Assembly: GCA_963819655.1 (NCBI GenBank) | Contig: CAWFXA010000003.1 | Span: 960,001-1,024,000, forward strand | Reading direction: 5' to 3' | Length of the DNA: 64,000 nt | Source of the DNA: an uncultured Chloroflexia bacterium | GTDB taxonomy: Bacteria; Chloroflexota; Limnocylindria; Limnocylindrales; CSP1-4 | Shown here: positions 1-64,000 of the stretch, in pieces | Position numbering within the stretch: position 1 is the stretch's first letter | Layout of the letters: the number at the start of each line of letters is the position of its first letter | Notes under the pieces: model-generated | The model's input: only the letters and a program-made list of their open reading frames with translations | The model's database searches: none | Told to the model about the DNA's origin: nothing | Translations under genes and position numbers: made by a program

Positions 1-294
1 GGCCCGCAGGGCTTCAAGTCGAGCGTGCCGCCGATCGTCGCGGCAACCTCGCCCGATCTGGCGGTCGTCCGCTTCCATGGCCGTCGAGCCGAAACCTGGG
101 AGAAGCAGGGCATCAAGACCGTCGAGCGGTTCCGCTATCTGTATGACGAGGACGAGCTCGAGGACTGGGTCCCGCGCGTCCGCGAGGCGGCCGGACAGAC
201 CAAGCAGACCCACGTCCTCTTCAATAACTGCTATGCGAACTACGGCGCGACCAATGCGCTGATGCTGGCGGAGCTGCTGCGCGACCTCGACTAA
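1..294 (+). CDS. DUF72 family protein, C-terminal part (truncated by window edge)
   Basis: Motifs VVRFHGR, RFRYLYDEDEL and HVLFNNCYANYG are typical of DUF72 C-termini; the frame is open from the window start. Confidence 0.85.
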   Translation, partial: GPQGFKSSVPPIVAATSPDLAVVRFHGRRAETWEKQGIKTVERFRYLYDEDELEDWVPRVREAAGQTKQTHVLFNNCYANYGATNALMLAELLRDLD

Positions 295-547
295 GCGCGC
301 TTTGAACACTGGCGAAACGCTGACGGTGGCCCAAATGGGCGATCCCGTTATGCATCTGCAATGTCCGAACCCATGGCTGGGATGCCGCCACAGCCCGGCG
401 CAGACTACGTTGCGCTCCGGCGACGTTCCTAGTCGGCCTCCCCGCGTGGACCGTCGACCTGAGCCCGGCCCCACAAACTGGGCCGGGCTCCTCCATGTCC
501 CGTGAGCTGCCCGGCTCCTCCCCTCGCGTCCGACCGCTCGGTGACGC

Positions 548-1016
548 TTACGAGCGTCCAGCCGGGACGCTGAACTCCTCCTGGGCCTGGGCCTTGCGGG
601 CGGCCATGCGCTCGCCGAGTTCCTCGAGCTCGTCGGCATCGAAGACAGAGCGGGCCTGCTTGAACATCTCGCCCTCCTCCTCTTCCATGTGGTGCTCGAC
701 GTTCTCCTTCATGACCTTGGCCTTCGCGCCCCACGACTCGTGGTCGACCGGTAGGCCCTCGAGCTCGGCCATCACGACGTCGACGACGTGGTGTTCCTCG
801 TACCCCTCCAGGACGATGTCCTCGGCCTTCGGGTGTTCCTTCAGGGCCGGGTAGAAGATCTCTTCCTCGATCGCCTCATGGACCAGCAGCTCGCCCTTGA
901 TGGTCGAGTAGAGCTCCTCGCGCGTCCTGATGCCACGTTCCGTCGTGCTCTCGAGCTCCTCCAGGAGCTTGCGCATCTTCTTGTGGTCGTTCTCGAGCAT
1001 GAGTCAGGGCATTCAT
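548..1016 (-). CDS. Hemerythrin/HHE cation-binding domain protein (true start probably 1016, one extra base near 1001)
   Basis: DH..., HEAIEEEIFYP, EEHHVVD and HHMEEEE motifs; upstream ATG-AAT-GCC-CTG-ACT (MNALT) with a GGAGAG RBS is one base out of frame with MLENDH. Confidence 0.85.
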
Positions 1017-1130
1017 CCGGGCTCTCCGATGACAGGGGTGGGTCGGTGAACCCGATTCCAGCAGGTGGCGCGTTGCGGGCAGGTGCTCCGGCCTGAGGGA
1101 CGTCCCGCAGACACGTTGCAGAGGCGCGGG

Positions 1131-1769
1131 TCAGGCCGAAGCGCTCTCCGTCGCGGGTGCCTGTCGCGCCCCGAGCATGGTGCCGATCCACGACACGACC
1201 AGGCAGAGGACGGCCCCGAACACGAGGATCGCGACGACATAGATCGCGACCGAGGCGTAGCCGCCGTTGGCCGGGTCGAGGAACGGATACGGGTACCAGC
1301 CGCTGGTCGCGCCGCGCACCAGCGTGTACGCCATCCACACCAGCGGGTACGTCAGCCAGCGCAGGCTGGTCGTGAACGGGATCGAGGTCCGCGGCGGGTC
1401 GATCAGCCAGTCGGCGATGACCGCGATCGGCATGACCTGGTGGACGACCGTGTTGACCCACGGTAATGCCGTGTCGACGTCGGTGTTGCTCAGGAGAAGC
1501 GCATAGACCACGAACGTGACGGTCATGTAGACGACCGAGGCCCCGCGGACCAGTTCCCAGACCGGCGTCGGGGAGGTCCGCCACCAGGCCACGCCGATGA
1601 GGAACACCGCCACCGCGATCAGGTTGCTCTGGATGGTGAAGTAGCTGAAGAAGTTCTGGGCGACCAACGTGCCCCTGGCGTGCAGGTCAGTTGCCTGCGC
1701 CGCGATGGCGACGATCGTCAGGACGGCGAACCCGAGGCGGTACGTGTTGATCAACGTGCGCCGGTCCAT
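1131..1769 (-). CDS. Pr6Pr family integral membrane protein
   Basis: NFFSYFTIQSN and GWYPYPFLDP motifs with several TM helices; ATG 1769 is preceded by a TAGAGT -10-like box. Confidence 0.85.
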   Translation of the reverse strand: MDRRTLINTYRLGFAVLTIVAIAAQATDLHARGTLVAQNFFSYFTIQSNLIAVAVFLIGVAWWRTSPTPVWELVRGASVVYMTVTFVVYALLLSNTDVDTALPWVNTVVHQVMPIAVIADWLIDPPRTSIPFTTSLRWLTYPLVWMAYTLVRGATSGWYPYPFLDPANGGYASVAIYVVAILVFGAVLCLVVSWIGTMLGARQAPATESASA

Positions 1770-1802
1770 CGGTCGCGACTCTAGCACCCTAGGATGGGCG
1801 CC

Positions 1803-2678
1803 ATGGACTACGGCCTGTGCGTTCCGAACTTCCGCGACGGAGCCTCACGGGAAGGGATGGAAGCGGCAGCCGAGGTGGCCGAACGCCTGGGCTGGTCGAC
1901 GGTCTGGACGACGGATCACGTCCTGGTCCCGACCGAAGACGCGGCCGACTACGGTCGGATCTACGAGGCGATCCTCAGCGTGGCCTGGATCGGCGCCCGG
2001 TTCGCGAAGGTGCGCCTCGGGACGAGTGTGATCGTCGTCCCACAACGGAACGCCGTGCTGCTCGCAAAGGAGCTCGCCACGCTCGACGACCTGACCGACG
2101 GACGGGTCGTCGCCGGCGTGGGCATCGGCTGGAACGAGACCGAGTTCGCGAACCTCGGGATGGCCGATCGGTTCCGCGTGCGGGGTGCCTACCTCGACGA
2201 GACGATCGCGCTGTGGCGTCACCTCTGGTCGGGATCGACCGAGCCGTTCCATGGCCGGTTCCACGCGTTCGAGGATTTTGCCTTCGCTCCCCTGCCCCGC
2301 CAGGGCGCCGCGCTCCCCATCGTCGTGGGCGGGCGCGCCGAGCCGGCCTTGAAGCGCGCCGGACGGCTGGGTGACGGCTACCAGTCGAGCGCGTCAAGCG
2401 CGGCCAAGTACGCCGATCGGGTCCCGATCATCCGAGCCGCGGCCGAAGCCGCCGGCCGGCCGATGCCGTGGCTGATTGTCCGGGCATGGACGGAGTTCGG
2501 CCCTGCGACCGCGCGGCACTACGCGATCCGCGGCACGCCGGACGAGATGGCTACGGAGGTCCGGGCGTTCGAGACGCTCGGCGTCGAGCACGTCGCGCTG
2601 TGGTTCGACGCGACCGACCCGACCGAGCTCGTCTCGCTCGTCGAGCGGTTCGACCGCGAGGTCGCACCGCTGGTCTGA
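1803..2678 (+). CDS. LLM class (probably F420-dependent) oxidoreductase
   Basis: VWTTDHVL, GTSVIVVPQRN, LAKELATLD and GVGIGWNETEF luciferase-like motifs. Confidence 0.85.
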   Translation: MDYGLCVPNFRDGASREGMEAAAEVAERLGWSTVWTTDHVLVPTEDAADYGRIYEAILSVAWIGARFAKVRLGTSVIVVPQRNAVLLAKELATLDDLTDGRVVAGVGIGWNETEFANLGMADRFRVRGAYLDETIALWRHLWSGSTEPFHGRFHAFEDFAFAPLPRQGAALPIVVGGRAEPALKRAGRLGDGYQSSASSAAKYADRVPIIRAAAEAAGRPMPWLIVRAWTEFGPATARHYAIRGTPDEMATEVRAFETLGVEHVALWFDATDPTELVSLVERFDREVAPLV

Positions 2679-2734
2679 CTGGGCCGCTGTCCGACGGAAC
2701 GACACGCCCGGGCGCGTGCCATCGTCTTGTCGTC

Positions 2735-3724
2735 GTGACACGGATCCTCGCCCTCTACCCGGCCGCTGTCGCGGCGCTCCTGATCGTGCTGCCGATCCTG
2801 CAGCCCCGGACCGGTCCGCTGGCACTCGCCAACATCCTGTCGGTCCACCTCGCGCTGGCGGCCATCGTGCTCGTCCCGGTCGCCATCGCACGGCGCGGCG
2901 TTGCGCTGCGGTCGAGCCTGGCCATCCTCGGCGCCGTCGCAGTCCTGAGGTTCGGCGGCGAGTGGTTCTCGCTGCCGCCGTCAGCCGACACGTCCGACGA
3001 CCTGTTCTTCGCATCGAGCTGGAACCTGGAGCTCGGCGCTCGCAGTGGCGCGGGCGCGGTCGATGGCATCTCGACGCTGGACAGCGATGTCGTGGCGCTC
3101 CAGGAGCTCGGACCCGACCACGTGCGTGCGATCACCGGGTCGGCGGCTCTGACCGGGCGATTCCCGGCACGGGCGCTCTACCCCGATCCGGGTGTCTTCG
3201 GGATGGGGTTGCTCTCCCGGTGGCCGATCGTCCGGGCGGAACTCGACAGCGACCCGTCGCTCATCGAGGCCGTGATCGACGCCGGAGGTCGGCAGATCAC
3301 GGTGATCACCGCCCATCCGTTGGCCGGCCGGATCTCGATGGTCGGCCCGGTGCCGATCGCGCTGGGATCGGAGAACCGGGATCGGGCGCTCGAGCGCATC
3401 CGCGCACGGATCGATGCGGCGATCGCACGCGGGGAGACGGTCGTGGTGCTCGGCGACTTCAACGTCGCGCCGACCGAGCCGGCGTTCGCCGACCTGGTCG
3501 TTGGACTACGGGACGCGCACGGCGAGGTCGGCCAGGGCCCGGGCTGGACGTGGCGCCCGAGCCGGCTCGAGTCGCTGGGCATCGGCTTGCTGCGCATCGA
3601 CCTCGCCATCGGCAGCCCGGACCTCGCCCCGGTCTCGGTGGTCGAGCACTGCGGTCGCACCGGCGACCACTGCATCCTCGAGGCTCACTTCTCGCTCTCG
3701 TCGATCGGCCCGTCGGCCGACTGA
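2735..3724 (+). CDS. Membrane-anchored endonuclease/exonuclease/phosphatase (EEP) family protein
   Basis: SWNL, ALQE, GDFN, RID and GDH motifs with N-terminal TM segments; start trimmed to GTG 2735. Confidence 0.8.
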   Translation: MTRILALYPAAVAALLIVLPILQPRTGPLALANILSVHLALAAIVLVPVAIARRGVALRSSLAILGAVAVLRFGGEWFSLPPSADTSDDLFFASSWNLELGARSGAGAVDGISTLDSDVVALQELGPDHVRAITGSAALTGRFPARALYPDPGVFGMGLLSRWPIVRAELDSDPSLIEAVIDAGGRQITVITAHPLAGRISMVGPVPIALGSENRDRALERIRARIDAAIARGETVVVLGDFNVAPTEPAFADLVVGLRDAHGEVGQGPGWTWRPSRLESLGIGLLRIDLAIGSPDLAPVSVVEHCGRTGDHCILEAHFSLSSIGPSAD

Positions 3725-4600
3725 TCAGGTCAGTTTCGAGAACAGCGTGAGCTGGAGATCGGCAGGGGCGGTCAGGCGGACGTTGCGATCGCCCCAGGGC
3801 GTGTCGACCGGACCCGACCCCAGCAGCACGGCGCCGTTCGCGCGCATGCGCTCGGCCAGGCCGGCCGAGTCGTCGACCTCGAGTGCCAGACGGATCTGCC
3901 CGGCGACGCGCCGCCCGACTTCGACCGTGTCGATGTACCCGGCCTGCGCCTCGTCGATGAGCTCGAGCGTCGCCCGACCGCCGTCGAGCACCACGACCTT
4001 GCCATCCGCGGACGACCAATCCGCGATCTGCGGGAGTCCGGCGACGTCCCGGTAGAAGGCCACGGCGGCATCGTGGTCGGCGGTGGTCACCGCGACCCGC
4101 AACTCGTGGATCGGGCGGACTTGCGATTCCCACGGATGACCGCCGGCGCGCCACGCATCGAACGGCGCGGCCGCTCCGTCGGTCTCGACGTACTCGAGCT
4201 CGACGAGTGCCCCGTCGACCTCGTCGAGTCGCCCCGCCATGGCCTCGGAGAAGCCGAAACCGCCGGCGGCGGCCTGTTCCCTGGTGGCCGCGAAGACGAT
4301 CCGTTCGATCCCGGTCATCCCCGCGACTGCCTGACACATCGGACAGGGATGGCAGCTCGACACGACGATCGTGTCCGACAGGTCGAACGTCCCCAGACGG
4401 CGGCACGCCGCCCGGATCGCCTCGACCTCCCCGTGCGCCGCCGGATCCGCATCGCGTCGGCAGGTGTTGACTCCGGTGGCGATGACCTCGCCCGCACCGC
4501 GGTCGGCCACGACCAGACCGGCGAACGGGAACTGGCCGGCGGCGACGTTGTCGGTCGCGAGGCGGACGGCGGTCCGCAGGTGCTCATCGATCGTCGTCAT
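3725..4600 (-). CDS. Nucleoside/guanine deaminase-like domain fused to a VOC (glyoxalase/bleomycin resistance) domain
   Basis: DPAAHGEVEAIR...SSCHPCPMC zinc deaminase motif, then ELRVAV...FYRDVAGL...TPWGDRNVRL VOC motif; ATG 4600 overlaps the upstream stop (ATGA). Confidence 0.8.
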   Translation of the reverse strand: MTTIDEHLRTAVRLATDNVAAGQFPFAGLVVADRGAGEVIATGVNTCRRDADPAAHGEVEAIRAACRRLGTFDLSDTIVVSSCHPCPMCQAVAGMTGIERIVFAATREQAAAGGFGFSEAMAGRLDEVDGALVELEYVETDGAAAPFDAWRAGGHPWESQVRPIHELRVAVTTADHDAAVAFYRDVAGLPQIADWSSADGKVVVLDGGRATLELIDEAQAGYIDTVEVGRRVAGQIRLALEVDDSAGLAERMRANGAVLLGSGPVDTPWGDRNVRLTAPADLQLTLFSKLT

Positions 4601-5724
4601 CGCCTGTCGCTCCTCCAGCGCTGATACCTCGAATAGACCCGCGGCTCGTGGGGCTCGACGAACCGCGCGAGTCGGTCGCCGAGAGCTTCGAGCGCCCGGC
4701 GATCGTCGCGGCTCAAGCGCCGGAACGGCTCGAGCTCGATGCGTGTGGATTCGCCGTCGGCGACCGCCCACCAGCGGCCGGCGACGACGCCGTCGACCAG
4801 CATGACCGGCAGCGTATCGCCGTTGCGCTCGATGATCCGCGTTCGGTCGGCGTCGCTGATGATCCGCGTCCGATCGGCGAAGGCGAGGACCGTGCTGTCC
4901 CACATCGCCAACAGACGCGGCGGCGCAGGGACGTCCTCGTCGGGCAGTGGGGCGCCGACCAGATCGACCAGCGCACGACCGGAATCGGAGCGGTAGCGAC
5001 GCAGGTCGCCGGCCGCCTCGATCGCCTCGACGCCGGATCGCACGCCCGCGACGGCGAGCCCCGACCACTGTGCGATGTCGGCCAATGAGGCCGGCCCGAA
5101 CGCCGCGAGGTAGCGCCGGACGAGATGCTCGATCGCGGCCGCCTCGTCGGCCCAGACCCCGCTCGGCAGCCAGGCGTCGGCGTGGGCCAGAAGCGGCCGA
5201 CGGCCGAACGACCACGGGACGTTCGCCGGGGCATGCGCCAGCGGGAGCCGGCGGCGCAGCCACCACACGATCTCGTCGGCGGGCAACCCGTCGACGTCGC
5301 CGACGTGGTCACGCAGCTCGGTCAGGCTGCGCGGCTCCGCCGCAAAGGACGTGACGCGTGTCCGCAGAGCGGCCATTCGCCGGGCGGATGGCGGCCCGAG
5401 TCCCCGCCGGCGACGCTGCGCCTCGAGGGCCGGGAGCAGCGCCGGCCAGAAGGCTCGATAGTCGGCCGCCGAGACGAGGTGCAGCGTCACCCGCATGAGC
5501 GTGCCCTTGACGACGTCCCGTGCCGCGATCGCCGCGTCCAGGTCGGCGGCCTCGAACCGCGCCAGCCGCGCCCACAGCCCGATGTACGGCGACGCGGGCT
5601 CCTGCGCTTGCAGGCCCGCGATGCGCTCGACCGCTTCGACCACACCGACATCCGCCGGTTCGAGCAGGAGCTGCCGCGCGAGCGTCGCCCGGCCCAGGCG
5701 GCGCGCGCTGAGGACCTCGGTCAT
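4597..5724 (-). CDS. AlkZ/YcaQ (HTH_42) family winged-helix DNA glycosylase
   Basis: RATLARQLLL, GLQAQEP (QxQ catalytic motif), MRVTLHLV and RRYLAAFGPAS..D...WSG. Confidence 0.85.
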   Translation of the reverse strand: MTEVLSARRLGRATLARQLLLEPADVGVVEAVERIAGLQAQEPASPYIGLWARLARFEAADLDAAIAARDVVKGTLMRVTLHLVSAADYRAFWPALLPALEAQRRRRGLGPPSARRMAALRTRVTSFAAEPRSLTELRDHVGDVDGLPADEIVWWLRRRLPLAHAPANVPWSFGRRPLLAHADAWLPSGVWADEAAAIEHLVRRYLAAFGPASLADIAQWSGLAVAGVRSGVEAIEAAGDLRRYRSDSGRALVDLVGAPLPDEDVPAPPRLLAMWDSTVLAFADRTRIISDADRTRIIERNGDTLPVMLVDGVVAGRWWAVADGESTRIELEPFRRLSRDDRRALEALGDRLARFVEPHEPRVYSRYQRWRSDRR

Positions 5725-6953
5725 CCAGGCGGTAGCGTGCCCGCACGGAACGTGGCGATGAGCTCGGTGTAGTCGGGCAGGCCCCGCTCATACCCGATGG
5801 CCCAGAACCCGGCACCGGCGAGACCGCGCTGGTCGGCCAGGCGAAGTTTCGGGGCAAGACTCCGGGGAGAGTCGTAGTAGACCGCGTTCCAGGCGATCGG
5901 CTCGGCGCTGGCGCTCGCCCCCGCAGCTGGAGCCGCTCCCGACGGCGGGGCGGTCCCGAATGCGCTCGGCACCGTATAGAACTCGACGCTCTCGGTCGGT
6001 TCGAAGGTCGGCGCGAACGCCGGGTCGGCGAAGACCTCGAGGTTGTGGCGCGGCACCCAGGCGTCGCCGCGGCCGCTCGACTGGGCGAGGAAGCCCGGAG
6101 CGGTGACCGGCCACGTCACGCCGTACAGCGGCAGACCGAGGATCAGCCGGTCGGTGGGCACGCCGAGCGTTCCATACAGATCGAGCGACCAGGTGATGTC
6201 CTTGACCTCCCCGTCGATCCGATCGATCGGTGCGGACGCGCCCGGTTCCGACCCGGCCCAGCGATAGTCGTAGGCCATCAGGAAGATCCGGTCGGCGCCG
6301 GCCACACCGGCCGCCGCCGCCATCGCAGCACCGACCTCGTTCGCCTGCGTCGCGACCGATACCTGCGCCTCCGGCCGGCGCTCCCGCAACGCCGTCCGTA
6401 ACCGACCCACGAAGGCGCCGTAATCGGCGACCAGCTCGATCGGCAGCGCCTCGACATCGACGTTGACGCCATCGAGGTCGAGCTCCTCGACCAGGCCGAT
6501 GATCTCGTCGAGCCAGCGCTCCTGCGCCTTCGGGTCGCCATAGAACGAGCGGTTCTTCGTCCCGCCAAAGCTCGTATAGACGATCTCGACACGCGCACCG
6601 CGTTGCTTCGCGGCGCGGATCATCGCCCGGCCGACCTCGCCGCGGATGCGCTTCAGTCCCGTCTGGTTGTCGAGCGTGCCGTTGCGCTTGTGGGTGACGG
6701 AGAACAGGGCGAGGGTCGTCAGGTCGGTCCGCCCGATGTGGTCGGCGATGGATCCGTCCATCTCCCAGTACGGGACGTAGCCGTACACCTCGTGCTTCGG
6801 CTCGGGGATGATCGTCGGACGCGGCGTCGGACCATTCGCTGCCGGGCTGCCCGATCCGGCAGACTGGCCGCTCGAGGTCGGGCCGCTCGGCGGCACGCCA
6901 CCGCAGCCGAGCACGAGCGCGGCGATCAGGGCGCTGGCGATCGACTGCCTCAC
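5721..6953 (-). CDS. Glycoside hydrolase family 18 lipoprotein
   Basis: Lipobox LVLGC; DGVNVDVE catalytic motif; MAYDY, LGLPLYG, YYDSP and GAGFWAIG. Confidence 0.8.
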   Translation of the reverse strand: MRQSIASALIAALVLGCGGVPPSGPTSSGQSAGSGSPAANGPTPRPTIIPEPKHEVYGYVPYWEMDGSIADHIGRTDLTTLALFSVTHKRNGTLDNQTGLKRIRGEVGRAMIRAAKQRGARVEIVYTSFGGTKNRSFYGDPKAQERWLDEIIGLVEELDLDGVNVDVEALPIELVADYGAFVGRLRTALRERRPEAQVSVATQANEVGAAMAAAAGVAGADRIFLMAYDYRWAGSEPGASAPIDRIDGEVKDITWSLDLYGTLGVPTDRLILGLPLYGVTWPVTAPGFLAQSSGRGDAWVPRHNLEVFADPAFAPTFEPTESVEFYTVPSAFGTAPPSGAAPAAGASASAEPIAWNAVYYDSPRSLAPKLRLADQRGLAGAGFWAIGYERGLPDYTELIATFRAGTLPPG

Positions 6954-6978
6954 GACCTCGTCACGACCACGGCGGCCG

Positions 6979-7857
6979 TCATGTCGCAGCCTTGATCGGG
7001 AGGACGAGCAGGAAGCCCGGCGGGACCCCGAGGTCCACGCGCCCGCGATCGCGGATCACATATTGCTTGGCGAGGGTGTCGAGGGTCACGAGGCTGTTCG
7101 GCCGCGGGCTCCTGCCCCACACCGAGCTGCCGTGCGGGTACAGCGGGTCGTGCACGCGCACGCGCTTGACAGCGAAGTCGTCGGATCTGCGTGGGTCAGC
7201 CGTCGATTCGAAGCCGCTCATGACCCAGGCATGCCGGCCGCGCCACATCACGAGGCCGACCGGACGCTTCGTGTCGCGGAGCGCTGTGGCCGCCACGGAG
7301 ATCGCCTCGTCGAACGTCGGGAGACTCACGAGCTGATACGGCCCGATGCCGAGATCGTTGAGCGCCGCCGTCCAGCCGCGCGGGTTCGCGCCGCCGAACG
7401 GGCTGGACGACAGGTCGCGCGCCATCCTCCACAGCCGTTGCTGGTCAGTCTTCGTCGTGTGCTCCCGGTCGGTCGCCATGTTGAGCGCCATCTGGAGGCT
7501 CGCGCCGACGCACCACTCGAAGGTGTACTGCGCGACGAAGTCGGTGCGGTGGGCGAGGTTCATCGAGAACGGCTCGGTGGCCGGTCCGTCGCTCGGTGGC
7601 GCCTCGGCGGCGGGCTCCTGCGACGGCATCGCGTCCGAGGGACGGCCGGACGGAGTCGAGGCCGGACCTGCGGCGAGCGGCGGGGCGCTGGCCGACGGGG
7701 CTGTTGCAACGCTCGGATCGGGGGATGTCGCCGCGATGGTCGCTGCGGGCGTCTGGCTGGCGCGCTCGTCAGCAGGCGTACACGCCGCCGCCACCACGGC
7801 GAGAACGCCGAGGAGCGCGAGGCAGGCGTGGAGGCGCTTGCGCGCGGCGATGCTCAT
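6979..7857 (-). CDS. Secreted lipoprotein with a C39/papain-like peptidase domain
   Basis: Lipobox VAAAC, Pro/Ala linker, QYTFEWCVGAS (Q..C), GRHAWVMSG (H) and VHDP (D). Confidence 0.6.
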   Translation of the reverse strand: MSIAARKRLHACLALLGVLAVVAAACTPADERASQTPAATIAATSPDPSVATAPSASAPPLAAGPASTPSGRPSDAMPSQEPAAEAPPSDGPATEPFSMNLAHRTDFVAQYTFEWCVGASLQMALNMATDREHTTKTDQQRLWRMARDLSSSPFGGANPRGWTAALNDLGIGPYQLVSLPTFDEAISVAATALRDTKRPVGLVMWRGRHAWVMSGFESTADPRRSDDFAVKRVRVHDPLYPHGSSVWGRSPRPNSLVTLDTLAKQYVIRDRGRVDLGVPPGFLLVLPIKAAT

Positions 7858-8037
7858 GGCGGTGCCCGGAGTATGCCCGGAACGGCCGAAAGGGGGCCTC
7901 GACGCGGTCGTCGGCGGGTTCGCGGAGACGCGTATCCCCGGCGGATCACGAACTTTGAAGGGCGCACCTCGTCCGCTCCTCATACTCGGCGAACGACAAC
8001 ACCACCCAACGACCGACCGCAGGAGCAGGCACGCGAG

Positions 8038-8604
8038 TTGCAGCGAGATCTGGTGGAACGAGCCGCGCGCGGCGACCAGGAGGCATTCGAGGCCCTGGTG
8101 CGCATGTCCGCGAACCGCCTCTTCGCGATCGCATACCGGATCCTGCGCGACCACCATCGAGCGGAGGACGCGGTGCAGCAGACCCTCGTCGCGATCTGGG
8201 ATGAGCTGCCACGCCTTCGGGACCCGGATCGGTTCGAGGCATGGTCGTATCGGGTCGTCACCCGGAACAGCGTGGCGCTCGCGAAGCGCGAGGGCCGTGG
8301 TCCGGGAGGCGGGGCGATCGTCCAGCTGCTCCCCGATGACGCCGACCTGTCCCGGGCGCCCGACGACATCGGCTCGGTGGCCGACCGCGACGAGATCGAG
8401 CGTGGGTTTCGACGCCTCAAGCCCGATCAGCGCGCGATCCTGACCCTGCACCACGTGGCGGGCCTGTCCTCTCCCGAGATCGCCGATGTCCTCGGCATCC
8501 CGGTCGGGACCGCCGGCTCGCGGCTCCACTACGCGACACAGGCCTTCCGCGCGGCACTCGAGGCCGACGCGCGTCTCGAGGGGACGAGGGAGCGATCTGC
8601 ATGA
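8038..8604 (+). CDS. ECF RNA polymerase sigma-70 factor
   Basis: Region 2 AEDAVQQT..W..LRDPDRFEAW; region 4 EIADVLGIPVGTAGSRLHY; TTG start after GGAG. Confidence 0.85.
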   Translation: MQRDLVERAARGDQEAFEALVRMSANRLFAIAYRILRDHHRAEDAVQQTLVAIWDELPRLRDPDRFEAWSYRVVTRNSVALAKREGRGPGGGAIVQLLPDDADLSRAPDDIGSVADRDEIERGFRRLKPDQRAILTLHHVAGLSSPEIADVLGIPVGTAGSRLHYATQAFRAALEADARLEGTRERSA

Positions 8605-9302
8605 CGATCCACGACGACACCGACCGCCGCATCGCCGCCTGGTTCGGCGACGAGCACGCCCGCGCACCGGAACGGACGATCGAGGCGGCCCTTGCCCACG
8701 CCCGCTCCCACCCGCGCCGTCGCGACCCGTTCGCTCCACTCCGCCGCGATCCGATGTCCGGCGGGGCGCTCCGGGGCGGACTGTTCGCGCCCGTCCCGCT
8801 CGTCGCGGCCATCGGGCTCGTCGTCGTGGCGGTGCTTGGTGCGGCCGTCGCCGGCGGGTTCCTCGATCGACCCGCGCCGGTGGTTCCCGTGCCGTCGGTC
8901 GGGATACCGTCGGCCGAACCGACTCCCGTGCCCACGCCGGTCGTGTTCCACGTCGACCTCGTCGAGGTCGTCGGCGACGACGCGTCGATCGATATCACGG
9001 ACGCCTCAGGGTCGATCGGCTCGGCCGAATCGGGCCAGCCCCGCGACGGCGGTTCGGTCCCGGACGGGGTCGATGTCGCCGCGGATCCGGCGGATCCGGC
9101 GGTCGCTGTGCTGACGTGGACGGGAACCCCGTGCGACACGACCCACACGCTGGCGATCGAGGCGGACGGCCGCACGATGACGCTCTCACGTCCGAGCTGC
9201 TCGGGAGACGCGATCGCGCGCGATCTCCAGGTGCGACTGACATATCGCGAGCCGATCGATGTGGGCACGATCTCGGCCTCGCTCGTGACCGGTCAGGGCT
9301 GA
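8601..9302 (+). CDS. Putative anti-sigma factor, single-TM protein with an extracellular domain
   Basis: ATGA overlap with the sigma stop; short cytoplasmic N-terminus, one TM helix, Pro linker, domain with two Cys. Confidence 0.6.
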   Translation: MTIHDDTDRRIAAWFGDEHARAPERTIEAALAHARSHPRRRDPFAPLRRDPMSGGALRGGLFAPVPLVAAIGLVVVAVLGAAVAGGFLDRPAPVVPVPSVGIPSAEPTPVPTPVVFHVDLVEVVGDDASIDITDASGSIGSAESGQPRDGGSVPDGVDVAADPADPAVAVLTWTGTPCDTTHTLAIEADGRTMTLSRPSCSGDAIARDLQVRLTYREPIDVGTISASLVTGQG

Positions 9303-9346
9303 CACACGCTCGCAACGCCGAGCCCGGGACGGCCTCCCGCGGCGAC

Positions 9347-10360
9347 CTAGCCGGCTCGCGCCGGGAACGCCTCGCCGAGCGCCCCCTCGAGGTCCTCGCC
9401 GGTGGGGACGGGCTCATGCCAGCGGTGGACGAGGACGGTGTGGCGACCGACGATCGGGACGTCGCGCGCAGCGATGTAGCGGATGAACACGGCCCCCGAG
9501 TCCGGCACGAGCCACGGTCCCTCGCCGCTCACATGGCCGGTCTGGAGCAGCGTCTCCCATGGCTCGGCTCGGGCGTTCGGTGCGGCGAGCGAGATGTCCA
9601 ACACGGATTTCCCGACGAGATCCTCCGCCGCCCAGCCGATCGCCGCGGCTGCGGCGGCCGTGATGTCGACGATCCGCAAGTCCTCGTCGATCACGTAGAT
9701 GGGCGGCCCGCTTGCGGTCGGCAGGCGTGGCGCGATCTCGATTCCGTCATAGGTCTCGAGGTGGATGCGGTCGCTCCAATCCGCGAGATCCGTGGCATAC
9801 AGGGGCTTCTCCGGGCGGCCACCCGTCGCTCGACGGATCGTGGCCCGGTCGGGCCAGACGCCGACCGTGACGGCTTCGCACTCCCGCCCGATGACGCGGC
9901 GGCCGAGGTGTGACGCGACGAGACCCAGGTCCACGAAGCGCGGCTGCTGGTTTCGCAGCGTCTCGATGAGCCTCGCTTCCTCGTTCGGCCGCGCCCGAAC
10001 CGTCAGGATCCGCAGGTACGCGGACTTCTCGGGTGGCAAGGCCGCAAACGTCCGACCGACGATCTCGTAGTGGACGGCCTGATCGACCTCGAGCGGTAGG
10101 CGCAGGCGGGTCCCGAGGAACCGGTCCTGCTCGTCGATGCCGGTCGCCCGGGCCATGAGGCTCGCGTCACGCCAGACCGTCACGATCGCCGCCTCGACCT
10201 GGCCGTTCTCCCCATCGGCAGACGACCGGCGGGCGCCGACGATCAGGCTATCCAGGCCGGGAACGTCGCGGGCCGCACGTGCCAGGCGACCGCGCACGTC
10301 GACCAGAGCCGTCGCGTCGAGGCCTGCCGGGAACCGACCGAACACGATGCGCAGGATCAT
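9347..10360 (-). CDS. Protein with two ferredoxin/ABM-like domains and a C-terminal PAS domain
   Basis: Two repeats ending VTVW/VGVW...HYE/ETYD; PAS signature IVDITAAAAAAIGWAAEDLVGKSV. Confidence 0.6.
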   Translation of the reverse strand: MILRIVFGRFPAGLDATALVDVRGRLARAARDVPGLDSLIVGARRSSADGENGQVEAAIVTVWRDASLMARATGIDEQDRFLGTRLRLPLEVDQAVHYEIVGRTFAALPPEKSAYLRILTVRARPNEEARLIETLRNQQPRFVDLGLVASHLGRRVIGRECEAVTVGVWPDRATIRRATGGRPEKPLYATDLADWSDRIHLETYDGIEIAPRLPTASGPPIYVIDEDLRIVDITAAAAAAIGWAAEDLVGKSVLDISLAAPNARAEPWETLLQTGHVSGEGPWLVPDSGAVFIRYIAARDVPIVGRHTVLVHRWHEPVPTGEDLEGALGEAFPARAG

Positions 10361-10432
10361 GCTGGCCGAAACGATACTCCTGCGGTGGGGTGGCTCCGGG
10401 CGGCGCTTCGGAGGGCCTGGCAGGCGTCAGGC

Positions 10433-10494
10433 TTGATGCACATTTTCCGCGCCGGAAGCGACCTTTGTCGGTTGATGTGCATGGGCCGCATCAA
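10433..10494. repeat. 62-bp intergenic palindromic element, copy 1
   Basis: TTGATGC...GCATCAA ends; shares TGATG(T/C)GCATGGGCCGCATCAA with 62486-62547. Confidence 0.75.
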
Positions 10495-10671
10495 CGCGCG
10501 TTGTCCGTCCCTCGCTTGGGATGTCGTGGTACCGCCGGCGCGGTCGTCCGTCCCTCGTCCCCGTCCCAGATGCGGCCTGTACGCATCAGCACCGATGGTC
10601 CGAGCGGCAGCCGAACGTGGACATCGGGAGCCGGTGAGGCAGCACAATGACCTCGCCGTGCTGACCCAACG

Positions 10672-11946
10672 ATGACCGCCCTCGACGCCGGCTCGGCGCG
10701 CCGGCGCTACCTCGTCCTCACGGCGCTGCGGTGGCTGCCGGTCGGGCTGCTCATCCCGATCTTCGTGTTGGTGCCGCTGTCGCGCGGGCTGACGCTCACC
10801 GAGATCGGTCTCGTCTTCGCGGTGCAGGGCCTCATCGTCCTGGCGCTCGAACTGCCGACGGGTGGGCTCTCGGATTCGCTCGGTCGGCGGCCGGTCCTGC
10901 TCCTCGCCGGCGGGGTCGCCGTCGTCTCGATGACCATCTTCACCATCGCCGACACGACGGCGATGTTCGTCGTCGCGATGGTGTTCCAGGGCATCTATCG
11001 CGCGCTCGATTCCGGCCCGCTCGAAGCGTGGTACGTCGACGCCACGCTGGCGGCCGACCCAGATGCCGAGATCGAGCACGGCCTCGGGCGTGGCTCGGCT
11101 GTGTTGAGCGTGGCGATCGCGTTCGGGGCACTGCTGTCGGGGGCGCTGGTCGCGCTCCACCCGGTCCCGGGACTCGACCCGCTGACGCTGCCGCTGCTCG
11201 TCGCGCTCGGGCTCCATGTCGTCGATCTCGTGGCCGTCGCGCTGCTCATGACGGAGGTGCCGCAGGCACGGAACCCGCGGGCGATCGCGGCCTCGGTCCG
11301 GGCGGTTCCGGCCGTCATCGGCGAAGGGATCCAGCTGCTCCGCTCGTCGCGGGTGCTGCTCGGGATCGTGCTCGTCGAGGCGTTCTGGGGGTTCTCGATG
11401 GTCACGTTCGAGAGCCTCTTCCCGATCCGGCTGTCGGAGCTCGTCGGCGGTGTCGACGCAGCCGCCGCGATCATGGGTCCGGTGGGATCGGCGGCCTGGT
11501 TCGCATCGGCGGCGGGTGCGGCGGGCATCGTCTGGGTGAGTCGGCGGATCGGGGTCGCGCGGTCGGCCGCTCTGCTGCGGATCGTCCAGGGTCTGACGAT
11601 CGTCGCGATGGGCGTGCTCGCGGGTCCGGTCGGGGTGGTCGCCGCGTACCTCGGCTGCTACGTCGCGCACGGAGCCTCGAACCCGATGCACACGACGTTG
11701 CTGCATCGGCAGGTCGAGGCGTCGCATCGGACGACCGTGCTGTCGATGAACTCGATGGTCTCCCAACCGGCTGGTTCTCTCGGCGCGATCACGTTGTCGG
11801 CTCTCGCGGACGGAACGAGTCTGTCAACGGCGATGATCGTGGGCGGGATCATCTGTGCGATCGCCGCGCCGCTGTACATCCCCGCCTGGCGGCAGGAGCG
11901 CGCGAACAAGGCGTTGGCCGCGGATCGTGGATCCATCGCCGCGTAG
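10672..11946 (+). CDS. MFS transporter
   Basis: LELPTGGLSDSLGRRPVL motif A; about 12 TM helices. Confidence 0.9.
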   Translation: MTALDAGSARRRYLVLTALRWLPVGLLIPIFVLVPLSRGLTLTEIGLVFAVQGLIVLALELPTGGLSDSLGRRPVLLLAGGVAVVSMTIFTIADTTAMFVVAMVFQGIYRALDSGPLEAWYVDATLAADPDAEIEHGLGRGSAVLSVAIAFGALLSGALVALHPVPGLDPLTLPLLVALGLHVVDLVAVALLMTEVPQARNPRAIAASVRAVPAVIGEGIQLLRSSRVLLGIVLVEAFWGFSMVTFESLFPIRLSELVGGVDAAAAIMGPVGSAAWFASAAGAAGIVWVSRRIGVARSAALLRIVQGLTIVAMGVLAGPVGVVAAYLGCYVAHGASNPMHTTLLHRQVEASHRTTVLSMNSMVSQPAGSLGAITLSALADGTSLSTAMIVGGIICAIAAPLYIPAWRQERANKALAADRGSIAA

Positions 11947-11955
11947 ACTCGGGGC

Positions 11956-12828
11956 GTGCCCGAACCTCCGGTCCAGGTCGAGCGGTTCTCTGATGCCCAG
12001 GCCTTCCTCGATGCGGCCGGGCCGTTCCTCGCCGATCGCGAGGCGGAGCACAACCTCCTGTTCGGGATCGCCGCGAACCTGATCACGGACCCGGACCGGC
12101 CGATGACCGCGCCGCCGTATTTCGCCGCGTTCCGGCGGGACGACGAGGTGGTCGCGGCGGCTCTGATGACCCCACCGTTCAATGTCGTCGTGTCGTGCAT
12201 CGACGAACCGGACGCGATACCGGCTCTCGCCGCGGACCTCGATCGTGGCCGCTTCGCCGTTCCGGGCATCACCGCACCGGTCGCCGTGGCGCGCGCGTTC
12301 TCCGAGAGGTGGGCCGAGCGGCACGGCGTCACGGTCGAGCGCACGATGGCCGAGCGGATCTACCGCGTGGAACGTGTCACGAGGCCGGACGACGTTCCGG
12401 GCTCGATCCGGACGGCCACGCCGGACGATCGAGACGTGCTCGTCGAGTGGGTCAGGGAGTTCCTGCGCGAGGCGGTCCATCGGACCGATGATGGCGAGAC
12501 CCAGGCTGTGGTCGACAGCGCCTTGCGGACGGGCTCCCGGACGTTCTACCTGTGGGAGGACGATGGCCGGCCCGTTTCGCTGGCCGGGGTGACCGGACCG
12601 ACGCCGAACGGGATCCGGGTCGGGCCCGTCTACACCCCGCCCCAGGATCGCGGGCGCGGGTTCGCAAGTGCCGTGACCGCGGCCGCGAGCCAGCAGCAGC
12701 TCGACCAGGGTCGCCGCTTCGTGTTCCTGTTCACGGACATCACGAACGCGACCTCGAACAAGATCTACCAGGCGATCGGCTATGAGCCCGTGATCGACAT
12801 CGACCAGTGGAGCTTCGAGCCGGCCTGA
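11956..12828 (+). CDS. GNAT family acetyltransferase (FR47-like C-terminal domain)
   Basis: RVGPVYTPPQDRGRGFAS, LFTD..N.TSNKIYQAIGY. Confidence 0.9.
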   Translation: MPEPPVQVERFSDAQAFLDAAGPFLADREAEHNLLFGIAANLITDPDRPMTAPPYFAAFRRDDEVVAAALMTPPFNVVVSCIDEPDAIPALAADLDRGRFAVPGITAPVAVARAFSERWAERHGVTVERTMAERIYRVERVTRPDDVPGSIRTATPDDRDVLVEWVREFLREAVHRTDDGETQAVVDSALRTGSRTFYLWEDDGRPVSLAGVTGPTPNGIRVGPVYTPPQDRGRGFASAVTAAASQQQLDQGRRFVFLFTDITNATSNKIYQAIGYEPVIDIDQWSFEPA

Positions 12829-13051
12829 CTCGAGCTCGCGCCGCTTGGCGGCGCGCCACGCCCGGCCACCCCAAAACGATTTTCGAACGATTCCGGCCTC
12901 GTCGACGCCCATATAGATAGAGCCCGCGGTTCGCTCCTCCTCCCGCGGCCGCGGGCTGGGACGCACGTGACGCGAGGGCTCGGGCGCGCGACTGGGGGTC
13001 GCCGCCCGAGATCCCTCTTCCGACCCGTCGCGTCCCCTAGACTCACGTTCC

Positions 13052-14302
13052 ATCGAAACCATCGACGCCGCCGGCGCTCGCAGCATCCTTCGCGACCCGG
13101 TCTTTGCTCGGCTGTGGTTCATACAGGCCGCCAACCAGATCGGCGGCAACATGGCGCTCTACGCGCTGACCGTGCTGGTCTTCACCTCGACTCGTTCGAA
13201 CAGCGCGGTCAGTGCCCTGCTGGTGTCGTTCGTGCTGCCACAGATCGCGCTGTCGCCGTTCGCCGGAGTGATCGTCGACCGGCTCGATCTCCGCTGGGCC
13301 CTGGTCGTGCCGAACCTGGTCCGGACCGGACTGACGGCGTGGCTGGCCCTCGCTGGCGCGAACATCCCGATGGTCCTGGCGCTCAATCTCGGGATCAGCC
13401 TGATGAGCGTGGCGCTCACCCCGGCCGAGGGCTCGATGATCCCGCGCGTGGTGCCCAAGCCCCAGCTCGAGACCGCGTTGAGCATCTTCAATCTGACCCT
13501 GCAGGGCTCGTTCGCGATCGGTTTCGCGTTCCTCGGGCCGCTGCTCGTGTCGATCGCCGGGCCCTCGTTCGTGCTGGGTGTCGTGACCACGTTCTACGTG
13601 GCGGCCAGCATCGCCTGCATCGGCCTGCCGAGTGCCCCGCCCATCCCGCCGAAGCCCGGTGAGCAGCGGGAGTCGCTGCGCGAGCCACTCGACCAGCTGC
13701 GCGACGGCTTCCGCGTCGTCCGCCGGGAGTCGTCGATCAGCCGGCCGATCGTGCTGCTCGCCACGGCGACCTCGGTCGCCAGTGTCCTCGGCGTGCTCGG
13801 CCCGTCCCTCGCGACCACCGTCGGTCTCGATCCCGAGCAGCTCGCGGTCGTCCTCGTCCCGCTCGGGATCGGGGTGGTCATCGGCGTGTTCGGCCTGCGT
13901 CGGTTCGGACGCTCGTTGCCGCGTCGACGGGTCGCGGAGGGCGGACTGCTCGTGCTCGCGACTGTGACGACGGCACTCGCCGGGGCCGGCTGGCTCGACG
14001 GGGTGTTGCACGGCCTCGGCGTCGAGATCGGGGCGCTGCCGGTCGTCGTGGTCGTGGCGATGATCGCGGGCGCGGCCTACGCGGTCACGTCGGTCACGGC
14101 ACAGACCAATCTCGTCGAGTCCACTCCCGCCGACGTCCGCGGCCGCGTCTTCGGGGTGCTCGCCTCGATCGTCAGCGCGGCGTCGCTCGTGCCGTCGCTC
14201 GTCGCCGGACCACTGGCCGATCGGGTCTCGACCGGAGCCGCCATCGCGGTCGCGGGGATCGCGCTCCTCGTGATCGGTATCTGGTCGGTTCGGCGACCCT
14301 GA
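13052..14302 (+). CDS. MFS transporter (H+ antiporter/MFS_3-like); start uncertain (ATC 13052 or ATG 13151)
   Basis: PFAGVIVDRLD motif; the in-frame upstream segment ILRDPVFARLWFIQAANQIG is the usual first TM but has no canonical start codon. Confidence 0.8.
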   Translation: METIDAAGARSILRDPVFARLWFIQAANQIGGNMALYALTVLVFTSTRSNSAVSALLVSFVLPQIALSPFAGVIVDRLDLRWALVVPNLVRTGLTAWLALAGANIPMVLALNLGISLMSVALTPAEGSMIPRVVPKPQLETALSIFNLTLQGSFAIGFAFLGPLLVSIAGPSFVLGVVTTFYVAASIACIGLPSAPPIPPKPGEQRESLREPLDQLRDGFRVVRRESSISRPIVLLATATSVASVLGVLGPSLATTVGLDPEQLAVVLVPLGIGVVIGVFGLRRFGRSLPRRRVAEGGLLVLATVTTALAGAGWLDGVLHGLGVEIGALPVVVVVAMIAGAAYAVTSVTAQTNLVESTPADVRGRVFGVLASIVSAASLVPSLVAGPLADRVSTGAAIAVAGIALLVIGIWSVRRP

Positions 14303-14344
14303 CGCACGGCGGATCGGCGCGCCGTTCGACGCGAACCAGGCGGT

Positions 14345-14622
14345 ATCGCCCAGACGACGTCCAGCTGCATCCTGGGCGATCGGCGCGTGCTCGTTCATCG
14401 CCGGAGCGTCACTGGGAGCGACGTTGTCACTGTGAGTGACACGATCGGCACAGCCGTGCACGATCGATCGCCCAGACGACGTCCAACTGCAGCCTGGGCG
14501 ATCGGCGCGTGCTCATTCATCGCCGGAGCGTCACTGGGGGCGACATTGTCACTGTGAGTGACACGATCGGCACAGCCGTGCACGATCGATCGCCCAGACG
14601 ACGTCCAGCTGCATCCTGGGCG
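14345..14622. repeat. Tandem array with 122-bp period containing three copies of a 36-bp palindrome (REP/BIME-like)
   Basis: ATCGCCCAGACGACGTCCAGCTGCATCCTGGGCG(AT) at 14345, 14467 and 14589; the linkers are near-identical. Confidence 0.9.
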
Positions 14623-14928
14623 TCTCGAACCCGCCTGACATCGAGCGGCGGCGACGGGGTCCAGAACGGCGGCGACGGGGCCGAAGCTCCGTCGCCGCCG
14701 ATGAAGGCCGTCTGGGGGCTCGGCCTTCATGGATCCGGCTGGTGGCGCGTCGCCAGATCCGCGCCCGTCGAGTCATGGACTCCGGACGATCGGCCTATCC
14801 TGCACCGCCCGTGGGTGGTCTGGTGCGGTGAGGTGGAGTCTGGGGTGGATGTTTGGTGACCCCGCGCACCATGTTCTGACTGCCGAGACCACGAACCCGG
14901 CCGACCTCGATGTCGTCAGGGCCACAGC

Positions 14929-14958
14929 GAAGGGCGGAGCCCCAACGCTCCGCCCTTC
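14929..14958. terminator. Perfect 12-bp stem hairpin, likely terminator for the ACT gene
   Basis: GAAGGGCGGAGC-cccaac-GCTCCGCCCTTC, about 45 bp past the stop at 15005. Confidence 0.6.
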
Positions 14959-15004
14959 TCGATTCTGCGGTCGGCCAGCCATAGGCGGCCGGCTCGGTCG
15001 ATCG

Positions 15005-15406
15005 TCAGGCGCTCGTCGACCCCGCGTGGGCGATAGCGTTTCGCGCCTTGACGGGGTCGCTCGTGACGAATCCGACTTCGATGTCCTGACCCTGTGTGCC
15101 CATCAGCAGGATCGACTCGACATTGACTCCGGCGTTCGCGAGCTGCCGCGCCGCCTTCGCCAGCGCGCCGGGCTGGTTCTTCATCGTCGTGGACGTGATC
15201 TCCTTCTGCTCGAACGTGAACCGCAGGTCACCGAGGGCCGCCCGCGTCTGGGCGTCGTCGTCGGTGGCGATCGCGATGCGGCCCTTGTCGCCGCAGGTCG
15301 CGCCGCTGACGCTGATCACGTTGACGCCCTTTGCCGCGATCGCCTCCGCGACATCGGCAAGCGCGCCAGGTTTGTCCTCGAGCTCGATCAGGAAGGCATG
15401 CTGCAT
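15005..15406 (-). CDS. Tandem ACT-domain protein
   Basis: EDKPGALADVAEAIAAKGVNV and KNQPGALAKAARQLANAGVNV; GGAG RBS before ATG 15406. Confidence 0.85.
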   Translation of the reverse strand: MQHAFLIELEDKPGALADVAEAIAAKGVNVISVSGATCGDKGRIAIATDDDAQTRAALGDLRFTFEQKEITSTTMKNQPGALAKAARQLANAGVNVESILLMGTQGQDIEVGFVTSDPVKARNAIAHAGSTSA

Positions 15407-15564
15407 GGCCGGCGCTCCTCCGGACACTCGGCCCGTCCGAGGAACCTGTGAGACCCCTCGAGGGCGGGTCGGGAGACTGCTGATTCTACGCCGCGGGTCC
15501 ACCCTGGCCGGCGTTCCCGTCCGCGCCTCCGGCCCGGCCGGGCCCCTGGAACATCCTGAAGGCA

Positions 15565-16920
15565 TCATCTGCCGATGGCCTGAGCGGTCATGTCGAGCGC
15601 GTCGACCTCAGCCTGGTAGATCGCGCCGAGCCGGTCGCCGAGATCCTCGAGGATCGCCGCGATGCGGCTTGGTGGCAGGGGGAAGGCATCGGCGTAGCGA
15701 TCGCGGATCGTCCACGCGGTCCGCGCGGCCGCTGCCGCTCGCGACCGGCCCTGTTCGCCGGCCATCACCGCCTCGTGCAGTGTCTCGACCGCGTCGACCG
15801 CCTCGGCGGCACCGTCGAGATCGGGCGGCACGGCCGCGTCGGCCAGCTCCTCCCATCGGTCGGCGACGCCCCGCCATGCTCGCGCCGCGTCGCCGAGCGC
15901 AGGGTTGTCGAGGGCGACGGCCGCTTCATCGAGGGATGCGGCATACAGCTCCCGCAAGTGCCCACCCCATGGCCCGACCTGGCCGTCGACGCTTTCGTGG
16001 AGAGCCAGAAGCGCCCCGAACAAACCCTGGCCATCGCCGAAGACGCGCGGCCACGCTTTCGCGTTCCGCTGGTCCGTCATCAGGCGGCCCCACTTGCGCC
16101 ACGCCGGGAGCGAGAACGAGTCCGATCGGGAGCGGAGGTGGTCCACCTGGTCCTCGAGGCCCGCGCGCATCGCCGCCCGAAGCCGTTCGGCCGGGATCGG
16201 TCCGGGTGTCGTTCGCAGCCCGACGATCCGGTGCTTGAACGAGCCGATCCGCCCGCGCGCGGTCGCCATCGCGGCCGGTGACACCCGGAATGGGGTCCGG
16301 CCCCGGTCATCCACGAGGTACGAGCCATCGGCGTCACGTCCGAAGACGACCACCACGAGACCGAAGTGTCCCGACAGCGCGTCGGGCAGGCCCCAGGTCC
16401 CGACCGACTGCAGGTCGACTGAGGCGATGACCGGGACGCCGGCGTCCAGGCGGGCGTCGAGCGCCTCACGAGCGCCTTTCGCGCCGCCGGTCTCGTGGAG
16501 GTCGGGCTCGACGCCGAGCCGATCGAGCGTCTTGGCGGTCCAGCCGGGGATCGACGGGTATTGCGGCTGATTCCGGAAGCCGAGCGTGAGGACCGGGCCG
16601 CCGTGGCTCTTGAACTCCCAGAGGATGTAGCCGGCGCCCAGGCCGCCGCCGATGCCGAGGATCGCTGCCTCGGTCAACGGCTCGCCCGTCACACCCGAGA
16701 CGACGCCCTGATTCGCGAGGACGTTGGCCAGCGTGGCTGTCTCCGGGTGCAGGCCGCCGCGCATCCGGTAGCCCGACGGGCTGGCGGCGCCGGCCGTCGG
16801 CTCCGCGTGATGACCGTCCGTGGCGCCCTCGATCAGGGTGCGTCGGGCGGCGGCGTATCGCTCGCCGGTCTTGGCCATGCGCGCACGCACGACCCGCTTG
16901 AAGGCCTTGTTGGTGGTCAT
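15565..16920 (-). CDS. BtrH N-terminal/DUF4872 domain protein with a basic N-terminal helix
   Basis: LTEAAILGIGGGLGAGY motif; N-terminus MTTNKAFKRVVRARMAKTGERYAAARR. Confidence 0.7.
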   Translation of the reverse strand: MTTNKAFKRVVRARMAKTGERYAAARRTLIEGATDGHHAEPTAGAASPSGYRMRGGLHPETATLANVLANQGVVSGVTGEPLTEAAILGIGGGLGAGYILWEFKSHGGPVLTLGFRNQPQYPSIPGWTAKTLDRLGVEPDLHETGGAKGAREALDARLDAGVPVIASVDLQSVGTWGLPDALSGHFGLVVVVFGRDADGSYLVDDRGRTPFRVSPAAMATARGRIGSFKHRIVGLRTTPGPIPAERLRAAMRAGLEDQVDHLRSRSDSFSLPAWRKWGRLMTDQRNAKAWPRVFGDGQGLFGALLALHESVDGQVGPWGGHLRELYAASLDEAAVALDNPALGDAARAWRGVADRWEELADAAVPPDLDGAAEAVDAVETLHEAVMAGEQGRSRAAAAARTAWTIRDRYADAFPLPPSRIAAILEDLGDRLGAIYQAEVDALDMTAQAIGR

Positions 16921-17183
16921 CGGTCAGTTCTCCGTCACGGCCGTCGACGCACGCGCCCACACCGCCACGTCGTCGGCCGGTCGGATGGTCGACCGGTTCG
17001 TCCCGAGGATCTGGATCCCCTTTACCGCCGCATCGCCGCGCCGCGTGGGGGCTCGGTCTGGCAGTCGCGCGCGGGAACGCGCCGTCGCCAGTGTACGACG
17101 CCGAGGAACTAAGTTGCGAGCAGGGTCTGCGTCCCTCACCGGTCCAGTAGCATCCGCCGCGTGATCCGCTTCTCTCCCGCGCG

Positions 17184-17861
17184 ATGACCGCCGACATCCG
17201 TGAGCTGCCACTCCCCGACGCCGTCCTCTTCGACCTCGACGGCACCCTCGTGGACACGGTCCAGACCAGGATCGACGCGTGGCTCGCCGTCTTCGAGGAG
17301 GTCGACCTGCCCACCTCCCAGGACGATCTGGCGCCGCTCATCGGGGTCGATGGCAAACGCCTGGCTCGCGAGGTCGCCGCGCGCGCCGGCCGACCGATCG
17401 ACGACGGGCGCGCCGAGACGATCGACAAACGCTCGGGCGAGATCTACGAGGTGCTCAACAGCTCCCCTCGCCCGCTGCCCGGCGTCCGAGAGCTCGTCGA
17501 GGCGATCGAGAAACGCGGGATCGACTGGGCGATCGCCACGTCGAGCCGCAAGGACCAGGTCACGATGTCGGTCAAGGCGCTCGGCCTCGACACGGAACCG
17601 ACCATCGTCGACGCGAGCCACGTCAAGCACGCCAAGCCCGAGCCCGACTTGCTGCTCCGCGCCGCCGAGGAGGTCGGCGTCGAGCCGGCGCGGACCTGGT
17701 ATGTCGGCGACGCGACGTGGGACATGGTCGCCGCAGTCGCCGCAGGCATGATCCCGATCGGCGTCACGGCCGGCTCGGCTGTCCCGGCGAGCGCGCTGGA
17801 GGGGGCCGGCGCGACGGTCGTCGTCGAGGATCTGCTCGAGATCGCGGACGCGCTCCGCTAG
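17184..17861 (+). CDS. HAD family hydrolase
   Basis: FDLDGTLVD, ATSS, KPEPD and YVGD motifs I-IV. Confidence 0.9.
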   Translation: MTADIRELPLPDAVLFDLDGTLVDTVQTRIDAWLAVFEEVDLPTSQDDLAPLIGVDGKRLAREVAARAGRPIDDGRAETIDKRSGEIYEVLNSSPRPLPGVRELVEAIEKRGIDWAIATSSRKDQVTMSVKALGLDTEPTIVDASHVKHAKPEPDLLLRAAEEVGVEPARTWYVGDATWDMVAAVAAGMIPIGVTAGSAVPASALEGAGATVVVEDLLEIADALR

Positions 17862-18577
17862 CTCGCGGACGCCGCCCGCACCAGGCGAACAGCCTCGGCA
17901 ACGCCGCCGTCCCACGCATCGCCGTGCCCCGGCAGGACCCAGCGCGCGTCGACGGTCTCCAACCGCGCCAACGACGCCAGCGCAGTTGCCGGATCCAGTG
18001 TGAACGGCGCCGGCTGTGGTCCCACCTGACCGGTGAGCACGCTGCGGGTCGTCATCGTGTCGCCGACGAACACGGCACTCAGGCCCGGGACGTGGATCGC
18101 GGCACTCCCCGGGGTGTGGCCCGGCATATGGATGACACGCGGCGAGCCGGGCAGGTCGAGGGTGGCGCCATCATCGAAGGTCACGAGCTCGGTGAGCGGC
18201 GGGACGCGCAGGCCGCCTCGCAAGCCGCTGTACCAGAGGAAGCCGAGCAGCGGACGGATCTTCACCGGCCCCCAGCCGCTCGATGGCTTCTTCACCTCGG
18301 CACGGGCCCGTGCAGCGTCGGCCTCGTGGACATGCACCGGGACGCCGCGCTCACGCCGAAGCCGCTCGGCGAAGCCGACGTGGTCGGTGTCGCCGTGTGT
18401 CAACACGACCGCGCGAACGTCGTCGAGCGACCGACCCATCGACGCCAGTTCCCTGGGTAGGTCGTTCCAGTAGCCGGGCAGCCCGGCATCGATGATCGTG
18501 ACGGCGCCGGCGTCCTCGACGAGATAGCTGTTGACGATGCTCGATCCGAGCCGATGGAGCGAAGGTGCGATCTGCAT
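17858..18577 (-). CDS. MBL-fold metallo-hydrolase
   Basis: THGDTDHVG, PGHTPGS, GD and PGHG. Confidence 0.9.
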   Translation of the reverse strand: MQIAPSLHRLGSSIVNSYLVEDAGAVTIIDAGLPGYWNDLPRELASMGRSLDDVRAVVLTHGDTDHVGFAERLRRERGVPVHVHEADAARARAEVKKPSSGWGPVKIRPLLGFLWYSGLRGGLRVPPLTELVTFDDGATLDLPGSPRVIHMPGHTPGSAAIHVPGLSAVFVGDTMTTRSVLTGQVGPQPAPFTLDPATALASLARLETVDARWVLPGHGDAWDGGVAEAVRLVRAASAS

Positions 18578-18635
18578 CTCGTTGATCCTGACTCCTTGTA
18601 TCTGGCGCGTCTCGGCGCTACCATCTCGTTGTCAT

Positions 18636-18674
18636 GGCTATCCTACATAGCCTTCATGGCTAATGTCAATAGCC
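18636..18674. promoter_or_regulatory. Tandem palindromic operators GGCTA-N7-TAGCC (likely TetR sites)
   Basis: GGCTATCCTACATAGCC (18636) and GGCTAATGTCAATAGCC (18658) between the divergent MBL and tetR genes. Confidence 0.75.
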
Positions 18675-18708
18675 GCGTGCCGCGAGAGAGATCAAAGGAG
18701 CCAGGTCA

Positions 18709-19266
18709 GTGCCGACACCAGCGCGAACGTCCGTCGACGCGATCGTCGCCAGTGGACGCGAGATCCTCGAAGCCGACGGCGTCGACGGGCTAACGATGCA
18801 GCGGATCGCGAGCGCCGTGGGAGTCCGTGCACCCTCGCTGTACAAGCGCCTTCGGAACCGGAACGACCTCCTTCGCCTGGTCGCGAACGATGCAGCCCGG
18901 GAGCTGACGACTCGCCTCGACCAGGCCGCCACGACCGGCGAGCCGCGATCCGATCTCATCGCGCTCGCCCAGGCTTTCCGCGGATTCGCCCAGGCGTATC
19001 CCGCTGCCTACGGCCTGCTGTTCGCACCCCTCCCCGAGGAGGCCCGCGCCGACCCGGACTGGAGTGTCCGTGGCAGTGCGGCGGTCCTGCGCGCTTCAGC
19101 CGGACTGGCCGGCGAGCAGGACGCCCTCGAGGCCGCACGGACCGTCACTGCCTGGGCCAACGGCTTCATCGCGATGGAGCTGGCCGGCGCGTTCCGACTC
19201 GGCGGTGACGTCGATCGGGCATTCGCCTACGGCATCGACCGCCTGACGCGCGCCATCGCGCGCTGA
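18709..19266 (+). CDS. TetR/AcrR family regulator (WHG-type C-terminal domain)
   Basis: GVDGLTMQRIASAVGVRAPSLYK HTH; AWANGFIAME. Confidence 0.9.
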   Translation: MPTPARTSVDAIVASGREILEADGVDGLTMQRIASAVGVRAPSLYKRLRNRNDLLRLVANDAARELTTRLDQAATTGEPRSDLIALAQAFRGFAQAYPAAYGLLFAPLPEEARADPDWSVRGSAAVLRASAGLAGEQDALEAARTVTAWANGFIAMELAGAFRLGGDVDRAFAYGIDRLTRAIAR

Positions 19267-19306
19267 CCGCCTCTGGTAGCCTGCCCATCCTCAGCAGGGG
19301 TGGTCG

Positions 19307-20602
19307 TTGAGCAGATCCGCGCATCGAAGCGCCGCTCCCACTCCGATCGCGGTAGGTCTGCTGGCGCTGCTGGTCGCGGCCTGCGCCGGTCTGCCGGCCG
19401 CAGCCACGCCCGAGTCACAAGTGACGACCGGGCCGCCAACGCCATCGCCGGCTCCCTCCGCGGCCGCCGCCCGGACGCCCAGACCGAGCGCCGCGGCGTC
19501 CCCGACCTCCGCGGCGGAGCTGTTGCCGATCGCCGGCGTCTGGCGCGTCCGAAAGACCCTGTCGGCCGAGGATCAGTCGGGCCTGATCACCGACCCTGCG
19601 TTCGACGAGGAGACCTACTCGGTCGAGGCCGGCTGTCCGGACGAGCCGTGCGACAGCCTCGAGGTCACGACCACCCCGCTCGGTCTCTCGTCGCCGGCGA
19701 CGGTCATCCAGCTGTCGCGAGAGGACGCCACGTACGCATCGACCGCCCAGCCGGCAGTGGCGGCCTCGTGCCTTTCGTCCGACGGCAGCCGCGTCGACGG
19801 CGGTGCGAGTGCCACCTCGACTCTCGAGCTCTGGATCGCGACCGAGCGGCCGGCCGGGACATCGGTCGCCTCGACCGTCCTCCGGGGCAGCCTCAAGGTT
19901 GACGTCACACCCACGCCGATCGGCGAGTCGGCGGGCTGTCAGTCGCTGACTGCATCATTCGACTTGACCGGTCGACGCGAGGAGGTCGCGGTCCGCGACC
20001 CGAATGGCAGCGCCGCCGGGCCCGACGTCAGACCGCCGACCGGCGCGGCCCTCGTCCGACTGCCTTCACTCAGCGTGACGGTCAAGGGAGCGACGATCGA
20101 CTACTTCGGCGTGACCGGCGACACGTCTCGCGAGCTCGCGGCGAGCATCGCGCGTGGCGGGGTGAAGGCGTGTGGCGCGATCGATTACGAATGGTTTCGG
20201 GGCGACGCGCGCCCGGCAGCATGCGTGATGACGCGGGTAAGCGACACACGACAGTCGATCCGCACGCAGACCAACGCATCGGGAGCCTGCCGGATCACGA
20301 GCGCGACGATCACCGCCTCGTACACCATCCACATGCCCCGTTGGACCGAGCCCGCTCGCGTGCCGAAGCGGCTGCTCGATTGGTGGCGCAAGATCGTCGA
20401 CTTCATCGCCGACCATGAAGCCGGTCACGTCCGAGTCGGGGCCGACTACATCAAGAAGTTGAACGCGCGGCTCGTCGGCAAACCGTGCGAGGACATCAAC
20501 GCGATCATCCGATCGTGGGTGACACAGCACGCCGAGGCGCAGGAGGCGTACGACCGGGGCGAGTATTCGCGGGCCTGGCCGACCCCGGCCGCGGGCTACT
20601 GA
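19307..20602 (+). CDS. Lipoprotein with a C-terminal DUF922 zinc-peptidase-like domain
   Basis: Lipobox VAAC; IHMPRW, HEAGH and QEAYD. Confidence 0.7.
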   Translation: MSRSAHRSAAPTPIAVGLLALLVAACAGLPAAATPESQVTTGPPTPSPAPSAAAARTPRPSAAASPTSAAELLPIAGVWRVRKTLSAEDQSGLITDPAFDEETYSVEAGCPDEPCDSLEVTTTPLGLSSPATVIQLSREDATYASTAQPAVAASCLSSDGSRVDGGASATSTLELWIATERPAGTSVASTVLRGSLKVDVTPTPIGESAGCQSLTASFDLTGRREEVAVRDPNGSAAGPDVRPPTGAALVRLPSLSVTVKGATIDYFGVTGDTSRELAASIARGGVKACGAIDYEWFRGDARPAACVMTRVSDTRQSIRTQTNASGACRITSATITASYTIHMPRWTEPARVPKRLLDWWRKIVDFIADHEAGHVRVGADYIKKLNARLVGKPCEDINAIIRSWVTQHAEAQEAYDRGEYSRAWPTPAAGY

Positions 20603-21205
20603 TCAGGACTCGGGAAGTCGCTCACCGGCCTCGATGCGGATCGGCAACCGGTTCTCGGCTGGCGTCAGCGGGCACGAGAACTTCGGGTCGTACACGCACG
20701 ACGGGTGGTACGCGAGGTTGAAGTCGAGCGAGTACGTGCCGTCGTCTTCCGGTTCGAGGTCCAGGTAGCGACCGGCGCCGTACGTCTCGCGCCCGCTGGT
20801 CGTGTCGAGGAACGGGACGAAGAGCGACCGTCCGTCGCCGCCGTCGAAGGTGTACGCGGTCAGCCGGTGTGGATCGCCATCGATGTCGAACCGCAGGGTC
20901 CCGGCGCGATGAGCGGGACGAAGCTTGTTGTCCGACGTCGGGATCTGGAAGTTTGACGGCTCATCGCCTTCGTAGGGCTGGAGGAGGAGGTCATCGAACC
21001 GTAGTGCCGTGTTAACAGGGTAATACGGTAACCCGGTGAAACTCGGGCGCTCCCCTTCCGGGACGGGGCTGTGCGGACTCGACCGGAAGAACTCGTCCTT
21101 GTCCGCCCGAAACCCGTCGATCGCCTCTTCGTAGGACATCGGGCGATGCTCGTGGTGATGGTGCTCGTCCTGCTCGTGATCGTGGTCGTGGTCGTGCTCG
21201 GTCAC
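20603..21205 (-). CDS. DUF1684 family protein with a His-rich N-terminus
   Basis: FLDTTSGRETYGAGRYL and DFNLAYHPSCVYDPKFSCPLTP..N.L. Confidence 0.9.
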   Translation of the reverse strand: MTEHDHDHDHEQDEHHHHEHRPMSYEEAIDGFRADKDEFFRSSPHSPVPEGERPSFTGLPYYPVNTALRFDDLLLQPYEGDEPSNFQIPTSDNKLRPAHRAGTLRFDIDGDPHRLTAYTFDGGDGRSLFVPFLDTTSGRETYGAGRYLDLEPEDDGTYSLDFNLAYHPSCVYDPKFSCPLTPAENRLPIRIEAGERLPES

Positions 21206-21262
21206 CGATGCCTCCGGGCTGGTCGAACCATCGTGCGCCTCCGGTCAAGTCGCATCCGATCC

Positions 21263-23317
21263 TCAGCGGAGTCGGCTGACAAGCTCGAGCACCTCGTCGC
21301 CGTAGGCCTCGATCTTGGCCGGGCCGACGCCCTTCACGCGCCTCAGGGCCGCGGCCGACGGAGGCTTCATCTCGGCGATCGCGGCAAGGGTCTGGTCGTG
21401 GAACACGACGTAGGCGGGGACGCCGTCCTCGCGTGCGCGGCTGGTCCGCCACTCGCGGAGTGCTGCGTACAGCGGGTTGTCGTCGGCAACGCCATAGCCC
21501 GACGCCGCGGACGCGGTAGACGCGGCGCGGCGCGCTCCCTGGTCCGCGGCGAAACGGTCGGGGTGCTGCGTGATCCGGCCCTCCCCGTGCAGCGGCCGCG
21601 GACGCAGGTCGGCGAGGAACCGGCTCGGCTCGCGGCGGGTCGTGCGCCCGCGGGTCTCGCGCTCGGCAGCCCATGAGATCGCCAGGTAGCGACGCGCCCG
21701 GGTGATGCCGACGTAGAGGAGCCGCAGCTCCTCGGCGAGCAACTCATCGTCATCGAAGGCCTGCCGGACCGGCAGGATCCCCTCCTCCAGGGCGGGGAGC
21801 ACGACCGCGTCCCATTCGAGCCCCTTGGCGCGGTGATATGTCAGCAGGTTCACGCCGTCGGCCGAGCCCGCGCGCTCCGCCGCGCGTCGCCGGTCGAGGT
21901 CCGCCAGAAAACCGGCCACCCCCACTCGCGCATCCGAGCGCGACAGCGTGGCCAGGATGTCCAAGAGCGTGTCCAGCGCCGCTGTCCGTTCCCGCGCCTC
22001 CTCGCCAGCATGACCCGCGACCGAGTCGTCGTCGTAGCCGAGCCGGTCGGCCCACAGCGCGCGGACCGCGGCGGTCAGCGCGGTCCCCGTTGCCTCGAGG
22101 TCGGCCCCTCGAACGAGGTCGATGGCCCCACGCACATCGGCCCGGTCGAAGAACCGGATCCCGCGGACCTGGTACGCGATGCCGGCCCGCGTCAGCACCG
22201 CCTCGATCGGTGCGAGCTGGGCGTTCATCCGGACGAGGACGGCGATCTCGGACGGAGCGGTCCCCTCCCGCAGGCGCTCGCGCACCCAGGCGGTCAGTGC
22301 GGTGAGTTCCCCGGACTCCGTTCCGTGGCGTGCGATGGTCGGCACGGGGCCGCTCGGTTGCGTGGCGACGAGTCTCTTCGGCCGCCCGGTCGAGGCGAGC
22401 AGCCGATTGGCGAGCTCCAGCACCTCGGGCGACGACCGGTAATTCTCGGCGAGGGTCACGACATGTGCGCCTGGGTGCCGTTCGGCGAACCCGGTCAGGA
22501 ACGTGCTCGTCGCACCGGTGAACGTGTAGATGGTCTGGTCCTCGTCGCCGACGACGCAGACATCGCGACGCTCGCCGACCCACAGCTCGAGCAGTCGCTC
22601 CTGGAGCGGGTTCGTGTCCTGGTATTCGTCGACGCTGAACCAGCTCTTGCGCGCGCGGATCGTGGCAGCGGCATCGTCGTCGCTCTCGAGCAGATCGATG
22701 GTGTCCAGAAGGAGGTCGTCGAAGTCGATCCGGCCGGCGCGGCTTTTCGCGCGCTCGTAGCCGCCGAACAGCCGCGTGAACAGGTCGACCGGGACGGGCG
22801 GTTCGCGGGACGGCGTCGTCGGGCTGCCGGCGACGGCACGCTCATATGTCGACGGCGTCAGTCGCCGGCTCTTGGCCCATTCGATCTCGTCGGCGAGGTC
22901 CTTGGCAGGGGTGAATCGGTAGTGGCCGGGCAACGCACGTGCGAGCGGCACCAGCAGCGGCAGCTTGGAATCGAGCAGAGAAGGCAGCGGCGACCCGTCG
23001 TGGAGAAGCGGCCAGAAGTGGCGGAGTTGGCTCAGCGCGTGGGCATGGAACGTCCGAGCCGTCACGCCCGGCAGGCCGAGCCCGCGCAGGCGCTCGACCA
23101 TCTCGCTGGCGGCCTTGTCGGTGAACGTCACCACCAGCACCTGGTCCGGATCGACGACCCCGGTGGCGATCGCGTACGCGGTACGCCGGCTGATGACCCG
23201 CGTCTTGCCGGTGCCAGCGGCTGCGAGGATGGCGACCGGGCCCTCCGTCGCGCGGACGGCCTCGCGCTGGGCGTCGTTCAGGTCGTCGAGGAGGCGCTCG
23301 GGTTCGAGACGGGGCAC
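21263..23317 (-). CDS. uvrD2: ATP-dependent DNA helicase UvrD2 (with HRDC domain)
   Basis: AGTGKT, VTFTDKAA, DEYQD, NYRS, HRAKGLEWD, LYVGITRAR and C-terminal HRDC; GTG 23317 follows CATAAT. Confidence 0.85.
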   Translation of the reverse strand: MPRLEPERLLDDLNDAQREAVRATEGPVAILAAAGTGKTRVISRRTAYAIATGVVDPDQVLVVTFTDKAASEMVERLRGLGLPGVTARTFHAHALSQLRHFWPLLHDGSPLPSLLDSKLPLLVPLARALPGHYRFTPAKDLADEIEWAKSRRLTPSTYERAVAGSPTTPSREPPVPVDLFTRLFGGYERAKSRAGRIDFDDLLLDTIDLLESDDDAAATIRARKSWFSVDEYQDTNPLQERLLELWVGERRDVCVVGDEDQTIYTFTGATSTFLTGFAERHPGAHVVTLAENYRSSPEVLELANRLLASTGRPKRLVATQPSGPVPTIARHGTESGELTALTAWVRERLREGTAPSEIAVLVRMNAQLAPIEAVLTRAGIAYQVRGIRFFDRADVRGAIDLVRGADLEATGTALTAAVRALWADRLGYDDDSVAGHAGEEARERTAALDTLLDILATLSRSDARVGVAGFLADLDRRRAAERAGSADGVNLLTYHRAKGLEWDAVVLPALEEGILPVRQAFDDDELLAEELRLLYVGITRARRYLAISWAAERETRGRTTRREPSRFLADLRPRPLHGEGRITQHPDRFAADQGARRAASTASAASGYGVADDNPLYAALREWRTSRAREDGVPAYVVFHDQTLAAIAEMKPPSAAALRRVKGVGPAKIEAYGDEVLELVSRLR

Positions 23318-23466
23318 CCCCGGATTATGGCGGTCGCCGCTCATCCGAGACTCTCCGCCCGACGGTCGTCCCCGCGAAACGAAAAAGGGAACGAATCCCG
23401 TCGGTCCGTGCGCCATTCCCTCAGACCGTCGCCCGTGTCCCGGTCGCGAGATCAAGGAGGTAGGGC

Positions 23467-24090
23467 ATGCGCCCATCGCTCACACATGTCGCCAGGTCGG
23501 TGGCCCTGGTCATCGGGCTCGGCCTGGTCCTCGCTGCGCCGGTCGCGGCGCGCGAACCCGTGGATCCGAACACGCTCAACCCGGCGCCGCCCGCGTCCTT
23601 CAACGCGACCTGCGAGCGGACCGGCAACATGGTCCTGTGCAACCTCGCGTTCAGCGATCCGCCGCTGGTCCTGGAGCCGAGCGGGGTCGTCTGTAGCGGC
23701 ACCGAGCTCCTCGTGTCGCAGACCCGGGATGTTGTCGGCAAGCGCTTCTACGATGCGGACGGCAACCTCATCCGCCGGCACTTCCGAGAGGCCCTCGACG
23801 GGACCATCACCAACCCGTCGAGTGGGATCACCCTCGACTGGGTCGCCCACAACACGATCATCCACGACCTCGCGGTCCCTGGAGACATCGTGTCCGGGCG
23901 CACGTCGATCACGGGACAGCAGATGCGCATCTACGGCACCAACGGCACGGTCCTGGTCGATGTGGGGCACCTGGTCGTCGATGAGGCGACCGGTGAGCTG
24001 CTCAAGTCCAACGGCAAGCATGCCTTTGATGACTACTTCATCAACGGGAATACCGCGGCGCTCGCGCCGCTGTGTGACGCCATCTCCTGA
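23467..24090 (+). CDS. Secreted hypothetical protein
   Basis: Signal peptide, strong AAGGAGG RBS, four Cys residues. Confidence 0.7.
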   Translation: MRPSLTHVARSVALVIGLGLVLAAPVAAREPVDPNTLNPAPPASFNATCERTGNMVLCNLAFSDPPLVLEPSGVVCSGTELLVSQTRDVVGKRFYDADGNLIRRHFREALDGTITNPSSGITLDWVAHNTIIHDLAVPGDIVSGRTSITGQQMRIYGTNGTVLVDVGHLVVDEATGELLKSNGKHAFDDYFINGNTAALAPLCDAIS

Positions 24091-24207
24091 GGGGACGCTG
24101 CGGCGATGCCGCAGCAGGAGCGGCCGTCGCGTGGACCACGATCGGACCATCCGACGGCCGCCTTTTCGTGCGCGACACCTTATTTGGGCGACCCCGATAC
24201 TGGTCGC

Positions 24208-24780
24208 ATGCGCCGACTGATCTACTACATCACGATCTCCACCGACGGCATGTACGCAGACCCCGACGGCGGTTTGTCCCATTTCGAGCCGGCCGAGGAT
24301 GAACACCGCTACGCCAACCGCCTCATCCGTGACGCGGGTGACATCGTCAATGGCCGCGTCATGTACGACGTGATGGAGTACTGGGACGACCTCGACCTCG
24401 ATGACCCCAACACCTCCGACATCGAGCGCGAGTTCGCGACCTTCTGGCGGGAGACCCCGAAACACGTCGTGTCGCGCGGTCGACCGGTGCTCCGCGCGAA
24501 CGCGACGCACATCGAGGGTGACGTCGTCGAGGCCGTCCGCCGCATGAAGACCGAGGATGGGCCGTACCTCGCGCTCGGCTGCGGCGCCGATCTCCTCGCT
24601 CAGCTGAGCGAGGCGGGGCTCATCGACGAGTACCGGTTCCTCGTTGCGCCGGTGGCGCTGGGTCGCGGCAAGGCCCTCTTCGCGAAGCTCGCCGCGCCGC
24701 TCGATCTCCGGCTCACCAGCGCGACGACGACCTCAGCCGGCGGCGTCCTGCTCGAATACGTCCCGGCCGCCGACCGCTGA
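24208..24780 (+). CDS. Dihydrofolate reductase/RibD C-terminal family protein
   Basis: STDGMYADPDG, GRVMY, PKHVVSR and LIDEYRFLVAPVALGRGK. Confidence 0.85.
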   Translation: MRRLIYYITISTDGMYADPDGGLSHFEPAEDEHRYANRLIRDAGDIVNGRVMYDVMEYWDDLDLDDPNTSDIEREFATFWRETPKHVVSRGRPVLRANATHIEGDVVEAVRRMKTEDGPYLALGCGADLLAQLSEAGLIDEYRFLVAPVALGRGKALFAKLAAPLDLRLTSATTTSAGGVLLEYVPAADR

Positions 24781-24784
24781 GCGC

Positions 24785-25594
24785 ATGCACGGCTCCGCGA
24801 CCGCCGCGAACAAGCTCGACCGGACCGGCTACGAGGTCGCGTTCGAGGACGACTTCGACCGGCCGACTCTCGACGAGACACGCTGGCTCCCCCACTACCT
24901 GCCGCACTGGAGCACGCCCGACCGGACCGCCACTCGCTACGAGATCCACGACGGCGTCCTGCGCCTGCTGATCGAGGCCGACCACGCACCGTGGTGCCCG
25001 GAACTCGATGGCGACCTGCGCGTGTCGTCGCTCCAGACCGGCGTGTTCGCCGGACCGGTGAGCTCGAAGATCGGCCAGCTCCAGTTCCATCCAGACGTCG
25101 TCGTCCGCACGCCGCAGGTGAACCGCGCGCTTCTCGCAGTCCATCACGGGCTCATCGAGACGCGGATGCGCGCCCTCGACGACCCGCGGGCGATGGTCTC
25201 GCTATGGATGATCGGCCTCGAGGACGAACCGGAGCATTCATCGGAGATCAACGTGGCCGAGATCTTCGGACGCACCGTCGAGTCCCGCAGGGCGAGAATC
25301 GGCATGGGCGTCCACCCGTTCGGCGACCCGGCGATCATCGACGATTTCGTCGCCGAGGAGCTCGCGATCGACGTGCGCGACTGGCACACGTATTCCGCCG
25401 ACTGGACGCCCGATCGCGTCGCCTGGTACGTGGACGAACGGCTGATCCGCGTGGTCGACCAGTCGGCCACCTACCCGATGCAGCTCATGCTCGGTATCTA
25501 CGAATTCCCGGTCGACGACGACCCGCGCGACCCAGCCGACTACCCGAAGGCATTCGAGGTCGACTGGGTGCGCGTGTCGCGCCTGCGGCTGTGA
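24785..25594 (+). CDS. Glycoside hydrolase family 16-like protein
   Basis: FEDDFD, EINVAE (ExDxxE-like with Asn), WHTYSADW and FEVDWVRV. Confidence 0.75.
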   Translation: MHGSATAANKLDRTGYEVAFEDDFDRPTLDETRWLPHYLPHWSTPDRTATRYEIHDGVLRLLIEADHAPWCPELDGDLRVSSLQTGVFAGPVSSKIGQLQFHPDVVVRTPQVNRALLAVHHGLIETRMRALDDPRAMVSLWMIGLEDEPEHSSEINVAEIFGRTVESRRARIGMGVHPFGDPAIIDDFVAEELAIDVRDWHTYSADWTPDRVAWYVDERLIRVVDQSATYPMQLMLGIYEFPVDDDPRDPADYPKAFEVDWVRVSRLRL

Positions 25595-25598
25595 CGCG

Positions 25599-26207
25599 TC
25601 AGAAGTTCGGCGGCGTGATGGCTGAGACGATCTCCGCTTCCTCTTCGCCGACCGCCCGTGTCTTGTGCGGCAGGCCCGAGTCGTAATAGATGGAGTCGCC
25701 CTCGTTGAGCTCGTAGTCGACGTCACCGACGGTGATGACCACCTGGCCGCGCAGGACGAGAGCGCATTCCTCGCCCTCGTGCGCCATCGCCGTCGCGTCG
25801 ACTCCGGGCTTGACGTGGACCAGGATCATCTCGATCTTGCGCCGCACATCGGGCGAGACCAGCTCGTAGGACAACGACCCGCCCGGCGGCTTGATGACCT
25901 TGCGCGCGTCCTTCCGCACGACCGCGCCATTGGATTCGGGTGCCGTGAACAGCAGGAAGACCGGCACTTCCAGGGCGGACGCGATCGAGCGGAGCACGAG
26001 GATCGACGGGTACGCGACGCCACGCTCGACGCTACTGAGGAAGCTGCGCGTGATGCCGACCAGCGCGGCGAGCCCGGTCAAGGTCAAGCCGCGCTCGGTC
26101 CGCAAGGCTCGGATCCGTCGGCCGAGCTGGTCGTCGCGTTCGATGGCTGACGTGCGAGCGGAGGAGCCCCTCTTCGGGCTCCTGGCCCGCGACCCGGGCG
26201 TGGACAT
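25599..26207 (-). CDS. XRE-family HTH plus cupin transcriptional regulator
   Basis: LGRRIRALRTERGLTL..LSSVERG; HEGEE...GDSIYYDSGLPH. Confidence 0.9.
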   Translation of the reverse strand: MSTPGSRARSPKRGSSARTSAIERDDQLGRRIRALRTERGLTLTGLAALVGITRSFLSSVERGVAYPSILVLRSIASALEVPVFLLFTAPESNGAVVRKDARKVIKPPGGSLSYELVSPDVRRKIEMILVHVKPGVDATAMAHEGEECALVLRGQVVITVGDVDYELNEGDSIYYDSGLPHKTRAVGEEEAEIVSAITPPNF

Positions 26208-26221
26208 GGAGCGGGTGGCCC

Positions 26222-27253
26222 TCAGCGAACGGCGACGCCGCCGCGCATCGGCTCCGCGCCGTATTTACGCGTCAAGTATGGCAGAACCTCATCGCGGCAA
26301 ACCTTCGCCACGATGGACGGATCGGGGCTCATGTCGGCCCAGATGATGTGGTCGCAACCGGCCTCGATGAAGGCCTCGAACCGGGCGATGATCTCCTCGC
26401 CGGACGTTGCGATGCAGAAGGCCGCCGAAAGGGCCTCGTCGCGCACCAGCAGGGCCCGCTGTTCGATGACCCGTGGATCCTGGATGTACGAATACGCCTC
26501 CGGGATGAGCAGCCCACCGTAGACGCGCGCTCCATCGAGCGCTTTCTCGCGATCGGGATGGTACGACGTGCTGACCCACGCAGTCCGAAAGCCGTTCGGC
26601 GCGGCGCGCTCGGCCTCTGCGGCGCCGGCTTCGAACGCCGGAGCCAGGACATCACGGTGGACCTCGGCGGGCACACCGACCGCGACGTATCCGTCGGCCA
26701 GGCGCCCGGCGTTGCCTGCCATCTTCGGACCACCGGCCGCGCAGATGATCGGGATCCGGTGCTCCAACTTCTGATAGAGGCGGAAGAAGGAGTCGAAGTA
26801 CGTGCCCTGATGCCGGAAGTAGTCGGGCTCCTCCCAGCAGCGGCGGATGAGGCCGATCGCCTCGACAAGGCGCTCGATCCGTTCACGCAGAGGCGGCCAC
26901 ACGCCCGTGGTGGTCTTCTCGTTCATCGCCTCCCCGGTGCCCACGCCCAGGGCCACACGGCCTGGGTAGAGCAACTCGAGGGTCGCGATCTCGATCGCGA
27001 CGTCGACCGGCTGATGGCGGATCCCGATCGGCGGGATCACCATCGGGCCGACGACGGCCCGTTCGGTGTTGGCGAGGAACGCCGTGAGGGTCGCCCAGAT
27101 CCCCGCGCTGTGGCCCGACGAGTGCTGCCACGGCAGCGTGTGATCGCCTTCCCAGATGTGCGTGAAGCCGGCCTCCTCCAGGTCGCCGACCCGGCGCACG
27201 TTGTCCCGGACGTCATGACAGAGGCACTCGGGTGAGATGCCGAAGGTGACCAT
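26222..27253 (-). CDS. F420-dependent dehydrogenase, FGD/sugar-alcohol-dehydrogenase-like (LLM fold)
   Basis: DHTLPWQHSSGHS and LYPGRVALGVGTGEAMNE resemble F420-dependent glucose-6-phosphate dehydrogenase motifs. Confidence 0.75.
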   Translation of the reverse strand: MVTFGISPECLCHDVRDNVRRVGDLEEAGFTHIWEGDHTLPWQHSSGHSAGIWATLTAFLANTERAVVGPMVIPPIGIRHQPVDVAIEIATLELLYPGRVALGVGTGEAMNEKTTTGVWPPLRERIERLVEAIGLIRRCWEEPDYFRHQGTYFDSFFRLYQKLEHRIPIICAAGGPKMAGNAGRLADGYVAVGVPAEVHRDVLAPAFEAGAAEAERAAPNGFRTAWVSTSYHPDREKALDGARVYGGLLIPEAYSYIQDPRVIEQRALLVRDEALSAAFCIATSGEEIIARFEAFIEAGCDHIIWADMSPDPSIVAKVCRDEVLPYLTRKYGAEPMRGGVAVR

Positions 27254-27672
27254 CAGGCGTTCCCCACTGGAAGGCCGAGCTGCCCGAACAACGAGGCCGA
27301 GTCGTAGTACACGGTCTCGCGGGTGAAGAGCTCGGCGTTGTGCTCGTAGACGGATACGGCCTTGATCCGGAACGACCGACCGGTCGGGGCGTGGCCCACG
27401 AATTCACCCGTGTGCGTGCCGATCAGGTCGTACTCGGCCACGACCGTGTCGCCCCCGCAGGCGACGCAGTTCGTGACCTCGATATGGAGGTCCGGAAAAC
27501 CGCGATAGAAGATGGCCATGAAATCGCGCATCTCGTCCTTGTTCCGGCACGGCTCGGGCACCGTGACGTCCTCGAAATAGACGTCGTCGGTGTAGTACGC
27601 GAGCACGGCCTCGAGGTCGCCGCGGCTCAGGTCGGCGATCTCGTCAAGGACAGCTTGGCGAGGGTCCATCAT
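27253..27672 (-). CDS. SnoaL-like/ester cyclase family protein
   Basis: GFPDLHIE, GTHTGEFVGHAPTGRSF and YYD..LFGQLGL. Confidence 0.85.
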   Translation of the reverse strand: MMDPRQAVLDEIADLSRGDLEAVLAYYTDDVYFEDVTVPEPCRNKDEMRDFMAIFYRGFPDLHIEVTNCVACGGDTVVAEYDLIGTHTGEFVGHAPTGRSFRIKAVSVYEHNAELFTRETVYYDSASLFGQLGLPVGNA

Positions 27673-28588
27673 AGGAGGGCGCCTCCTTGACTCCGAGCAG
27701 CCGCAGGGCAGCACCGCCGAAGAAGCTCTGCTCGTCCTCCTCGGTGATGTACGGATCGAGGTCGTGTCGCTCGGTGTAGTCGCGGACCTTCTCGAAGAAC
27801 GCCTTGCCGGTGTCGAACGGGACATACGGATAGTCCGAGCCCCACAGGAACCGGCCGAACACGCCGAGCTTCTTGGCCCACGTCCAGATCTGGGCGACCC
27901 GCCACAGCGGCGCCGACTCGGCCCAGAACGCAAAGTCGCCGTAGATGTGCTCGAACTTCGCCATGAAGTGCATCGTCTCCTCGGCCCACGCGAAACCGAC
28001 GTGGCCGATGACGAGCTTCAGCTGCGGGAAGTCGATCATCACGTCTTCGAGCAGCAGCGGATGGTCGTAGGCGAGCATCTTGCCCTTCGGGAACATGCTC
28101 CAGCCCGTGTGGGTGATGAGCGGCACGCCCATCGCCTCGGCGGCTTCGAACAACGGCCAGATGCGACGGTCGTTGAGAGCCACGTAGTTGTAGGACGGGA
28201 GCATCTTCAGGCCCTTGAGGCCCTGCTCGTTGATGGCCCGCTCGAATCGCTTCACTTCGGCGTTGCCGCCGAGCGGGTTCGCGGTGTAGAAGCCGAACAG
28301 GCGATCCGGCCAGCGCTGCACCATCGACTGGACATAGGCCCCGTTCTCGGGGTCGTATGCGCCCCACGGCAGGTAGCCGACGCCGAGCACGAACGCCTTG
28401 TCGATCCCCGCCGCGTCCATGTCGGCGATCAGCCGCTCGCCGGGAACGCAGAAGTCCTCCGGTGTCCAGGGCTTGCCCGTGTGCCAGCAATCCTGGCCTT
28501 TGAACATGTTCACGTAGAACTCGCCGAGCTCGCGCGGGAAGTCGACCTCGAAGCGCTGCATGTGCGTGTGCGAGTTGATGAGCGTCAT
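27644..28588 (-). CDS. Amidohydrolase family protein (Amidohydro_2)
   Basis: NSHTH, GLKGLK, HTG, GHVG and WGSDYP. Confidence 0.85.
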   Translation of the reverse strand: MTLINSHTHMQRFEVDFPRELGEFYVNMFKGQDCWHTGKPWTPEDFCVPGERLIADMDAAGIDKAFVLGVGYLPWGAYDPENGAYVQSMVQRWPDRLFGFYTANPLGGNAEVKRFERAINEQGLKGLKMLPSYNYVALNDRRIWPLFEAAEAMGVPLITHTGWSMFPKGKMLAYDHPLLLEDVMIDFPQLKLVIGHVGFAWAEETMHFMAKFEHIYGDFAFWAESAPLWRVAQIWTWAKKLGVFGRFLWGSDYPYVPFDTGKAFFEKVRDYTERHDLDPYITEEDEQSFFGGAALRLLGVKEAPSYDGPSPSCP

Positions 28589-28643
28589 GTGGTTCCTCGT
28601 GCGGTGTCGCGGTGAAGGCGTCGGACCTGGGTCGGGTCAGGGA

Positions 28644-30303
28644 TCACACATCGGGGTTTCCTCGGCGCACGACACGTCCGGTCCGGGCCGCCTCATCCAC
28701 GACGCCATCGCGAACGATCGGCGTGCCGTTGACCAGGACGTGTTCGATGCCGACCGGCGCGGCGGTCGGCGCGCGATAGGTCGTGCGGTCGGCGACGGTC
28801 GCGGCGTCGAAGACGACGACGTCGGCGTAGTTGCCCTCGCGCAGCGTGCCGCGCTTCCTGAGCCCGACCCGCTGGGCGGGTAATGACGTGGACTTGCGGA
28901 TGGCCTCCTCGACACTGAACAGGCCGCGGTCGCGGGCGAAATGCCCGAGGACGCGGGGGAAGGTGCCGTAGGCCGCCGGGTGCGGCTTGCCACGGCCGGT
29001 CAGGATCGCGTCGCTCTCGGCCGCCGCGAGCGGATGCGCGAGCAATTTCTCCAGCCCAGCCTCCTCCTCCGGTTCGCCGGACACACCGAAGTACAGGGCC
29101 ATCGCGTGCCCGCTCTCCTCGAGCACGAGGTCGGCGGCCACGTCGAACGGATGGCGATCGCGCTCTTCGGCGATCTCCGTCAGACGAGCGGCCTTCGAGC
29201 GGTTTGTTCGCCTCGCTCTCGACCCACATGATCGAGACGTTCTGCCAGCCGGTCGCTTCGACCAGGTTGTGTGGCCAGCCGCCCGGCGTCCAGCACGGCC
29301 AGCCGGGCACGTCCTCCTCGATCGAGCGGCGGATGCGGGCACGGGCGTCCGGATCGCGCAGCCGGCCGAGGAGACCGTCGACGCCGCCGGCCAGCGCCCA
29401 CGGCGGGAAGATGGCCAGGAGCGTCGTGTTCGCCGCGATATACGGGATCACGTCGAAGCCCGTGTCGACGCCCCGCTCGCGGGCCGCTTCATGGAGCTCG
29501 ATGATCGCATCGAGCTTGGACCAGTTCGGACGACCGAACGCCTCCATGTGGGAGTGCTGGGTCGAGATCCCGTTGACCTCGCCGACCCGGATGACCTCCT
29601 TGGTGGCCGGCAGAAGCGTCTCGCTCGAGCCCCGGATGTGGCTCGCATACAGCCCGTCGAACGGACCCAGCTCCGACGCCAGGTCCTCGATCTCCTCGGG
29701 GGGCGCGAAGATCCCGGGTGCGTAGAGCAACCCGGAAGACAGGCCCCAGGCACCTTCCTCCATCGCTTTCCGGAGCTGGTCGCGCATCCGCGTCCGCTCG
29801 TCCGGCGTGAGCTCGCGGCCTTCGAACCCGACCTCGTGGATGCGCAGGGCGCCATGGGCGACCATCGGCACGACGTTGAACATCAGGCCATGGCCGTCCA
29901 GATAGTCCAGGTAGTCGCCAAAACCGGTCCAGGCGTCGGGCAGGTCGCCGGCGCGCAGGAACGTCGTGTAGCTCGCCAGCTCGGCCCGGGTGCGCGGGTT
30001 GACCGGCGCGGGCGAATACCCGCAGTTCCCGGTCACCAGCGTCGTGATGCCCTGGGCGGCGAACGGGGCCAGGACCTCCCCGTGCGACTCGTCGGCGACG
30101 ACGAAGTCGCTGTGCGAATGGATGTCGATGAAGCCGGGCGAGACGATCCGGCCGGCCGCATCGATCACCGTCGCTCCGGGCGCGTCGTCGGGGATCCGTC
30201 CGATCGCGGCGATCATGCCGTCACGGATCCCGATGTCGGCCGGGAACCACGGGTTACCCGTGCCGTCGACGACGCGCCCGTTCCTGATCAGGACATCGAA
30301 CAT
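28644..30303 (-). CDS. N-acyl-D-amino-acid deacylase (D-aminoacylase); frameshift near 29184
   Basis: VVDGTG, PGFIDIHSHSD, GNCG, GLLYAPG; C-terminal HPAAYGTFPRVLG...ADVVVFD...GIEHVLVNG is in another frame after one extra base. Confidence 0.85.
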
Positions 30304-30332
30304 GGCCTGCCCTGCGCTACGAACCCGCGGAC

Positions 30333-31766
30333 TCAGAAGCCGGGGTTTGCGGCCAGGTACGCGTCGATCTCGTCCTGGGCCTTCTTGTGCTCCGCGGCCG
30401 GATCGGCGCCGTGGAACGCAGCCGAGACCGCGGCCTCCACGACGTCCGAGATCTTCTGGTAGGCCGCGCGCGTGCCGTAGCGATTGTTCTTGAACTCCTG
30501 CTGCGCGAACGCGGTGTCGACTGCCGCCTGGTCAGCCGCGGGGACCGTCGAGTCGCTGTACGGAGCGATGTACGACGGGTAGCCGCTCTCGTCCGCGGGC
30601 TCGAAGGTGTGCAGCTCCTCACGGCGGGTGAGGAGGCCGAGCTGGGTCGCGGCGTTCGAGTAGTGCTTGATGAGGTCGAGCGCCGCTTCCTTGTACGGGC
30701 TCGTCTTCGGGATGCCGAAGCACTCCCCCACCACCTGGCCGCCCGAGGCGGGCAGGTCGCCGCCGTAGCCCGGGATGATCGCGACCTCGACCGGATCTTC
30801 GCCGAGCGCCGACAGGTTCGGGTCACGAGCCTCGTACCAGATGTGCTGGTAGTCGATCATCATCGCGGCCTTGCCGCCGAGGAAGACCTTCTTGGCCTCG
30901 ACGTCGTAGATCCCCCAGGGCGACTCGATGACCTCCTTCGGCATGTTCGGCAGCAGGTCGATCATGTCCTGCGTTGCCTTGATCGCCACGGGGTCGTTGA
31001 ACCGGACTTCGCCGTTGGGCCCGTACAGGTCACCGCCGTTGAGGTGGTACCAGACGCACCACTTCGGGAAGAGGTAGAGCGGCGCCCAGCCGTCGACGTA
31101 GCCGAACTGGTCGCCGGTCGTGAACTGCTTCGCGGCCGCGAGGAACTCGGCGTAGGTCTTCGGCACGGTGACGCCCGCGTCCGCGAACATCTTCTTGTTG
31201 GCGTAAAGGACGTACGTGTAGATGTTGCTCGGCAGGCCGTAGAACTTGCCGCTCGAACCCTTGGCAGCTTCGATGGCCGCCGGCAGCATGACGCTCTCGT
31301 CGACGGTGACCCCAAGCTCGTCGAATGGGGTCAGGTACTGCTCATAGAGGTCGACCCAGGCGCGCCACAGGTAGGCGACGTCCCAGCTCTCGCCGCCGCT
31401 CTCGAAGGCCGGCGTGAGCTTGAGCGGAAGCGGGCCGAAGGCCTCACGGGTGAACTCGACCTTCGCTCCTGTTCGCTGCTCCCACTCCGGGGTGACCATC
31501 GCGTAGAACCCGGTGTGGTTCGCGAGCAGGACCTTGAGCGGTCGCTCGAGGGTGAACGTCGCCGCCTCGCTGGGTGCGACGGATGGGCCGATGCTCGCAG
31601 CCGGAGCGCTGCTCGGCGCCGCCACCGACGGGGCAGCGGTCGGGGTGCACGCGGCAAGCGCGACGCTCGCGCCGGCCATGGTGGTGCCGGCGAGGAACCG
31701 CCGCCGCGTGAGCGGGCTGGCGAGAACCCCGTCCGGGTTCTCCAAGGGTCGCTGGGTCTGGTCCAT
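30333..31766 (-). CDS. Carbohydrate ABC transporter substrate-binding lipoprotein with Tat signal
   Basis: TRRRFL Tat motif plus LAAC lipobox; YANKKMFADAGV and FLGGKAAM; GGAGGAGG RBS. Confidence 0.85.
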   Translation of the reverse strand: MDQTQRPLENPDGVLASPLTRRRFLAGTTMAGASVALAACTPTAAPSVAAPSSAPAASIGPSVAPSEAATFTLERPLKVLLANHTGFYAMVTPEWEQRTGAKVEFTREAFGPLPLKLTPAFESGGESWDVAYLWRAWVDLYEQYLTPFDELGVTVDESVMLPAAIEAAKGSSGKFYGLPSNIYTYVLYANKKMFADAGVTVPKTYAEFLAAAKQFTTGDQFGYVDGWAPLYLFPKWCVWYHLNGGDLYGPNGEVRFNDPVAIKATQDMIDLLPNMPKEVIESPWGIYDVEAKKVFLGGKAAMMIDYQHIWYEARDPNLSALGEDPVEVAIIPGYGGDLPASGGQVVGECFGIPKTSPYKEAALDLIKHYSNAATQLGLLTRREELHTFEPADESGYPSYIAPYSDSTVPAADQAAVDTAFAQQEFKNNRYGTRAAYQKISDVVEAAVSAAFHGADPAAEHKKAQDEIDAYLAANPGF

Positions 31767-31793
31767 GACATCCTCCTCCATAGACATGACGAC

Positions 31794-32813
31794 CTACTTC
31801 ACGGCGCCTTCGCCGAGACCTCGAATGAGATACCGCTGCATGAGCAGGGCCAAGGTGAGTACCGGGATCGACGCGATCAGGCCGGCCATCGAGAGCTGCG
31901 GTTCGATCCGGTTGATGGGGTCCATGAGGTTGACGATCGCCGGCGCGAGCATCGGTGTGCTGCCGACGTAGAGCACCTTCGACACGAGCAGGTCATTCCA
32001 CGACAGGACGAACGCGAAGACCGCGGCCGTCACGATGCTCGGCACGGTCACAGGCAGGACGACCCGTCGCAGAGCCTGGAGCCGGCTCGCACCATCGATC
32101 CGCGCGGCGTGCTCGAGGTCCGGCTCCACCCCGTCGAACGTCCCGATGAGGATCCAGGTCACGAGCGGCACGGTGAGCGCGATGTGCCCGATCGCCATCC
32201 CCGGCAGCGTGTCGATCAGCCCGAGGCCCTTGAAGATCGCAACGAGCGGCACGAGCAGCGCGACGCCCGGAAGCATGTACGCGACCATCACCCCGGTGTA
32301 CGTCGCGCCCCGGCCAGGGTACCGAAGCCGCGCGATGGCGTACGCCCCCAACAGGCCGAGCAGCGTCGTGACGATCGCTGCCGTGGTAGACACCAGGAGG
32401 CTGTTGCGCAGGCCGTCCTCGAAATACGGGATCCGCATGAGCTGGTCGAACGCGATGGTCGTCGGCGCCGGCGGCAGGACATGGGGTCCCGTCAGCAGAT
32501 CGGCCCGCCTCTGCAAGGACCCGAGCACCACCACGAACCCGAACGGGATGACGATCAACAGCACGACGCCGAGCGCAAGGAGCGACGCCACGACCCGTGC
32601 GCCGAGATCCTGGCGAAGCGCGTTGAGGCCGCGCCACAGGAGGGTCAGGCCGGCGAGGGTGGCGACGACCCAGACCCAGAATGGCAGCCCGAACGGGCGC
32701 GCGATCTGGACGAGCTCGAGGATGGCGGCGCCGGCGATGAGTCCGGCTCCCGCGATCGCCGCGACCTTGGCCATCCGCGGCTCGGTCGCCGTCCGCAGCC
32801 CGTTCGTCGTCAC
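31794..32813 (-). CDS. Carbohydrate ABC transporter permease (MalG-like)
   Basis: LEHAARIDGAS EAA motif and FVLSWND; GTG overlaps the upstream stop. Confidence 0.9.
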   Translation of the reverse strand: MTTNGLRTATEPRMAKVAAIAGAGLIAGAAILELVQIARPFGLPFWVWVVATLAGLTLLWRGLNALRQDLGARVVASLLALGVVLLIVIPFGFVVVLGSLQRRADLLTGPHVLPPAPTTIAFDQLMRIPYFEDGLRNSLLVSTTAAIVTTLLGLLGAYAIARLRYPGRGATYTGVMVAYMLPGVALLVPLVAIFKGLGLIDTLPGMAIGHIALTVPLVTWILIGTFDGVEPDLEHAARIDGASRLQALRRVVLPVTVPSIVTAAVFAFVLSWNDLLVSKVLYVGSTPMLAPAIVNLMDPINRIEPQLSMAGLIASIPVLTLALLMQRYLIRGLGEGAVK

Positions 32814-33748
32814 GACAGGAGTCCCCGCGCCCTGCCCCGCGTGAGGAGCAGGGCGAGCACCACGACGAAGGCGGTGACGACATACGCAAGCACCGCGCCG
32901 TACCCGAAATCGGTCTGCTCGAACGTCGTCTTGAACGTGTAGAAGTACAGGTTGTACGTCGAGTAGCGCCCGGGCCCGCCACCGGTCAGCGCGAAGATCA
33001 GGTCGAAGAGCTGGATCGTGATCAGGACCTGGATGATCACCGCAGCGATGAGGGTCGGGCGCAGGAACGGCAGGACGACGTGGCGGAACCGGCGCCACCG
33101 GCCGGCACCATCGATCCGGGCGGCGTTGATGGTCTCCTCGGGCAGGTACTGGAGGGCGACCAGGAAGATCAGGGCGAGGAGCGAGAACGTCTTCCAGATG
33201 TGGATCGCGGTCAGCATGAACAGGGTTCCCGGGACGCCACTCAGGAAGAGCGGCGGCTGATCGACAAGGCCGGCGTTGACGAGCCACTCGCCGAGGAGGC
33301 CCCGGCGCGAGTCGAGGAACCACTGGAACATCGCGGCCACGACGACAGGCGGCAGTGCCCACGGGATAAGGAGCGCTGCGCGGGCGAGGCTACGACCCGG
33401 GAAGCGCTCGTTGAGCACCAGGGCCACCGCCAGTCCGATGACCACGCCGAGCACCGCCGATGGGATGACGTACATCAGCGTCTGACCCGCGGCCTGGATG
33501 AAGATCGGATCGGTCGTGATGCGGAGCCAGTTGTCGAGGCCGACGAATGGTCCGAGGCGGCCAGGCACCGTCGAACGTCCGGTGACGGTCAGCAGGAGCG
33601 AGTACACGACGGGATAGCCGATGAGGCCGATGAAGAGGGCCGCCGTCGGGATCAGGAACAGCGCGGCATACGCCTGGTTCTCGCGGCGGATCGACAGCCC
33701 GCTCAGGCGGTTGCCGCGCTCGGACACAGTCACTGGCTCGGCGGTCAT
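32810..33748 (-). CDS. Carbohydrate ABC transporter permease (MalF-like)
   Basis: AARIDGAGRWRRFRHV and FDLIFALTGGGP. Confidence 0.9.
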   Translation of the reverse strand: MTAEPVTVSERGNRLSGLSIRRENQAYAALFLIPTAALFIGLIGYPVVYSLLLTVTGRSTVPGRLGPFVGLDNWLRITTDPIFIQAAGQTLMYVIPSAVLGVVIGLAVALVLNERFPGRSLARAALLIPWALPPVVVAAMFQWFLDSRRGLLGEWLVNAGLVDQPPLFLSGVPGTLFMLTAIHIWKTFSLLALIFLVALQYLPEETINAARIDGAGRWRRFRHVVLPFLRPTLIAAVIIQVLITIQLFDLIFALTGGGPGRYSTYNLYFYTFKTTFEQTDFGYGAVLAYVVTAFVVVLALLLTRGRARGLLS

Positions 33749-34878
33749 CGCGCCACCGCCTCGCGCGGTTCCGCGCCGGTGGGACGGGCGTCCAGCGGAA
33801 GGCTGATGCGCTGCCCGTTGTCAGGGTCGAAGAACAACAGGTGGTTCGGGGCGAACGTCACGCCGACCTCGTCGCCGACGGCCAGCTCCTCGGCCGGGAC
33901 GCGCGCCCGGAGGGTCCGGTCCGCCACCACGATCGTGGCGTACTCATCGGGCGCGACGACCTCCGTGAGCGTGACGCGCCCGGTCATCGACGACGATGCG
34001 ACGTCGCGCACGACCCGGACTCCCTCCGGGCGCACGCCGAGGACGACCGGCAGTGGCGTCGCCGGCGGGTCCTGGTCTCGGAGGTCGACGCCGATGACGC
34101 CGGCCTCGAAGCGCGCCCGCCCGTCGACGGCCACGATCTGGCCGGGGATGAAGTTCATCGGCAAGCGCCCGACGAACGAGGCGACGAACCGGTTCGCCGG
34201 TCGTCGGTAGATCGACCCCGGCGTGTCCACCTGCTGGACGTCACCGCGGGCCATGACGACGACCCGGTCGCCCATCGCCTCGGCGTCGTCCTGGTCATGG
34301 GTGACGTAGATGAACGTCGCCCGCAACTGCTGATGGAGTCGCTTGAGCTCCTCACGCGTCGTCGCCCGCAGGTTCGCGTCGAGGTTGCTGATCGGTTCGT
34401 CGAGGAGGAAGACCTTCGGCTCGCGAACGATCGCCCGGCCCAGCGCCACGCGCTGACGCTCGCCGCCGCTCAGGGCGCGCGGATGACGGTCGAGCAGGCC
34501 GCCGATGCCGAGCATCTCCGCGACCTCGCCGACGCGGGCGTACCGGTCGGGCTTGTTCATGCCGCGGAGCATCAACGGGAAGCCGATGTTGTCGCGCGCG
34601 GTCATATGCGGGTACAGCCCGTAGGACTGGAAGACCATCGCGACGTCGCGCCGCTCCGGCGTGACGTTGGTCACATCGCGTCCGTCCATCAGGATCCGCC
34701 CGGAGGTGACCTCCTCGATGCCGGCGAGCAACTTGAGGACAGTGCTCTTGCCGGACCCCGACGGCCCGAGCACGCAGGTGAATAGGCCATCCTCGAACGT
34801 CAGCGATGTCTCGCACAGGGCATCGCTCGCGGCGTTCGGGTAGCGCTTGACCACCCTGTCGAGGCGAACCTCAGCCAC
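33745..34878 (-). CDS. ABC transporter ATPase (MalK-like, TOBE domain)
   Basis: GPSGSGKS, LSGGERQRVALGRA, LLDEP and YVTHDQ. Confidence 0.9.
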   Translation of the reverse strand: MAEVRLDRVVKRYPNAASDALCETSLTFEDGLFTCVLGPSGSGKSTVLKLLAGIEEVTSGRILMDGRDVTNVTPERRDVAMVFQSYGLYPHMTARDNIGFPLMLRGMNKPDRYARVGEVAEMLGIGGLLDRHPRALSGGERQRVALGRAIVREPKVFLLDEPISNLDANLRATTREELKRLHQQLRATFIYVTHDQDDAEAMGDRVVVMARGDVQQVDTPGSIYRRPANRFVASFVGRLPMNFIPGQIVAVDGRARFEAGVIGVDLRDQDPPATPLPVVLGVRPEGVRVVRDVASSSMTGRVTLTEVVAPDEYATIVVADRTLRARVPAEELAVGDEVGVTFAPNHLLFFDPDNGQRISLPLDARPTGAEPREAVAR

Positions 34879-36328
34879 GCTCGCTCCCGGCCGCGGCTGC
34901 GACGCGTTCTGGCCCGGCTCGGACGACCTCCCACTCCTCCCGGAGCTGGTCGGCATCGATGTTCAGGTCGGCGGCCAGGAAGTCGACCTCGACGTCGACC
35001 AGCGGCCTGGACCCCGCCCTGGTGGCGATCCGCTGGAGATACGAGCGCCGCAGCCGCGCCAGGTCGATCTCGCCGATGCCCATCGCTTCGATGGTCGGCG
35101 GGAAGACGATGCGCTGACCCGGACGCTCATCCTCGCGCGGCCCGACCGCCAGCTCGATGCCCATCTCGCGGGCCAGCGTCAACTGGGCGGTCGGATGCTT
35201 GCCTGCGCCCGTGTATTCGGTCTCCTGGACGACGATGACCTCGTCCTCACGGAACTCTCGGGCCAGGACGAGGGCGGCCGCCAGGGAGGTGTTGCCGGCC
35301 GGTCCCCGCTCGAGGCCCTCGAGATCGGCGAGAAGCTGGGTCGTGTAGAAGACCTCGCCCTGGGTGACCGTGACGTAGCGGTCCAGGTAGCGCAGCCCGC
35401 GAGCCGCGTTCCGCGGCACGTCGACCCGATCGGGATCGACGGAGAAGGGAACCCCGAAACCGGTGTGGCCGGTCGTGAACGACTTGCGATTGAAGTCACG
35501 GTCGCTGGCCATGTGCAACCCGGTCAGGTCCACGCTGGCGCCGATCACGGACGTGTCGTCGGCACCCGCTCGCCGAAGACCCCTGGCGGTCCCGGTGACG
35601 TTGCCCCCGCCGCTGTGGGTCGCGACCACGGCCGACGGGGCCCGGCCGTACCGCTCCGTGCATTCGACGGCGATCTCGTAGCCGAGCGTCTCGACACCCA
35701 GCGTCGCATACGGCGTGTACAGGCTGGCGTTGAAGTAACCGGTCTGCTCGAGCAGGCGCAGATGGATGTAGAACAGCTCCGGACCGACGGTCAACTGCCA
35801 GACCTCGGCGCCGTACGCCTCGCACGCGCGTGTCTTCTCGAGGACTTCCGGCTGGCCGCGACCGTTCGAGTCGAACACCTCCTGGAGGATCAGCGCCTTG
35901 AGCCCGTACATCGCGGCCTGCGACGCGATCGCCGCCCCGTAGTTGCCAGACGTGGCCGCGATCACACCGGCAAAGCCACCGTCGGCGGCCTGCGCGAGAC
36001 AGATCGACGCCCGGCGGGCCTTGAAGCTACCGGCCGCGTTCGCCGCCTCGTCCTTCACCAGGATCCGCGCGCCAAATCCGGGCGGGGCCGCCTGGCGGGC
36101 CAGCGCGCTGAGCCGGTTCAGCTCGAGCAATGGAGTCTCACCGACCTTGTTCTGGCGCTGCACGCGACGGACGTCCTCGAAGGTCGGCGGCGGGCTGTCG
36201 GCGAGGCCCGCGTAGTCGAACGCGATACCTCCCTCGAGCTCGTACCGGTCGTAATCGATCCCGATCGACCGCCGCATGATCTCGGCGCGGCGGGCCATGA
36301 CGCCCGTGTACGAGTCGTCGCGGGTCAT
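34871..36328 (-). CDS. ortB: 2-amino-4-oxopentanoate thiolase beta subunit (PLP-dependent)
   Basis: VMARRAEIMRRSIGIDY, KDEAANAAGSFKARRA, ATSGNYGAA, HMASDRDFNRKSFTTGHTGFG and VQETEYTGAGKH are OrtB-like. Confidence 0.85.
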   Translation of the reverse strand: MTRDDSYTGVMARRAEIMRRSIGIDYDRYELEGGIAFDYAGLADSPPPTFEDVRRVQRQNKVGETPLLELNRLSALARQAAPPGFGARILVKDEAANAAGSFKARRASICLAQAADGGFAGVIAATSGNYGAAIASQAAMYGLKALILQEVFDSNGRGQPEVLEKTRACEAYGAEVWQLTVGPELFYIHLRLLEQTGYFNASLYTPYATLGVETLGYEIAVECTERYGRAPSAVVATHSGGGNVTGTARGLRRAGADDTSVIGASVDLTGLHMASDRDFNRKSFTTGHTGFGVPFSVDPDRVDVPRNAARGLRYLDRYVTVTQGEVFYTTQLLADLEGLERGPAGNTSLAAALVLAREFREDEVIVVQETEYTGAGKHPTAQLTLAREMGIELAVGPREDERPGQRIVFPPTIEAMGIGEIDLARLRRSYLQRIATRAGSRPLVDVEVDFLAADLNIDADQLREEWEVVRAGPERVAAAAGSERG

Positions 36329-36665
36329 CGCGGTTCGGACTCCTCGAGCGCTCGACGCGCGGCCACGCCGAGGGCCAGCAACTCGGGGACGGGGTCGCCG
36401 AAATCGGCGGGGTTGCGTGGGTTCACCGGGTCAGCCGACCGCCGACCTCACGTCCCAGGAGTGTGCGCACCGTGACGTCATCGCCGAGCGAGGCGGGCTC
36501 GGCCAGGAACCCCCGGATGCGGGCGACGAAGTCGGTCTCCGCGGTGTCCTGGGGCACGTTGGGGGCCCGGCCACCAGCTGGAAGGACGACCTGGCTGACC
36601 TCCACCCACGCCCCGGCCGGGACCGGCGTCGCGTCGGCCGCGGGGCTGCGGGGGAGCTTCGCCAC
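36325..36665 (-). CDS. ortA: 2-amino-4-oxopentanoate thiolase alpha subunit; frameshift near 36426
   Basis: GAWVEV..VVL...RAPNVPQDT...RGFL...GDDVTVRT..GR, then VNP...DFGDPVPELLALG in a shifted frame ending in ATGA overlap with ortB. Confidence 0.8.
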
Positions 36666-36706
36666 CACGACCTCCGATCGTTCAAGCGCCGGAAAACGTG
36701 TCATGC

Positions 36707-36735
36707 ACGATATGCCAACGACCACCTTGCGTCAA
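36707..36735 (-). promoter_or_regulatory. Sigma-70-type promoter for the ort operon
   Basis: TTGACG-17 bp-TATCGT on the minus strand; -35 lies inside the palindrome TGCG-TCAA-CGCA. Confidence 0.6.
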
Positions 36736-36778
36736 CGCATATAGTACAGACGAAGGCCCGTGCACGGAGGCATCCCGC

Positions 36779-38149
36779 GTGTCCAGCCTCGTCCAGGATG
36801 ACGCCCTGCGATCGCTCTCGGAGACCCTGCGCGGCGAGCTGTTACTGCCCGGCGATGACGGCTACGAGACCGCGCGACGTGTCTTCAACGGCATGATCGA
36901 CAAGCGCCCTGCGGCCATCGCCCGCGTCCGCGGGACGTCCGACGTGATCGCGGCGATCGCCTACGCCCGGGACCGCGGTCTGCAGGTCGGCGTCCGCGGT
37001 GGCGGCCATAACGTGGCCGGCCACGGGACGTGCGATGACGGCCTGCTCATCGATTTCTCCCTGATGCGCGGCGCCCGGGTGGACCTCACGTCACAGACCG
37101 CGCGCGCGGATCCTGGCTGCAACTGGATCGACTTCGACACGGAGACCTCCGCTCACGGGCTCGCCACGACCGGCGGGACCGTCGGGAGCACCGGGATCGC
37201 GGGGCTGACCCTCGGTGGAGGGCTTGGCTTCCTGATGGGGAGCTATGGCTTGACGTGCGACAACCTCGTCTCGGCCGACGTGGTGATGGCCGACGGGTCG
37301 TTCGTGACAGCAAGTGACGAGAGCCACGAGGAGCTCTTCTGGGGCATCCGCGGCGGGGGCGGCAACTTCGGGGTCGTCACCTCGTTCGAGTACTGCCTCC
37401 ATCCGGTCGATCGGTTGCTGGCCGGGCTCGTCGCCTATCCGTTCGAGCACGCTCGCGCCGCGCTCGAGCTGTTCCGTGAGGTCACGGCGGTGGCGCCGGA
37501 CGAGCTCAGTTGCGCCTTCGTGATGGTCACCGTCCCGGACGGCGGACCGCGCATCGCCGCCATCGCGGCCTGCTACAACGGGCCGATCGAGGACGGCGAG
37601 AAGATCGTCGCGCCGATCCGCCGCCTCGGCCCGCCTCTCGACGACGGGATCCGCCCGATGACCTATCCCGAGGTGCAGCGCATCTTTGCGGAGATCCCAT
37701 TCGGGCTGCAGAACTACTGGAAGGGCCACTTCCTGCGCGACATGCCGGACGCGGCCATCGACGCGGCCGTGGCGTCGTTCGAGGGGGTCACGTCGGATCA
37801 CTCCGCGATCCTGATCGAGGCCCCGCACGGCGCCGTGCGCCGGGTACCGGATGACGCCACAGCGTTCGGCCAGCGCCAGGCCCGGTTCAACGCGAGCGCG
37901 CTCGCGGTCTGGGAAGGTCCGGCCGATCCGGACCGGCACATCCGATGGGTGCGCGACTATGCCGACGCGGTCGCGCCGTACGCGTCCGGAGACTACGTGA
38001 ACTACCTGGCCGACGACGCGTCGAGCGCTGAAGTCGCGTCAGCCTACGGGGCCCAGCGCTTCGAACGGCTGGTCGCGCTCAAGAACCGCTACGACCCGTC
38101 GAACGTCTTCCGCTTCAATGCGAATATCGCCCCGAGTCGGCCGGCCTGA
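36779..38149 (+). CDS. FAD-binding oxidoreductase (VAO/BBE family)
   Basis: RGGGHNVAG covalent-FAD His motif, LFWGIRGGGGNFGVVT, YVNY and LKNRYDPSNVF; GGAGG RBS. Confidence 0.9.
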   Translation: MSSLVQDDALRSLSETLRGELLLPGDDGYETARRVFNGMIDKRPAAIARVRGTSDVIAAIAYARDRGLQVGVRGGGHNVAGHGTCDDGLLIDFSLMRGARVDLTSQTARADPGCNWIDFDTETSAHGLATTGGTVGSTGIAGLTLGGGLGFLMGSYGLTCDNLVSADVVMADGSFVTASDESHEELFWGIRGGGGNFGVVTSFEYCLHPVDRLLAGLVAYPFEHARAALELFREVTAVAPDELSCAFVMVTVPDGGPRIAAIAACYNGPIEDGEKIVAPIRRLGPPLDDGIRPMTYPEVQRIFAEIPFGLQNYWKGHFLRDMPDAAIDAAVASFEGVTSDHSAILIEAPHGAVRRVPDDATAFGQRQARFNASALAVWEGPADPDRHIRWVRDYADAVAPYASGDYVNYLADDASSAEVASAYGAQRFERLVALKNRYDPSNVFRFNANIAPSRPA

Positions 38150-38197
38150 CGCACGGCGCCCCCCAACCGTCGCAGGCCGGCCGACTATCCTTGATCC

Positions 38198-38557
38198 ATG
38201 GATGAGCAGACCGTTCGTGCCCACGCCCGCGCGATGTGCGACGCGATCGTCGCCGGCGACGTCGATCGGGCGATCGAGGATGTCAGCCCGGAGCTGCGCA
38301 GGAACCTCGGCGAGGTGATCAGCCTCTTTCCGCTGCCGTCGAGGGAGGCGGCGATCGAGTCGATCGCTCAAGGCGGCTCGAGCTTCGTGGTCGTGCTGCG
38401 GCTGGTCGGCGAGAACGAGGAGGTCCAGGTCCAGACGCGCTGGAAGGATCGTGACGGCAAGCCGACGCTCGTCGAGGCGAGCCACCTGAGCCGGACCGAG
38501 GTCGCGGCGGAGGCCGCCGAGACCGAAGGTGGCGGCGAGGACGCGAACGGCGGCTGA
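38198..38557 (+). CDS. Small hypothetical protein (NTF2-like fold possible)
   Basis: Typical codon usage; TATCCT 6 bp upstream of ATG. Confidence 0.65.
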   Translation: MDEQTVRAHARAMCDAIVAGDVDRAIEDVSPELRRNLGEVISLFPLPSREAAIESIAQGGSSFVVVLRLVGENEEVQVQTRWKDRDGKPTLVEASHLSRTEVAAEAAETEGGGEDANGG

Positions 38558-38593
38558 CGGCTCCGGTCGACGCCCCGGCTGACCGACCCCGGG

Positions 38594-40154
38594 TCAGCCC
38601 TCCATCCGGAGCTCTTCAAGGTCGAGCTCGCGCTCGATCAAGCGCAGCGTCAGGTCGTTGATCTCGCCACGATCGCGCAGGTCGATCACGGCACCCCGTT
38701 GGGCGGTGATGACGCCGCGTTGGATCTCCTCGTGCTCGAGGCGCTCCTGCCGCCGTTCCTCGGTCTCGTCGGGGTCCTCGGTCGCGAGGTGCCGCGTCCG
38801 ATCTTCAAGGCCTGCCTCGAGCCGGTCGAAGAGCGGCTGATGCCCCGGCCACGCCGGCCGCGACCGCCCGATCTCGTCGAGCCCCGCCTGATAGGCCGCC
38901 GCGCGTGCGAGCCGTCAGCTCATCCCCTTCAAGCGCCGGAGCATCCCGCATCGCCCAGCGCAGAACCGCCGGCAGCGTCAGGCCCTGGCCGACGAGCGTG
39001 ACGAGGATCACGGCGAACGTCAGCAACAGGATGAGGCTGCGCTCCGGGAAGTCCGGGGGTAGGGCGAGGGCGGCCGCCAGCGACACGGCGCCTCGCAATC
39101 CGGCCCAGCTCACGACGAACGTGAGACGTCGGGCGAGATCGGGGTCGCGCCGGGCGATCACCTGACGCGGCGTGTTCGGGAGGTTGCTGCTCACGAAGAT
39201 CCAGATGATCCGTGCCGCAACCACGACCGCCGCGACCACCGCACTGAGACCGAGGAGCGCGACCGGCGACCGGCCAGCGAGCCCTGCCAGGACGTCCGGC
39301 AGCTCCAGCCCGATCAGGACGAAGACGAACCCGTTGAGGACGAAGCCGACCATCTTCCAGGTGGTCAGCCACAGGACCCGACTGGTCGGCGTGAGGATCG
39401 TGCCGAGTCGGCGTCCGATGACAAGACCGGCCGTGACGGCGGCGAGCACGCCGGAAAGCTCGAGCTGCTCGGCGGGCAGGTAGGCGGCGAACGGGACGAC
39501 GATCGAGATCAGGACCTCGACCGGCGCGTCGTCGAGCCGGTGCAGGACGATGGCAGCGACGCGACCGACGACGAAGCCGATCGCGACGCCCCCGACGGCG
39601 GCGACCGCGAACGAGGCCAGCGTTTCCGATAGCACGAACACGCCGCTCGCAGCGGCCAGGACGGCGAAGCGGTACGCGACGAGGGCCGTCGCATCGTTGA
39701 GGAGAGCCTCGCCTTCGACCAGCGTCGTCACGATGCGCGGCGCTCCGATCCGGCGGAACACCGTCGTCGCGGCGAGGGCATCGGTCGGCGCCACGATCGC
39801 GCCGAGTGCGAAGGCCGGCGCCCAGCCGATGCCCGGGATCGCGATGTACGCGACGACCGCGACGATCGTCATCGTGAAGAGCACGAGCCCGATCGACAGG
39901 CGCACCAACGGCCCGACATTGGCCCGAAGATCACGCGTGGGCGTCTCGACGGCGGCGCCGAACAGGAGCGGCGGCAAGAAGACGAGCAGGATCAGCTCGG
40001 GCTCGAGCTCGAGGCGCGGCAGGCCGGGGACGAGCGCGAGCCCCAGCCCGCCGACGACGAGCAACGTCGGGTACGGCACGCCGACACGGCGCGCGATCTC
40101 GAACACGATCGCGATCGCGACGAGGATCGCGAGGACGGCGCTCAGGATCTCCAT
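38594..40154 (-). CDS. Na+/H+ antiporter (CPA1, YjcE/NhaG-like); frameshift near 38912
   Basis: FLPPLLF, APTDA, EGEALLNDAT and GLRGAVSLAAAL; C-terminal ...IERELDLEELRMEG is in another frame. Confidence 0.85.
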
Positions 40155-40164
40155 GGGCGACCCG

Positions 40165-40659
40165 CTACGGCGCGCGCCTGGCGATCAGTTCCACGCACCA
40201 CTCGCGCAGCCGCCCGAGGTGCTCGGCGTAGTGCTCGCTCCCGGTCTTGCGGATCCACCATGCCGCTTCATCGGTGGGTTCGCGCAGCTGCCACCACTCC
40301 TCGATCATGCGCGTCCGGCCCGCGTTGGCCTGGACCCAGGCGACCTCCCACGGCTGGTCGGCCATCGCCGCCAGCATGGCGGCATTGAGCGCGTCGATGT
40401 CGATGTCGTGGCCTTCGTACGTCCCGGCGCTGATGCGCTCGAACTGGAGCTGCCCTTCGGCCAGCCACGTGCCGACGTGGGCGACGACGTCGCGCACCGT
40501 CCAGTCGGGATCGCGCTGGTAACCCGGTTCGAGGTACTCCTCCGGGGTCAGCGAACGCACCAGTTCGACGATCTCGTACCAGCCCTGCCGCTCGGACTCG
40601 ATCTCGGCGAGATACGGGTGATCGAGCCGATCGGCCGGCGCGGACGGATCGGTCTTCAT
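40165..40659 (-). CDS. DinB-superfamily (MDMPI/ClbS-DfsB-like) four-helix protein
   Basis: WTVRDVVAHV and HYAEH metal-binding His motifs. Confidence 0.75.
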   Translation of the reverse strand: MKTDPSAPADRLDHPYLAEIESERQGWYEIVELVRSLTPEEYLEPGYQRDPDWTVRDVVAHVGTWLAEGQLQFERISAGTYEGHDIDIDALNAAMLAAMADQPWEVAWVQANAGRTRMIEEWWQLREPTDEAAWWIRKTGSEHYAEHLGRLREWCVELIARRAP

Positions 40660-41042
40660 CGGGGCGCCGTCACGAATCCGCCTTCGAGTGGCAGCCCGGC
40701 ATCCTCCCAGTCGAGCAGCCCGCCCGAGTAGCGGCGCACATTCCGATAGCCGCGCCGGATCAGGTCGCGGTACAGAGCCACGCTCGACAGGCAGTCGACG
40801 TGCGAGCAGTACACGACGACCTCGTCGTCGGGCGTGATGGCCGCATAGAGCTCGTCCGGTGTGTCGAAATGCAGCGAGCCCGGGATGTGCTTGGCGTCGA
40901 ACGCCCAGCGATTGAGGGCCATGATCAACTTGAGGTCCTCGCCCCGATCGAGCTTCGCCTTGAGCTCCTCGCGACCGATCGTCCGGATCGGCTCGAGGCC
41001 GAGCGCCGCGGTCGGACGAGGCTGATCGATCGAGGACATCAA
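40656..41042 (-). CDS. Rhodanese-like domain protein
   Basis: HIPGS, VVVYCS and YSGGLLDW. Confidence 0.9.
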   Translation of the reverse strand: MMSSIDQPRPTAALGLEPIRTIGREELKAKLDRGEDLKLIMALNRWAFDAKHIPGSLHFDTPDELYAAITPDDEVVVYCSHVDCLSSVALYRDLIRRGYRNVRRYSGGLLDWEDAGLPLEGGFVTAPR

Positions 41043-41386
41043 TGCAGATACTGCTCCCAGTCCGGCGGGACGCGCCCGGCCGGTCCCGGCGTCGGTTGGT
41101 CGAGCGGATGGTGGCGCGGCGGTGCGAGCACCGGGCCGCCCAGGTACCGCTCCGTGGCGTAATCCCAGAACCAGTCCTCGCTCGGCTCGTAACTCTGGAT
41201 GACCGGGTGCCGCTTATCGAACGCGTGCCGACTGGCGTGCTGCGATGGCGACGTGTCGCAGCAGCCGACGTGCCCGCATTGGGCGCAGCGGCGGAGGTGC
41301 AACCACCAGCCGCCCTCTGCTTCGCAGTCGACGCAACCCGGACCGCTCGGGGGGATGGTCGGGTCGATCCCGGTCTGGTGCGTCAT
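41039..41386 (-). CDS. UBP-type zinc finger protein
   Basis: GCVDC..WLHLRRCAQCGHVGCCDTSPSQHASRH. Confidence 0.9.
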   Translation of the reverse strand: MTHQTGIDPTIPPSGPGCVDCEAEGGWWLHLRRCAQCGHVGCCDTSPSQHASRHAFDKRHPVIQSYEPSEDWFWDYATERYLGGPVLAPPRHHPLDQPTPGPAGRVPPDWEQYLH

Positions 41387-41403
41387 CGCACCATCATGAC
41401 GCC

Positions 41404-42225
41404 TCAGTCCACGTACGGACCGTTGTAGATCGGCGCCTCACCGTACGGCTTGCCGGCCATCAGCATGAACCGCGCCCCAGGCGTGGCCCCGTCAACGGTC
41501 AGGGCTCCGCCCGGTCCGAGGACTGCGATCGCCGATCGAGCGGCGCGGAGTCGGTTGGACCCGATGTCCGCCTCGCCTTCCAGCATGTAGACGAAGCCGT
41601 TGAAGTCCGACGGGATCGGTGTCGTGAAAGACCCGCCCTTCGGCAGCTCGACGTCCAGGATCAGTCCTGGTGTCCCGAGCTCCACGGGAGAGCCCGCGCC
41701 CACCATGATCCGGACGATCGCGTCGCCCTCCTGGCGCGTGGGGATGTCCTCCGGTTGCAGGAGTTGCGATGTCGGCTCGACGTTCTTGTCCTTGCGCGCG
41801 AGGTTCACCCAGAACAGCACGCCCCGGAACTCCGTCCCGGCCTTGCCTTCACGGAGCTCTTCCTCGCCGATGCTCTCGGCGTGGTACACGCCACGACCCG
41901 TTCGCAGCTTCAGCAACGAGCCGGGCTGCAGGCGCGCTCTCTCGAACGTGCCGCCGGGACCCGTGCTGTGCCCGGTGCTCGCCTCGCCCGAGATCACGTA
42001 CCAGAGGTTGTCGAACCCGCGGTGCGGATGGGTCGTGTCGAGCGCCGCGCGCTCCGGATCGATCGGGACGATCCCCTCGTGGACGAGGATGAATGGGTCG
42101 ACCTGCTCGTACGGGATGCTCCGCGATGGCAGGGGCTCGAGGATCTCGAGACCCATCATCGGGCGGGTGTGGGCGTCCTCCAGGTGGACGACCTCGCGCT
42201 GTGCGGTTTCGACTTGCGTAGCCAT
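41404..42225 (-). CDS. Pirin family protein
   Basis: DPFILVH, HPHRG, GRGVYHAE, WVNL and GPYVD. Confidence 0.9.
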   Translation of the reverse strand: MATQVETAQREVVHLEDAHTRPMMGLEILEPLPSRSIPYEQVDPFILVHEGIVPIDPERAALDTTHPHRGFDNLWYVISGEASTGHSTGPGGTFERARLQPGSLLKLRTGRGVYHAESIGEEELREGKAGTEFRGVLFWVNLARKDKNVEPTSQLLQPEDIPTRQEGDAIVRIMVGAGSPVELGTPGLILDVELPKGGSFTTPIPSDFNGFVYMLEGEADIGSNRLRAARSAIAVLGPGGALTVDGATPGARFMLMAGKPYGEAPIYNGPYVD

Positions 42226-42248
42226 GACCTGTGCTCTCTTTCTCGGTC

Positions 42249-42899
42249 CTAGAACCCGAGGACCTCGTCGACCAGGACGACCGTGATGCGGCCAGGGTCG
42301 ATCTCGCGATTGATGATCAGGATCTTGTTCACGCCGCTGTGGATGCCGTAGGCGGCCTGCGCGCGGGCGTCCTCGAGCGGGAACGCGTACTCGTCGATGC
42401 GACGGAGTCCTTCCTCGAGGTCCGCGACGATCTTCTGAGTGCCCACGACGAGGATGACGCGCCCGGCGCCGGCGGCGTATGGCCCGAGCTGGCTGCCGCT
42501 GTTCGAGGCCGCGATCAGCGATCCCGTCTCGGTGACCGCATGGACGCTGCCGAGCATCACGTCCGGGGCGGCACCCAACCGCCGGATCTCATCGGCCTGG
42601 GTCGCCCGATCCATGCTCCAGATCTGCGGGCGGAGGGGGTCGTACCGGCCTGACTTCTCGATGGCATCGGTGATGCCGGTCGTCTCGAGCGTCTCCGATG
42701 CGCCGTGATGGACCTGCGCTCTCTCGGGGATCAGACCCAGGACTGTGCGCTTCGCCTCAGCAGCGTTGGCGGCGCGAAGCACGGTGATGCCGTGCGACTC
42801 GAGGGCGGCGGCCGCCCGCTGGACGCGGGATTCCTCCGCCAAGGTCCCGAACCGACGTGTGGCTGACCGGTCGAGTCCGGGGTTTGTTGCGGTGATCAC
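42249..42899 (-). CDS. LUD (lactate utilization) domain protein
   Basis: GSVHAVTETGSL..ASNSGSQ and VVGTQKIV; GGAAGG RBS before GTG 42899. Confidence 0.8.
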   Translation of the reverse strand: MITATNPGLDRSATRRFGTLAEESRVQRAAAALESHGITVLRAANAAEAKRTVLGLIPERAQVHHGASETLETTGITDAIEKSGRYDPLRPQIWSMDRATQADEIRRLGAAPDVMLGSVHAVTETGSLIAASNSGSQLGPYAAGAGRVILVVGTQKIVADLEEGLRRIDEYAFPLEDARAQAAYGIHSGVNKILIINREIDPGRITVVLVDEVLGF

Positions 42900-42938
42900 G
42901 AATGACTTCCTTCCGGCGTTCGTTGTTGCTATGATTAG

Positions 42939-42984
42939 TTGCAACTGCAAGAACCACCGTACGCCTATTTGGTTGCACATGCAA
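42939..42984. promoter_or_regulatory. Two TTGCA-NN-TGCAA palindromes, likely MarR operators
   Basis: TTGCAACTGCAA (42939) and TTGCACATGCAA (42973, overlapping the marR ATG). Confidence 0.75.
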
Positions 42985-43479
42985 GCACTAGCAGGATCAG
43001 ATCCCGCGGCCCTGATCGAGCGCCTCGTGAGCCAGGAGATGCCCGACAGGCGTGGCCTGGCGGCCTGGCAGGCACTCCTGCGCGCGCAGGCGTCCCTCAC
43101 GCGCCAGCTCGACACCGACCTCGTCAAGGAGACCGGCCTGTCGCTGGCCGACTTCGACGTTCTCGCCCAACTGGCCGTCACGGGTGGGTCGCTGCGGATG
43201 ACCGAGCTCGCGAATCGAGCCCTCATCTCGCGGTCGGGCATGACCCGTCGTGTGGCGCGACTCGTCGGGGAGGGCCTGGTCACACGGGCAGGGGCGGACG
43301 CGGACGCGCGCGGCATCGTCGTCGCGCTCACCGATGCGGGCCTTGCCCGCCTCGCCGAGACGGCACCCGTCCACATGCGCGGGATCGCCCACCTGTTCGT
43401 CGATCGACTCGACGACCGCGAACTCGAGACGCTCGAGCACACCCTCGAGAAGGTGACGATCGACTGCTCGTTCGGCTGA
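42979..43479 (+). CDS. MarR family transcriptional regulator
   Basis: LRMTELANRALISRSGMTRRVARL..DARG..VALTDAG. Confidence 0.9.
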   Translation: MQALAGSDPAALIERLVSQEMPDRRGLAAWQALLRAQASLTRQLDTDLVKETGLSLADFDVLAQLAVTGGSLRMTELANRALISRSGMTRRVARLVGEGLVTRAGADADARGIVVALTDAGLARLAETAPVHMRGIAHLFVDRLDDRELETLEHTLEKVTIDCSFG

Positions 43480-43534
43480 GGGTGCGGGAGACGGGCGGAG
43501 ACCCGGTCGTCGCGCCGCCTGCGCCGCCCACGGC

Positions 43535-43658
43535 GCCCGACCCGCCCCAGCCCCCGACGCCCGGGCCGCCCCCGACCACGCCGCCCGACCCGCCCCAGCC
43601 CAAGCGCCCTAGCCCGCGCCCGACCCGCCCCAGCCCAAGCGCCCTAGCTGCGCCCGAC
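43535..43658. repeat. C-rich short direct repeats
   Basis: GCCCGACCCGCCCCAGCCC at 43535, 43583 and 43618; the last two extend to 31 identical bp. Confidence 0.75.
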
Positions 43659-43839
43659 CATGAACGATGCGCATCACGACGACCTTATGGCGCGCCCTTC
43701 GATGCGTCTGCGGCCGCCAAGGGCCGCAACCCAACGTAACGTCCGTCGTGGTGCGCGGAACGCATGGTCGTGGCCCCCAAATCGGGCGACCGGCCGGCCT
43801 CCAGCCGTCATAAGGTTGTCCTGATGCGCGAACTGCATG
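43659..43839. repeat. ~180-bp element with ~33-bp imperfect terminal inverted repeats, copy 1
   Basis: CATGAACGATGCGCATCACGACGACCTTATGGCG ... CGTCATAAGGTTGTCCTGATGCGCGAACTGCATG. Confidence 0.8.
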
Positions 43840-43903
43840 CTCGGCGAGACGCGCGTATACGGCTGAGCGTCGACGAGGGCGGTCGAGATCGGGGTTTGAC
43901 TGG

Positions 43904-44659
43904 ATGTTGATGCTTCGACCACGCGCGTCGATCCACCATACCGATGGCGGCTGGTTCAGCGCCTACTGGCACTTCAGCTTCGACTTCTACAACGACCCGG
44001 AGAACACGTGGTTCGGCGACCTGCGTGTCTTCAACGACGACACCCTCGTGCCCGGCGCGACCTGGCCGATGCACCCGCACCGTGACATCGAAGGCATCAC
44101 GTATGTCGCCGAGGGGATGTTCGAGCACGCCGACAGCCACGGGAACGGCGGCATCCTGCCGCCCGGCTCGGTGCAGCGGGCGACCCTTGGCTCGGGGATG
44201 GAGCACTCCGAGGGCAACAACAGCCAGACCGAGCCGATGCGGTTCATCCAGATGTGGATCATCCCGGCGCGGCGCGGCCTCGAACCGTCGATCGAGCAGC
44301 GGGAGTTCCCGGAGGCGCAGCGGCGCGGTCGGTGGATGCCGGTCCTCGTGCCGGCCGCCGGGTACGGCGGTCCCGACGCACCGACGAACGCCGACGCGGT
44401 GACCGTCCACCAGGACGCGACGGTGTACGCCACGTTGGTCGATCCCGGCGGGACCGTGACCCACCGATTTCGGCCCGGCTTCCAGGGCTATCTCTTCGTG
44501 GTCCATGGAACGGCCCACGTGGCCACCGACTCGGACGCCGGCGAGCTGGACGAGGGCGGAGCGGCAAAGGTCATCGCTGAGTCTGAAGTCGACGTGCGAG
44601 CGCGCGACGTGGGCGCAGAGCTGCTGCTCGTCGAGACGAGGGCTGTGGAGCGCGACTGA
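43904..44659 (+). CDS. Pirin family protein (YhhW-like)
   Basis: HFSF..Y, FGDLRVFNDD, MHPHRDIE, HSEGN and IQMWI. Confidence 0.9.
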   Translation: MLMLRPRASIHHTDGGWFSAYWHFSFDFYNDPENTWFGDLRVFNDDTLVPGATWPMHPHRDIEGITYVAEGMFEHADSHGNGGILPPGSVQRATLGSGMEHSEGNNSQTEPMRFIQMWIIPARRGLEPSIEQREFPEAQRRGRWMPVLVPAAGYGGPDAPTNADAVTVHQDATVYATLVDPGGTVTHRFRPGFQGYLFVVHGTAHVATDSDAGELDEGGAAKVIAESEVDVRARDVGAELLLVETRAVERD

Positions 44660-44732
44660 GGCTCGCGGGCCGCGACACTTCTCCGCATCAGGCGCTGATC
44701 GCGAACCGTGCGCGGCCCTACCATCCGGTCGT

Positions 44733-45755
44733 ATGGATGCTCGAGCCGCGGAATCCCTTCTAGGTCTCGCCGAGAAAGCGAGCGCCCGCTCCCGGGGTCC
44801 CGAAGCAAAGGCGGCCGTCCAGCAGCTCGAGGACCAATACGACGCTCTGGTCGCGGCGATCGAGTGGTTCATCGAACACGAGCGGACCGATGAGGCGCTC
44901 CGCGTCGCGAACGCGCTGTATCGGTTCTGGATCACGAAGCAGCGGTTCGAGGAAGGTGCTGACTGGTTCGACCGTGTGCTTGGAGCGCCCGGTGGCGCGG
45001 CGCCCCTGCGCGGACAGGCCTTCGTCAACGCCGGCTTCATGCCCTTCTGGCTCGGCCAGGACGACCGCGCCGCTGAGCTTTTCGGTGAAGGCCTCGAGAT
45101 CGGCCGCGGGCTCGGCGACGCGCCGATGATCTCCCAGGCCTTGGGCGGCCTCGCGCGCGTTGCCCTCCGCACGGACGTGCCAGAGGGTCGGCGGCTCGCC
45201 CGCGAGGCTCTGGCCGTCAGCGATGCGGCGGCTGACGAGGCTGGACGCTCGAACGCGCTCCACCTCCTCGGTGTCGGCGCCCAGATCGCGGGCGACCTGC
45301 CGGAGGCGCGCGACTGGATGACGCAGCGCCTGGCCCTCGTCCGGGCAGCCGGCAACGAGTTCCTGATCGCGTCCGAAGCCGCCAACCTGAGCATGGTCGA
45401 GCGGCAGCTCGGAAACCTGGATGGAGCCGAGGCGCTCGTGCGCGAGACCCTCGAGATCGGCGCACGGATCAAGGACGAGTTCACGAGGCCTTTCGCCATC
45501 AACGGGCTGGCGGCCATCGCCACGGAACGAGGTCAGTTCGAACGCGCGGCGATCCTGGTCGGCGCCGCCGAATCGATGATGGAGGCGCAACACATGGCGT
45601 GGCCGCCCGACGAGCGGCCGCATTACGTACGCATGCTCGCCGTTCTTCCCGAGGCGATGGGTTCCGCCGAGTTCGAGCGAGCCCGGATGGCCGGGCAGTC
45701 GATGGCTCCGGACGAAGCCGTCGACTTCGCCCTCGGGGCTCGCTCGGCTAACTAG
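44733..45755 (+). CDS. Stand-alone TPR-like helical protein resembling the sensor region of STAND/LuxR regulators
   Basis: LEDQYDALVAAIEW, ALYRFW...EGADW, RAAILVGAA and GQSMAPDEAVDFAL; no NTPase or HTH domain. Confidence 0.7.
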   Translation: MDARAAESLLGLAEKASARSRGPEAKAAVQQLEDQYDALVAAIEWFIEHERTDEALRVANALYRFWITKQRFEEGADWFDRVLGAPGGAAPLRGQAFVNAGFMPFWLGQDDRAAELFGEGLEIGRGLGDAPMISQALGGLARVALRTDVPEGRRLAREALAVSDAAADEAGRSNALHLLGVGAQIAGDLPEARDWMTQRLALVRAAGNEFLIASEAANLSMVERQLGNLDGAEALVRETLEIGARIKDEFTRPFAINGLAAIATERGQFERAAILVGAAESMMEAQHMAWPPDERPHYVRMLAVLPEAMGSAEFERARMAGQSMAPDEAVDFALGARSAN

Positions 45756-45783
45756 CGCGCGCGGCGACCGACACCCGCACGAC

Positions 45784-45974
45784 CATGAACGATGCGTCTG
45801 AGGGCGACCTTATGGCGCGCTGCGTCGCCTCTTGTGCCGACTAAGGTGGCCTGGACCGAACATAAGGTCCGTCCTGACGCGCGGAACGCATGAACGCGGC
45901 CTCCGATCGGGCGCGGACCGGACGCAAACCGGCCGACAGCCGTCATAAGGTTGCTCTGATGCGCACAGTTCATG
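45784..45974. repeat. ~190-bp element with terminal inverted repeats, copy 2
   Basis: CATGAACGATGCGTCTGAGGGCGACCTTATGGCG ... CGTCATAAGGTTGCTCTGATGCGCACAGTTCATG. Confidence 0.8.
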
Positions 45975-46041
45975 ATTGGCGGGACGCCGTGGTTGCCAGG
46001 ACACCGCTGATTGCCGGGACACCCTGATTGCCGGGACACGG
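45973..46041. repeat. Four tandem 17-18-bp repeats (TGATTGCCGGGACACC consensus)
   Basis: Units start at 45973, 45990, 46008 and 46025. Confidence 0.75.
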
Positions 46042-46098
46042 ACGTGACGGACGCCGACACGGACAGGCGAGACGCCGACCACCCCAGGAGGCCACGAG

Positions 46099-47268
46099 AT
46101 GACGATCACCGAGCGGCGGATGGACCGGATGGTCGACAGCGTCGCCCACGTCTTCGAGTGGTACCTCGGCGGCGACTGGGAGAAGCACCACCTCGATCCG
46201 GACATCGCCGACTTCACGTTCGGCAACCCGCAGGAGATGCCGCTCCCCGGTCTGGTCGGCGCTCTCCAAAGGAACGCCGAGCCCAAGGACAAGGACTGGT
46301 TCGCGTACAAGCTGAACGAGGCCGAACCGCGGGCCATCGTCGCCGAGAGCCTCCAGCAACGGACCGGCATCGTCTACCGGCCCGAGGACATCTCACTGAC
46401 CGCCGGCGCGTTCGGCGCGTTGGGTGTCACGATCCGCGCGCTGTGCGACGAGGACGACGAGGTCATCTTCCTGTCGCCGCCGTGGTTCTTCTACGAGCTG
46501 ATGATCGCGTCGTCGGGCGCGAAAGCCGTGCGGGTCCGCCTGCGGGCGCCTACCTTCGACCTCGATCCCGACGCCATCGCCGCGGCGATCACGCCGCGGA
46601 CGCGGGCCATCATCGTCAACAGCCCGAACAACCCGACCGGGCGGATCTATCGACAGCCCGAGCTCGCCGCGCTCGGCGATCTGCTCCGGGACGCCTCGGA
46701 GCGCCACGGCCGGCCGATCGTGCTGCTCTCCGACGAGTCGTACAACCGGATCGTCTTCGACGGCATAGCCTTCCATAGCCCCGCCCTCGACTACGCGGCG
46801 ACGATCACGATCTACACCTACGGCAAGACGCTTCTGGCGCCCGGTCAGCGCATCGGCTGGGCGGCGATGACACCGGATTTCCCCGACCGCGAGGCGACCG
46901 GCTACCGGATCTTCGTCCAGCAGCTGGCCGCCGGCTGGGGCTTTCCGAACGCGCTGCTGCAGCACGCGATCGGCGACCTCGAGAACCTCTCGATCGACAT
47001 CGACGCGCTCCAGGCTCGGCGTGACCGGATGGTCCCTGCACTCCGCGAGATGGGTTACGAGGTGACGAACCCGGAGGGCACGTTCTACCTCATGGTGCGT
47101 TCGCCCGACCCCGACGACCTCGCTTTCAGCACCAAGCTCGCCGAGCTCGGCGCGCTCGTGCTGCCGGGCACGATCGTCGAGTCGCCCGGCTGGTTCCGCA
47201 TCTCGCTGACGGCCAGCGACGAGATGGTCGAGCGCGGCCTCGAGGCGTTCCGCGCCGCGCGCGCCTGA
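46099..47268 (+). CDS. Class I/II PLP aminotransferase
   Basis: NSPNNPTG, SDESY and YTYGKTLLAPGQRIG (PLP Lys). Confidence 0.9.
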   Translation: MTITERRMDRMVDSVAHVFEWYLGGDWEKHHLDPDIADFTFGNPQEMPLPGLVGALQRNAEPKDKDWFAYKLNEAEPRAIVAESLQQRTGIVYRPEDISLTAGAFGALGVTIRALCDEDDEVIFLSPPWFFYELMIASSGAKAVRVRLRAPTFDLDPDAIAAAITPRTRAIIVNSPNNPTGRIYRQPELAALGDLLRDASERHGRPIVLLSDESYNRIVFDGIAFHSPALDYAATITIYTYGKTLLAPGQRIGWAAMTPDFPDREATGYRIFVQQLAAGWGFPNALLQHAIGDLENLSIDIDALQARRDRMVPALREMGYEVTNPEGTFYLMVRSPDPDDLAFSTKLAELGALVLPGTIVESPGWFRISLTASDEMVERGLEAFRAARA

Positions 47269-47305
47269 GGCACGCGTGCCTGAGGCATCGGAGTATCGTC
47301 TGGCC

Positions 47306-47551
47306 ATGGCCGATCTCGATCTCTTCCAGACCATCAATGCGCTGTCCGCCGAGGAGGAACAGCTCTGGGCGTCGGCGAGCGACGGCAGCGGGCTGACGCA
47401 GCAGCAACAGGACCGGCTCGACGCGATCAAGGTCGAGCTCGACCGGGCCTACGACCTCCTCCACCAGCGCCAGGCGCGCGAGGCGGCGGGCCTCGATCCG
47501 GAGGACGCGTCGATCCGCTCGGCCGAGACCGTCGAGGGCTACGAGCAGTAA
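47306..47551 (+). CDS. DUF2630 family protein
   Basis: LDRAYDLLHQRQA...PEDA..R...VEGYEQ. Confidence 0.85.
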   Translation: MADLDLFQTINALSAEEEQLWASASDGSGLTQQQQDRLDAIKVELDRAYDLLHQRQAREAAGLDPEDASIRSAETVEGYEQ

Positions 47552-47581
47552 CGACGGTTTCGGGTGGCGCTTGCGACCGCG

Positions 47582-47610
47582 GAAGCCCGGCGTTGATGGC
47601 GCCGGGCTTC
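47582..47610. terminator. Hairpin between convergent genes
   Basis: GAAGCCCGGCG-ttgatgg-CGCCGGGCTTC. Confidence 0.55.
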
Positions 47611-47624
47611 ACGCGATACACGGG

Positions 47625-48836
47625 TCACGGCGCCATGCGCTGCCATGACTGCCCGCCGTCGGCCAACCAGGATGGCTGGCCCTGGGTCCCACCATTCGAG
47701 TCGAACAGAAGCACACTGCCGTCCGATCGAGTGGTCAGGATCCATCGGTCGTCGGGCGACCAGCCGAACCAGGTCCCCCACGCATCGATATACGCGTCGG
47801 TGACCTGCGTGCACGGCCCACCGTCGATGCGGGCCACGCACAGCCAGGTGTCCTCCGCGTCGTTGGCAGCCATACCGACGATCCTGGTGCCGTCGTTGGA
47901 CAGGCGGCCAAAGCCAGGGCCGACAGCGATCTCGGTTCGTGTCGCGAGATCGATGACATGCGTGCCATCCACCCCGTTGATCGAACCGAAGAACGCGAAC
48001 CGCCGGCCATCCGGCGTCCAGCCAGAGGCGCGCGAGACAACCACGTCGCCCTCGGGCATGGGTAGCGGTTCGACAGAGCCGTCTTCCGCGGAAACGAGAG
48101 ACAGGATCGGAGCCGAATCGGTGCCGCCCAGGAACATCAACTGGCGCCCGTCGGGGGGTCGCCAGTAGATATCACCGTCCGCGTTGGATACACCGAGGCT
48201 CCGGACCGTGCCATCCGCCGCATCGATGAGAAAGACGGGGCCATTCGATTGGACCGCGATCGATCGGCCGTCCGGGGACCAGAGGATGTTCTCAGGGTCG
48301 AGCCCGACGATCGGGTCGGTCTTTGCGATCACCGGATCGCTGCCGTCGGCGTTGGTTATGACGGGCACATCTCCGGGACCAGTCGTTCGCATGAATACGA
48401 GTCGCGTGCCGTCGAGCGAGAAACGCGGATCGTGATCGGTCTCCGGCCCCGCGACGATCGGCTGCCGCGTGCCCGTGACGGGATCGACGGTGTAGATGTC
48501 GCCACCGCTCGCGTAGGCGACCACGCCATTGGCGGCGAGGCCGAACGGCGCCGGCAGTTGGCGCGGGCTGCCGATGTAGAACGCGACGGAGGCCGCGATC
48601 AAGATCGCGAGGACGGCCAGCACGCCGATCGTCCGCCACGGGAGCGGCTTGAGGGTCTGTCGGCCGAGCGTGATGACGCTCATGGGAAGCCACCTTTCGG
48701 GGAAGCTCCAGCGCGGCCGCTGGCGCGTGCCCGCGGTCAGCCGGAGGATGTCGTCGGTGAAGTCGGGCACGCGCGGCGCCGCAGTGTCGGCGAACCAGGC
48801 CGTCAGCTCGCGTTCGAGGTTTTCGGTGCGGTTCAT
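47625..48836 (-). CDS. Putative anti-sigma factor with an extracellular PD40/TolB-like beta-propeller
   Basis: ATGA overlap with the sigma gene; one TM; repeated FSLDG/WSPDG/WTPDG/WSPDD. Confidence 0.7.
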   Translation of the reverse strand: MNRTENLERELTAWFADTAAPRVPDFTDDILRLTAGTRQRPRWSFPERWLPMSVITLGRQTLKPLPWRTIGVLAVLAILIAASVAFYIGSPRQLPAPFGLAANGVVAYASGGDIYTVDPVTGTRQPIVAGPETDHDPRFSLDGTRLVFMRTTGPGDVPVITNADGSDPVIAKTDPIVGLDPENILWSPDGRSIAVQSNGPVFLIDAADGTVRSLGVSNADGDIYWRPPDGRQLMFLGGTDSAPILSLVSAEDGSVEPLPMPEGDVVVSRASGWTPDGRRFAFFGSINGVDGTHVIDLATRTEIAVGPGFGRLSNDGTRIVGMAANDAEDTWLCVARIDGGPCTQVTDAYIDAWGTWFGWSPDDRWILTTRSDGSVLLFDSNGGTQGQPSWLADGGQSWQRMAP

Positions 48837-49390
48837 GCGATCACCGTCCGGGATTCCGCTGGCGCTCGCTCGTCGGCCGCGATCGCGGCGCGGAGCTCGG
48901 CCAGGGCTCGGTGCAGGCGCGATTGCGCGGTGCCCTGTGGGATGTCGAGTGTCTCGGCGACCGCCGAGGCGGTCAGGCCGACGTAGTAGTGCAGGACGAG
49001 GACCGCCCGCAGATCCGGACCGAGCCGCCGGAAGGCGCGCTCGAGCTGATCGCGGTCGGCGATGTCCCTCGTCTCGTCGCCGACGCTCGGCGACATGATG
49101 GGCGAGAGCTCGACCTCGATCGCCCGGCGCTTTCGACGGCGCACGGCATCGAGGCACGAGTTGACGGTCAGTCGGTGGAGCCAGGCGTCGAACTTGTCGG
49201 GCTCACGCAATCCCGGCAGGTCGCGCCACGCTCGGATGTAGGCGTCCTGGACCGCGTCTCGCGCGAGCTCCTGGTCCCGGACGATGAGGCGGGCGACGGC
49301 TTCCAGCCGCGCGATGGACGCGCCGACGAGCGCCGCGAAGGCGTCATGATCGCCTCGGCCCGCTCGTTCGACGAGTTCCCGCTGGTCCAC
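48833..49390 (-). CDS. ECF RNA polymerase sigma-70 factor
   Basis: ARDAVQDAYIRAWRDLPGLREPDKFDAWL and TLDIPQGTAQSRLHRA. Confidence 0.9.
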   Translation of the reverse strand: MDQRELVERAGRGDHDAFAALVGASIARLEAVARLIVRDQELARDAVQDAYIRAWRDLPGLREPDKFDAWLHRLTVNSCLDAVRRRKRRAIEVELSPIMSPSVGDETRDIADRDQLERAFRRLGPDLRAVLVLHYYVGLTASAVAETLDIPQGTAQSRLHRALAELRAAIAADERAPAESRTVIA

Positions 49391-49487
49391 AGCCACCCCT
49401 CGGTGACGCGACACGTTCGGCCGCGTTCAAGGGTAATGGCGTCAGTTGCCGGTGAACTTGTCCCGCAACGCCACGCCGGGCTGGTCA

Positions 49488-49552
49488 CGTCAAAAGAACT
49501 TGACATCATGTCAGCCACGGTTTACATTCGACGATGTCAATGATGCTTTACA
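49488..49552 (+). promoter_or_regulatory. Three 18-bp operators TGTCA-N8-T(T/G)ACA overlapping a TTGACA-17-TACATT promoter
   Basis: Sites at 49488, 49509 and 49535; -35 at 49500, -10 at 49523. Confidence 0.75.
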
Positions 49553-49564
49553 TGGGAGCCTGAG

Positions 49565-49993
49565 ATGTCCTTCGACGAGAAGAGCGCGTGGATCGGTGTC
49601 GCACTCGCGTTCGTCGTGCCTGGGGTCTACCTCGCGATCATCTTCGGTCAACTCCAGACCACGGCAGTCGGCGAGATCGCCTATCAGGGGCCGATGCTCG
49701 CGACGATCGGACTCGGCATCGCCTTCGGGATCATCGCGCACATCGCGGTCGCGATCGGCGCGCCAAAGGACGCCGACAAGCGCGACGAACGCGACTCCAG
49801 CATCAACCGATATGGCGAGTACATCGGAAGCATCGTGCTCTACGGCGGCATGCTGGTGACGCTCGCCCTGGCTCTCGCGTCGTTCGAGTACTTCTGGATC
49901 GCCAACGCGATCTACGCGACGTTCCTCGTGGCGGCACTCATTTCATCGGCCGCGAAGATCGTCGCCTACCGTCGCGGTTTCCAGCCATGGTGA
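49565..49993 (+). CDS. Small membrane protein (DUF2178-like)
   Basis: Four TM helices, DERD motif, C-terminal YRRG. Confidence 0.75.
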   Translation: MSFDEKSAWIGVALAFVVPGVYLAIIFGQLQTTAVGEIAYQGPMLATIGLGIAFGIIAHIAVAIGAPKDADKRDERDSSINRYGEYIGSIVLYGGMLVTLALALASFEYFWIANAIYATFLVAALISSAAKIVAYRRGFQPW

Positions 49994-50211
49994 AGCCGAC
50001 CAGGGTCACGAACGACATCCGACGGCTCAGGTTCGCGCACGGCGAGATGACGCAAGCCGAGCTCGCCGATCGGATCGGCGTCACCCGCCAGACGATCATC
50101 GCCATCGAGCAGGGCCGCTACTCCCCTTCCCTCGAGATGGCATTCCAGGTCGCTCGAGTCTTCAACGTGCCGCTCGACGACGTCTTCCAATACCCGGAGA
50201 TCAAGACATGA
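49987..50211 (+). CDS. Cro/C1 (XRE) HTH transcriptional regulator
   Basis: MTQAELADRIGVTRQTIIAIEQGRYSPSLEMAF. Confidence 0.9.
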   Translation: MVKPTRVTNDIRRLRFAHGEMTQAELADRIGVTRQTIIAIEQGRYSPSLEMAFQVARVFNVPLDDVFQYPEIKT

Positions 50212-51446
50212 CCACGATGAAAGCGATCGTCTACGACGAGTACGGCTCGGCTGACGTCCTCGAACTCAGGCACATCGACCGCCCCGTGCCCAAGGACGAT
50301 GAGGTCCTCGTGCGGATCCGGGCAGCCGCCGCCAACCCGGCCGACTGGCGCATGATGCGCGCCGATCCACAGCTCGTTCGCTTGTCACGGGGCCTGCGTC
50401 GGCCACGACGGAACAGCGTTCTGGGCAGCGACATGGCCGGTGAGGTCGAAGCCGTCGGCAAGGACGTGACGCGATTCCGTCCAGGCGATGAGGTCTATGC
50501 CGAAGTCGACGCTGGTGGTTTCGCCGAGTACGTCAGCGTTCCGGAGAAGCTGCTCGGTCTGAAGCCGGCGAACCTGACGTTCGAGCAGGCAGCAGCCGTG
50601 CCGATGACCGCGCTGACGGCCCTGCAGGCCCTGCGCGATCGAGGCCGAATCGAGGCAGGGCAGCGCGTGCTGATCAACGGTGCGTCCGGAGGCATCGGGA
50701 CGTTCGCCGTGCAGATCGCAAAGTCGTATGGCGCGTATGTGACCGGCGTGTGCAGCACGAGGAACGTCGACATGGTCCGGTCGATCGGCGCCGACGATGT
50801 CGTCGATTACACGCGCGAGGACTTCGCGGACGGCACGCGGCGCTATGACCTGATCCTCGACACGGTGGGCAATCGCTCGCTGTCCGAGTACAGGCGTGCG
50901 CTGACGCCCAAGGGAACGCTGGTCATGATCGGGGGTCGCGGAAGTCGATTGCTCGGCCCGGCGGGCCAGCTGTTCAGGGCGATGGCGTTGTCCCCGTTCG
51001 TCAGCCACAGACTGCTCGCGATCCTGGCGAGACCCAACCGCGAGGACCTGGACGTCCTGAAAGGACTCATCGAAGCGGGCCACGTCACGCCGGTCATCGA
51101 CAGGACGTACCCGCTGAGCGAGGCCCCCGACGCGATCCGGTACCTGGAAGGGCGACACGCCCGCGGTAAGGTCGTCGTGACCGTCGCTTTGTCGCAGCGG
51201 ACACAATCTGGTGACGCCCGTCACCTACACTCCTCGGCGACCCCCGGAGACTCTGGAGAATTTGGTGCTAGTCGGTCGAGCGCGCGCGACCCGCTGGTTG
51301 GTCGCCCTGTCCGGCACGTCCCTTCTGGCGGGATCGTTCGTCGCGATCGCTCCAGCACCGGTCGCCCAGGCGGCAGTCCCGCCCGTCTATCACGCGGTAG
51401 CAGTCGGGATGGTCTTCGGGATCACGGGCGCCACCGCGATAAATGA
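50208..51446 (+). CDS. NAD(P)-dependent MDR oxidoreductase (quinone reductase/ADH-like); family domain ends near 51190
   Basis: NPADW, GSDMAG, INGASGGIGTFAVQIAK and GKVVVTV; the reading frame runs about 85 codons past the usual end. Confidence 0.85.
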   Translation: MTTMKAIVYDEYGSADVLELRHIDRPVPKDDEVLVRIRAAAANPADWRMMRADPQLVRLSRGLRRPRRNSVLGSDMAGEVEAVGKDVTRFRPGDEVYAEVDAGGFAEYVSVPEKLLGLKPANLTFEQAAAVPMTALTALQALRDRGRIEAGQRVLINGASGGIGTFAVQIAKSYGAYVTGVCSTRNVDMVRSIGADDVVDYTREDFADGTRRYDLILDTVGNRSLSEYRRALTPKGTLVMIGGRGSRLLGPAGQLFRAMALSPFVSHRLLAILARPNREDLDVLKGLIEAGHVTPVIDRTYPLSEAPDAIRYLEGRHARGKVVVTVALSQRTQSGDARHLHSSATPGDSGEFGASRSSARDPLVGRPVRHVPSGGIVRRDRSSTGRPGGSPARLSRGSSRDGLRDHGRHRDK

Positions 51447-54400
51447 CACGGGGGTCGTGGCAGGCCAGTACGGCGTCCCGAATCAGTCATCGAACGGTGT
51501 CGCTCGCGTCACGGGAGCGGCGATCGAACGGATCGATGTCGCCGGCGGATCTCCGTTCGCCATCAACTCGAGCGGGTCCATGGTCGGGACGTCCGGGAGC
51601 GCCACGCTGCAGGCCATCCGGGTCGACGGCACGACGGTCACCACCATCCCGGGCCTCGAGGGAACCGCTGCCGACGTCGCCTACGACATCGATGACGCCG
51701 GCACGACCGTCGTCGGCGCCTCCTTTCTCAGTAACGGCGAGAGCCGCGCTTGGACGAACGACGGATCCGAAACCACGCAACTTGCGACTTTCGGCGGCAC
51801 GTACGAGATCGCCAGCAGGATCAATGAAGCCGGGCTGATCGCAGGAAGTGCACGAGACGCCGCTGGCGACATGCATCTCGTCACCTGGCAGGGCGGCCTG
51901 ATCGCGGACATCGGTGGAGGCGCCTACTCCTCGGCGAGCGTCGCCGATATGAACGAGGCGGGACAGGTCATCGGTTCTGTCACGGCGCCGCCCAACGACA
52001 ATCGCGCGATCCTCTGGGACGGCAGCGCGGCGATCGACCTCGGCGTGCTGCCTGGCGGCAATTGGACGAGTGCCGGCGCCCTGAACGAGTCGGGCGGAGT
52101 GGTCGTATCGGCAAGGAACTCGTCTGGGAAGTTCCGAGCGGCCCGCTGGGATGGCACCGGCCTGGTTGATCTGGGTGTGCTTCCGGGAGGCGACGAGTCC
52201 TTCGCGACCGGGATCAACGAACAGGGGCAGATCACTGGCGTCTCGTTCGTCGCGCCAGGCCAGACGCATGGATTCCTGATCGACGCCGGGGTGATGTACG
52301 ACGTCAACGACTTGCTCCCGGCACATTCCGTCGAAGTCATGAACGCCCAGGCGATCTCTGACTCCGGGCACATCCTTGCCTATGGCCTGAACGGCCAGCC
52401 GATCCTCCTTGTCCCGGGCACGCGACCAGCAGCGGCCTACGATGTCGTCGACCTTGGCGCCGGACTCGCGGGTCAGACATTCGACGCGTTCGCCACTGAC
52501 ATGAACGCCGCGCACCAGGCGACCGGGAGCATCAACAACCGAGCGTTCCGCTTCGACGGCACGTCCTCGTCGTACGTCTTCTCGACGTTCGTCGAGTCCA
52601 ACGGCGCGGCCCTCAACGCCGACGGGGTGGTGGCGGGCTATGCCGACAACGGCGGCGACCTCGAGGCCTACCGCTACGACGGGGCGGTCCAGTTCCTCGG
52701 GACGCTGGGGGGCGCCAGCAGCAATGCCCGCGACATCAATGACGCCGGCGACATCGTCGGCAGCGCCGACACGGCCGGCGGTCAACGCCACGCATTCCTG
52801 TATCGCGACGGGGCGATGACCGACCTGCACACACTCGCCGGCGCGACGTCCGACGCCAGCAAGATCAACGAGGCGGGCACGGTCATCGGCAACTATTCGC
52901 CGAGCCCAGGGACGTTCCGAGGCTTCGTGTCCGACGGGACGACGACAACCGACCTCGGGTCGCTCGGTGGCGGGACCACCGCACCATGGGGGCTGAACGA
53001 ATCCGGCGTCATCGTCGGGACGTCCGGCGGCCAAGCCTTCCGGTACGTCAACGGGACGATGACGAGCGTCGCCCCTCCCGGCTCGAGCTCGAGCGATGCC
53101 ATCGCCATCAACGAAAGCGGCAGCATCGCCGGCTCGTATCTGGATGGGTCGGGTAGCCGCCGCGGCTTCCTCCTCGACGACGGCACCTACGCGCTGATCC
53201 CTGGCATGGGCGGCACGTTCGCGACCGTCACCGACATCAATGAATCCCGGCAGGTCATCGGCTACGCGTCGACCGAGAGCTCGACCCGCGGCTACCTCTT
53301 CGACGACGGTGAGCTCATCGATCTGAGCGCACATCTGCCGCTCGGTTATGAGGCGCTGATCGTGTCCGCGTGGGAGATCGACGACGGCGGCACGATCCTC
53401 GCGCGCGGGCAGACCTCGGACTTCCGGGAGCGCGCCTTGCTGCTCGTCCCGACCGAACCACCGGCCACGACGCCGCTCACGATCGACGCGAGCAGGCCCG
53501 CGCCATCGAGCGTCGCCCGCTACGACCGCTTCGAGAAGCAGTTCACGCTCAGCCGCACGTACGGCGTCGACGTCCACGACCCGGCGACGATCGACGTCAC
53601 GGCGACGTTCACCGCTCCGAGTGGCGCGAGCTACACGGTTCCCGCATTCTTCGGGACTGACTACACGCTTCGTCCTAACACGGGTGTGGGCGATTCGGAG
53701 CTCTACGACCCTGTGCCCGGGACGGAATCTGGGGTCTGGCACGCGCGGTTCTCTCCGGACGAGACCGGCACGTGGCGATACACGCTCCGTGCCCAGGACA
53801 AGGTCGCCGGACAGCAGGCGACTGCCGTCACCTCGCCCAGGACCTTCGCGGTCACCGCGTCGAGCGCCAAGGGCCAGATCGAACGCGACCCACGCGACGA
53901 TCGATTCCTGCGCTACACCGATGGAACGCCTTTCTTGCCGATGGGCCACAACGTCGCGTTCGGCGACGGCAACCCGTTCAACGACGGCAGCCATTTCTAC
54001 GAGCCTCATTTCCAGTCGATGCAGGCCGCCGGCCAGAACTGGACCCGTGTGTGGATGACCGACTTCTACATCACGGCGATCGAGTGGAACGCCACGCATT
54101 TCTCCGGGCAGTACGACGGCGTAGGTCAGTACGGAGACGTTCCCGCCTTCCGCGTCGAACAGATCCTCGACCTCGCCGAGCAGTACGGCCTCGAGGTCCA
54201 ACTGGTGCTCAACGACCACGGCCAGTTCAGTAGTCACGTCAACGCGCGGTGGGACGACAACCCCTACAACACAGACAACGGCGGTCCCGTGCCGGCAGCT
54301 GACCCGGCCGCGTTCTTCAGCGATCCGACCGCCAAGCAGCTGTTCAAGCAGCGGCTGCGCTACCTCGTCGCCCGCTATGGCGCCTACCGCGACATCCTTG

Positions 54401-56616
54401 CCTGGGAGCTTTTCAACGAGACCCAGTTCATCGGCTCCGCGAGTCGGAACCCGTTCACGAGCCAGGAAGTCCGCGACGATCTCGTCGCGTGGCACGCCGA
54501 GATGGCGGCATATCTCCGCTCGCTCGACCCGTACGACCACCTGATCACAACCAGCTCGGACATCGACACGAGCGCGGCCACGATCTGGAACGACCCCAAC
54601 ATCGATCTTGTGCAGGTCCACGATTACGGCTCGGTCAGCGGCCGTGACCAGCGCTTCCGCGGCTACGCGGAGGATCTCAACGCCACCTACGGCAAACCGG
54701 TCATCGTCGGCGAGTTCGGGTTGCCGAGCGAACCGGTCCTAGATAACGTCTCGCCGGAACCCGGCTTCGACCCGACGACCTCGCCACTGTCGCCCGACAA
54801 AGTCGCCCACCTCGTGCAGGCGACGCACCTCCACAACTCGATGTGGGCGACGGCGATGTCGGCGTCCGGTGCGATGTCGTGGTGGTGGGGCGGCTACATC
54901 CTGGACAACGCCGCCCAACATCGGACGCCGCCCGACTTCCCCGCCAACGAGCGCCACAACCCGCCGTTGCGTGACTTCTTCGCCGGTGAGGACCTCGCGG
55001 GCATGAGCCTCGAGCCCTCGAGCATCACGGCGCCGGCGACCGTCGTCGCGCTGGGCCAGGACAACGGAGCTGAGGGCTTCGCCTGGATCCGCGATGCCGA
55101 GAACGAATACGGCAGCGGCGTCGGACCGGGCGACGTCGCCGGACGGACGATGAGCGGCGTGTCGGTCACCTTCGCCGGATTCGCCGACGGGGCGTATGGC
55201 ATCGAGGTGCACGACCCGTGGGGCGTCGCCCCGGTCGACGATTCGGTCGTGGCCGTCGCGACGGGCGGCACGCTCACGGTGCCGCTCCCGGACTTCACCC
55301 GGGACCTCGCGATCAAGATCGGACCCGCGCCGGCGACCGCCCCGGGTGCCCCAAGTGGGGTCACCGCCGCGAAGGGCAACGCCCAGGCGACCGTGTCCTG
55401 GACGCCGCCGGTCGACGACGGCGGGAGCCTGATCACCGCGTACACGGTCACCTCGAGCCCAGGCGGCGTCACCGCCTCGGTCGACGGCTCGACCACCAGC
55501 GCAGTCGTCACCGGATTGACGAACGGGACCAGCTACACGTTCACGGTCACCGCGACCAACGTGGTCGGCACGGGTCCGGCCTCGGCCGCCTCGAACGCCG
55601 TGACGCCTGCCGCGCCCGTTCCCCAGTCGATCACCTTTACGAAGCCGCCGAACTCGAACATGCTCCAATCCCCGGTGGTCGTCAGCCCGACGGCCAGTTC
55701 CGGGCTGACCGTCGCATTGACCTCGAACACGCCGGCGGTCTGTTCCGTCGATGGCTTCAACATCAACCTGTTGTCCGCTGGCACGTGCACGATCACGGCG
55801 ACCCAGCCCGGGAACTCCGACTTCCTCCCGGCAAACCCGGTTCCCCGTTCGTTCACGGTCGCCCAGGTTGCACAGTCGATCACGTTCGCCCGACCAGCGA
55901 ACGCGAACCTGCTCCAGTCGCCGCTGACCGTCAGCCCGACGGCCAGCTCCGGCCTGCCGGTCACTCTCACCTCGACGACCCAGCCCGTGTGCACGGTCAG
56001 TGGCTTTGAGATCACCCTGCTCACCGCCGGCACCTGCACGATCACCGCGACCCAGCCCGGCAACAACGTCTACCGGGCAGCCAATCCGATCCCCCGCTCG
56101 TTCACGGTGTCGAAGGTCGCGCAATCCATCACCTTCCCCAAGCCGCCGAACGCGACCTTGGTCCAATCGCCGGTCGCGGTGACCGCCACGGCGAGCTCCG
56201 GCCTGCAGGTGACGCTGACGTCGACGACGCCGTCGGTCTGCTCGGTGAGCGGGGCCTCCGTGACGCTGCTCATCGCCGGCACGTGCTCGATCCAGGCGAC
56301 CCAGCCCGGCGACAACATCTACCTGGCGGCGCCCGTGCTGACCCGCTCATTCAATGTGACGAAAGCCACGCAGACGATCACGCTCCCGAACCCGGGCACG
56401 CAATCGATGCAGAGCCCGACCGTCGTGCTGAACCCGTCGGCCTCATCGGGGTTGCCGGTCACGCTCACATCGCAGACCACCGCGGTCTGCACCGTGAGCG
56501 GCAACACGGTGACCCTCCTGAGGACCGGCACGTGCCGGGTCCGGGGTACCCAACCCGGGAACGCCACCTATGCGGCCGCGCCGGCCGTCACGATCTCGTT
56601 CACCGTGGCGCCGTAG
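51265..56616 (+). CDS. Large secreted multidomain protein: HAF repeats, DUF5060, GH5-like TIM barrel, Fn3 and four Ig-like repeats
   Basis: Signal peptide; many INxxGxxxG...HAF/DLGTLGG repeats; WHARFSPDETGTW; WELFNE and IVGEFG catalytic Glu motifs; Fn3 SWTPP..YTFTVTA; QSITF...ASSGLPV repeats. Confidence 0.8.
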   Translation: MLVGRARATRWLVALSGTSLLAGSFVAIAPAPVAQAAVPPVYHAVAVGMVFGITGATAINDTGVVAGQYGVPNQSSNGVARVTGAAIERIDVAGGSPFAINSSGSMVGTSGSATLQAIRVDGTTVTTIPGLEGTAADVAYDIDDAGTTVVGASFLSNGESRAWTNDGSETTQLATFGGTYEIASRINEAGLIAGSARDAAGDMHLVTWQGGLIADIGGGAYSSASVADMNEAGQVIGSVTAPPNDNRAILWDGSAAIDLGVLPGGNWTSAGALNESGGVVVSARNSSGKFRAARWDGTGLVDLGVLPGGDESFATGINEQGQITGVSFVAPGQTHGFLIDAGVMYDVNDLLPAHSVEVMNAQAISDSGHILAYGLNGQPILLVPGTRPAAAYDVVDLGAGLAGQTFDAFATDMNAAHQATGSINNRAFRFDGTSSSYVFSTFVESNGAALNADGVVAGYADNGGDLEAYRYDGAVQFLGTLGGASSNARDINDAGDIVGSADTAGGQRHAFLYRDGAMTDLHTLAGATSDASKINEAGTVIGNYSPSPGTFRGFVSDGTTTTDLGSLGGGTTAPWGLNESGVIVGTSGGQAFRYVNGTMTSVAPPGSSSSDAIAINESGSIAGSYLDGSGSRRGFLLDDGTYALIPGMGGTFATVTDINESRQVIGYASTESSTRGYLFDDGELIDLSAHLPLGYEALIVSAWEIDDGGTILARGQTSDFRERALLLVPTEPPATTPLTIDASRPAPSSVARYDRFEKQFTLSRTYGVDVHDPATIDVTATFTAPSGASYTVPAFFGTDYTLRPNTGVGDSELYDPVPGTESGVWHARFSPDETGTWRYTLRAQDKVAGQQATAVTSPRTFAVTASSAKGQIERDPRDDRFLRYTDGTPFLPMGHNVAFGDGNPFNDGSHFYEPHFQSMQAAGQNWTRVWMTDFYITAIEWNATHFSGQYDGVGQYGDVPAFRVEQILDLAEQYGLEVQLVLNDHGQFSSHVNARWDDNPYNTDNGGPVPAADPAAFFSDPTAKQLFKQRLRYLVARYGAYRDILAWELFNETQFIGSASRNPFTSQEVRDDLVAWHAEMAAYLRSLDPYDHLITTSSDIDTSAATIWNDPNIDLVQVHDYGSVSGRDQRFRGYAEDLNATYGKPVIVGEFGLPSEPVLDNVSPEPGFDPTTSPLSPDKVAHLVQATHLHNSMWATAMSASGAMSWWWGGYILDNAAQHRTPPDFPANERHNPPLRDFFAGEDLAGMSLEPSSITAPATVVALGQDNGAEGFAWIRDAENEYGSGVGPGDVAGRTMSGVSVTFAGFADGAYGIEVHDPWGVAPVDDSVVAVATGGTLTVPLPDFTRDLAIKIGPAPATAPGAPSGVTAAKGNAQATVSWTPPVDDGGSLITAYTVTSSPGGVTASVDGSTTSAVVTGLTNGTSYTFTVTATNVVGTGPASAASNAVTPAAPVPQSITFTKPPNSNMLQSPVVVSPTASSGLTVALTSNTPAVCSVDGFNINLLSAGTCTITATQPGNSDFLPANPVPRSFTVAQVAQSITFARPANANLLQSPLTVSPTASSGLPVTLTSTTQPVCTVSGFEITLLTAGTCTITATQPGNNVYRAANPIPRSFTVSKVAQSITFPKPPNATLVQSPVAVTATASSGLQVTLTSTTPSVCSVSGASVTLLIAGTCSIQATQPGDNIYLAAPVLTRSFNVTKATQTITLPNPGTQSMQSPTVVLNPSASSGLPVTLTSQTTAVCTVSGNTVTLLRTGTCRVRGTQPGNATYAAAPAVTISFTVAP

Positions 56617-56655
56617 CGGCATTCCTGGGCACCCCTCCGGCTCAGGCGGGGCTGC

Positions 56656-59214
56656 CTAATTCAGCGAGATGAACCCGTCGACGTCGACCCGGGGATGACG
56701 GGCGGTCCCGACGACGCGGACCATGATCGTGCGCGTGGCACTCGCCGCCCAGCGGCGTTCGAACACGACCCGCGGCGTGCCGGTCACCGGCGCGTACAAG
56801 TCCACGGTCGTCGCGTACACGCCGTTGATGTAGATCCGTGCCTGCCCGCGAGTCGGTCCGACAGGAGCGACCAGTGCGAGCCCGTACCCGGTCCGTCTGA
56901 ATGTCGCCGTCCGGCCTGCCACTGACGCCGCGCGCGTCTTGCCGCCCCAGTACGACGCACTCGTACTCGTCCCCCACGATCCCCCGTAGGTGACGGCGGT
57001 GCTCGACTCCTGGTACGCGACGAAGCGACGCGTCGGAGACGAGATCCAGGCGCTCGCCCGACCCACGCCATCGATGGCGCGGATCCGGTAGGCGTATGTG
57101 CGACCGGGGACGACCGCGCGATCGATGGAGGGCGACGGCCAGGTTGTACTGACCGTCGCCCATGCTCCCCCGTTGATCCGCTGCTGGATCTCGTATCTGG
57201 CGATCCCGGAACCGAGGTCAGTTCCCGTCCAGGTGACGCGGGCAGGGACCGTCGTACCGACGCCGGATCCCTTGGCGAACCCGATAGCAGGAGTCGTGAC
57301 CGTCGGCGAAGCGGTATCGAGCGAGATCGTGTCCGTCCGCGACGCCGACGCGCGACCATCCGTATAGCGCCACCGAGCGTGCACAGTCCGGGGACCGTTG
57401 CCCGGCTGGAGGGTCCACGACACGGATGACGCCCACGGCAGGGCCGCCCAGCTCACGCCGTCGTTCGACAGCTCGATGTATTCGACTCCCGTCTGGCTGG
57501 GGATCGGCACGTCGACGAGCACGTCCGGCGTCGATGTCCAGGAGGCGCCGCCGGCGATCGAGACGGTGCCGGCCGGTATGCCGCGGTCGAGGACGATCGT
57601 GTCGGTCTTCATCTCGCTCCAGCGCCCCAGGACGTCCGCCCATTTGATCCAGATGGTTCGCACGCCATCCGCGTCGTCGCCGTACCACGGCGCGGTCAAC
57701 CAGGCCGTGATCTCCGGCGTGTAGGGCTGCGTATGGAACCGTCGGATGTCGTTGGGATCCGTCGATATCCAGAGCGCCGTCGCACCGACGGCAGGGACCG
57801 CGACAGTCACGATCGGGTCGTCGGTCATCGCATCGCCGCCATTGATCACGACGTCCCCGGTGGACAGGGCGGGCTGGATCGTGACCGAGGTCAACGCCGA
57901 GGTCGACGGCAGATAGGCCGCGTCGCCGTGAAAACGACCCTCGAACTGATACGTCCCTGCGGCTCGACCGGGCAGCGTGACGTCGAGCCCGCCGCCGGAT
58001 CCCGATCCGCGGAGCACCATCCCGGCCGGGGTCTTCTCCCACAGCTCGACCGTCCCGGTCACGTCAGTCCTGTCCTTGTGCACAGACACCCCGATCCGGA
58101 CGGGCTCGTTGGCGATGTACGTCTGCTGGAGCCCGATCGTCGTCTGCGTGTCGTTCTTGGCGATGACCGTGTGCCCGGTGTCCTCGGAGGCGGTGAACGA
58201 TGAGACCTCGAACGGCTGGTAGCGGAGGCGGACGTCGGACTCGCCGCCGTAGTCGCTGGTGAATTGGACGCGGTACTTCCCGTCCGGGTCCAGGTCCCAG
58301 TGGAAGTCGATGTCCATTGCACCGACAGCACGCTCGACGCCGTCGTCTGCCGTGACATAGACGCGGATCCGGCCCGGCCTCAGCTGCTCTGGCAGCAAGG
58401 TGAAATCGATCGCCGACGCGCTATCGACGTGTGCCGGCTCGATGTCGTCGATCGCCAAGGTCGTCTGGACCGTCGGCTCATCCTGGATGCGGTCCTCCGG
58501 CATGGTGAATTGGTCGTACAGGCGCACCTGATCGATATCCCCGACGAAGCCTGGCCCGCAGCCGCCGTCCGCCCCACCGATGACCAGGGGTTCGGCGCCG
58601 CTGCCCGCGTAATCGACGCCTTCGGTCTGGCCGTGCGGGCTGGTCGCGACGTTCCACCCATCCACGCGGATGCCGACGCTCCCCCACCCATCGGACCGGC
58701 CGACGATCTGGAGCTCGACGTGATGCCAGGAGCCGTCCCACAGGGACGCGAGCGCCATGTCCGGATGCGTGGCGACGACCTGTACCCCAGTCGACGCTCG
58801 AAGGTCGCGATAGTGGACGGCGACGTAGCGCCCATCGACGACCATCGCGTAGCCACCGCCGCCGCACAGGATCGAGCCCTTGTCGACGATGACCTCGCCA
58901 TCCTCGGGAGGCGTGTCGGGATCGCCACGGAGCCACAGATCGACCGTCACCTGGAGTCCACGCTGGGCCGCCGCATCCGGGATCGTGACGCGATCCGAGC
59001 CGTCGAAGTGGAACGCGCGACCGACGTGTCCGTCGGCGACGGAAGTCGCGCCCGCGATAGTGCCGTTCATCGACCCGATCGCGTCATCCGCAACGGTGCC
59101 GCTCGCCTCGTCGAATGCCCAGCGCGCGGTCGGTACACCGGGCGCTGCAAGGACGGCCGTCGCCATCGCCGCTGAGGCCAGGAGTAGTACGAATGGCGGC
59201 AACGCGCGGTACAT
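56656..59214 (-). CDS. Secreted LamG/concanavalin-like plus Ig-like/Fn3 domain protein
   Basis: Signal peptide; WAFDEASG, WHHV and FVGDIDQVRLY; Big-like and Fn3-like beta domains; C-terminal VDVDGF. Confidence 0.75.
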   Translation of the reverse strand: MYRALPPFVLLLASAAMATAVLAAPGVPTARWAFDEASGTVADDAIGSMNGTIAGATSVADGHVGRAFHFDGSDRVTIPDAAAQRGLQVTVDLWLRGDPDTPPEDGEVIVDKGSILCGGGGYAMVVDGRYVAVHYRDLRASTGVQVVATHPDMALASLWDGSWHHVELQIVGRSDGWGSVGIRVDGWNVATSPHGQTEGVDYAGSGAEPLVIGGADGGCGPGFVGDIDQVRLYDQFTMPEDRIQDEPTVQTTLAIDDIEPAHVDSASAIDFTLLPEQLRPGRIRVYVTADDGVERAVGAMDIDFHWDLDPDGKYRVQFTSDYGGESDVRLRYQPFEVSSFTASEDTGHTVIAKNDTQTTIGLQQTYIANEPVRIGVSVHKDRTDVTGTVELWEKTPAGMVLRGSGSGGGLDVTLPGRAAGTYQFEGRFHGDAAYLPSTSALTSVTIQPALSTGDVVINGGDAMTDDPIVTVAVPAVGATALWISTDPNDIRRFHTQPYTPEITAWLTAPWYGDDADGVRTIWIKWADVLGRWSEMKTDTIVLDRGIPAGTVSIAGGASWTSTPDVLVDVPIPSQTGVEYIELSNDGVSWAALPWASSVSWTLQPGNGPRTVHARWRYTDGRASASRTDTISLDTASPTVTTPAIGFAKGSGVGTTVPARVTWTGTDLGSGIARYEIQQRINGGAWATVSTTWPSPSIDRAVVPGRTYAYRIRAIDGVGRASAWISSPTRRFVAYQESSTAVTYGGSWGTSTSASYWGGKTRAASVAGRTATFRRTGYGLALVAPVGPTRGQARIYINGVYATTVDLYAPVTGTPRVVFERRWAASATRTIMVRVVGTARHPRVDVDGFISLN

Positions 59215-59373
59215 CGGGCGCGGAGCGTACGGTGCCCCGGTACGGGACGTCCATACTTTGGAGTCTGTCGGCGGGCCGTCATCCGCGGTTCGCGTTGCGA
59301 CTGGTCAACGAGCCGCCGATCGAGGTTCGACACGGGCCTGGCGTTGAGGCACCACTGGCGCAGGAGGTGACAC

Positions 59374-59826
59374 ATGACCTTCGCATTGATGAGCCCGGCC
59401 TTCGACGATGGCGCCGCGATCCCGCGGACGTTCAGCTGTGACGGCGACGACGTCTCGCCGCCGCTCGAATGGAGCGATGCGCCCGACAAGACGGCCGCGC
59501 TGGCGCTGATCGTCGACGACCCGGACGCGCGTGGCTTCGTGCACTGGGTGGTGTTCGACATGGTCGGGTCGCAGAGCGGCGGCCTTCCCGAAGGCGTCTC
59601 GGCGTCGCCGGACGCTCCCCCGCAAGGCACCAACGACTTTCGCCGCGTCGGCTGGGGCGGCCCGTGCCCGCCGTCCGGGACCCATCGATACCGGTTCACG
59701 CTGTACGCGCTCGATGACGTGCTGGGCCTGGCCGAAACGCCGACAACCGACGAGGTAAGAGCGGCGATGCAGAACCACGTCGTCGGCGAGGCCGAGTTGA
59801 ACGCGACCTACACCCGCCAGCGTTGA
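59374..59826 (+). CDS. YbhB/YbcL (PEBP, Raf kinase inhibitor-like) protein
   Basis: SPPLEW, DDPDA..FVHWV and GPCPPSGTHRYRFTLYAL. Confidence 0.9.
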   Translation: MTFALMSPAFDDGAAIPRTFSCDGDDVSPPLEWSDAPDKTAALALIVDDPDARGFVHWVVFDMVGSQSGGLPEGVSASPDAPPQGTNDFRRVGWGGPCPPSGTHRYRFTLYALDDVLGLAETPTTDEVRAAMQNHVVGEAELNATYTRQR

Positions 59827-59860
59827 TCGCTAGCCCGCCAGAGCTGTCTGTGAGGCGGCA

Positions 59861-60751
59861 TTGCTTCAATCCCTGATCGATCAGATCTTCCTGATCGTGC
59901 TCGCCGTCTTCGCCGCAGCTTCGTTGGTGATCGTCGGCTCACTCCGAACCCGCTTACGTGCGTCGATCGCGGCCGATCCTCGAGGGATGCGCAACGCGCT
60001 GATCGCGGGCGTCGCGTTGTCGGCGCTTCTCGCATGCGCGAACGTCCTCGTCGCGGTGGCAGCCCTCATTCCCAGTTCTCGGGAGGGGTTCTGGGCCCAG
60101 TACTTGCTGGTCCCGTTCCTGTACCTGGCCGGTCTCGTTTCACTCGCACTGCTCGACAGCTACGCCATCTGGCCGGCTCGCCCGGGGAATCGCGGCGCCG
60201 CCGTGGCGCGTGGTCTGCTGAGCTTCATTTTCGTGGTAGCCGGCGTCTTCACCATAGCCTCGGCGGCCAGCGGGGCAGCGCAGGTGGCGGAGCAAGCGGC
60301 CCAAGAGGAGGAAAGTGAAGCCGTCAAGGCGCGATCTGCGGGATTGTCGATGGTGATCTCGGTGGTCGATGCACAGCTCGGAGCATCGACAGTCAACGGC
60401 AGGATCGTGTCCCACCTCACGCTCGACGTGGCCATCCGTTCGACAACGGGAATCGAACTCCGGCAAGCGGAGCCAGGGTCCGGCTATCACTGGATCAACG
60501 TGGCTCCACCCGGTACCGGGTTCCCACTCCAACCCGAGGCAGGATTGGGCCTCCCCGCGCACATCCCCGCGGGCTCCGATGAAACCTACCGTCTCGAGGT
60601 GCCCATCGACGAGTTGCGGCTCGAGCCTTCAGATGAATTCACAACCGGGACATGGACGGCCTCACTGTTCCTCGAGGGGAGCGGCGGCGCACCGGGATCG
60701 CGGCCCATGTACGAGACCAGGACCTCGTTCGTGGTTCCCGATACGCCGTAG
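59861..60751 (+). CDS. Hypothetical membrane protein (four TM plus extracellular beta domain)
   Basis: Long ORF filling the gap, with hydrophobic helices; no family recognised. Confidence 0.55.
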   Translation: MLQSLIDQIFLIVLAVFAAASLVIVGSLRTRLRASIAADPRGMRNALIAGVALSALLACANVLVAVAALIPSSREGFWAQYLLVPFLYLAGLVSLALLDSYAIWPARPGNRGAAVARGLLSFIFVVAGVFTIASAASGAAQVAEQAAQEEESEAVKARSAGLSMVISVVDAQLGASTVNGRIVSHLTLDVAIRSTTGIELRQAEPGSGYHWINVAPPGTGFPLQPEAGLGLPAHIPAGSDETYRLEVPIDELRLEPSDEFTTGTWTASLFLEGSGGAPGSRPMYETRTSFVVPDTP

Positions 60752-60802
60752 GCGTCCGCCGCAGCGCCGACTTGCGGCCTCGCGCCGTACCCTTGGACGG
60801 AC

Positions 60803-62480
60803 ATGCCAGCCGAATTCATCTACACGACGTACCGGCTCGCCCGGCACTACCCGCCCGACCGGACCGTCCTCGAGGACATCTCGCTCAGCTTCTACCCGGG
60901 CGCCAAGATCGGCGTCATCGGGCCGAACGGCGCGGGCAAGTCGAGCCTGCTGCGGATCATGGCCGGGCTCGACGACGGGTTCACGGGCGACGCCCGCCTG
61001 ACGCCCGGCTTCAGCGTCGGCTACCTCGATCAGGAACCGCAACTGGACCCGAGCAAAGACGTGAAGGGCAACGTTCTCGACGGCGTCCGCCCCGTCCAGG
61101 ACCTCATCGACCAGTACAACGCCGTCATGGCCAAGTGGTCCGACCCCGACGCCGACTACGAGGCGGTCGGCGCCGAGCAGTCAGCACTCGAGGACAGGAT
61201 CAACGCCGCCGATGCGTGGAACCTCGAGCGCAACGTCGACATCGCGACGGACGCGCTGCGCTGCCCTCCGGACGACCAGGACGTCAGCACGCTTAGCGGC
61301 GGCGAGCGACGCCGCGTGGCCCTGGCAAGGCTCCTCCTCCAGCACCCGGACCTGCTGCTGCTCGACGAGCCGACGAACCACCTCGACGCCGAGTCGGTCG
61401 ACTGGCTCGAGCGTTTCCTCGACGAGTACAGCGGCACGGTCGTGGCCGTCACCCACGACCGCTACTTCCTCGACAACGTCGCGAAGTGGATCCTCGAGCT
61501 CGAGCGCGGCCGCGGCATCCCCTTCTCCGGCAACTACTCGAGCTGGCTGGAGCAGAAGCTCGAGCGCCTGTCGCGCGAGCAGAAGACGGCCGACGCGCGC
61601 CAGCGGACGCTCGCCCGCGAGCTCGAATGGGTGCGCTCGTCGGCGAGGGCCCGCCAGTCGAAGGGCAAGGCACGCCTGACGTCGTACGAGCAGCTGCTGG
61701 CCGAGTCGAACGACGCGAAGCGCACCGAGCGCGAGCTCGAGATCGCCATCCCGCCCGGACCGCGCCTCGGCGACCAGGTCATCGAGGTCGACGGACTGCG
61801 CAAGGGCTTCGGCGACCGGCTGCTCATCGAGGACCTGACGTTCTCGCTGCCGCGCTCGGGCATCGTCGGGATCATCGGCCCGAACGGCGCCGGCAAGACG
61901 ACGCTGTTCCGGATGCTCGTCGGTCAGGAGCCGCCGGATGCCGGGTCGATCACGATCGGCGACACGGTCGTGATGTCGCTACGTCGACCAGTCGCGCGAC
62001 TCGCTGCGCGGCGACCTGACGGTCTTCCAGGAGATCACCGACGGCGTCGAGGCGATCAAGGTCGGTCCGCGCGAGGTGCCCGCGCGCGCGTACGTGTCGT
62101 CATTCAACTTCCGGGGCACCGACCAGCAGAAGATGGTCGGCCAGCTGTCGGGCGGCGAGCGCAACCGGGTCCACCTCGCCAAGCTGCTCCAGTCGGGCGG
62201 CAACGTGCTGCTGCTCGACGAGCCGACCAACGACCTCGACGTCGATACGCTGCGCGCGCTCGAGACCGGGCTCGAGTCGTTCCCGGGCTGCGTCGTCGTC
62301 ATCAGCCACGACCGCTGGTTCCTCGACCGGATCGCGACCCACATCCTCGCCTTCGAGGGCGATTCGCAGGTGCGGTTCTTCGAGGGCAACGTCAGCGACT
62401 ACGAGGCGTTCCGCCACAAGGAGCTGGGCACCGCCGCCGACCAGCCGCATCGCATCCGGTACAAGCGGCTGGTGGCCTGA
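60803..62480 (+). CDS. ettA: Energy-dependent translational throttle protein EttA (ABC-F); frameshift near 61979
   Basis: [35 protein letters not shown] and IPPGPRLG; YVDQSRD...[13 protein letters not shown]...HRIRYKRL after one extra base. Confidence 0.92.
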
Positions 62481-62485
62481 CGCTG

Positions 62486-62547
62486 TTGATGCATATCTCC
62501 GGGCGGTCGGCGGACCTTCGGTAGCTGATGCGCATGGGCCGCATCAA
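62486..62547. repeat. 62-bp intergenic palindromic element, copy 2
   Basis: Same length and ends as 10433-10494. Confidence 0.75.
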
Positions 62548-62956
62548 GCGGCTGGTGGCGTAGGCGGCAGGTGACCGCACGAGTCGCTTGGGCCTTGACC
62601 GCTTGGACGGGCCGTCGCATCCTCCTACCGGCGCCAGCCGGCAACGCTGCCGGTCATTCGAGCAGACGCCATCGGGCCACCAAAGCCACTTCGAGTGAAA
62701 GGCGGTTGGTGGTGCGGTGTCGGAGCGCGATCGAACCTGACCGGGTAGACCCTGAGTCGGCATCGTCGGATCGCGTCTCGTTCGGTTCGCTCAACGATCA
62801 ATCAGCGATGGGAGTTCGCGTCGAAGAGGCGCGAGCCGCAATCCAGCCCCGTTCCGCGGCATCGAGGCCGCGAGAGATCAAGGAGGTGACAGAGCCAACA
62901 CCGGCGGTGACCGCGGCCCGCACCGCGGCTCCGAACGCGTAGGAGGAGGATCCCGG

Positions 62957-64000
62957 ATGAGGAACAGATCACTGGTGCTGCTTGGGGCGATGGTGATCGC
63001 CCTCGCGGCGGCCTGCAGCGGCGGCCAGGGCGCGAAGCCCGCGAAGCTGACGGTTGCGGCCCTCCAGGGCGATGAGAGCCTCGGATTGAAGGCGATCGCC
63101 GCAAGCTGCGGGACGCAGATCGGTACCACGATCGAGTTCGTGGACAACCCCTACGACGCCCTGTACGAGAAGCTCGTCACGACCTTCCAGGCGAACGACG
63201 GCACGTTCGACCTCGTCATGATCGACGATCCGTGGATGCCGAAGTTCGGCACTGACGGATCCTTCCAGGACCTTGGCCAATTCGGCATCAAGAGCGATCC
63301 CGACATCGCGCAGATCGTCTGGGATGTCGGCACCTGGCCGCCCCCGCACGGCGCCGTGCCACCCAGCGAGAAGGGCAAGCCTGCCCAGCTGCTCGGCGTG
63401 ACGGTCGTCGGCAACGTCCAGATGTTCATGAACCGCACAGACATCCTGCCTGCCCCCAAGACCTACGATGAGGTGCTGGCCAACGCGAAGGCCCAGGACA
63501 AAGCCGACTTCGCGGGCTACATCATCCGGGGCAAGGCCACCAACCCCGTGACCGCGGACTTCCTGCCGATCCTTTGGTCGTTCGGTGGGGACGTCTTCGA
63601 CGAGGACTGGAACGTCGTCTTCGACAACGACGCATCCAAGGCCGCTATCAAGTTCCTTGTCGAGGACCTCAAGGCCGCCGCCCAGGATGACCCGGCCAAT
63701 ACCGACGCCGCCGATCGATCGCAGCTCTTCTCCACGGGGAAGGGTCTGCAGTCGTCCGTGTGGCCCGGCGAGATCGCCGGCATCGTCAACAACGCGGAGA
63801 CGTCGCAAGTCATCGGCAAGGCCGAATACACACCGATCCCGGCCGGCCCATCGGGCAAGGGCATCGGCATGATGGGCAACTGGATGCTTGCCATCCCGAA
63901 GGCATCGAAGAACGGCGCTACCGCAGCTGAGTTCATCAAGTGCGCGATGTCCGCCGACTCCCAGAAGGTGATGGCGGCCAACAAGGGCATCCCGTCGCGG
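62957..64000 (+). CDS. Carbohydrate ABC transporter substrate-binding lipoprotein (runs off window end)
   Basis: AGGAGGAGG RBS; MRNRSLVLLGAMVIALAAAC lipobox; PYDALYEKL...FDLVMIDDPWMP; absent from the ORF track because no stop lies in the window. Confidence 0.85.
   Translation, partial: MRNRSLVLLGAMVIALAAACSGGQGAKPAKLTVAALQGDESLGLKAIAASCGTQIGTTIEFVDNPYDALYEKLVTTFQANDGTFDLVMIDDPWMPKFGTDGSFQDLGQFGIKSDPDIAQIVWDVGTWPPPHGAVPPSEKGKPAQLLGVTVVGNVQMFMNRTDILPAPKTYDEVLANAKAQDKADFAGYIIRGKATNPVTADFLPILWSFGGDVFDEDWNVVFDNDASKAAIKFLVEDLKAAAQDDPANTDAADRSQLFSTGKGLQSSVWPGEIAGIVNNAETSQVIGKAEYTPIPAGPSGKGIGMMGNWMLAIPKASKNGATAAEFIKCAMSADSQKVMAANKGIPSR

What the first reader, a model, noticed from the sequence alone, without database searches (positions are those of the whole stretch)
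25599..38149. ortAB thiolase recruited into a sugar-ABC / D-aminoacylase / F420 catabolic operon: candidate undescribed pathway
Seen: one tightly packed minus-strand run, ortA-ortB-ATPase-permease-permease-SBP-D-aminoacylase-amidohydrolase-SnoaL-F420 dehydrogenase-XRE/cupin, mostly overlapping or under 60 bp apart. It has a sigma-70 promoter upstream and a divergent FAD/BBE oxidase. Known: OrtAB cleaves 2-amino-4-oxopentanoate with CoA into D-alanine and acetyl-CoA in clostridial ornithine oxidation, where it sits with ord, oraS/oraE and orr. None of those are in this window. Inference: the 2-amino-4-oxo acid is made by another route. A coherent scheme is import of an N-acyl amino sugar or hydroxy-amino acid, oxidation to a lactone (FAD oxidase), ring opening (Amidohydro_2 includes sugar lactonases), deacylation to a D-amino acid, F420-dependent C4-OH oxidation, then PLP/CoA-dependent thiolysis to D-alanine plus an acyl-CoA. 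Candidate substrates include 4-hydroxy-D-amino acids and 2-amino-2,3-dideoxy sugar acids.
Basis: partly seen in the sequence, partly recalled or inferred. Interest (0 to 1): 0.9.

Follow-up and report, generated by a model that had tools for sequence, protein, structure and literature searches.

The report
OrtAB thiolase operon without ornithine genes
A soil Chloroflexota bacterium carries a conserved eleven-gene import-and-breakdown operon that ends in the OrtAB thiolase but lacks every known way of making that enzyme's substrate, so it points to an undescribed feeder route; in this assembly two of its genes carry frameshifts.

Summary
The gene run is real: ortA-ortB, a sugar-type ABC importer, a D-aminoacylase-fold hydrolase, an Amidohydro_2 enzyme, a SnoaL protein, an F420-type LLM dehydrogenase and an XRE-cupin regulator. 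All lie on the minus strand with junctions of at most about 58 nt, beside a divergent BBE flavoprotein.

The order is kept in 10 of 12 closest Limnocylindria loci. OrtB and the hydrolase also co-localise in Actinomycetota, Desulfobacterota and Bacillota loci. The 91%-complete genome shows no ord, oraS/oraE, orr or glycyl-radical enzyme.

OrtB looks unchanged: 163 of 179 canonical conserved columns are kept and none is cleanly switched. 2-amino-4-oxopentanoate is therefore still the likely substrate.

The "D-aminoacylase" keeps its metal and catalytic residues but has lost the Lys/Tyr/Arg alpha-carboxylate clamp (now Glu/Ile/Ala), so it is not an ordinary N-acyl-D-amino-acid deacylase. The BBE enzyme resembles EncM and 6-hydroxy-D-nicotine oxidase, not sugar oxidases. 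The Amidohydro_2 protein is nearest to decarboxylases and hydratases, not lactonases.

In this window ortA and the hydrolase each carry a one-base frameshift; I cannot tell error from decay. The substrate remains unknown. The scan has flagged this module before on other DNA (e1-1471350, e1-3520702, e1-4567044).

The parts
36328..36668 (-). ortA (small subunit of the 2-amino-4-oxopentanoate thiolase). Frameshifted in this assembly by a 1-nt deletion near 36426. Start is GTG 36668, behind a GGAGG.
   Evidence: PF22010 69.9 bits. NF040739 69.8 bits against a cut-off of 70, positions 2-65 of 93 only. The C-terminal 33 aa lie in another frame. Contigs of relatives carry one more base at 36426/36427 (table 4).
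34871..36328 (-). ortB (PLP subunit of the thiolase), intact, 485 aa.
   Evidence: NF040741 731 bits against a cut-off of 550. Median identity to 39 canonical OrtB is 60.5%. Of 179 canonical conserved columns, 163 are kept and 0 are cleanly switched.
33745..34878 (-). ABC ATPase of the MalK/UgpC type with a TOBE/OB tail. The conserved start is GTG 34878, overlapping the end of ortB.
   Evidence: PF00005, TOBE_2 and OB_MalK. UgpC subfamily 368 bits, below its cut-off of 432. Start.
32810..33748 (-). ABC permease 1 (BPD_transp_1, UgpA/GlcT-like).
31794..32813 (-). ABC permease 2 (GlcU/MalG-like). The likely start is GTG 32813, overlapping the permease 1 stop.
30333..31787 (-). Solute-binding protein, CUT1 sugar type, with a Tat-like signal.
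   Evidence: SBP_bac_1 and SBP_bac_8. TAT_signal_seq 20.3 bits. Best solved relative is GacH, 1.3e-11.
28650..30303 (-). D-aminoacylase-fold amidohydrolase of an OrtAB-linked subfamily. Frameshifted here by a 1-nt insertion near 29184. Metal ligands H62, H64, C94, H222, H252 and the catalytic Asp are kept. The alpha-carboxylate binders are replaced by E254, I286 and A.
27644..28588 (-). Amidohydro_2 metal hydrolase, lyase or hydratase with an N-terminal HxH; reaction unknown.
   Evidence: PF04909. Best solved relatives are BB4693, LigW and ACMSD. The AF2 model (pLDDT 81.6) is nearest to LigW, BB4693, ACMSD and LigJ.
27253..27672 (-). SnoaL/NTF2-like protein, about 139 aa. Start is ATG 27672, behind AAGGAGG.
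   Evidence: PF07366. Start. Solved relatives are SnoL, 'ester cyclases' and limonene epoxide hydrolase (run on the 138-aa orthologue from L025, not on the window's own SnoaL).
26222..27253 (-). Luciferase-like oxidoreductase, probably an F420-dependent secondary-alcohol dehydrogenase.
   Evidence: PF00296. Below every NCBIfam cut-off (TIGR03557 154 against 210). Best solved relatives are Adf 8e-52 and FGD 8.5e-46.
25599..26207 (-). XRE HTH plus cupin regulator (PuuR-like architecture).
   Evidence: The same cluster sits next to ortAB in 27 of the 80 related loci, 28 rows with the window.
36698..38149 (+). Divergent FAD/BBE flavoprotein, EncM/6-hydroxy-D-nicotine-oxidase-like. The conserved start is probably near 36779.
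   Evidence: Present in 11 of 12 loci L014-L025, and in L027 at another place.

Best explanation
This is a regulated catabolic operon for an imported, still unidentified nitrogenous compound. Its last step is thiolysis of (2R)-2-amino-4-oxopentanoate (AKP) by OrtAB to acetyl-CoA and D-alanine.

The AKP is made without the B12-dependent ornithine route (Orr, OraS/OraE, Ord) and without the glycyl-radical hydroxyproline route (HplG).

Inferred order of events:
1. The CUT1-type ABC system takes up the compound.
2. The D-aminoacylase-fold enzyme hydrolyses an amide. Its carboxylate clamp is replaced by Glu/Ile/Asn/Ala, so the amine part probably carries no free alpha-carboxylate. A hydroxyl, an amide NH or an ammonium group would sit there instead: an N-acyl amino-polyol, amino sugar, lactone or peptide-like amide.
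3. The Amidohydro_2 and SnoaL enzymes reshape the carbon skeleton by hydration, decarboxylation, ring opening, or isomerisation or retro-aldol cleavage.
4. The LLM enzyme oxidises a CH3-CH(OH)- group to the methyl ketone with F420.
5. OrtAB cleaves the product.
6. D-alanine enters metabolism through a racemase encoded elsewhere.

Shown by the calls: gene identities, conservation of the locus, co-occurrence, absence of the known feeder genes, the remodelled active site and the unchanged OrtB.

Inferred: every reaction, the order of steps and the cofactor.

In this particular assembly ortA and the amidohydrolase are frameshifted, so the operon is either mis-assembled at two bases or recently inactivated.
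For: - OrtB is above the equivalog cut-off.
- All eleven genes are collinear in 10 of 12 nearest loci. L020 keeps ten plus a shortened hydrolase ORF, and L017 is a 5.7-kb contig. The genes are present but rearranged in L027 and L031.
- On a tree of 80 OrtB, the window clade (15 rows, support 99), a Thermoleophilia/Gaiellales clade (9 rows, 100), L031 and L029 make 26 rows, none with ord/ora. A second ord-less clade of 6 rows has support 98.
- Own genome: no Ord, no OraS, no tblastn match to Ord, OraE, OraS or Orr from canonical loci, no Gly_radical domain.
- OrtB keeps 163 of 179 canonical conserved columns, with 0 clean switches.
- The OrtAB-linked hydrolase has E/I(F)/N/A in 8 of 8 rows from four phyla. 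Nine next-best paralogues have K (8 of 9), Y (8 of 9), S (7 of 9) and R (9 of 9). The roles of these residues come from sections 7 and 10 of PMC12017989.
- In one draw of 401 genomes of the phylum, a copy at 67% identity or more occurs only in G000, G057 and G364. These are the same three genomes that hold OrtB outside family f34; the next best copy is 45% identical.
- Sister loci add alanine racemase and alanine dehydrogenase.
- The LLM is nearest to Adf, and cofD and cofE are above their cut-offs.
- An alanine racemase homologue lies on contig C2.
Against: - No enzyme activity, ligand or transcript of this organism is known.
- The two frameshifts may mean the operon is dead here.
- The 26-row ord-less grouping has weak support (79-81, quick tree).
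- The 80 loci are the best 80 of 442 relatives of this OrtB, so the sample is biased.
- The LLM is below every NCBIfam cut-off and also resembles an FMN 'revertant' family (TIGR03885, 143 bits).
- cofH was not found.
- Conserved columns need not include the acyl pocket, so another 2-amino-4-oxo acid is not excluded.
- Sister loci use Liv-type, not sugar-type, importers and carry many peptidases, so the substrates may differ between versions of the locus.
- I could name no known natural compound that fits all steps.
Confidence: 0.55

Rival explanations
1. An N-acyl amino sugar is oxidised to a lactone by the BBE oxidase, opened by the Amidohydro_2 enzyme, deacylated to a D-amino sugar acid, oxidised at C4 and cleaved by an OrtAB variant to D-alanine plus a hydroxyacyl-CoA.
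For: - The importer is of the CUT1 sugar type.
- A D-aminoacylase-fold enzyme, OngB, does deacetylate N-acetyl-D-glucosaminate (abstract and sections 7 and 10 of PMC12017989), and OngB is among the solved relatives (1.1e-33).
- The hydrolase's enlarged insertion domain holds several invariant Trp.
Against: - OngB binds the sugar acid's carboxylate with the same Lys/Tyr/Arg that this subfamily has lost.
- The BBE enzyme is EncM/6HDNO-like, not sugar-oxidase-like, and is missing from L031, L028 and L056.
- The Amidohydro_2 protein is nearest to decarboxylases and hydratases.
- OrtB shows no specificity switch.
- Sister loci use Liv-type importers.
Confidence: 0.15
2. A peptide or imino-acid route. 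The module degrades a residue released from peptides and converts it to AKP by non-radical chemistry. One candidate is a 4-hydroxyproline or another gamma-hydroxy or D-configured residue from proline-rich peptides or cyclic dipeptides. The hydrolase would open a peptide-like or cyclic amide.
For: - Thermoleophilia/Gaiellales and Desulfobacterota versions carry M28, M24, M20, amidase and S15 X-Pro dipeptidyl-peptidase genes and Liv-type ABC genes next to ortAB.
- AKP is an isomer of hydroxyproline and is made from it by HplG.
- A missing carboxylate clamp fits an internal or cyclic amide.
Against: - None of those peptidases is in the window's operon or genome, except two weak M24 matches.
- I can give no plausible non-radical mechanism for C5-N cleavage.
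- The window's importer is sugar-type.
Confidence: 0.15
3. In this genome the operon is a decaying remnant. The two frameshifts are real, ortA and the hydrolase are pseudogenes, and nothing is catabolised here. This concerns this copy only, not the module as such.
For: - There are two independent one-base indels in 12.5 kb, neither in a long homopolymer.
- rpoB and rpoC (about 8 kb) are intact, so the assembly is not riddled with indels.
- OrtB is rare and patchy in the lineage: 4 of 300 other genomes of the family, 1 of 19 and 0 of 24 same-genus genomes in two draws.
Against: - The out-of-frame parts are still 94-97% identical to intact orthologues and free of stops (178 codons).
- All nine other genes are intact.
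- A three-contig assembly that is only 91% complete is compatible with residual indel errors.
- If indels were as dense as here, 8 kb without one would still occur about one time in four.
Confidence: 0.35
4. Chance neighbourhood: ortAB merely lies beside an unrelated sugar-uptake and hydrolase operon.
For: The genes have never been studied together, and the importer type differs between versions of the locus.
Against: - Junctions overlap or are short.
- The order is kept down to 66-77% OrtB identity.
- OrtB, the E254-type hydrolase, SnoaL and XRE-cupin co-localise in four phyla.
- Co-occurrence is 3 of 3 in a 401-genome draw.
Confidence: 0.05

Closest known systems
Oxidative ornithine degradation cluster of anaerobes (orr, oraS, oraE, ord, ortA, ortB)
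   Same: The terminal enzyme is the same. OrtB is above the NCBIfam equivalog cut-off and 57-63% identical to OrtB of 39 loci that carry ord and/or oraS/oraE.
   Different: No Ord, OraS, OraE, Orr or MutL-like gene lies in the locus or was found in the genome. The host is a high-G+C soil Chloroflexota. The partners are an ABC importer, two amidohydrolase-superfamily enzymes, a SnoaL protein and an LLM.
Anaerobic trans-4-hydroxy-D-proline route (HplG C-N lyase, then OrtAB)
   Same: It is a second, non-ornithine source of 2-amino-4-ketopentanoate for OrtAB (passages of PMC13450708).
   Different: No glycyl-radical domain was found in the genome. The chemistry here would have to be non-radical.
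D-aminoacylases (AfDam 1m7j, BbDam 3gip/3giq) and the GlcNAc1A deacetylase OngB (9kb1)
   Same: The profile match is E 7e-100 to 7e-83. The HxH, Cys, His, His metal ligands, the Tyr that binds the amide oxygen and the catalytic Asp are all kept.
   Different: The Lys, Tyr and Arg (and Ser) that hold the alpha-carboxylate, and are described as strictly conserved in all three groups, are Glu, Ile/Phe, Ala and Asn here. The insertion domain is about 70 residues longer.
F420-dependent secondary alcohol dehydrogenase Adf (1rhc) and F420-dependent glucose-6-phosphate dehydrogenases
   Same: These are the best solved relatives of the LLM protein, at 8e-52 and 8.5e-46.
   Different: The LLM is below the cut-off of every NCBIfam LLM family. 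Cofactor and substrate are untested.
4-hydroxyisoleucine dehydrogenase (HILDH), which makes 2-amino-3-methyl-4-ketopentanoate
   Same: It is a precedent for oxidising a 2-amino-4-hydroxy acid to a 2-amino-4-keto acid. The function is recalled; only the search listing and the start of the abstract of PMC5651801 were seen.
   Different: HILDH is an NAD-dependent short-chain dehydrogenase, unrelated to LLM enzymes. No thiolase follows it.

Membership tests
OrtAB 2-amino-4-oxopentanoate thiolase | Large PLP subunit matches the OrtB equivalog model above its cut-off | tested here: met
   NF040741 731.2 bits against 550, positions 2-459 of 464.
OrtAB 2-amino-4-oxopentanoate thiolase | Small subunit OrtA, full length, directly upstream | tested here: inconclusive
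   PF22010 69.9 bits against 27. NF040739 69.8 bits against 70, and only positions 2-65 of 93, because a 1-nt deletion puts the last 33 residues in another frame. Orthologues are intact.
OrtAB 2-amino-4-oxopentanoate thiolase | Conserved residues of canonical OrtB retained | tested here: met
   163 of 179 columns that are at least 95% conserved in 39 canonical OrtB hold the same residue in at least 90% of the 26-row clade. No column is cleanly switched.
OrtAB 2-amino-4-oxopentanoate thiolase | Catalyses AKP + CoA -> acetyl-CoA + D-alanine | not testable with these tools
No solved OrtAB structure exists to map a pocket; the best PDB match is threonine synthase at 2e-11.
Oxidative ornithine degradation pathway | ord, oraS/oraE and orr present in the locus or genome | tested here: not met
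   NF040740 no match. PF16552 no match, but its control rang nowhere. tblastn with Ord, OraE, OraS and Orr from canonical loci gave 0 matches. The genome is 91% complete. One 782-aa ORF on C1 has only the Lys-AminoMut_A barrel, without B12-binding or OAM_dimer domains.
HplG hydroxyproline route | Glycyl radical enzyme present | tested here: not met
   PF01228 gave no match in the genome, and its control rang in 3 of 14 genomes.
N-acyl-D-amino-acid deacylase (D-aminoacylase) / OngB | Amidohydrolase fold with HxH, Cys, His, His ligands and a catalytic Asp | tested here: met
   H62, H64, C94, H222, H252 and Asp in 'ESDAIL'.
N-acyl-D-amino-acid deacylase (D-aminoacylase) / OngB | Lys, Tyr and Arg that bind the substrate's alpha-carboxylate (AfDam K252, Y283, R377) | tested here: not met
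   E254, I286 and Ala in 'PHPA' in the window, and in 8 of 8 OrtAB-linked rows (Phe for Ile in two). Nine paralogues keep K, Y and R in 8, 8 and 9 rows. The roles of the residues come from PMC12017989.
F420-dependent LLM oxidoreductase | Matches an F420 LLM family above its cut-off, and the organism makes F420 | tested here: inconclusive
   Best family TIGR03557 scores 154 against 210. The FMN family TIGR03885 scores 143 against 399. The five best solved relatives are four named F420 enzymes (Adf, two FGD, fHMAD) and one chain named only 'luciferase family protein' (9hav). cofD (298 bits) and cofE (252 bits) are above their cut-offs, and cofH was not found.
CUT1 carbohydrate-type ABC importer | SBP_bac_1/8 binding protein, two BPD_transp_1 permeases, and a MalK-like ATPase with a TOBE/OB tail | tested here: met
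   The ligand is unknown.
Amidohydro_2 lactonases (LigI type) | Closest relatives are lactonases | tested here: inconclusive
   All 12 sequence hits are BB4693, LigW, ACMSD or unnamed. By fold, the top hits are LigW, BB4693, ACMSD and LigJ. A putative pyrone-dicarboxylate hydrolase is rank 48. All have TM 0.54-0.69 and 13-21% identity.
BBE/VAO carbohydrate oxidases | Full-length similarity to gluco- or chito-oligosaccharide oxidases | tested here: not met
   EncM at 1.7e-105 and 6-hydroxy-D-nicotine oxidase at 3e-57 match over the full length. Sugar oxidases reach about 1e-31 to 1e-25 over residues of roughly 50-235 only.

The most novel reading that the evidence does not exclude
There is a third, oxygen-compatible route to 2-amino-4-oxopentanoate that needs neither B12 nor a glycyl radical. 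It is built around a new subfamily of the D-aminoacylase fold whose carboxylate clamp has been replaced (Lys/Tyr/Arg to Glu/Ile/Ala), an NTF2/SnoaL enzyme and, in soil Chloroflexota, an F420-dependent secondary-alcohol dehydrogenase. The route lets aerobic soil bacteria and sediment anaerobes of at least four phyla turn an as yet unrecognised, probably widespread N-acylated amino compound into acetyl-CoA and D-alanine.
Probability: 0.45. Interest if true: 0.8.

Novelty: new variant of a known kind. Interest (0 to 1): 0.6.

Why it matters
OrtAB is known only as the end of two strictly anaerobic amino-acid fermentations. Finding it in aerobic soil Chloroflexota and Actinomycetota has three implications:
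- It is tightly linked there to a remodelled amidohydrolase and an F420-type dehydrogenase, which implies an unknown metabolite flux in soils and sediments.
- It implies a new reaction for the D-aminoacylase fold.
- It may add a new physiological role for F420.

The module gives concrete, expressible targets: intact orthologues in L014, L015, L018 and L019, and the cultured carriers Virgibacillus sp. W0181 and Neobacillus niacini with their own variants. It also warns annotators that 'N-acyl-D-amino-acid deacylase' is the wrong name for this subfamily.

Tried and rejected
- I could not name the substrate. I considered gamma-hydroxynorvaline and its N-acyl lactone, N-acyl homoserine lactones, hydroxyproline and 4-oxoproline, ectoine-like cyclic amidines, N4-acetyl-2,4-diaminopentanoate, 6-deoxy and 3-amino sugars, kynurenine-like acids and 4-oxoglutamate. 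None fits all the genes, and none is supported by a call.
- The ESM Atlas search with the intact hydrolase returned only generic 'Amidohydrolase 3 / N-acyl-D-amino-acid deacylase' clusters.
- Two literature searches on OrtA/OrtB and on five spellings of the AKP names (10 and 15 papers) listed only ornithine, C. difficile, the glycyl-radical review and unrelated papers. I saw no description of this operon.
- Public runs: no run holds half of the stretch's words (best 0.35). Short contigs from two rhizosphere RNA libraries of one study lie on the operon at 93-98% identity, with pieces across the ortA/ortB (36122-36471) and ortB/ATPase (34774-35119) junctions. They come from relatives, are contigs, and DNA may be present in such libraries, so they do not show transcription.
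- Depth peaks at 34020-34921 and 37177-37627 lie in ABC-ATPase and FAD-binding sequence, and I read them as cross-mapping from other organisms. The many 'joints' have 21-24-letter sides and I read them as chance matches.
- The frameshift question could not be settled. No laid contig listed covers 29184.
- The promoter scan gave nothing above chance.
- One search repeated two proteins already scanned.
- One search was a malformed request, corrected.

Full report
WHAT IS THERE

- OrtA: PF22010.
- OrtB: NF040741, 731 bits against a cut-off of 550.
- ABC importer: a MalK/UgpC-like ATPase with a TOBE tail, two BPD_transp_1 permeases and an SBP_bac_1/8 binding protein with a Tat-like signal.
- An Amidohydro_3 protein, an Amidohydro_2 protein and a SnoaL protein.
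- A luciferase-like (LLM) oxidoreductase.
- An XRE-HTH/cupin regulator.
- A divergent FAD_binding_4/BBE flavoprotein on the plus strand.

After refining starts on orthologues, all junctions are overlaps or gaps of at most about 58 nt.

The 'sigma-70 promoter' is one consensus match (36735-36707), against 1.0 +/- 1.1 expected by chance. No terminator-like site was found.

G+C is 66-72% across the window. The nearest relatives are MAGs labelled Candidatus Limnocylindria or Limnocylindrales (Chloroflexota), not actinobacteria.

TWO FRAMESHIFTS

Aligning the window to intact orthologues shows two breaks.
- ortA switches frame near 36426 through a 1-nt deletion. The conserved last 33 residues, which end in the usual stop/start overlap with ortB, lie in another frame.
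- The Amidohydro_3 gene switches frame near 29184 through a 1-nt insertion. Residues 1-373 are at 30303-29185 and residues 374-551 at 29183-28650.

The 536-aa ORF is therefore out of frame over its last roughly 163 codons.

Neither site is a long homopolymer.

The displaced parts are still 94-97% identical to orthologues and free of stops. Contigs of relatives in public runs carry one more base at 36426/36427.

rpoB and rpoC are intact. I cannot tell assembly error from recent decay.

CONSERVATION

The search for related loci returned the best 80 of 442 OrtB relatives. I looked for the window's genes in them by tblastn and by clustering all ORFs.
- All eleven minus-strand genes lie in the same order in 10 of the 12 nearest loci (L014-L025, OrtB 77-96% identical).
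- L020 has ten of them plus a shortened hydrolase ORF. L017 is a 5.7-kb contig.
- The BBE gene is present in 11 of these 12 loci.
- L027 and the Dehalococcoidia MAG L031 hold the set in another order. L026 holds part of it.
- Thirty-nine of the 80 rows are canonical. Representatives of the added clusters are Ord (DAP_DH_C), OraE, OraS, an Orr-like racemase and a MutL-like protein.
- A further 15 rows come from Thermoleophilia/Gaiellales, Desulfobacterota, Spirochaetota and Bacillota. They have no ord/ora but share with the window the XRE-cupin regulator, the Amidohydro_3 orthologue and SnoaL proteins.
- Those 15 rows add M28, M24 and M20 peptidases, an amidase, an S15 X-Pro dipeptidyl-peptidase, a Liv-type ABC system, alanine racemase, alanine dehydrogenase and two related proteins of no clear family, c31 and c114.

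I built a quick IQ-TREE of 80 rows.
- The window falls in a 15-row Chloroflexota clade (support 99).
- This clade, a 9-row Thermoleophilia/Gaiellales clade (100), L031 and L029 make 26 rows, none with ord/ora. The joining branches are weak (79-81).
- A second ord-less clade of 6 rows (98) sits among canonical sequences.

The operon is rare in its own lineage. OrtB was found in 4 of 300 other genomes of the family, in 1 of 19 and 0 of 24 same-genus genomes in two draws, and in 6 of 400 other genomes of the phylum.

KNOWN FEEDER ROUTES ARE MISSING

In the 91%-complete genome I found none of the following:
- Ord.
- OraS (its control rang nowhere).
- A tblastn match to Ord, OraE, OraS or Orr taken from canonical loci.
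- A glycyl-radical domain.

The last point matters because HplG makes 2-amino-4-ketopentanoate from trans-4-hydroxy-D-proline (passages of PMC13450708).

One 782-aa ORF on contig C1 has a Lys-AminoMut_A barrel but no B12-binding or OAM_dimer domain.

WHAT ORTAB PROBABLY DOES HERE

The window's OrtB is 57-63% identical to 39 canonical OrtB (median 60.5%). These are 66% identical among themselves.

Of 179 columns at least 95% conserved in the canonical set, 163 hold the same residue in at least 90% of the 26-row clade. None is cleanly switched.

No OrtAB structure is solved, so the acyl pocket cannot be mapped. There is nevertheless no sign of a new specificity.

Together with the alanine racemase and alanine dehydrogenase genes in sister loci, this favours the usual reaction: AKP + CoA -> acetyl-CoA + D-alanine.

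THE 'D-AMINOACYLASE'

A profile of 13 orthologues matches N-acyl-D-glutamate deacylase, D-aminoacylase and the N-acetyl-D-glucosaminate deacetylase OngB at E 7e-100 to 7e-83.

The metal ligands, the Tyr that binds the amide oxygen and the catalytic Asp are kept.

The residues that hold the substrate's alpha-carboxylate are described as strictly conserved in all three characterised groups (PMC12017989, sections 7 and 10). Here they are replaced as follows:

| AfDam residue | Residue here |
|---|---|
| Lys252 | Glu254 |
| Tyr283 | Ile286 (Phe in two rows) |
| Ser289 | Asn292 |
| Arg377 | Ala |

This holds in the window read in the correct frames and in 8 of 8 OrtAB-linked rows from four phyla. 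Nine next-best Chloroflexota paralogues (38-43% identical) keep K, Y, S and R in 8, 8, 7 and 9 rows.

In one 401-genome draw, a copy at 67% identity or more occurs only in the three genomes that also hold OrtB outside family f34. The next best copy is 45% identical. The tally of 136 of 401 genomes with any family member includes one genome marked unpublished, G266.

The enzyme is therefore a distinct, OrtAB-linked subfamily. It probably hydrolyses an amide whose amine part has a hydrogen-bond donor or a cation where D-amino acids have their carboxylate.

THE OTHER ENZYMES

- LLM: its best solved relatives are the F420-dependent secondary alcohol dehydrogenase Adf (8e-52) and F420-dependent glucose-6-phosphate dehydrogenases. 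It is below every NCBIfam cut-off. cofD and cofE are present and adjacent on C1; cofH was not found.
- BBE protein: it is EncM-like (1.7e-105) and 6-hydroxy-D-nicotine-oxidase-like (3e-57). Sugar oxidases match only its FAD domain.
- Amidohydro_2 protein: an AF2 model with pLDDT 81.6 is nearest to LigW decarboxylases, the uncharacterised BB4693, ACMSD and LigJ hydratase. A lactonase-like chain is rank 48, and all matches are at low identity.
- SnoaL protein: it resembles SnoL, 'ester cyclases' and limonene epoxide hydrolase (run on the L025 orthologue).
- SBP: it is of the CUT1 sugar type, without a close characterised relative.

READING

The most economical explanation is a substrate-inducible operon. 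It imports a compound, removes an acyl group from a non-carboxylate amine, reshapes the skeleton, oxidises a methyl carbinol to the methyl ketone with F420, and cleaves the resulting AKP.

Only the last step rests on strong homology. The order and chemistry of the earlier steps are inference. I could not name a natural compound that fits all of them.

Two earlier agents of this scan reached 'undescribed route, substrate unknown' on sister modules (e1-3520702, e1-4567044), and one on the same operon type in another soil Chloroflexota (e1-1471350). I tested their common claim here and agree.

New in this report:
- The two frameshifts.
- The residue-level redefinition of the hydrolase.
- The OrtB conservation count.
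- The co-occurrence counts.

VERDICT

The feature is real and conserved. It is a new feeder route into a known enzyme, with an unknown substrate, and this copy is possibly broken.

Noticed in passing
L062:1676-15089 (Virgibacillus sp. W0181): A cultured carrier has a different ord-less context on one strand: a DoeA-like M24 hydrolase (TIGR02993, 472 bits, below its cut-off of 613), a TRAP fused permease, a TAXI binding protein, an EutA-like racemase-family protein, a DapB-like reductase, split ChrA/ChrB, OrtA, OrtB and alanine racemase. A divergent XRE-cupin and a P5C dehydrogenase follow. This hints at a cyclic-amidine-like substrate there.
   Followed up: partly
L032 and L051, about 9660-12772 (Neobacillus niacini; Bacillus sp. 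FJAT-29814): OrtA-OrtB is followed directly by a class-III aminotransferase (c118) and an ABC system, without ord/ora within 10 kb. The same aminotransferase cluster lies next to an Ord-like gene in L031. It might replace Ord by transaminating 2,4-diaminopentanoate.
   Followed up: partly
L028:8759-9706, L073:15485-16321 and L073:18023-18625: c31 (about 300 aa, no Pfam or NCBIfam match, conserved Cys) sits directly upstream of ortA in Thermoleophilia loci. Its C-terminal 170 residues are homologous to c114 (hhalign 99%). c114 has weak matches to ATC_hydrolase and DUF6125. Neither is in the window's genome.
   Followed up: partly
G000:C1:433521-435869 (minus strand): A 782-aa ORF carries a D-lysine 5,6-aminomutase alpha TIM-barrel domain (PF09043, 105 bits; NF052384, 94 bits against a cut-off of 600). 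No B12-binding or OAM_dimer domain was detected. Function unknown.
   Followed up: partly
G000:C1:139267-141576: cofD and cofE (F420 tail synthesis) are adjacent and above their cut-offs, but the FO-synthase subunit cofH was not found in the 91%-complete genome. FO salvage or an assembly gap could explain this.
   Followed up: no
window 24644-25594 (+): A GH16-domain ORF converges on the end of the operon. It is kept only in the three closest loci with enough flank (L014, L015, L018, at 83-91% identity), so it is probably a neighbour by descent, not part of the module.
   Followed up: no
window 34020-34921 and 37177-37627: Summed contig depth in all four laid runs peaks 10- to 100-fold in the ABC-ATPase and FAD-binding regions (table 2). 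I read this as cross-mapping of conserved motifs from many organisms.
   Followed up: no
G364:C100:1756-4823: In another Chloroflexota family the E254-type hydrolase follows ortB directly, with a gap of about 50 nt. This is a tighter pairing than in the window.
   Followed up: partly
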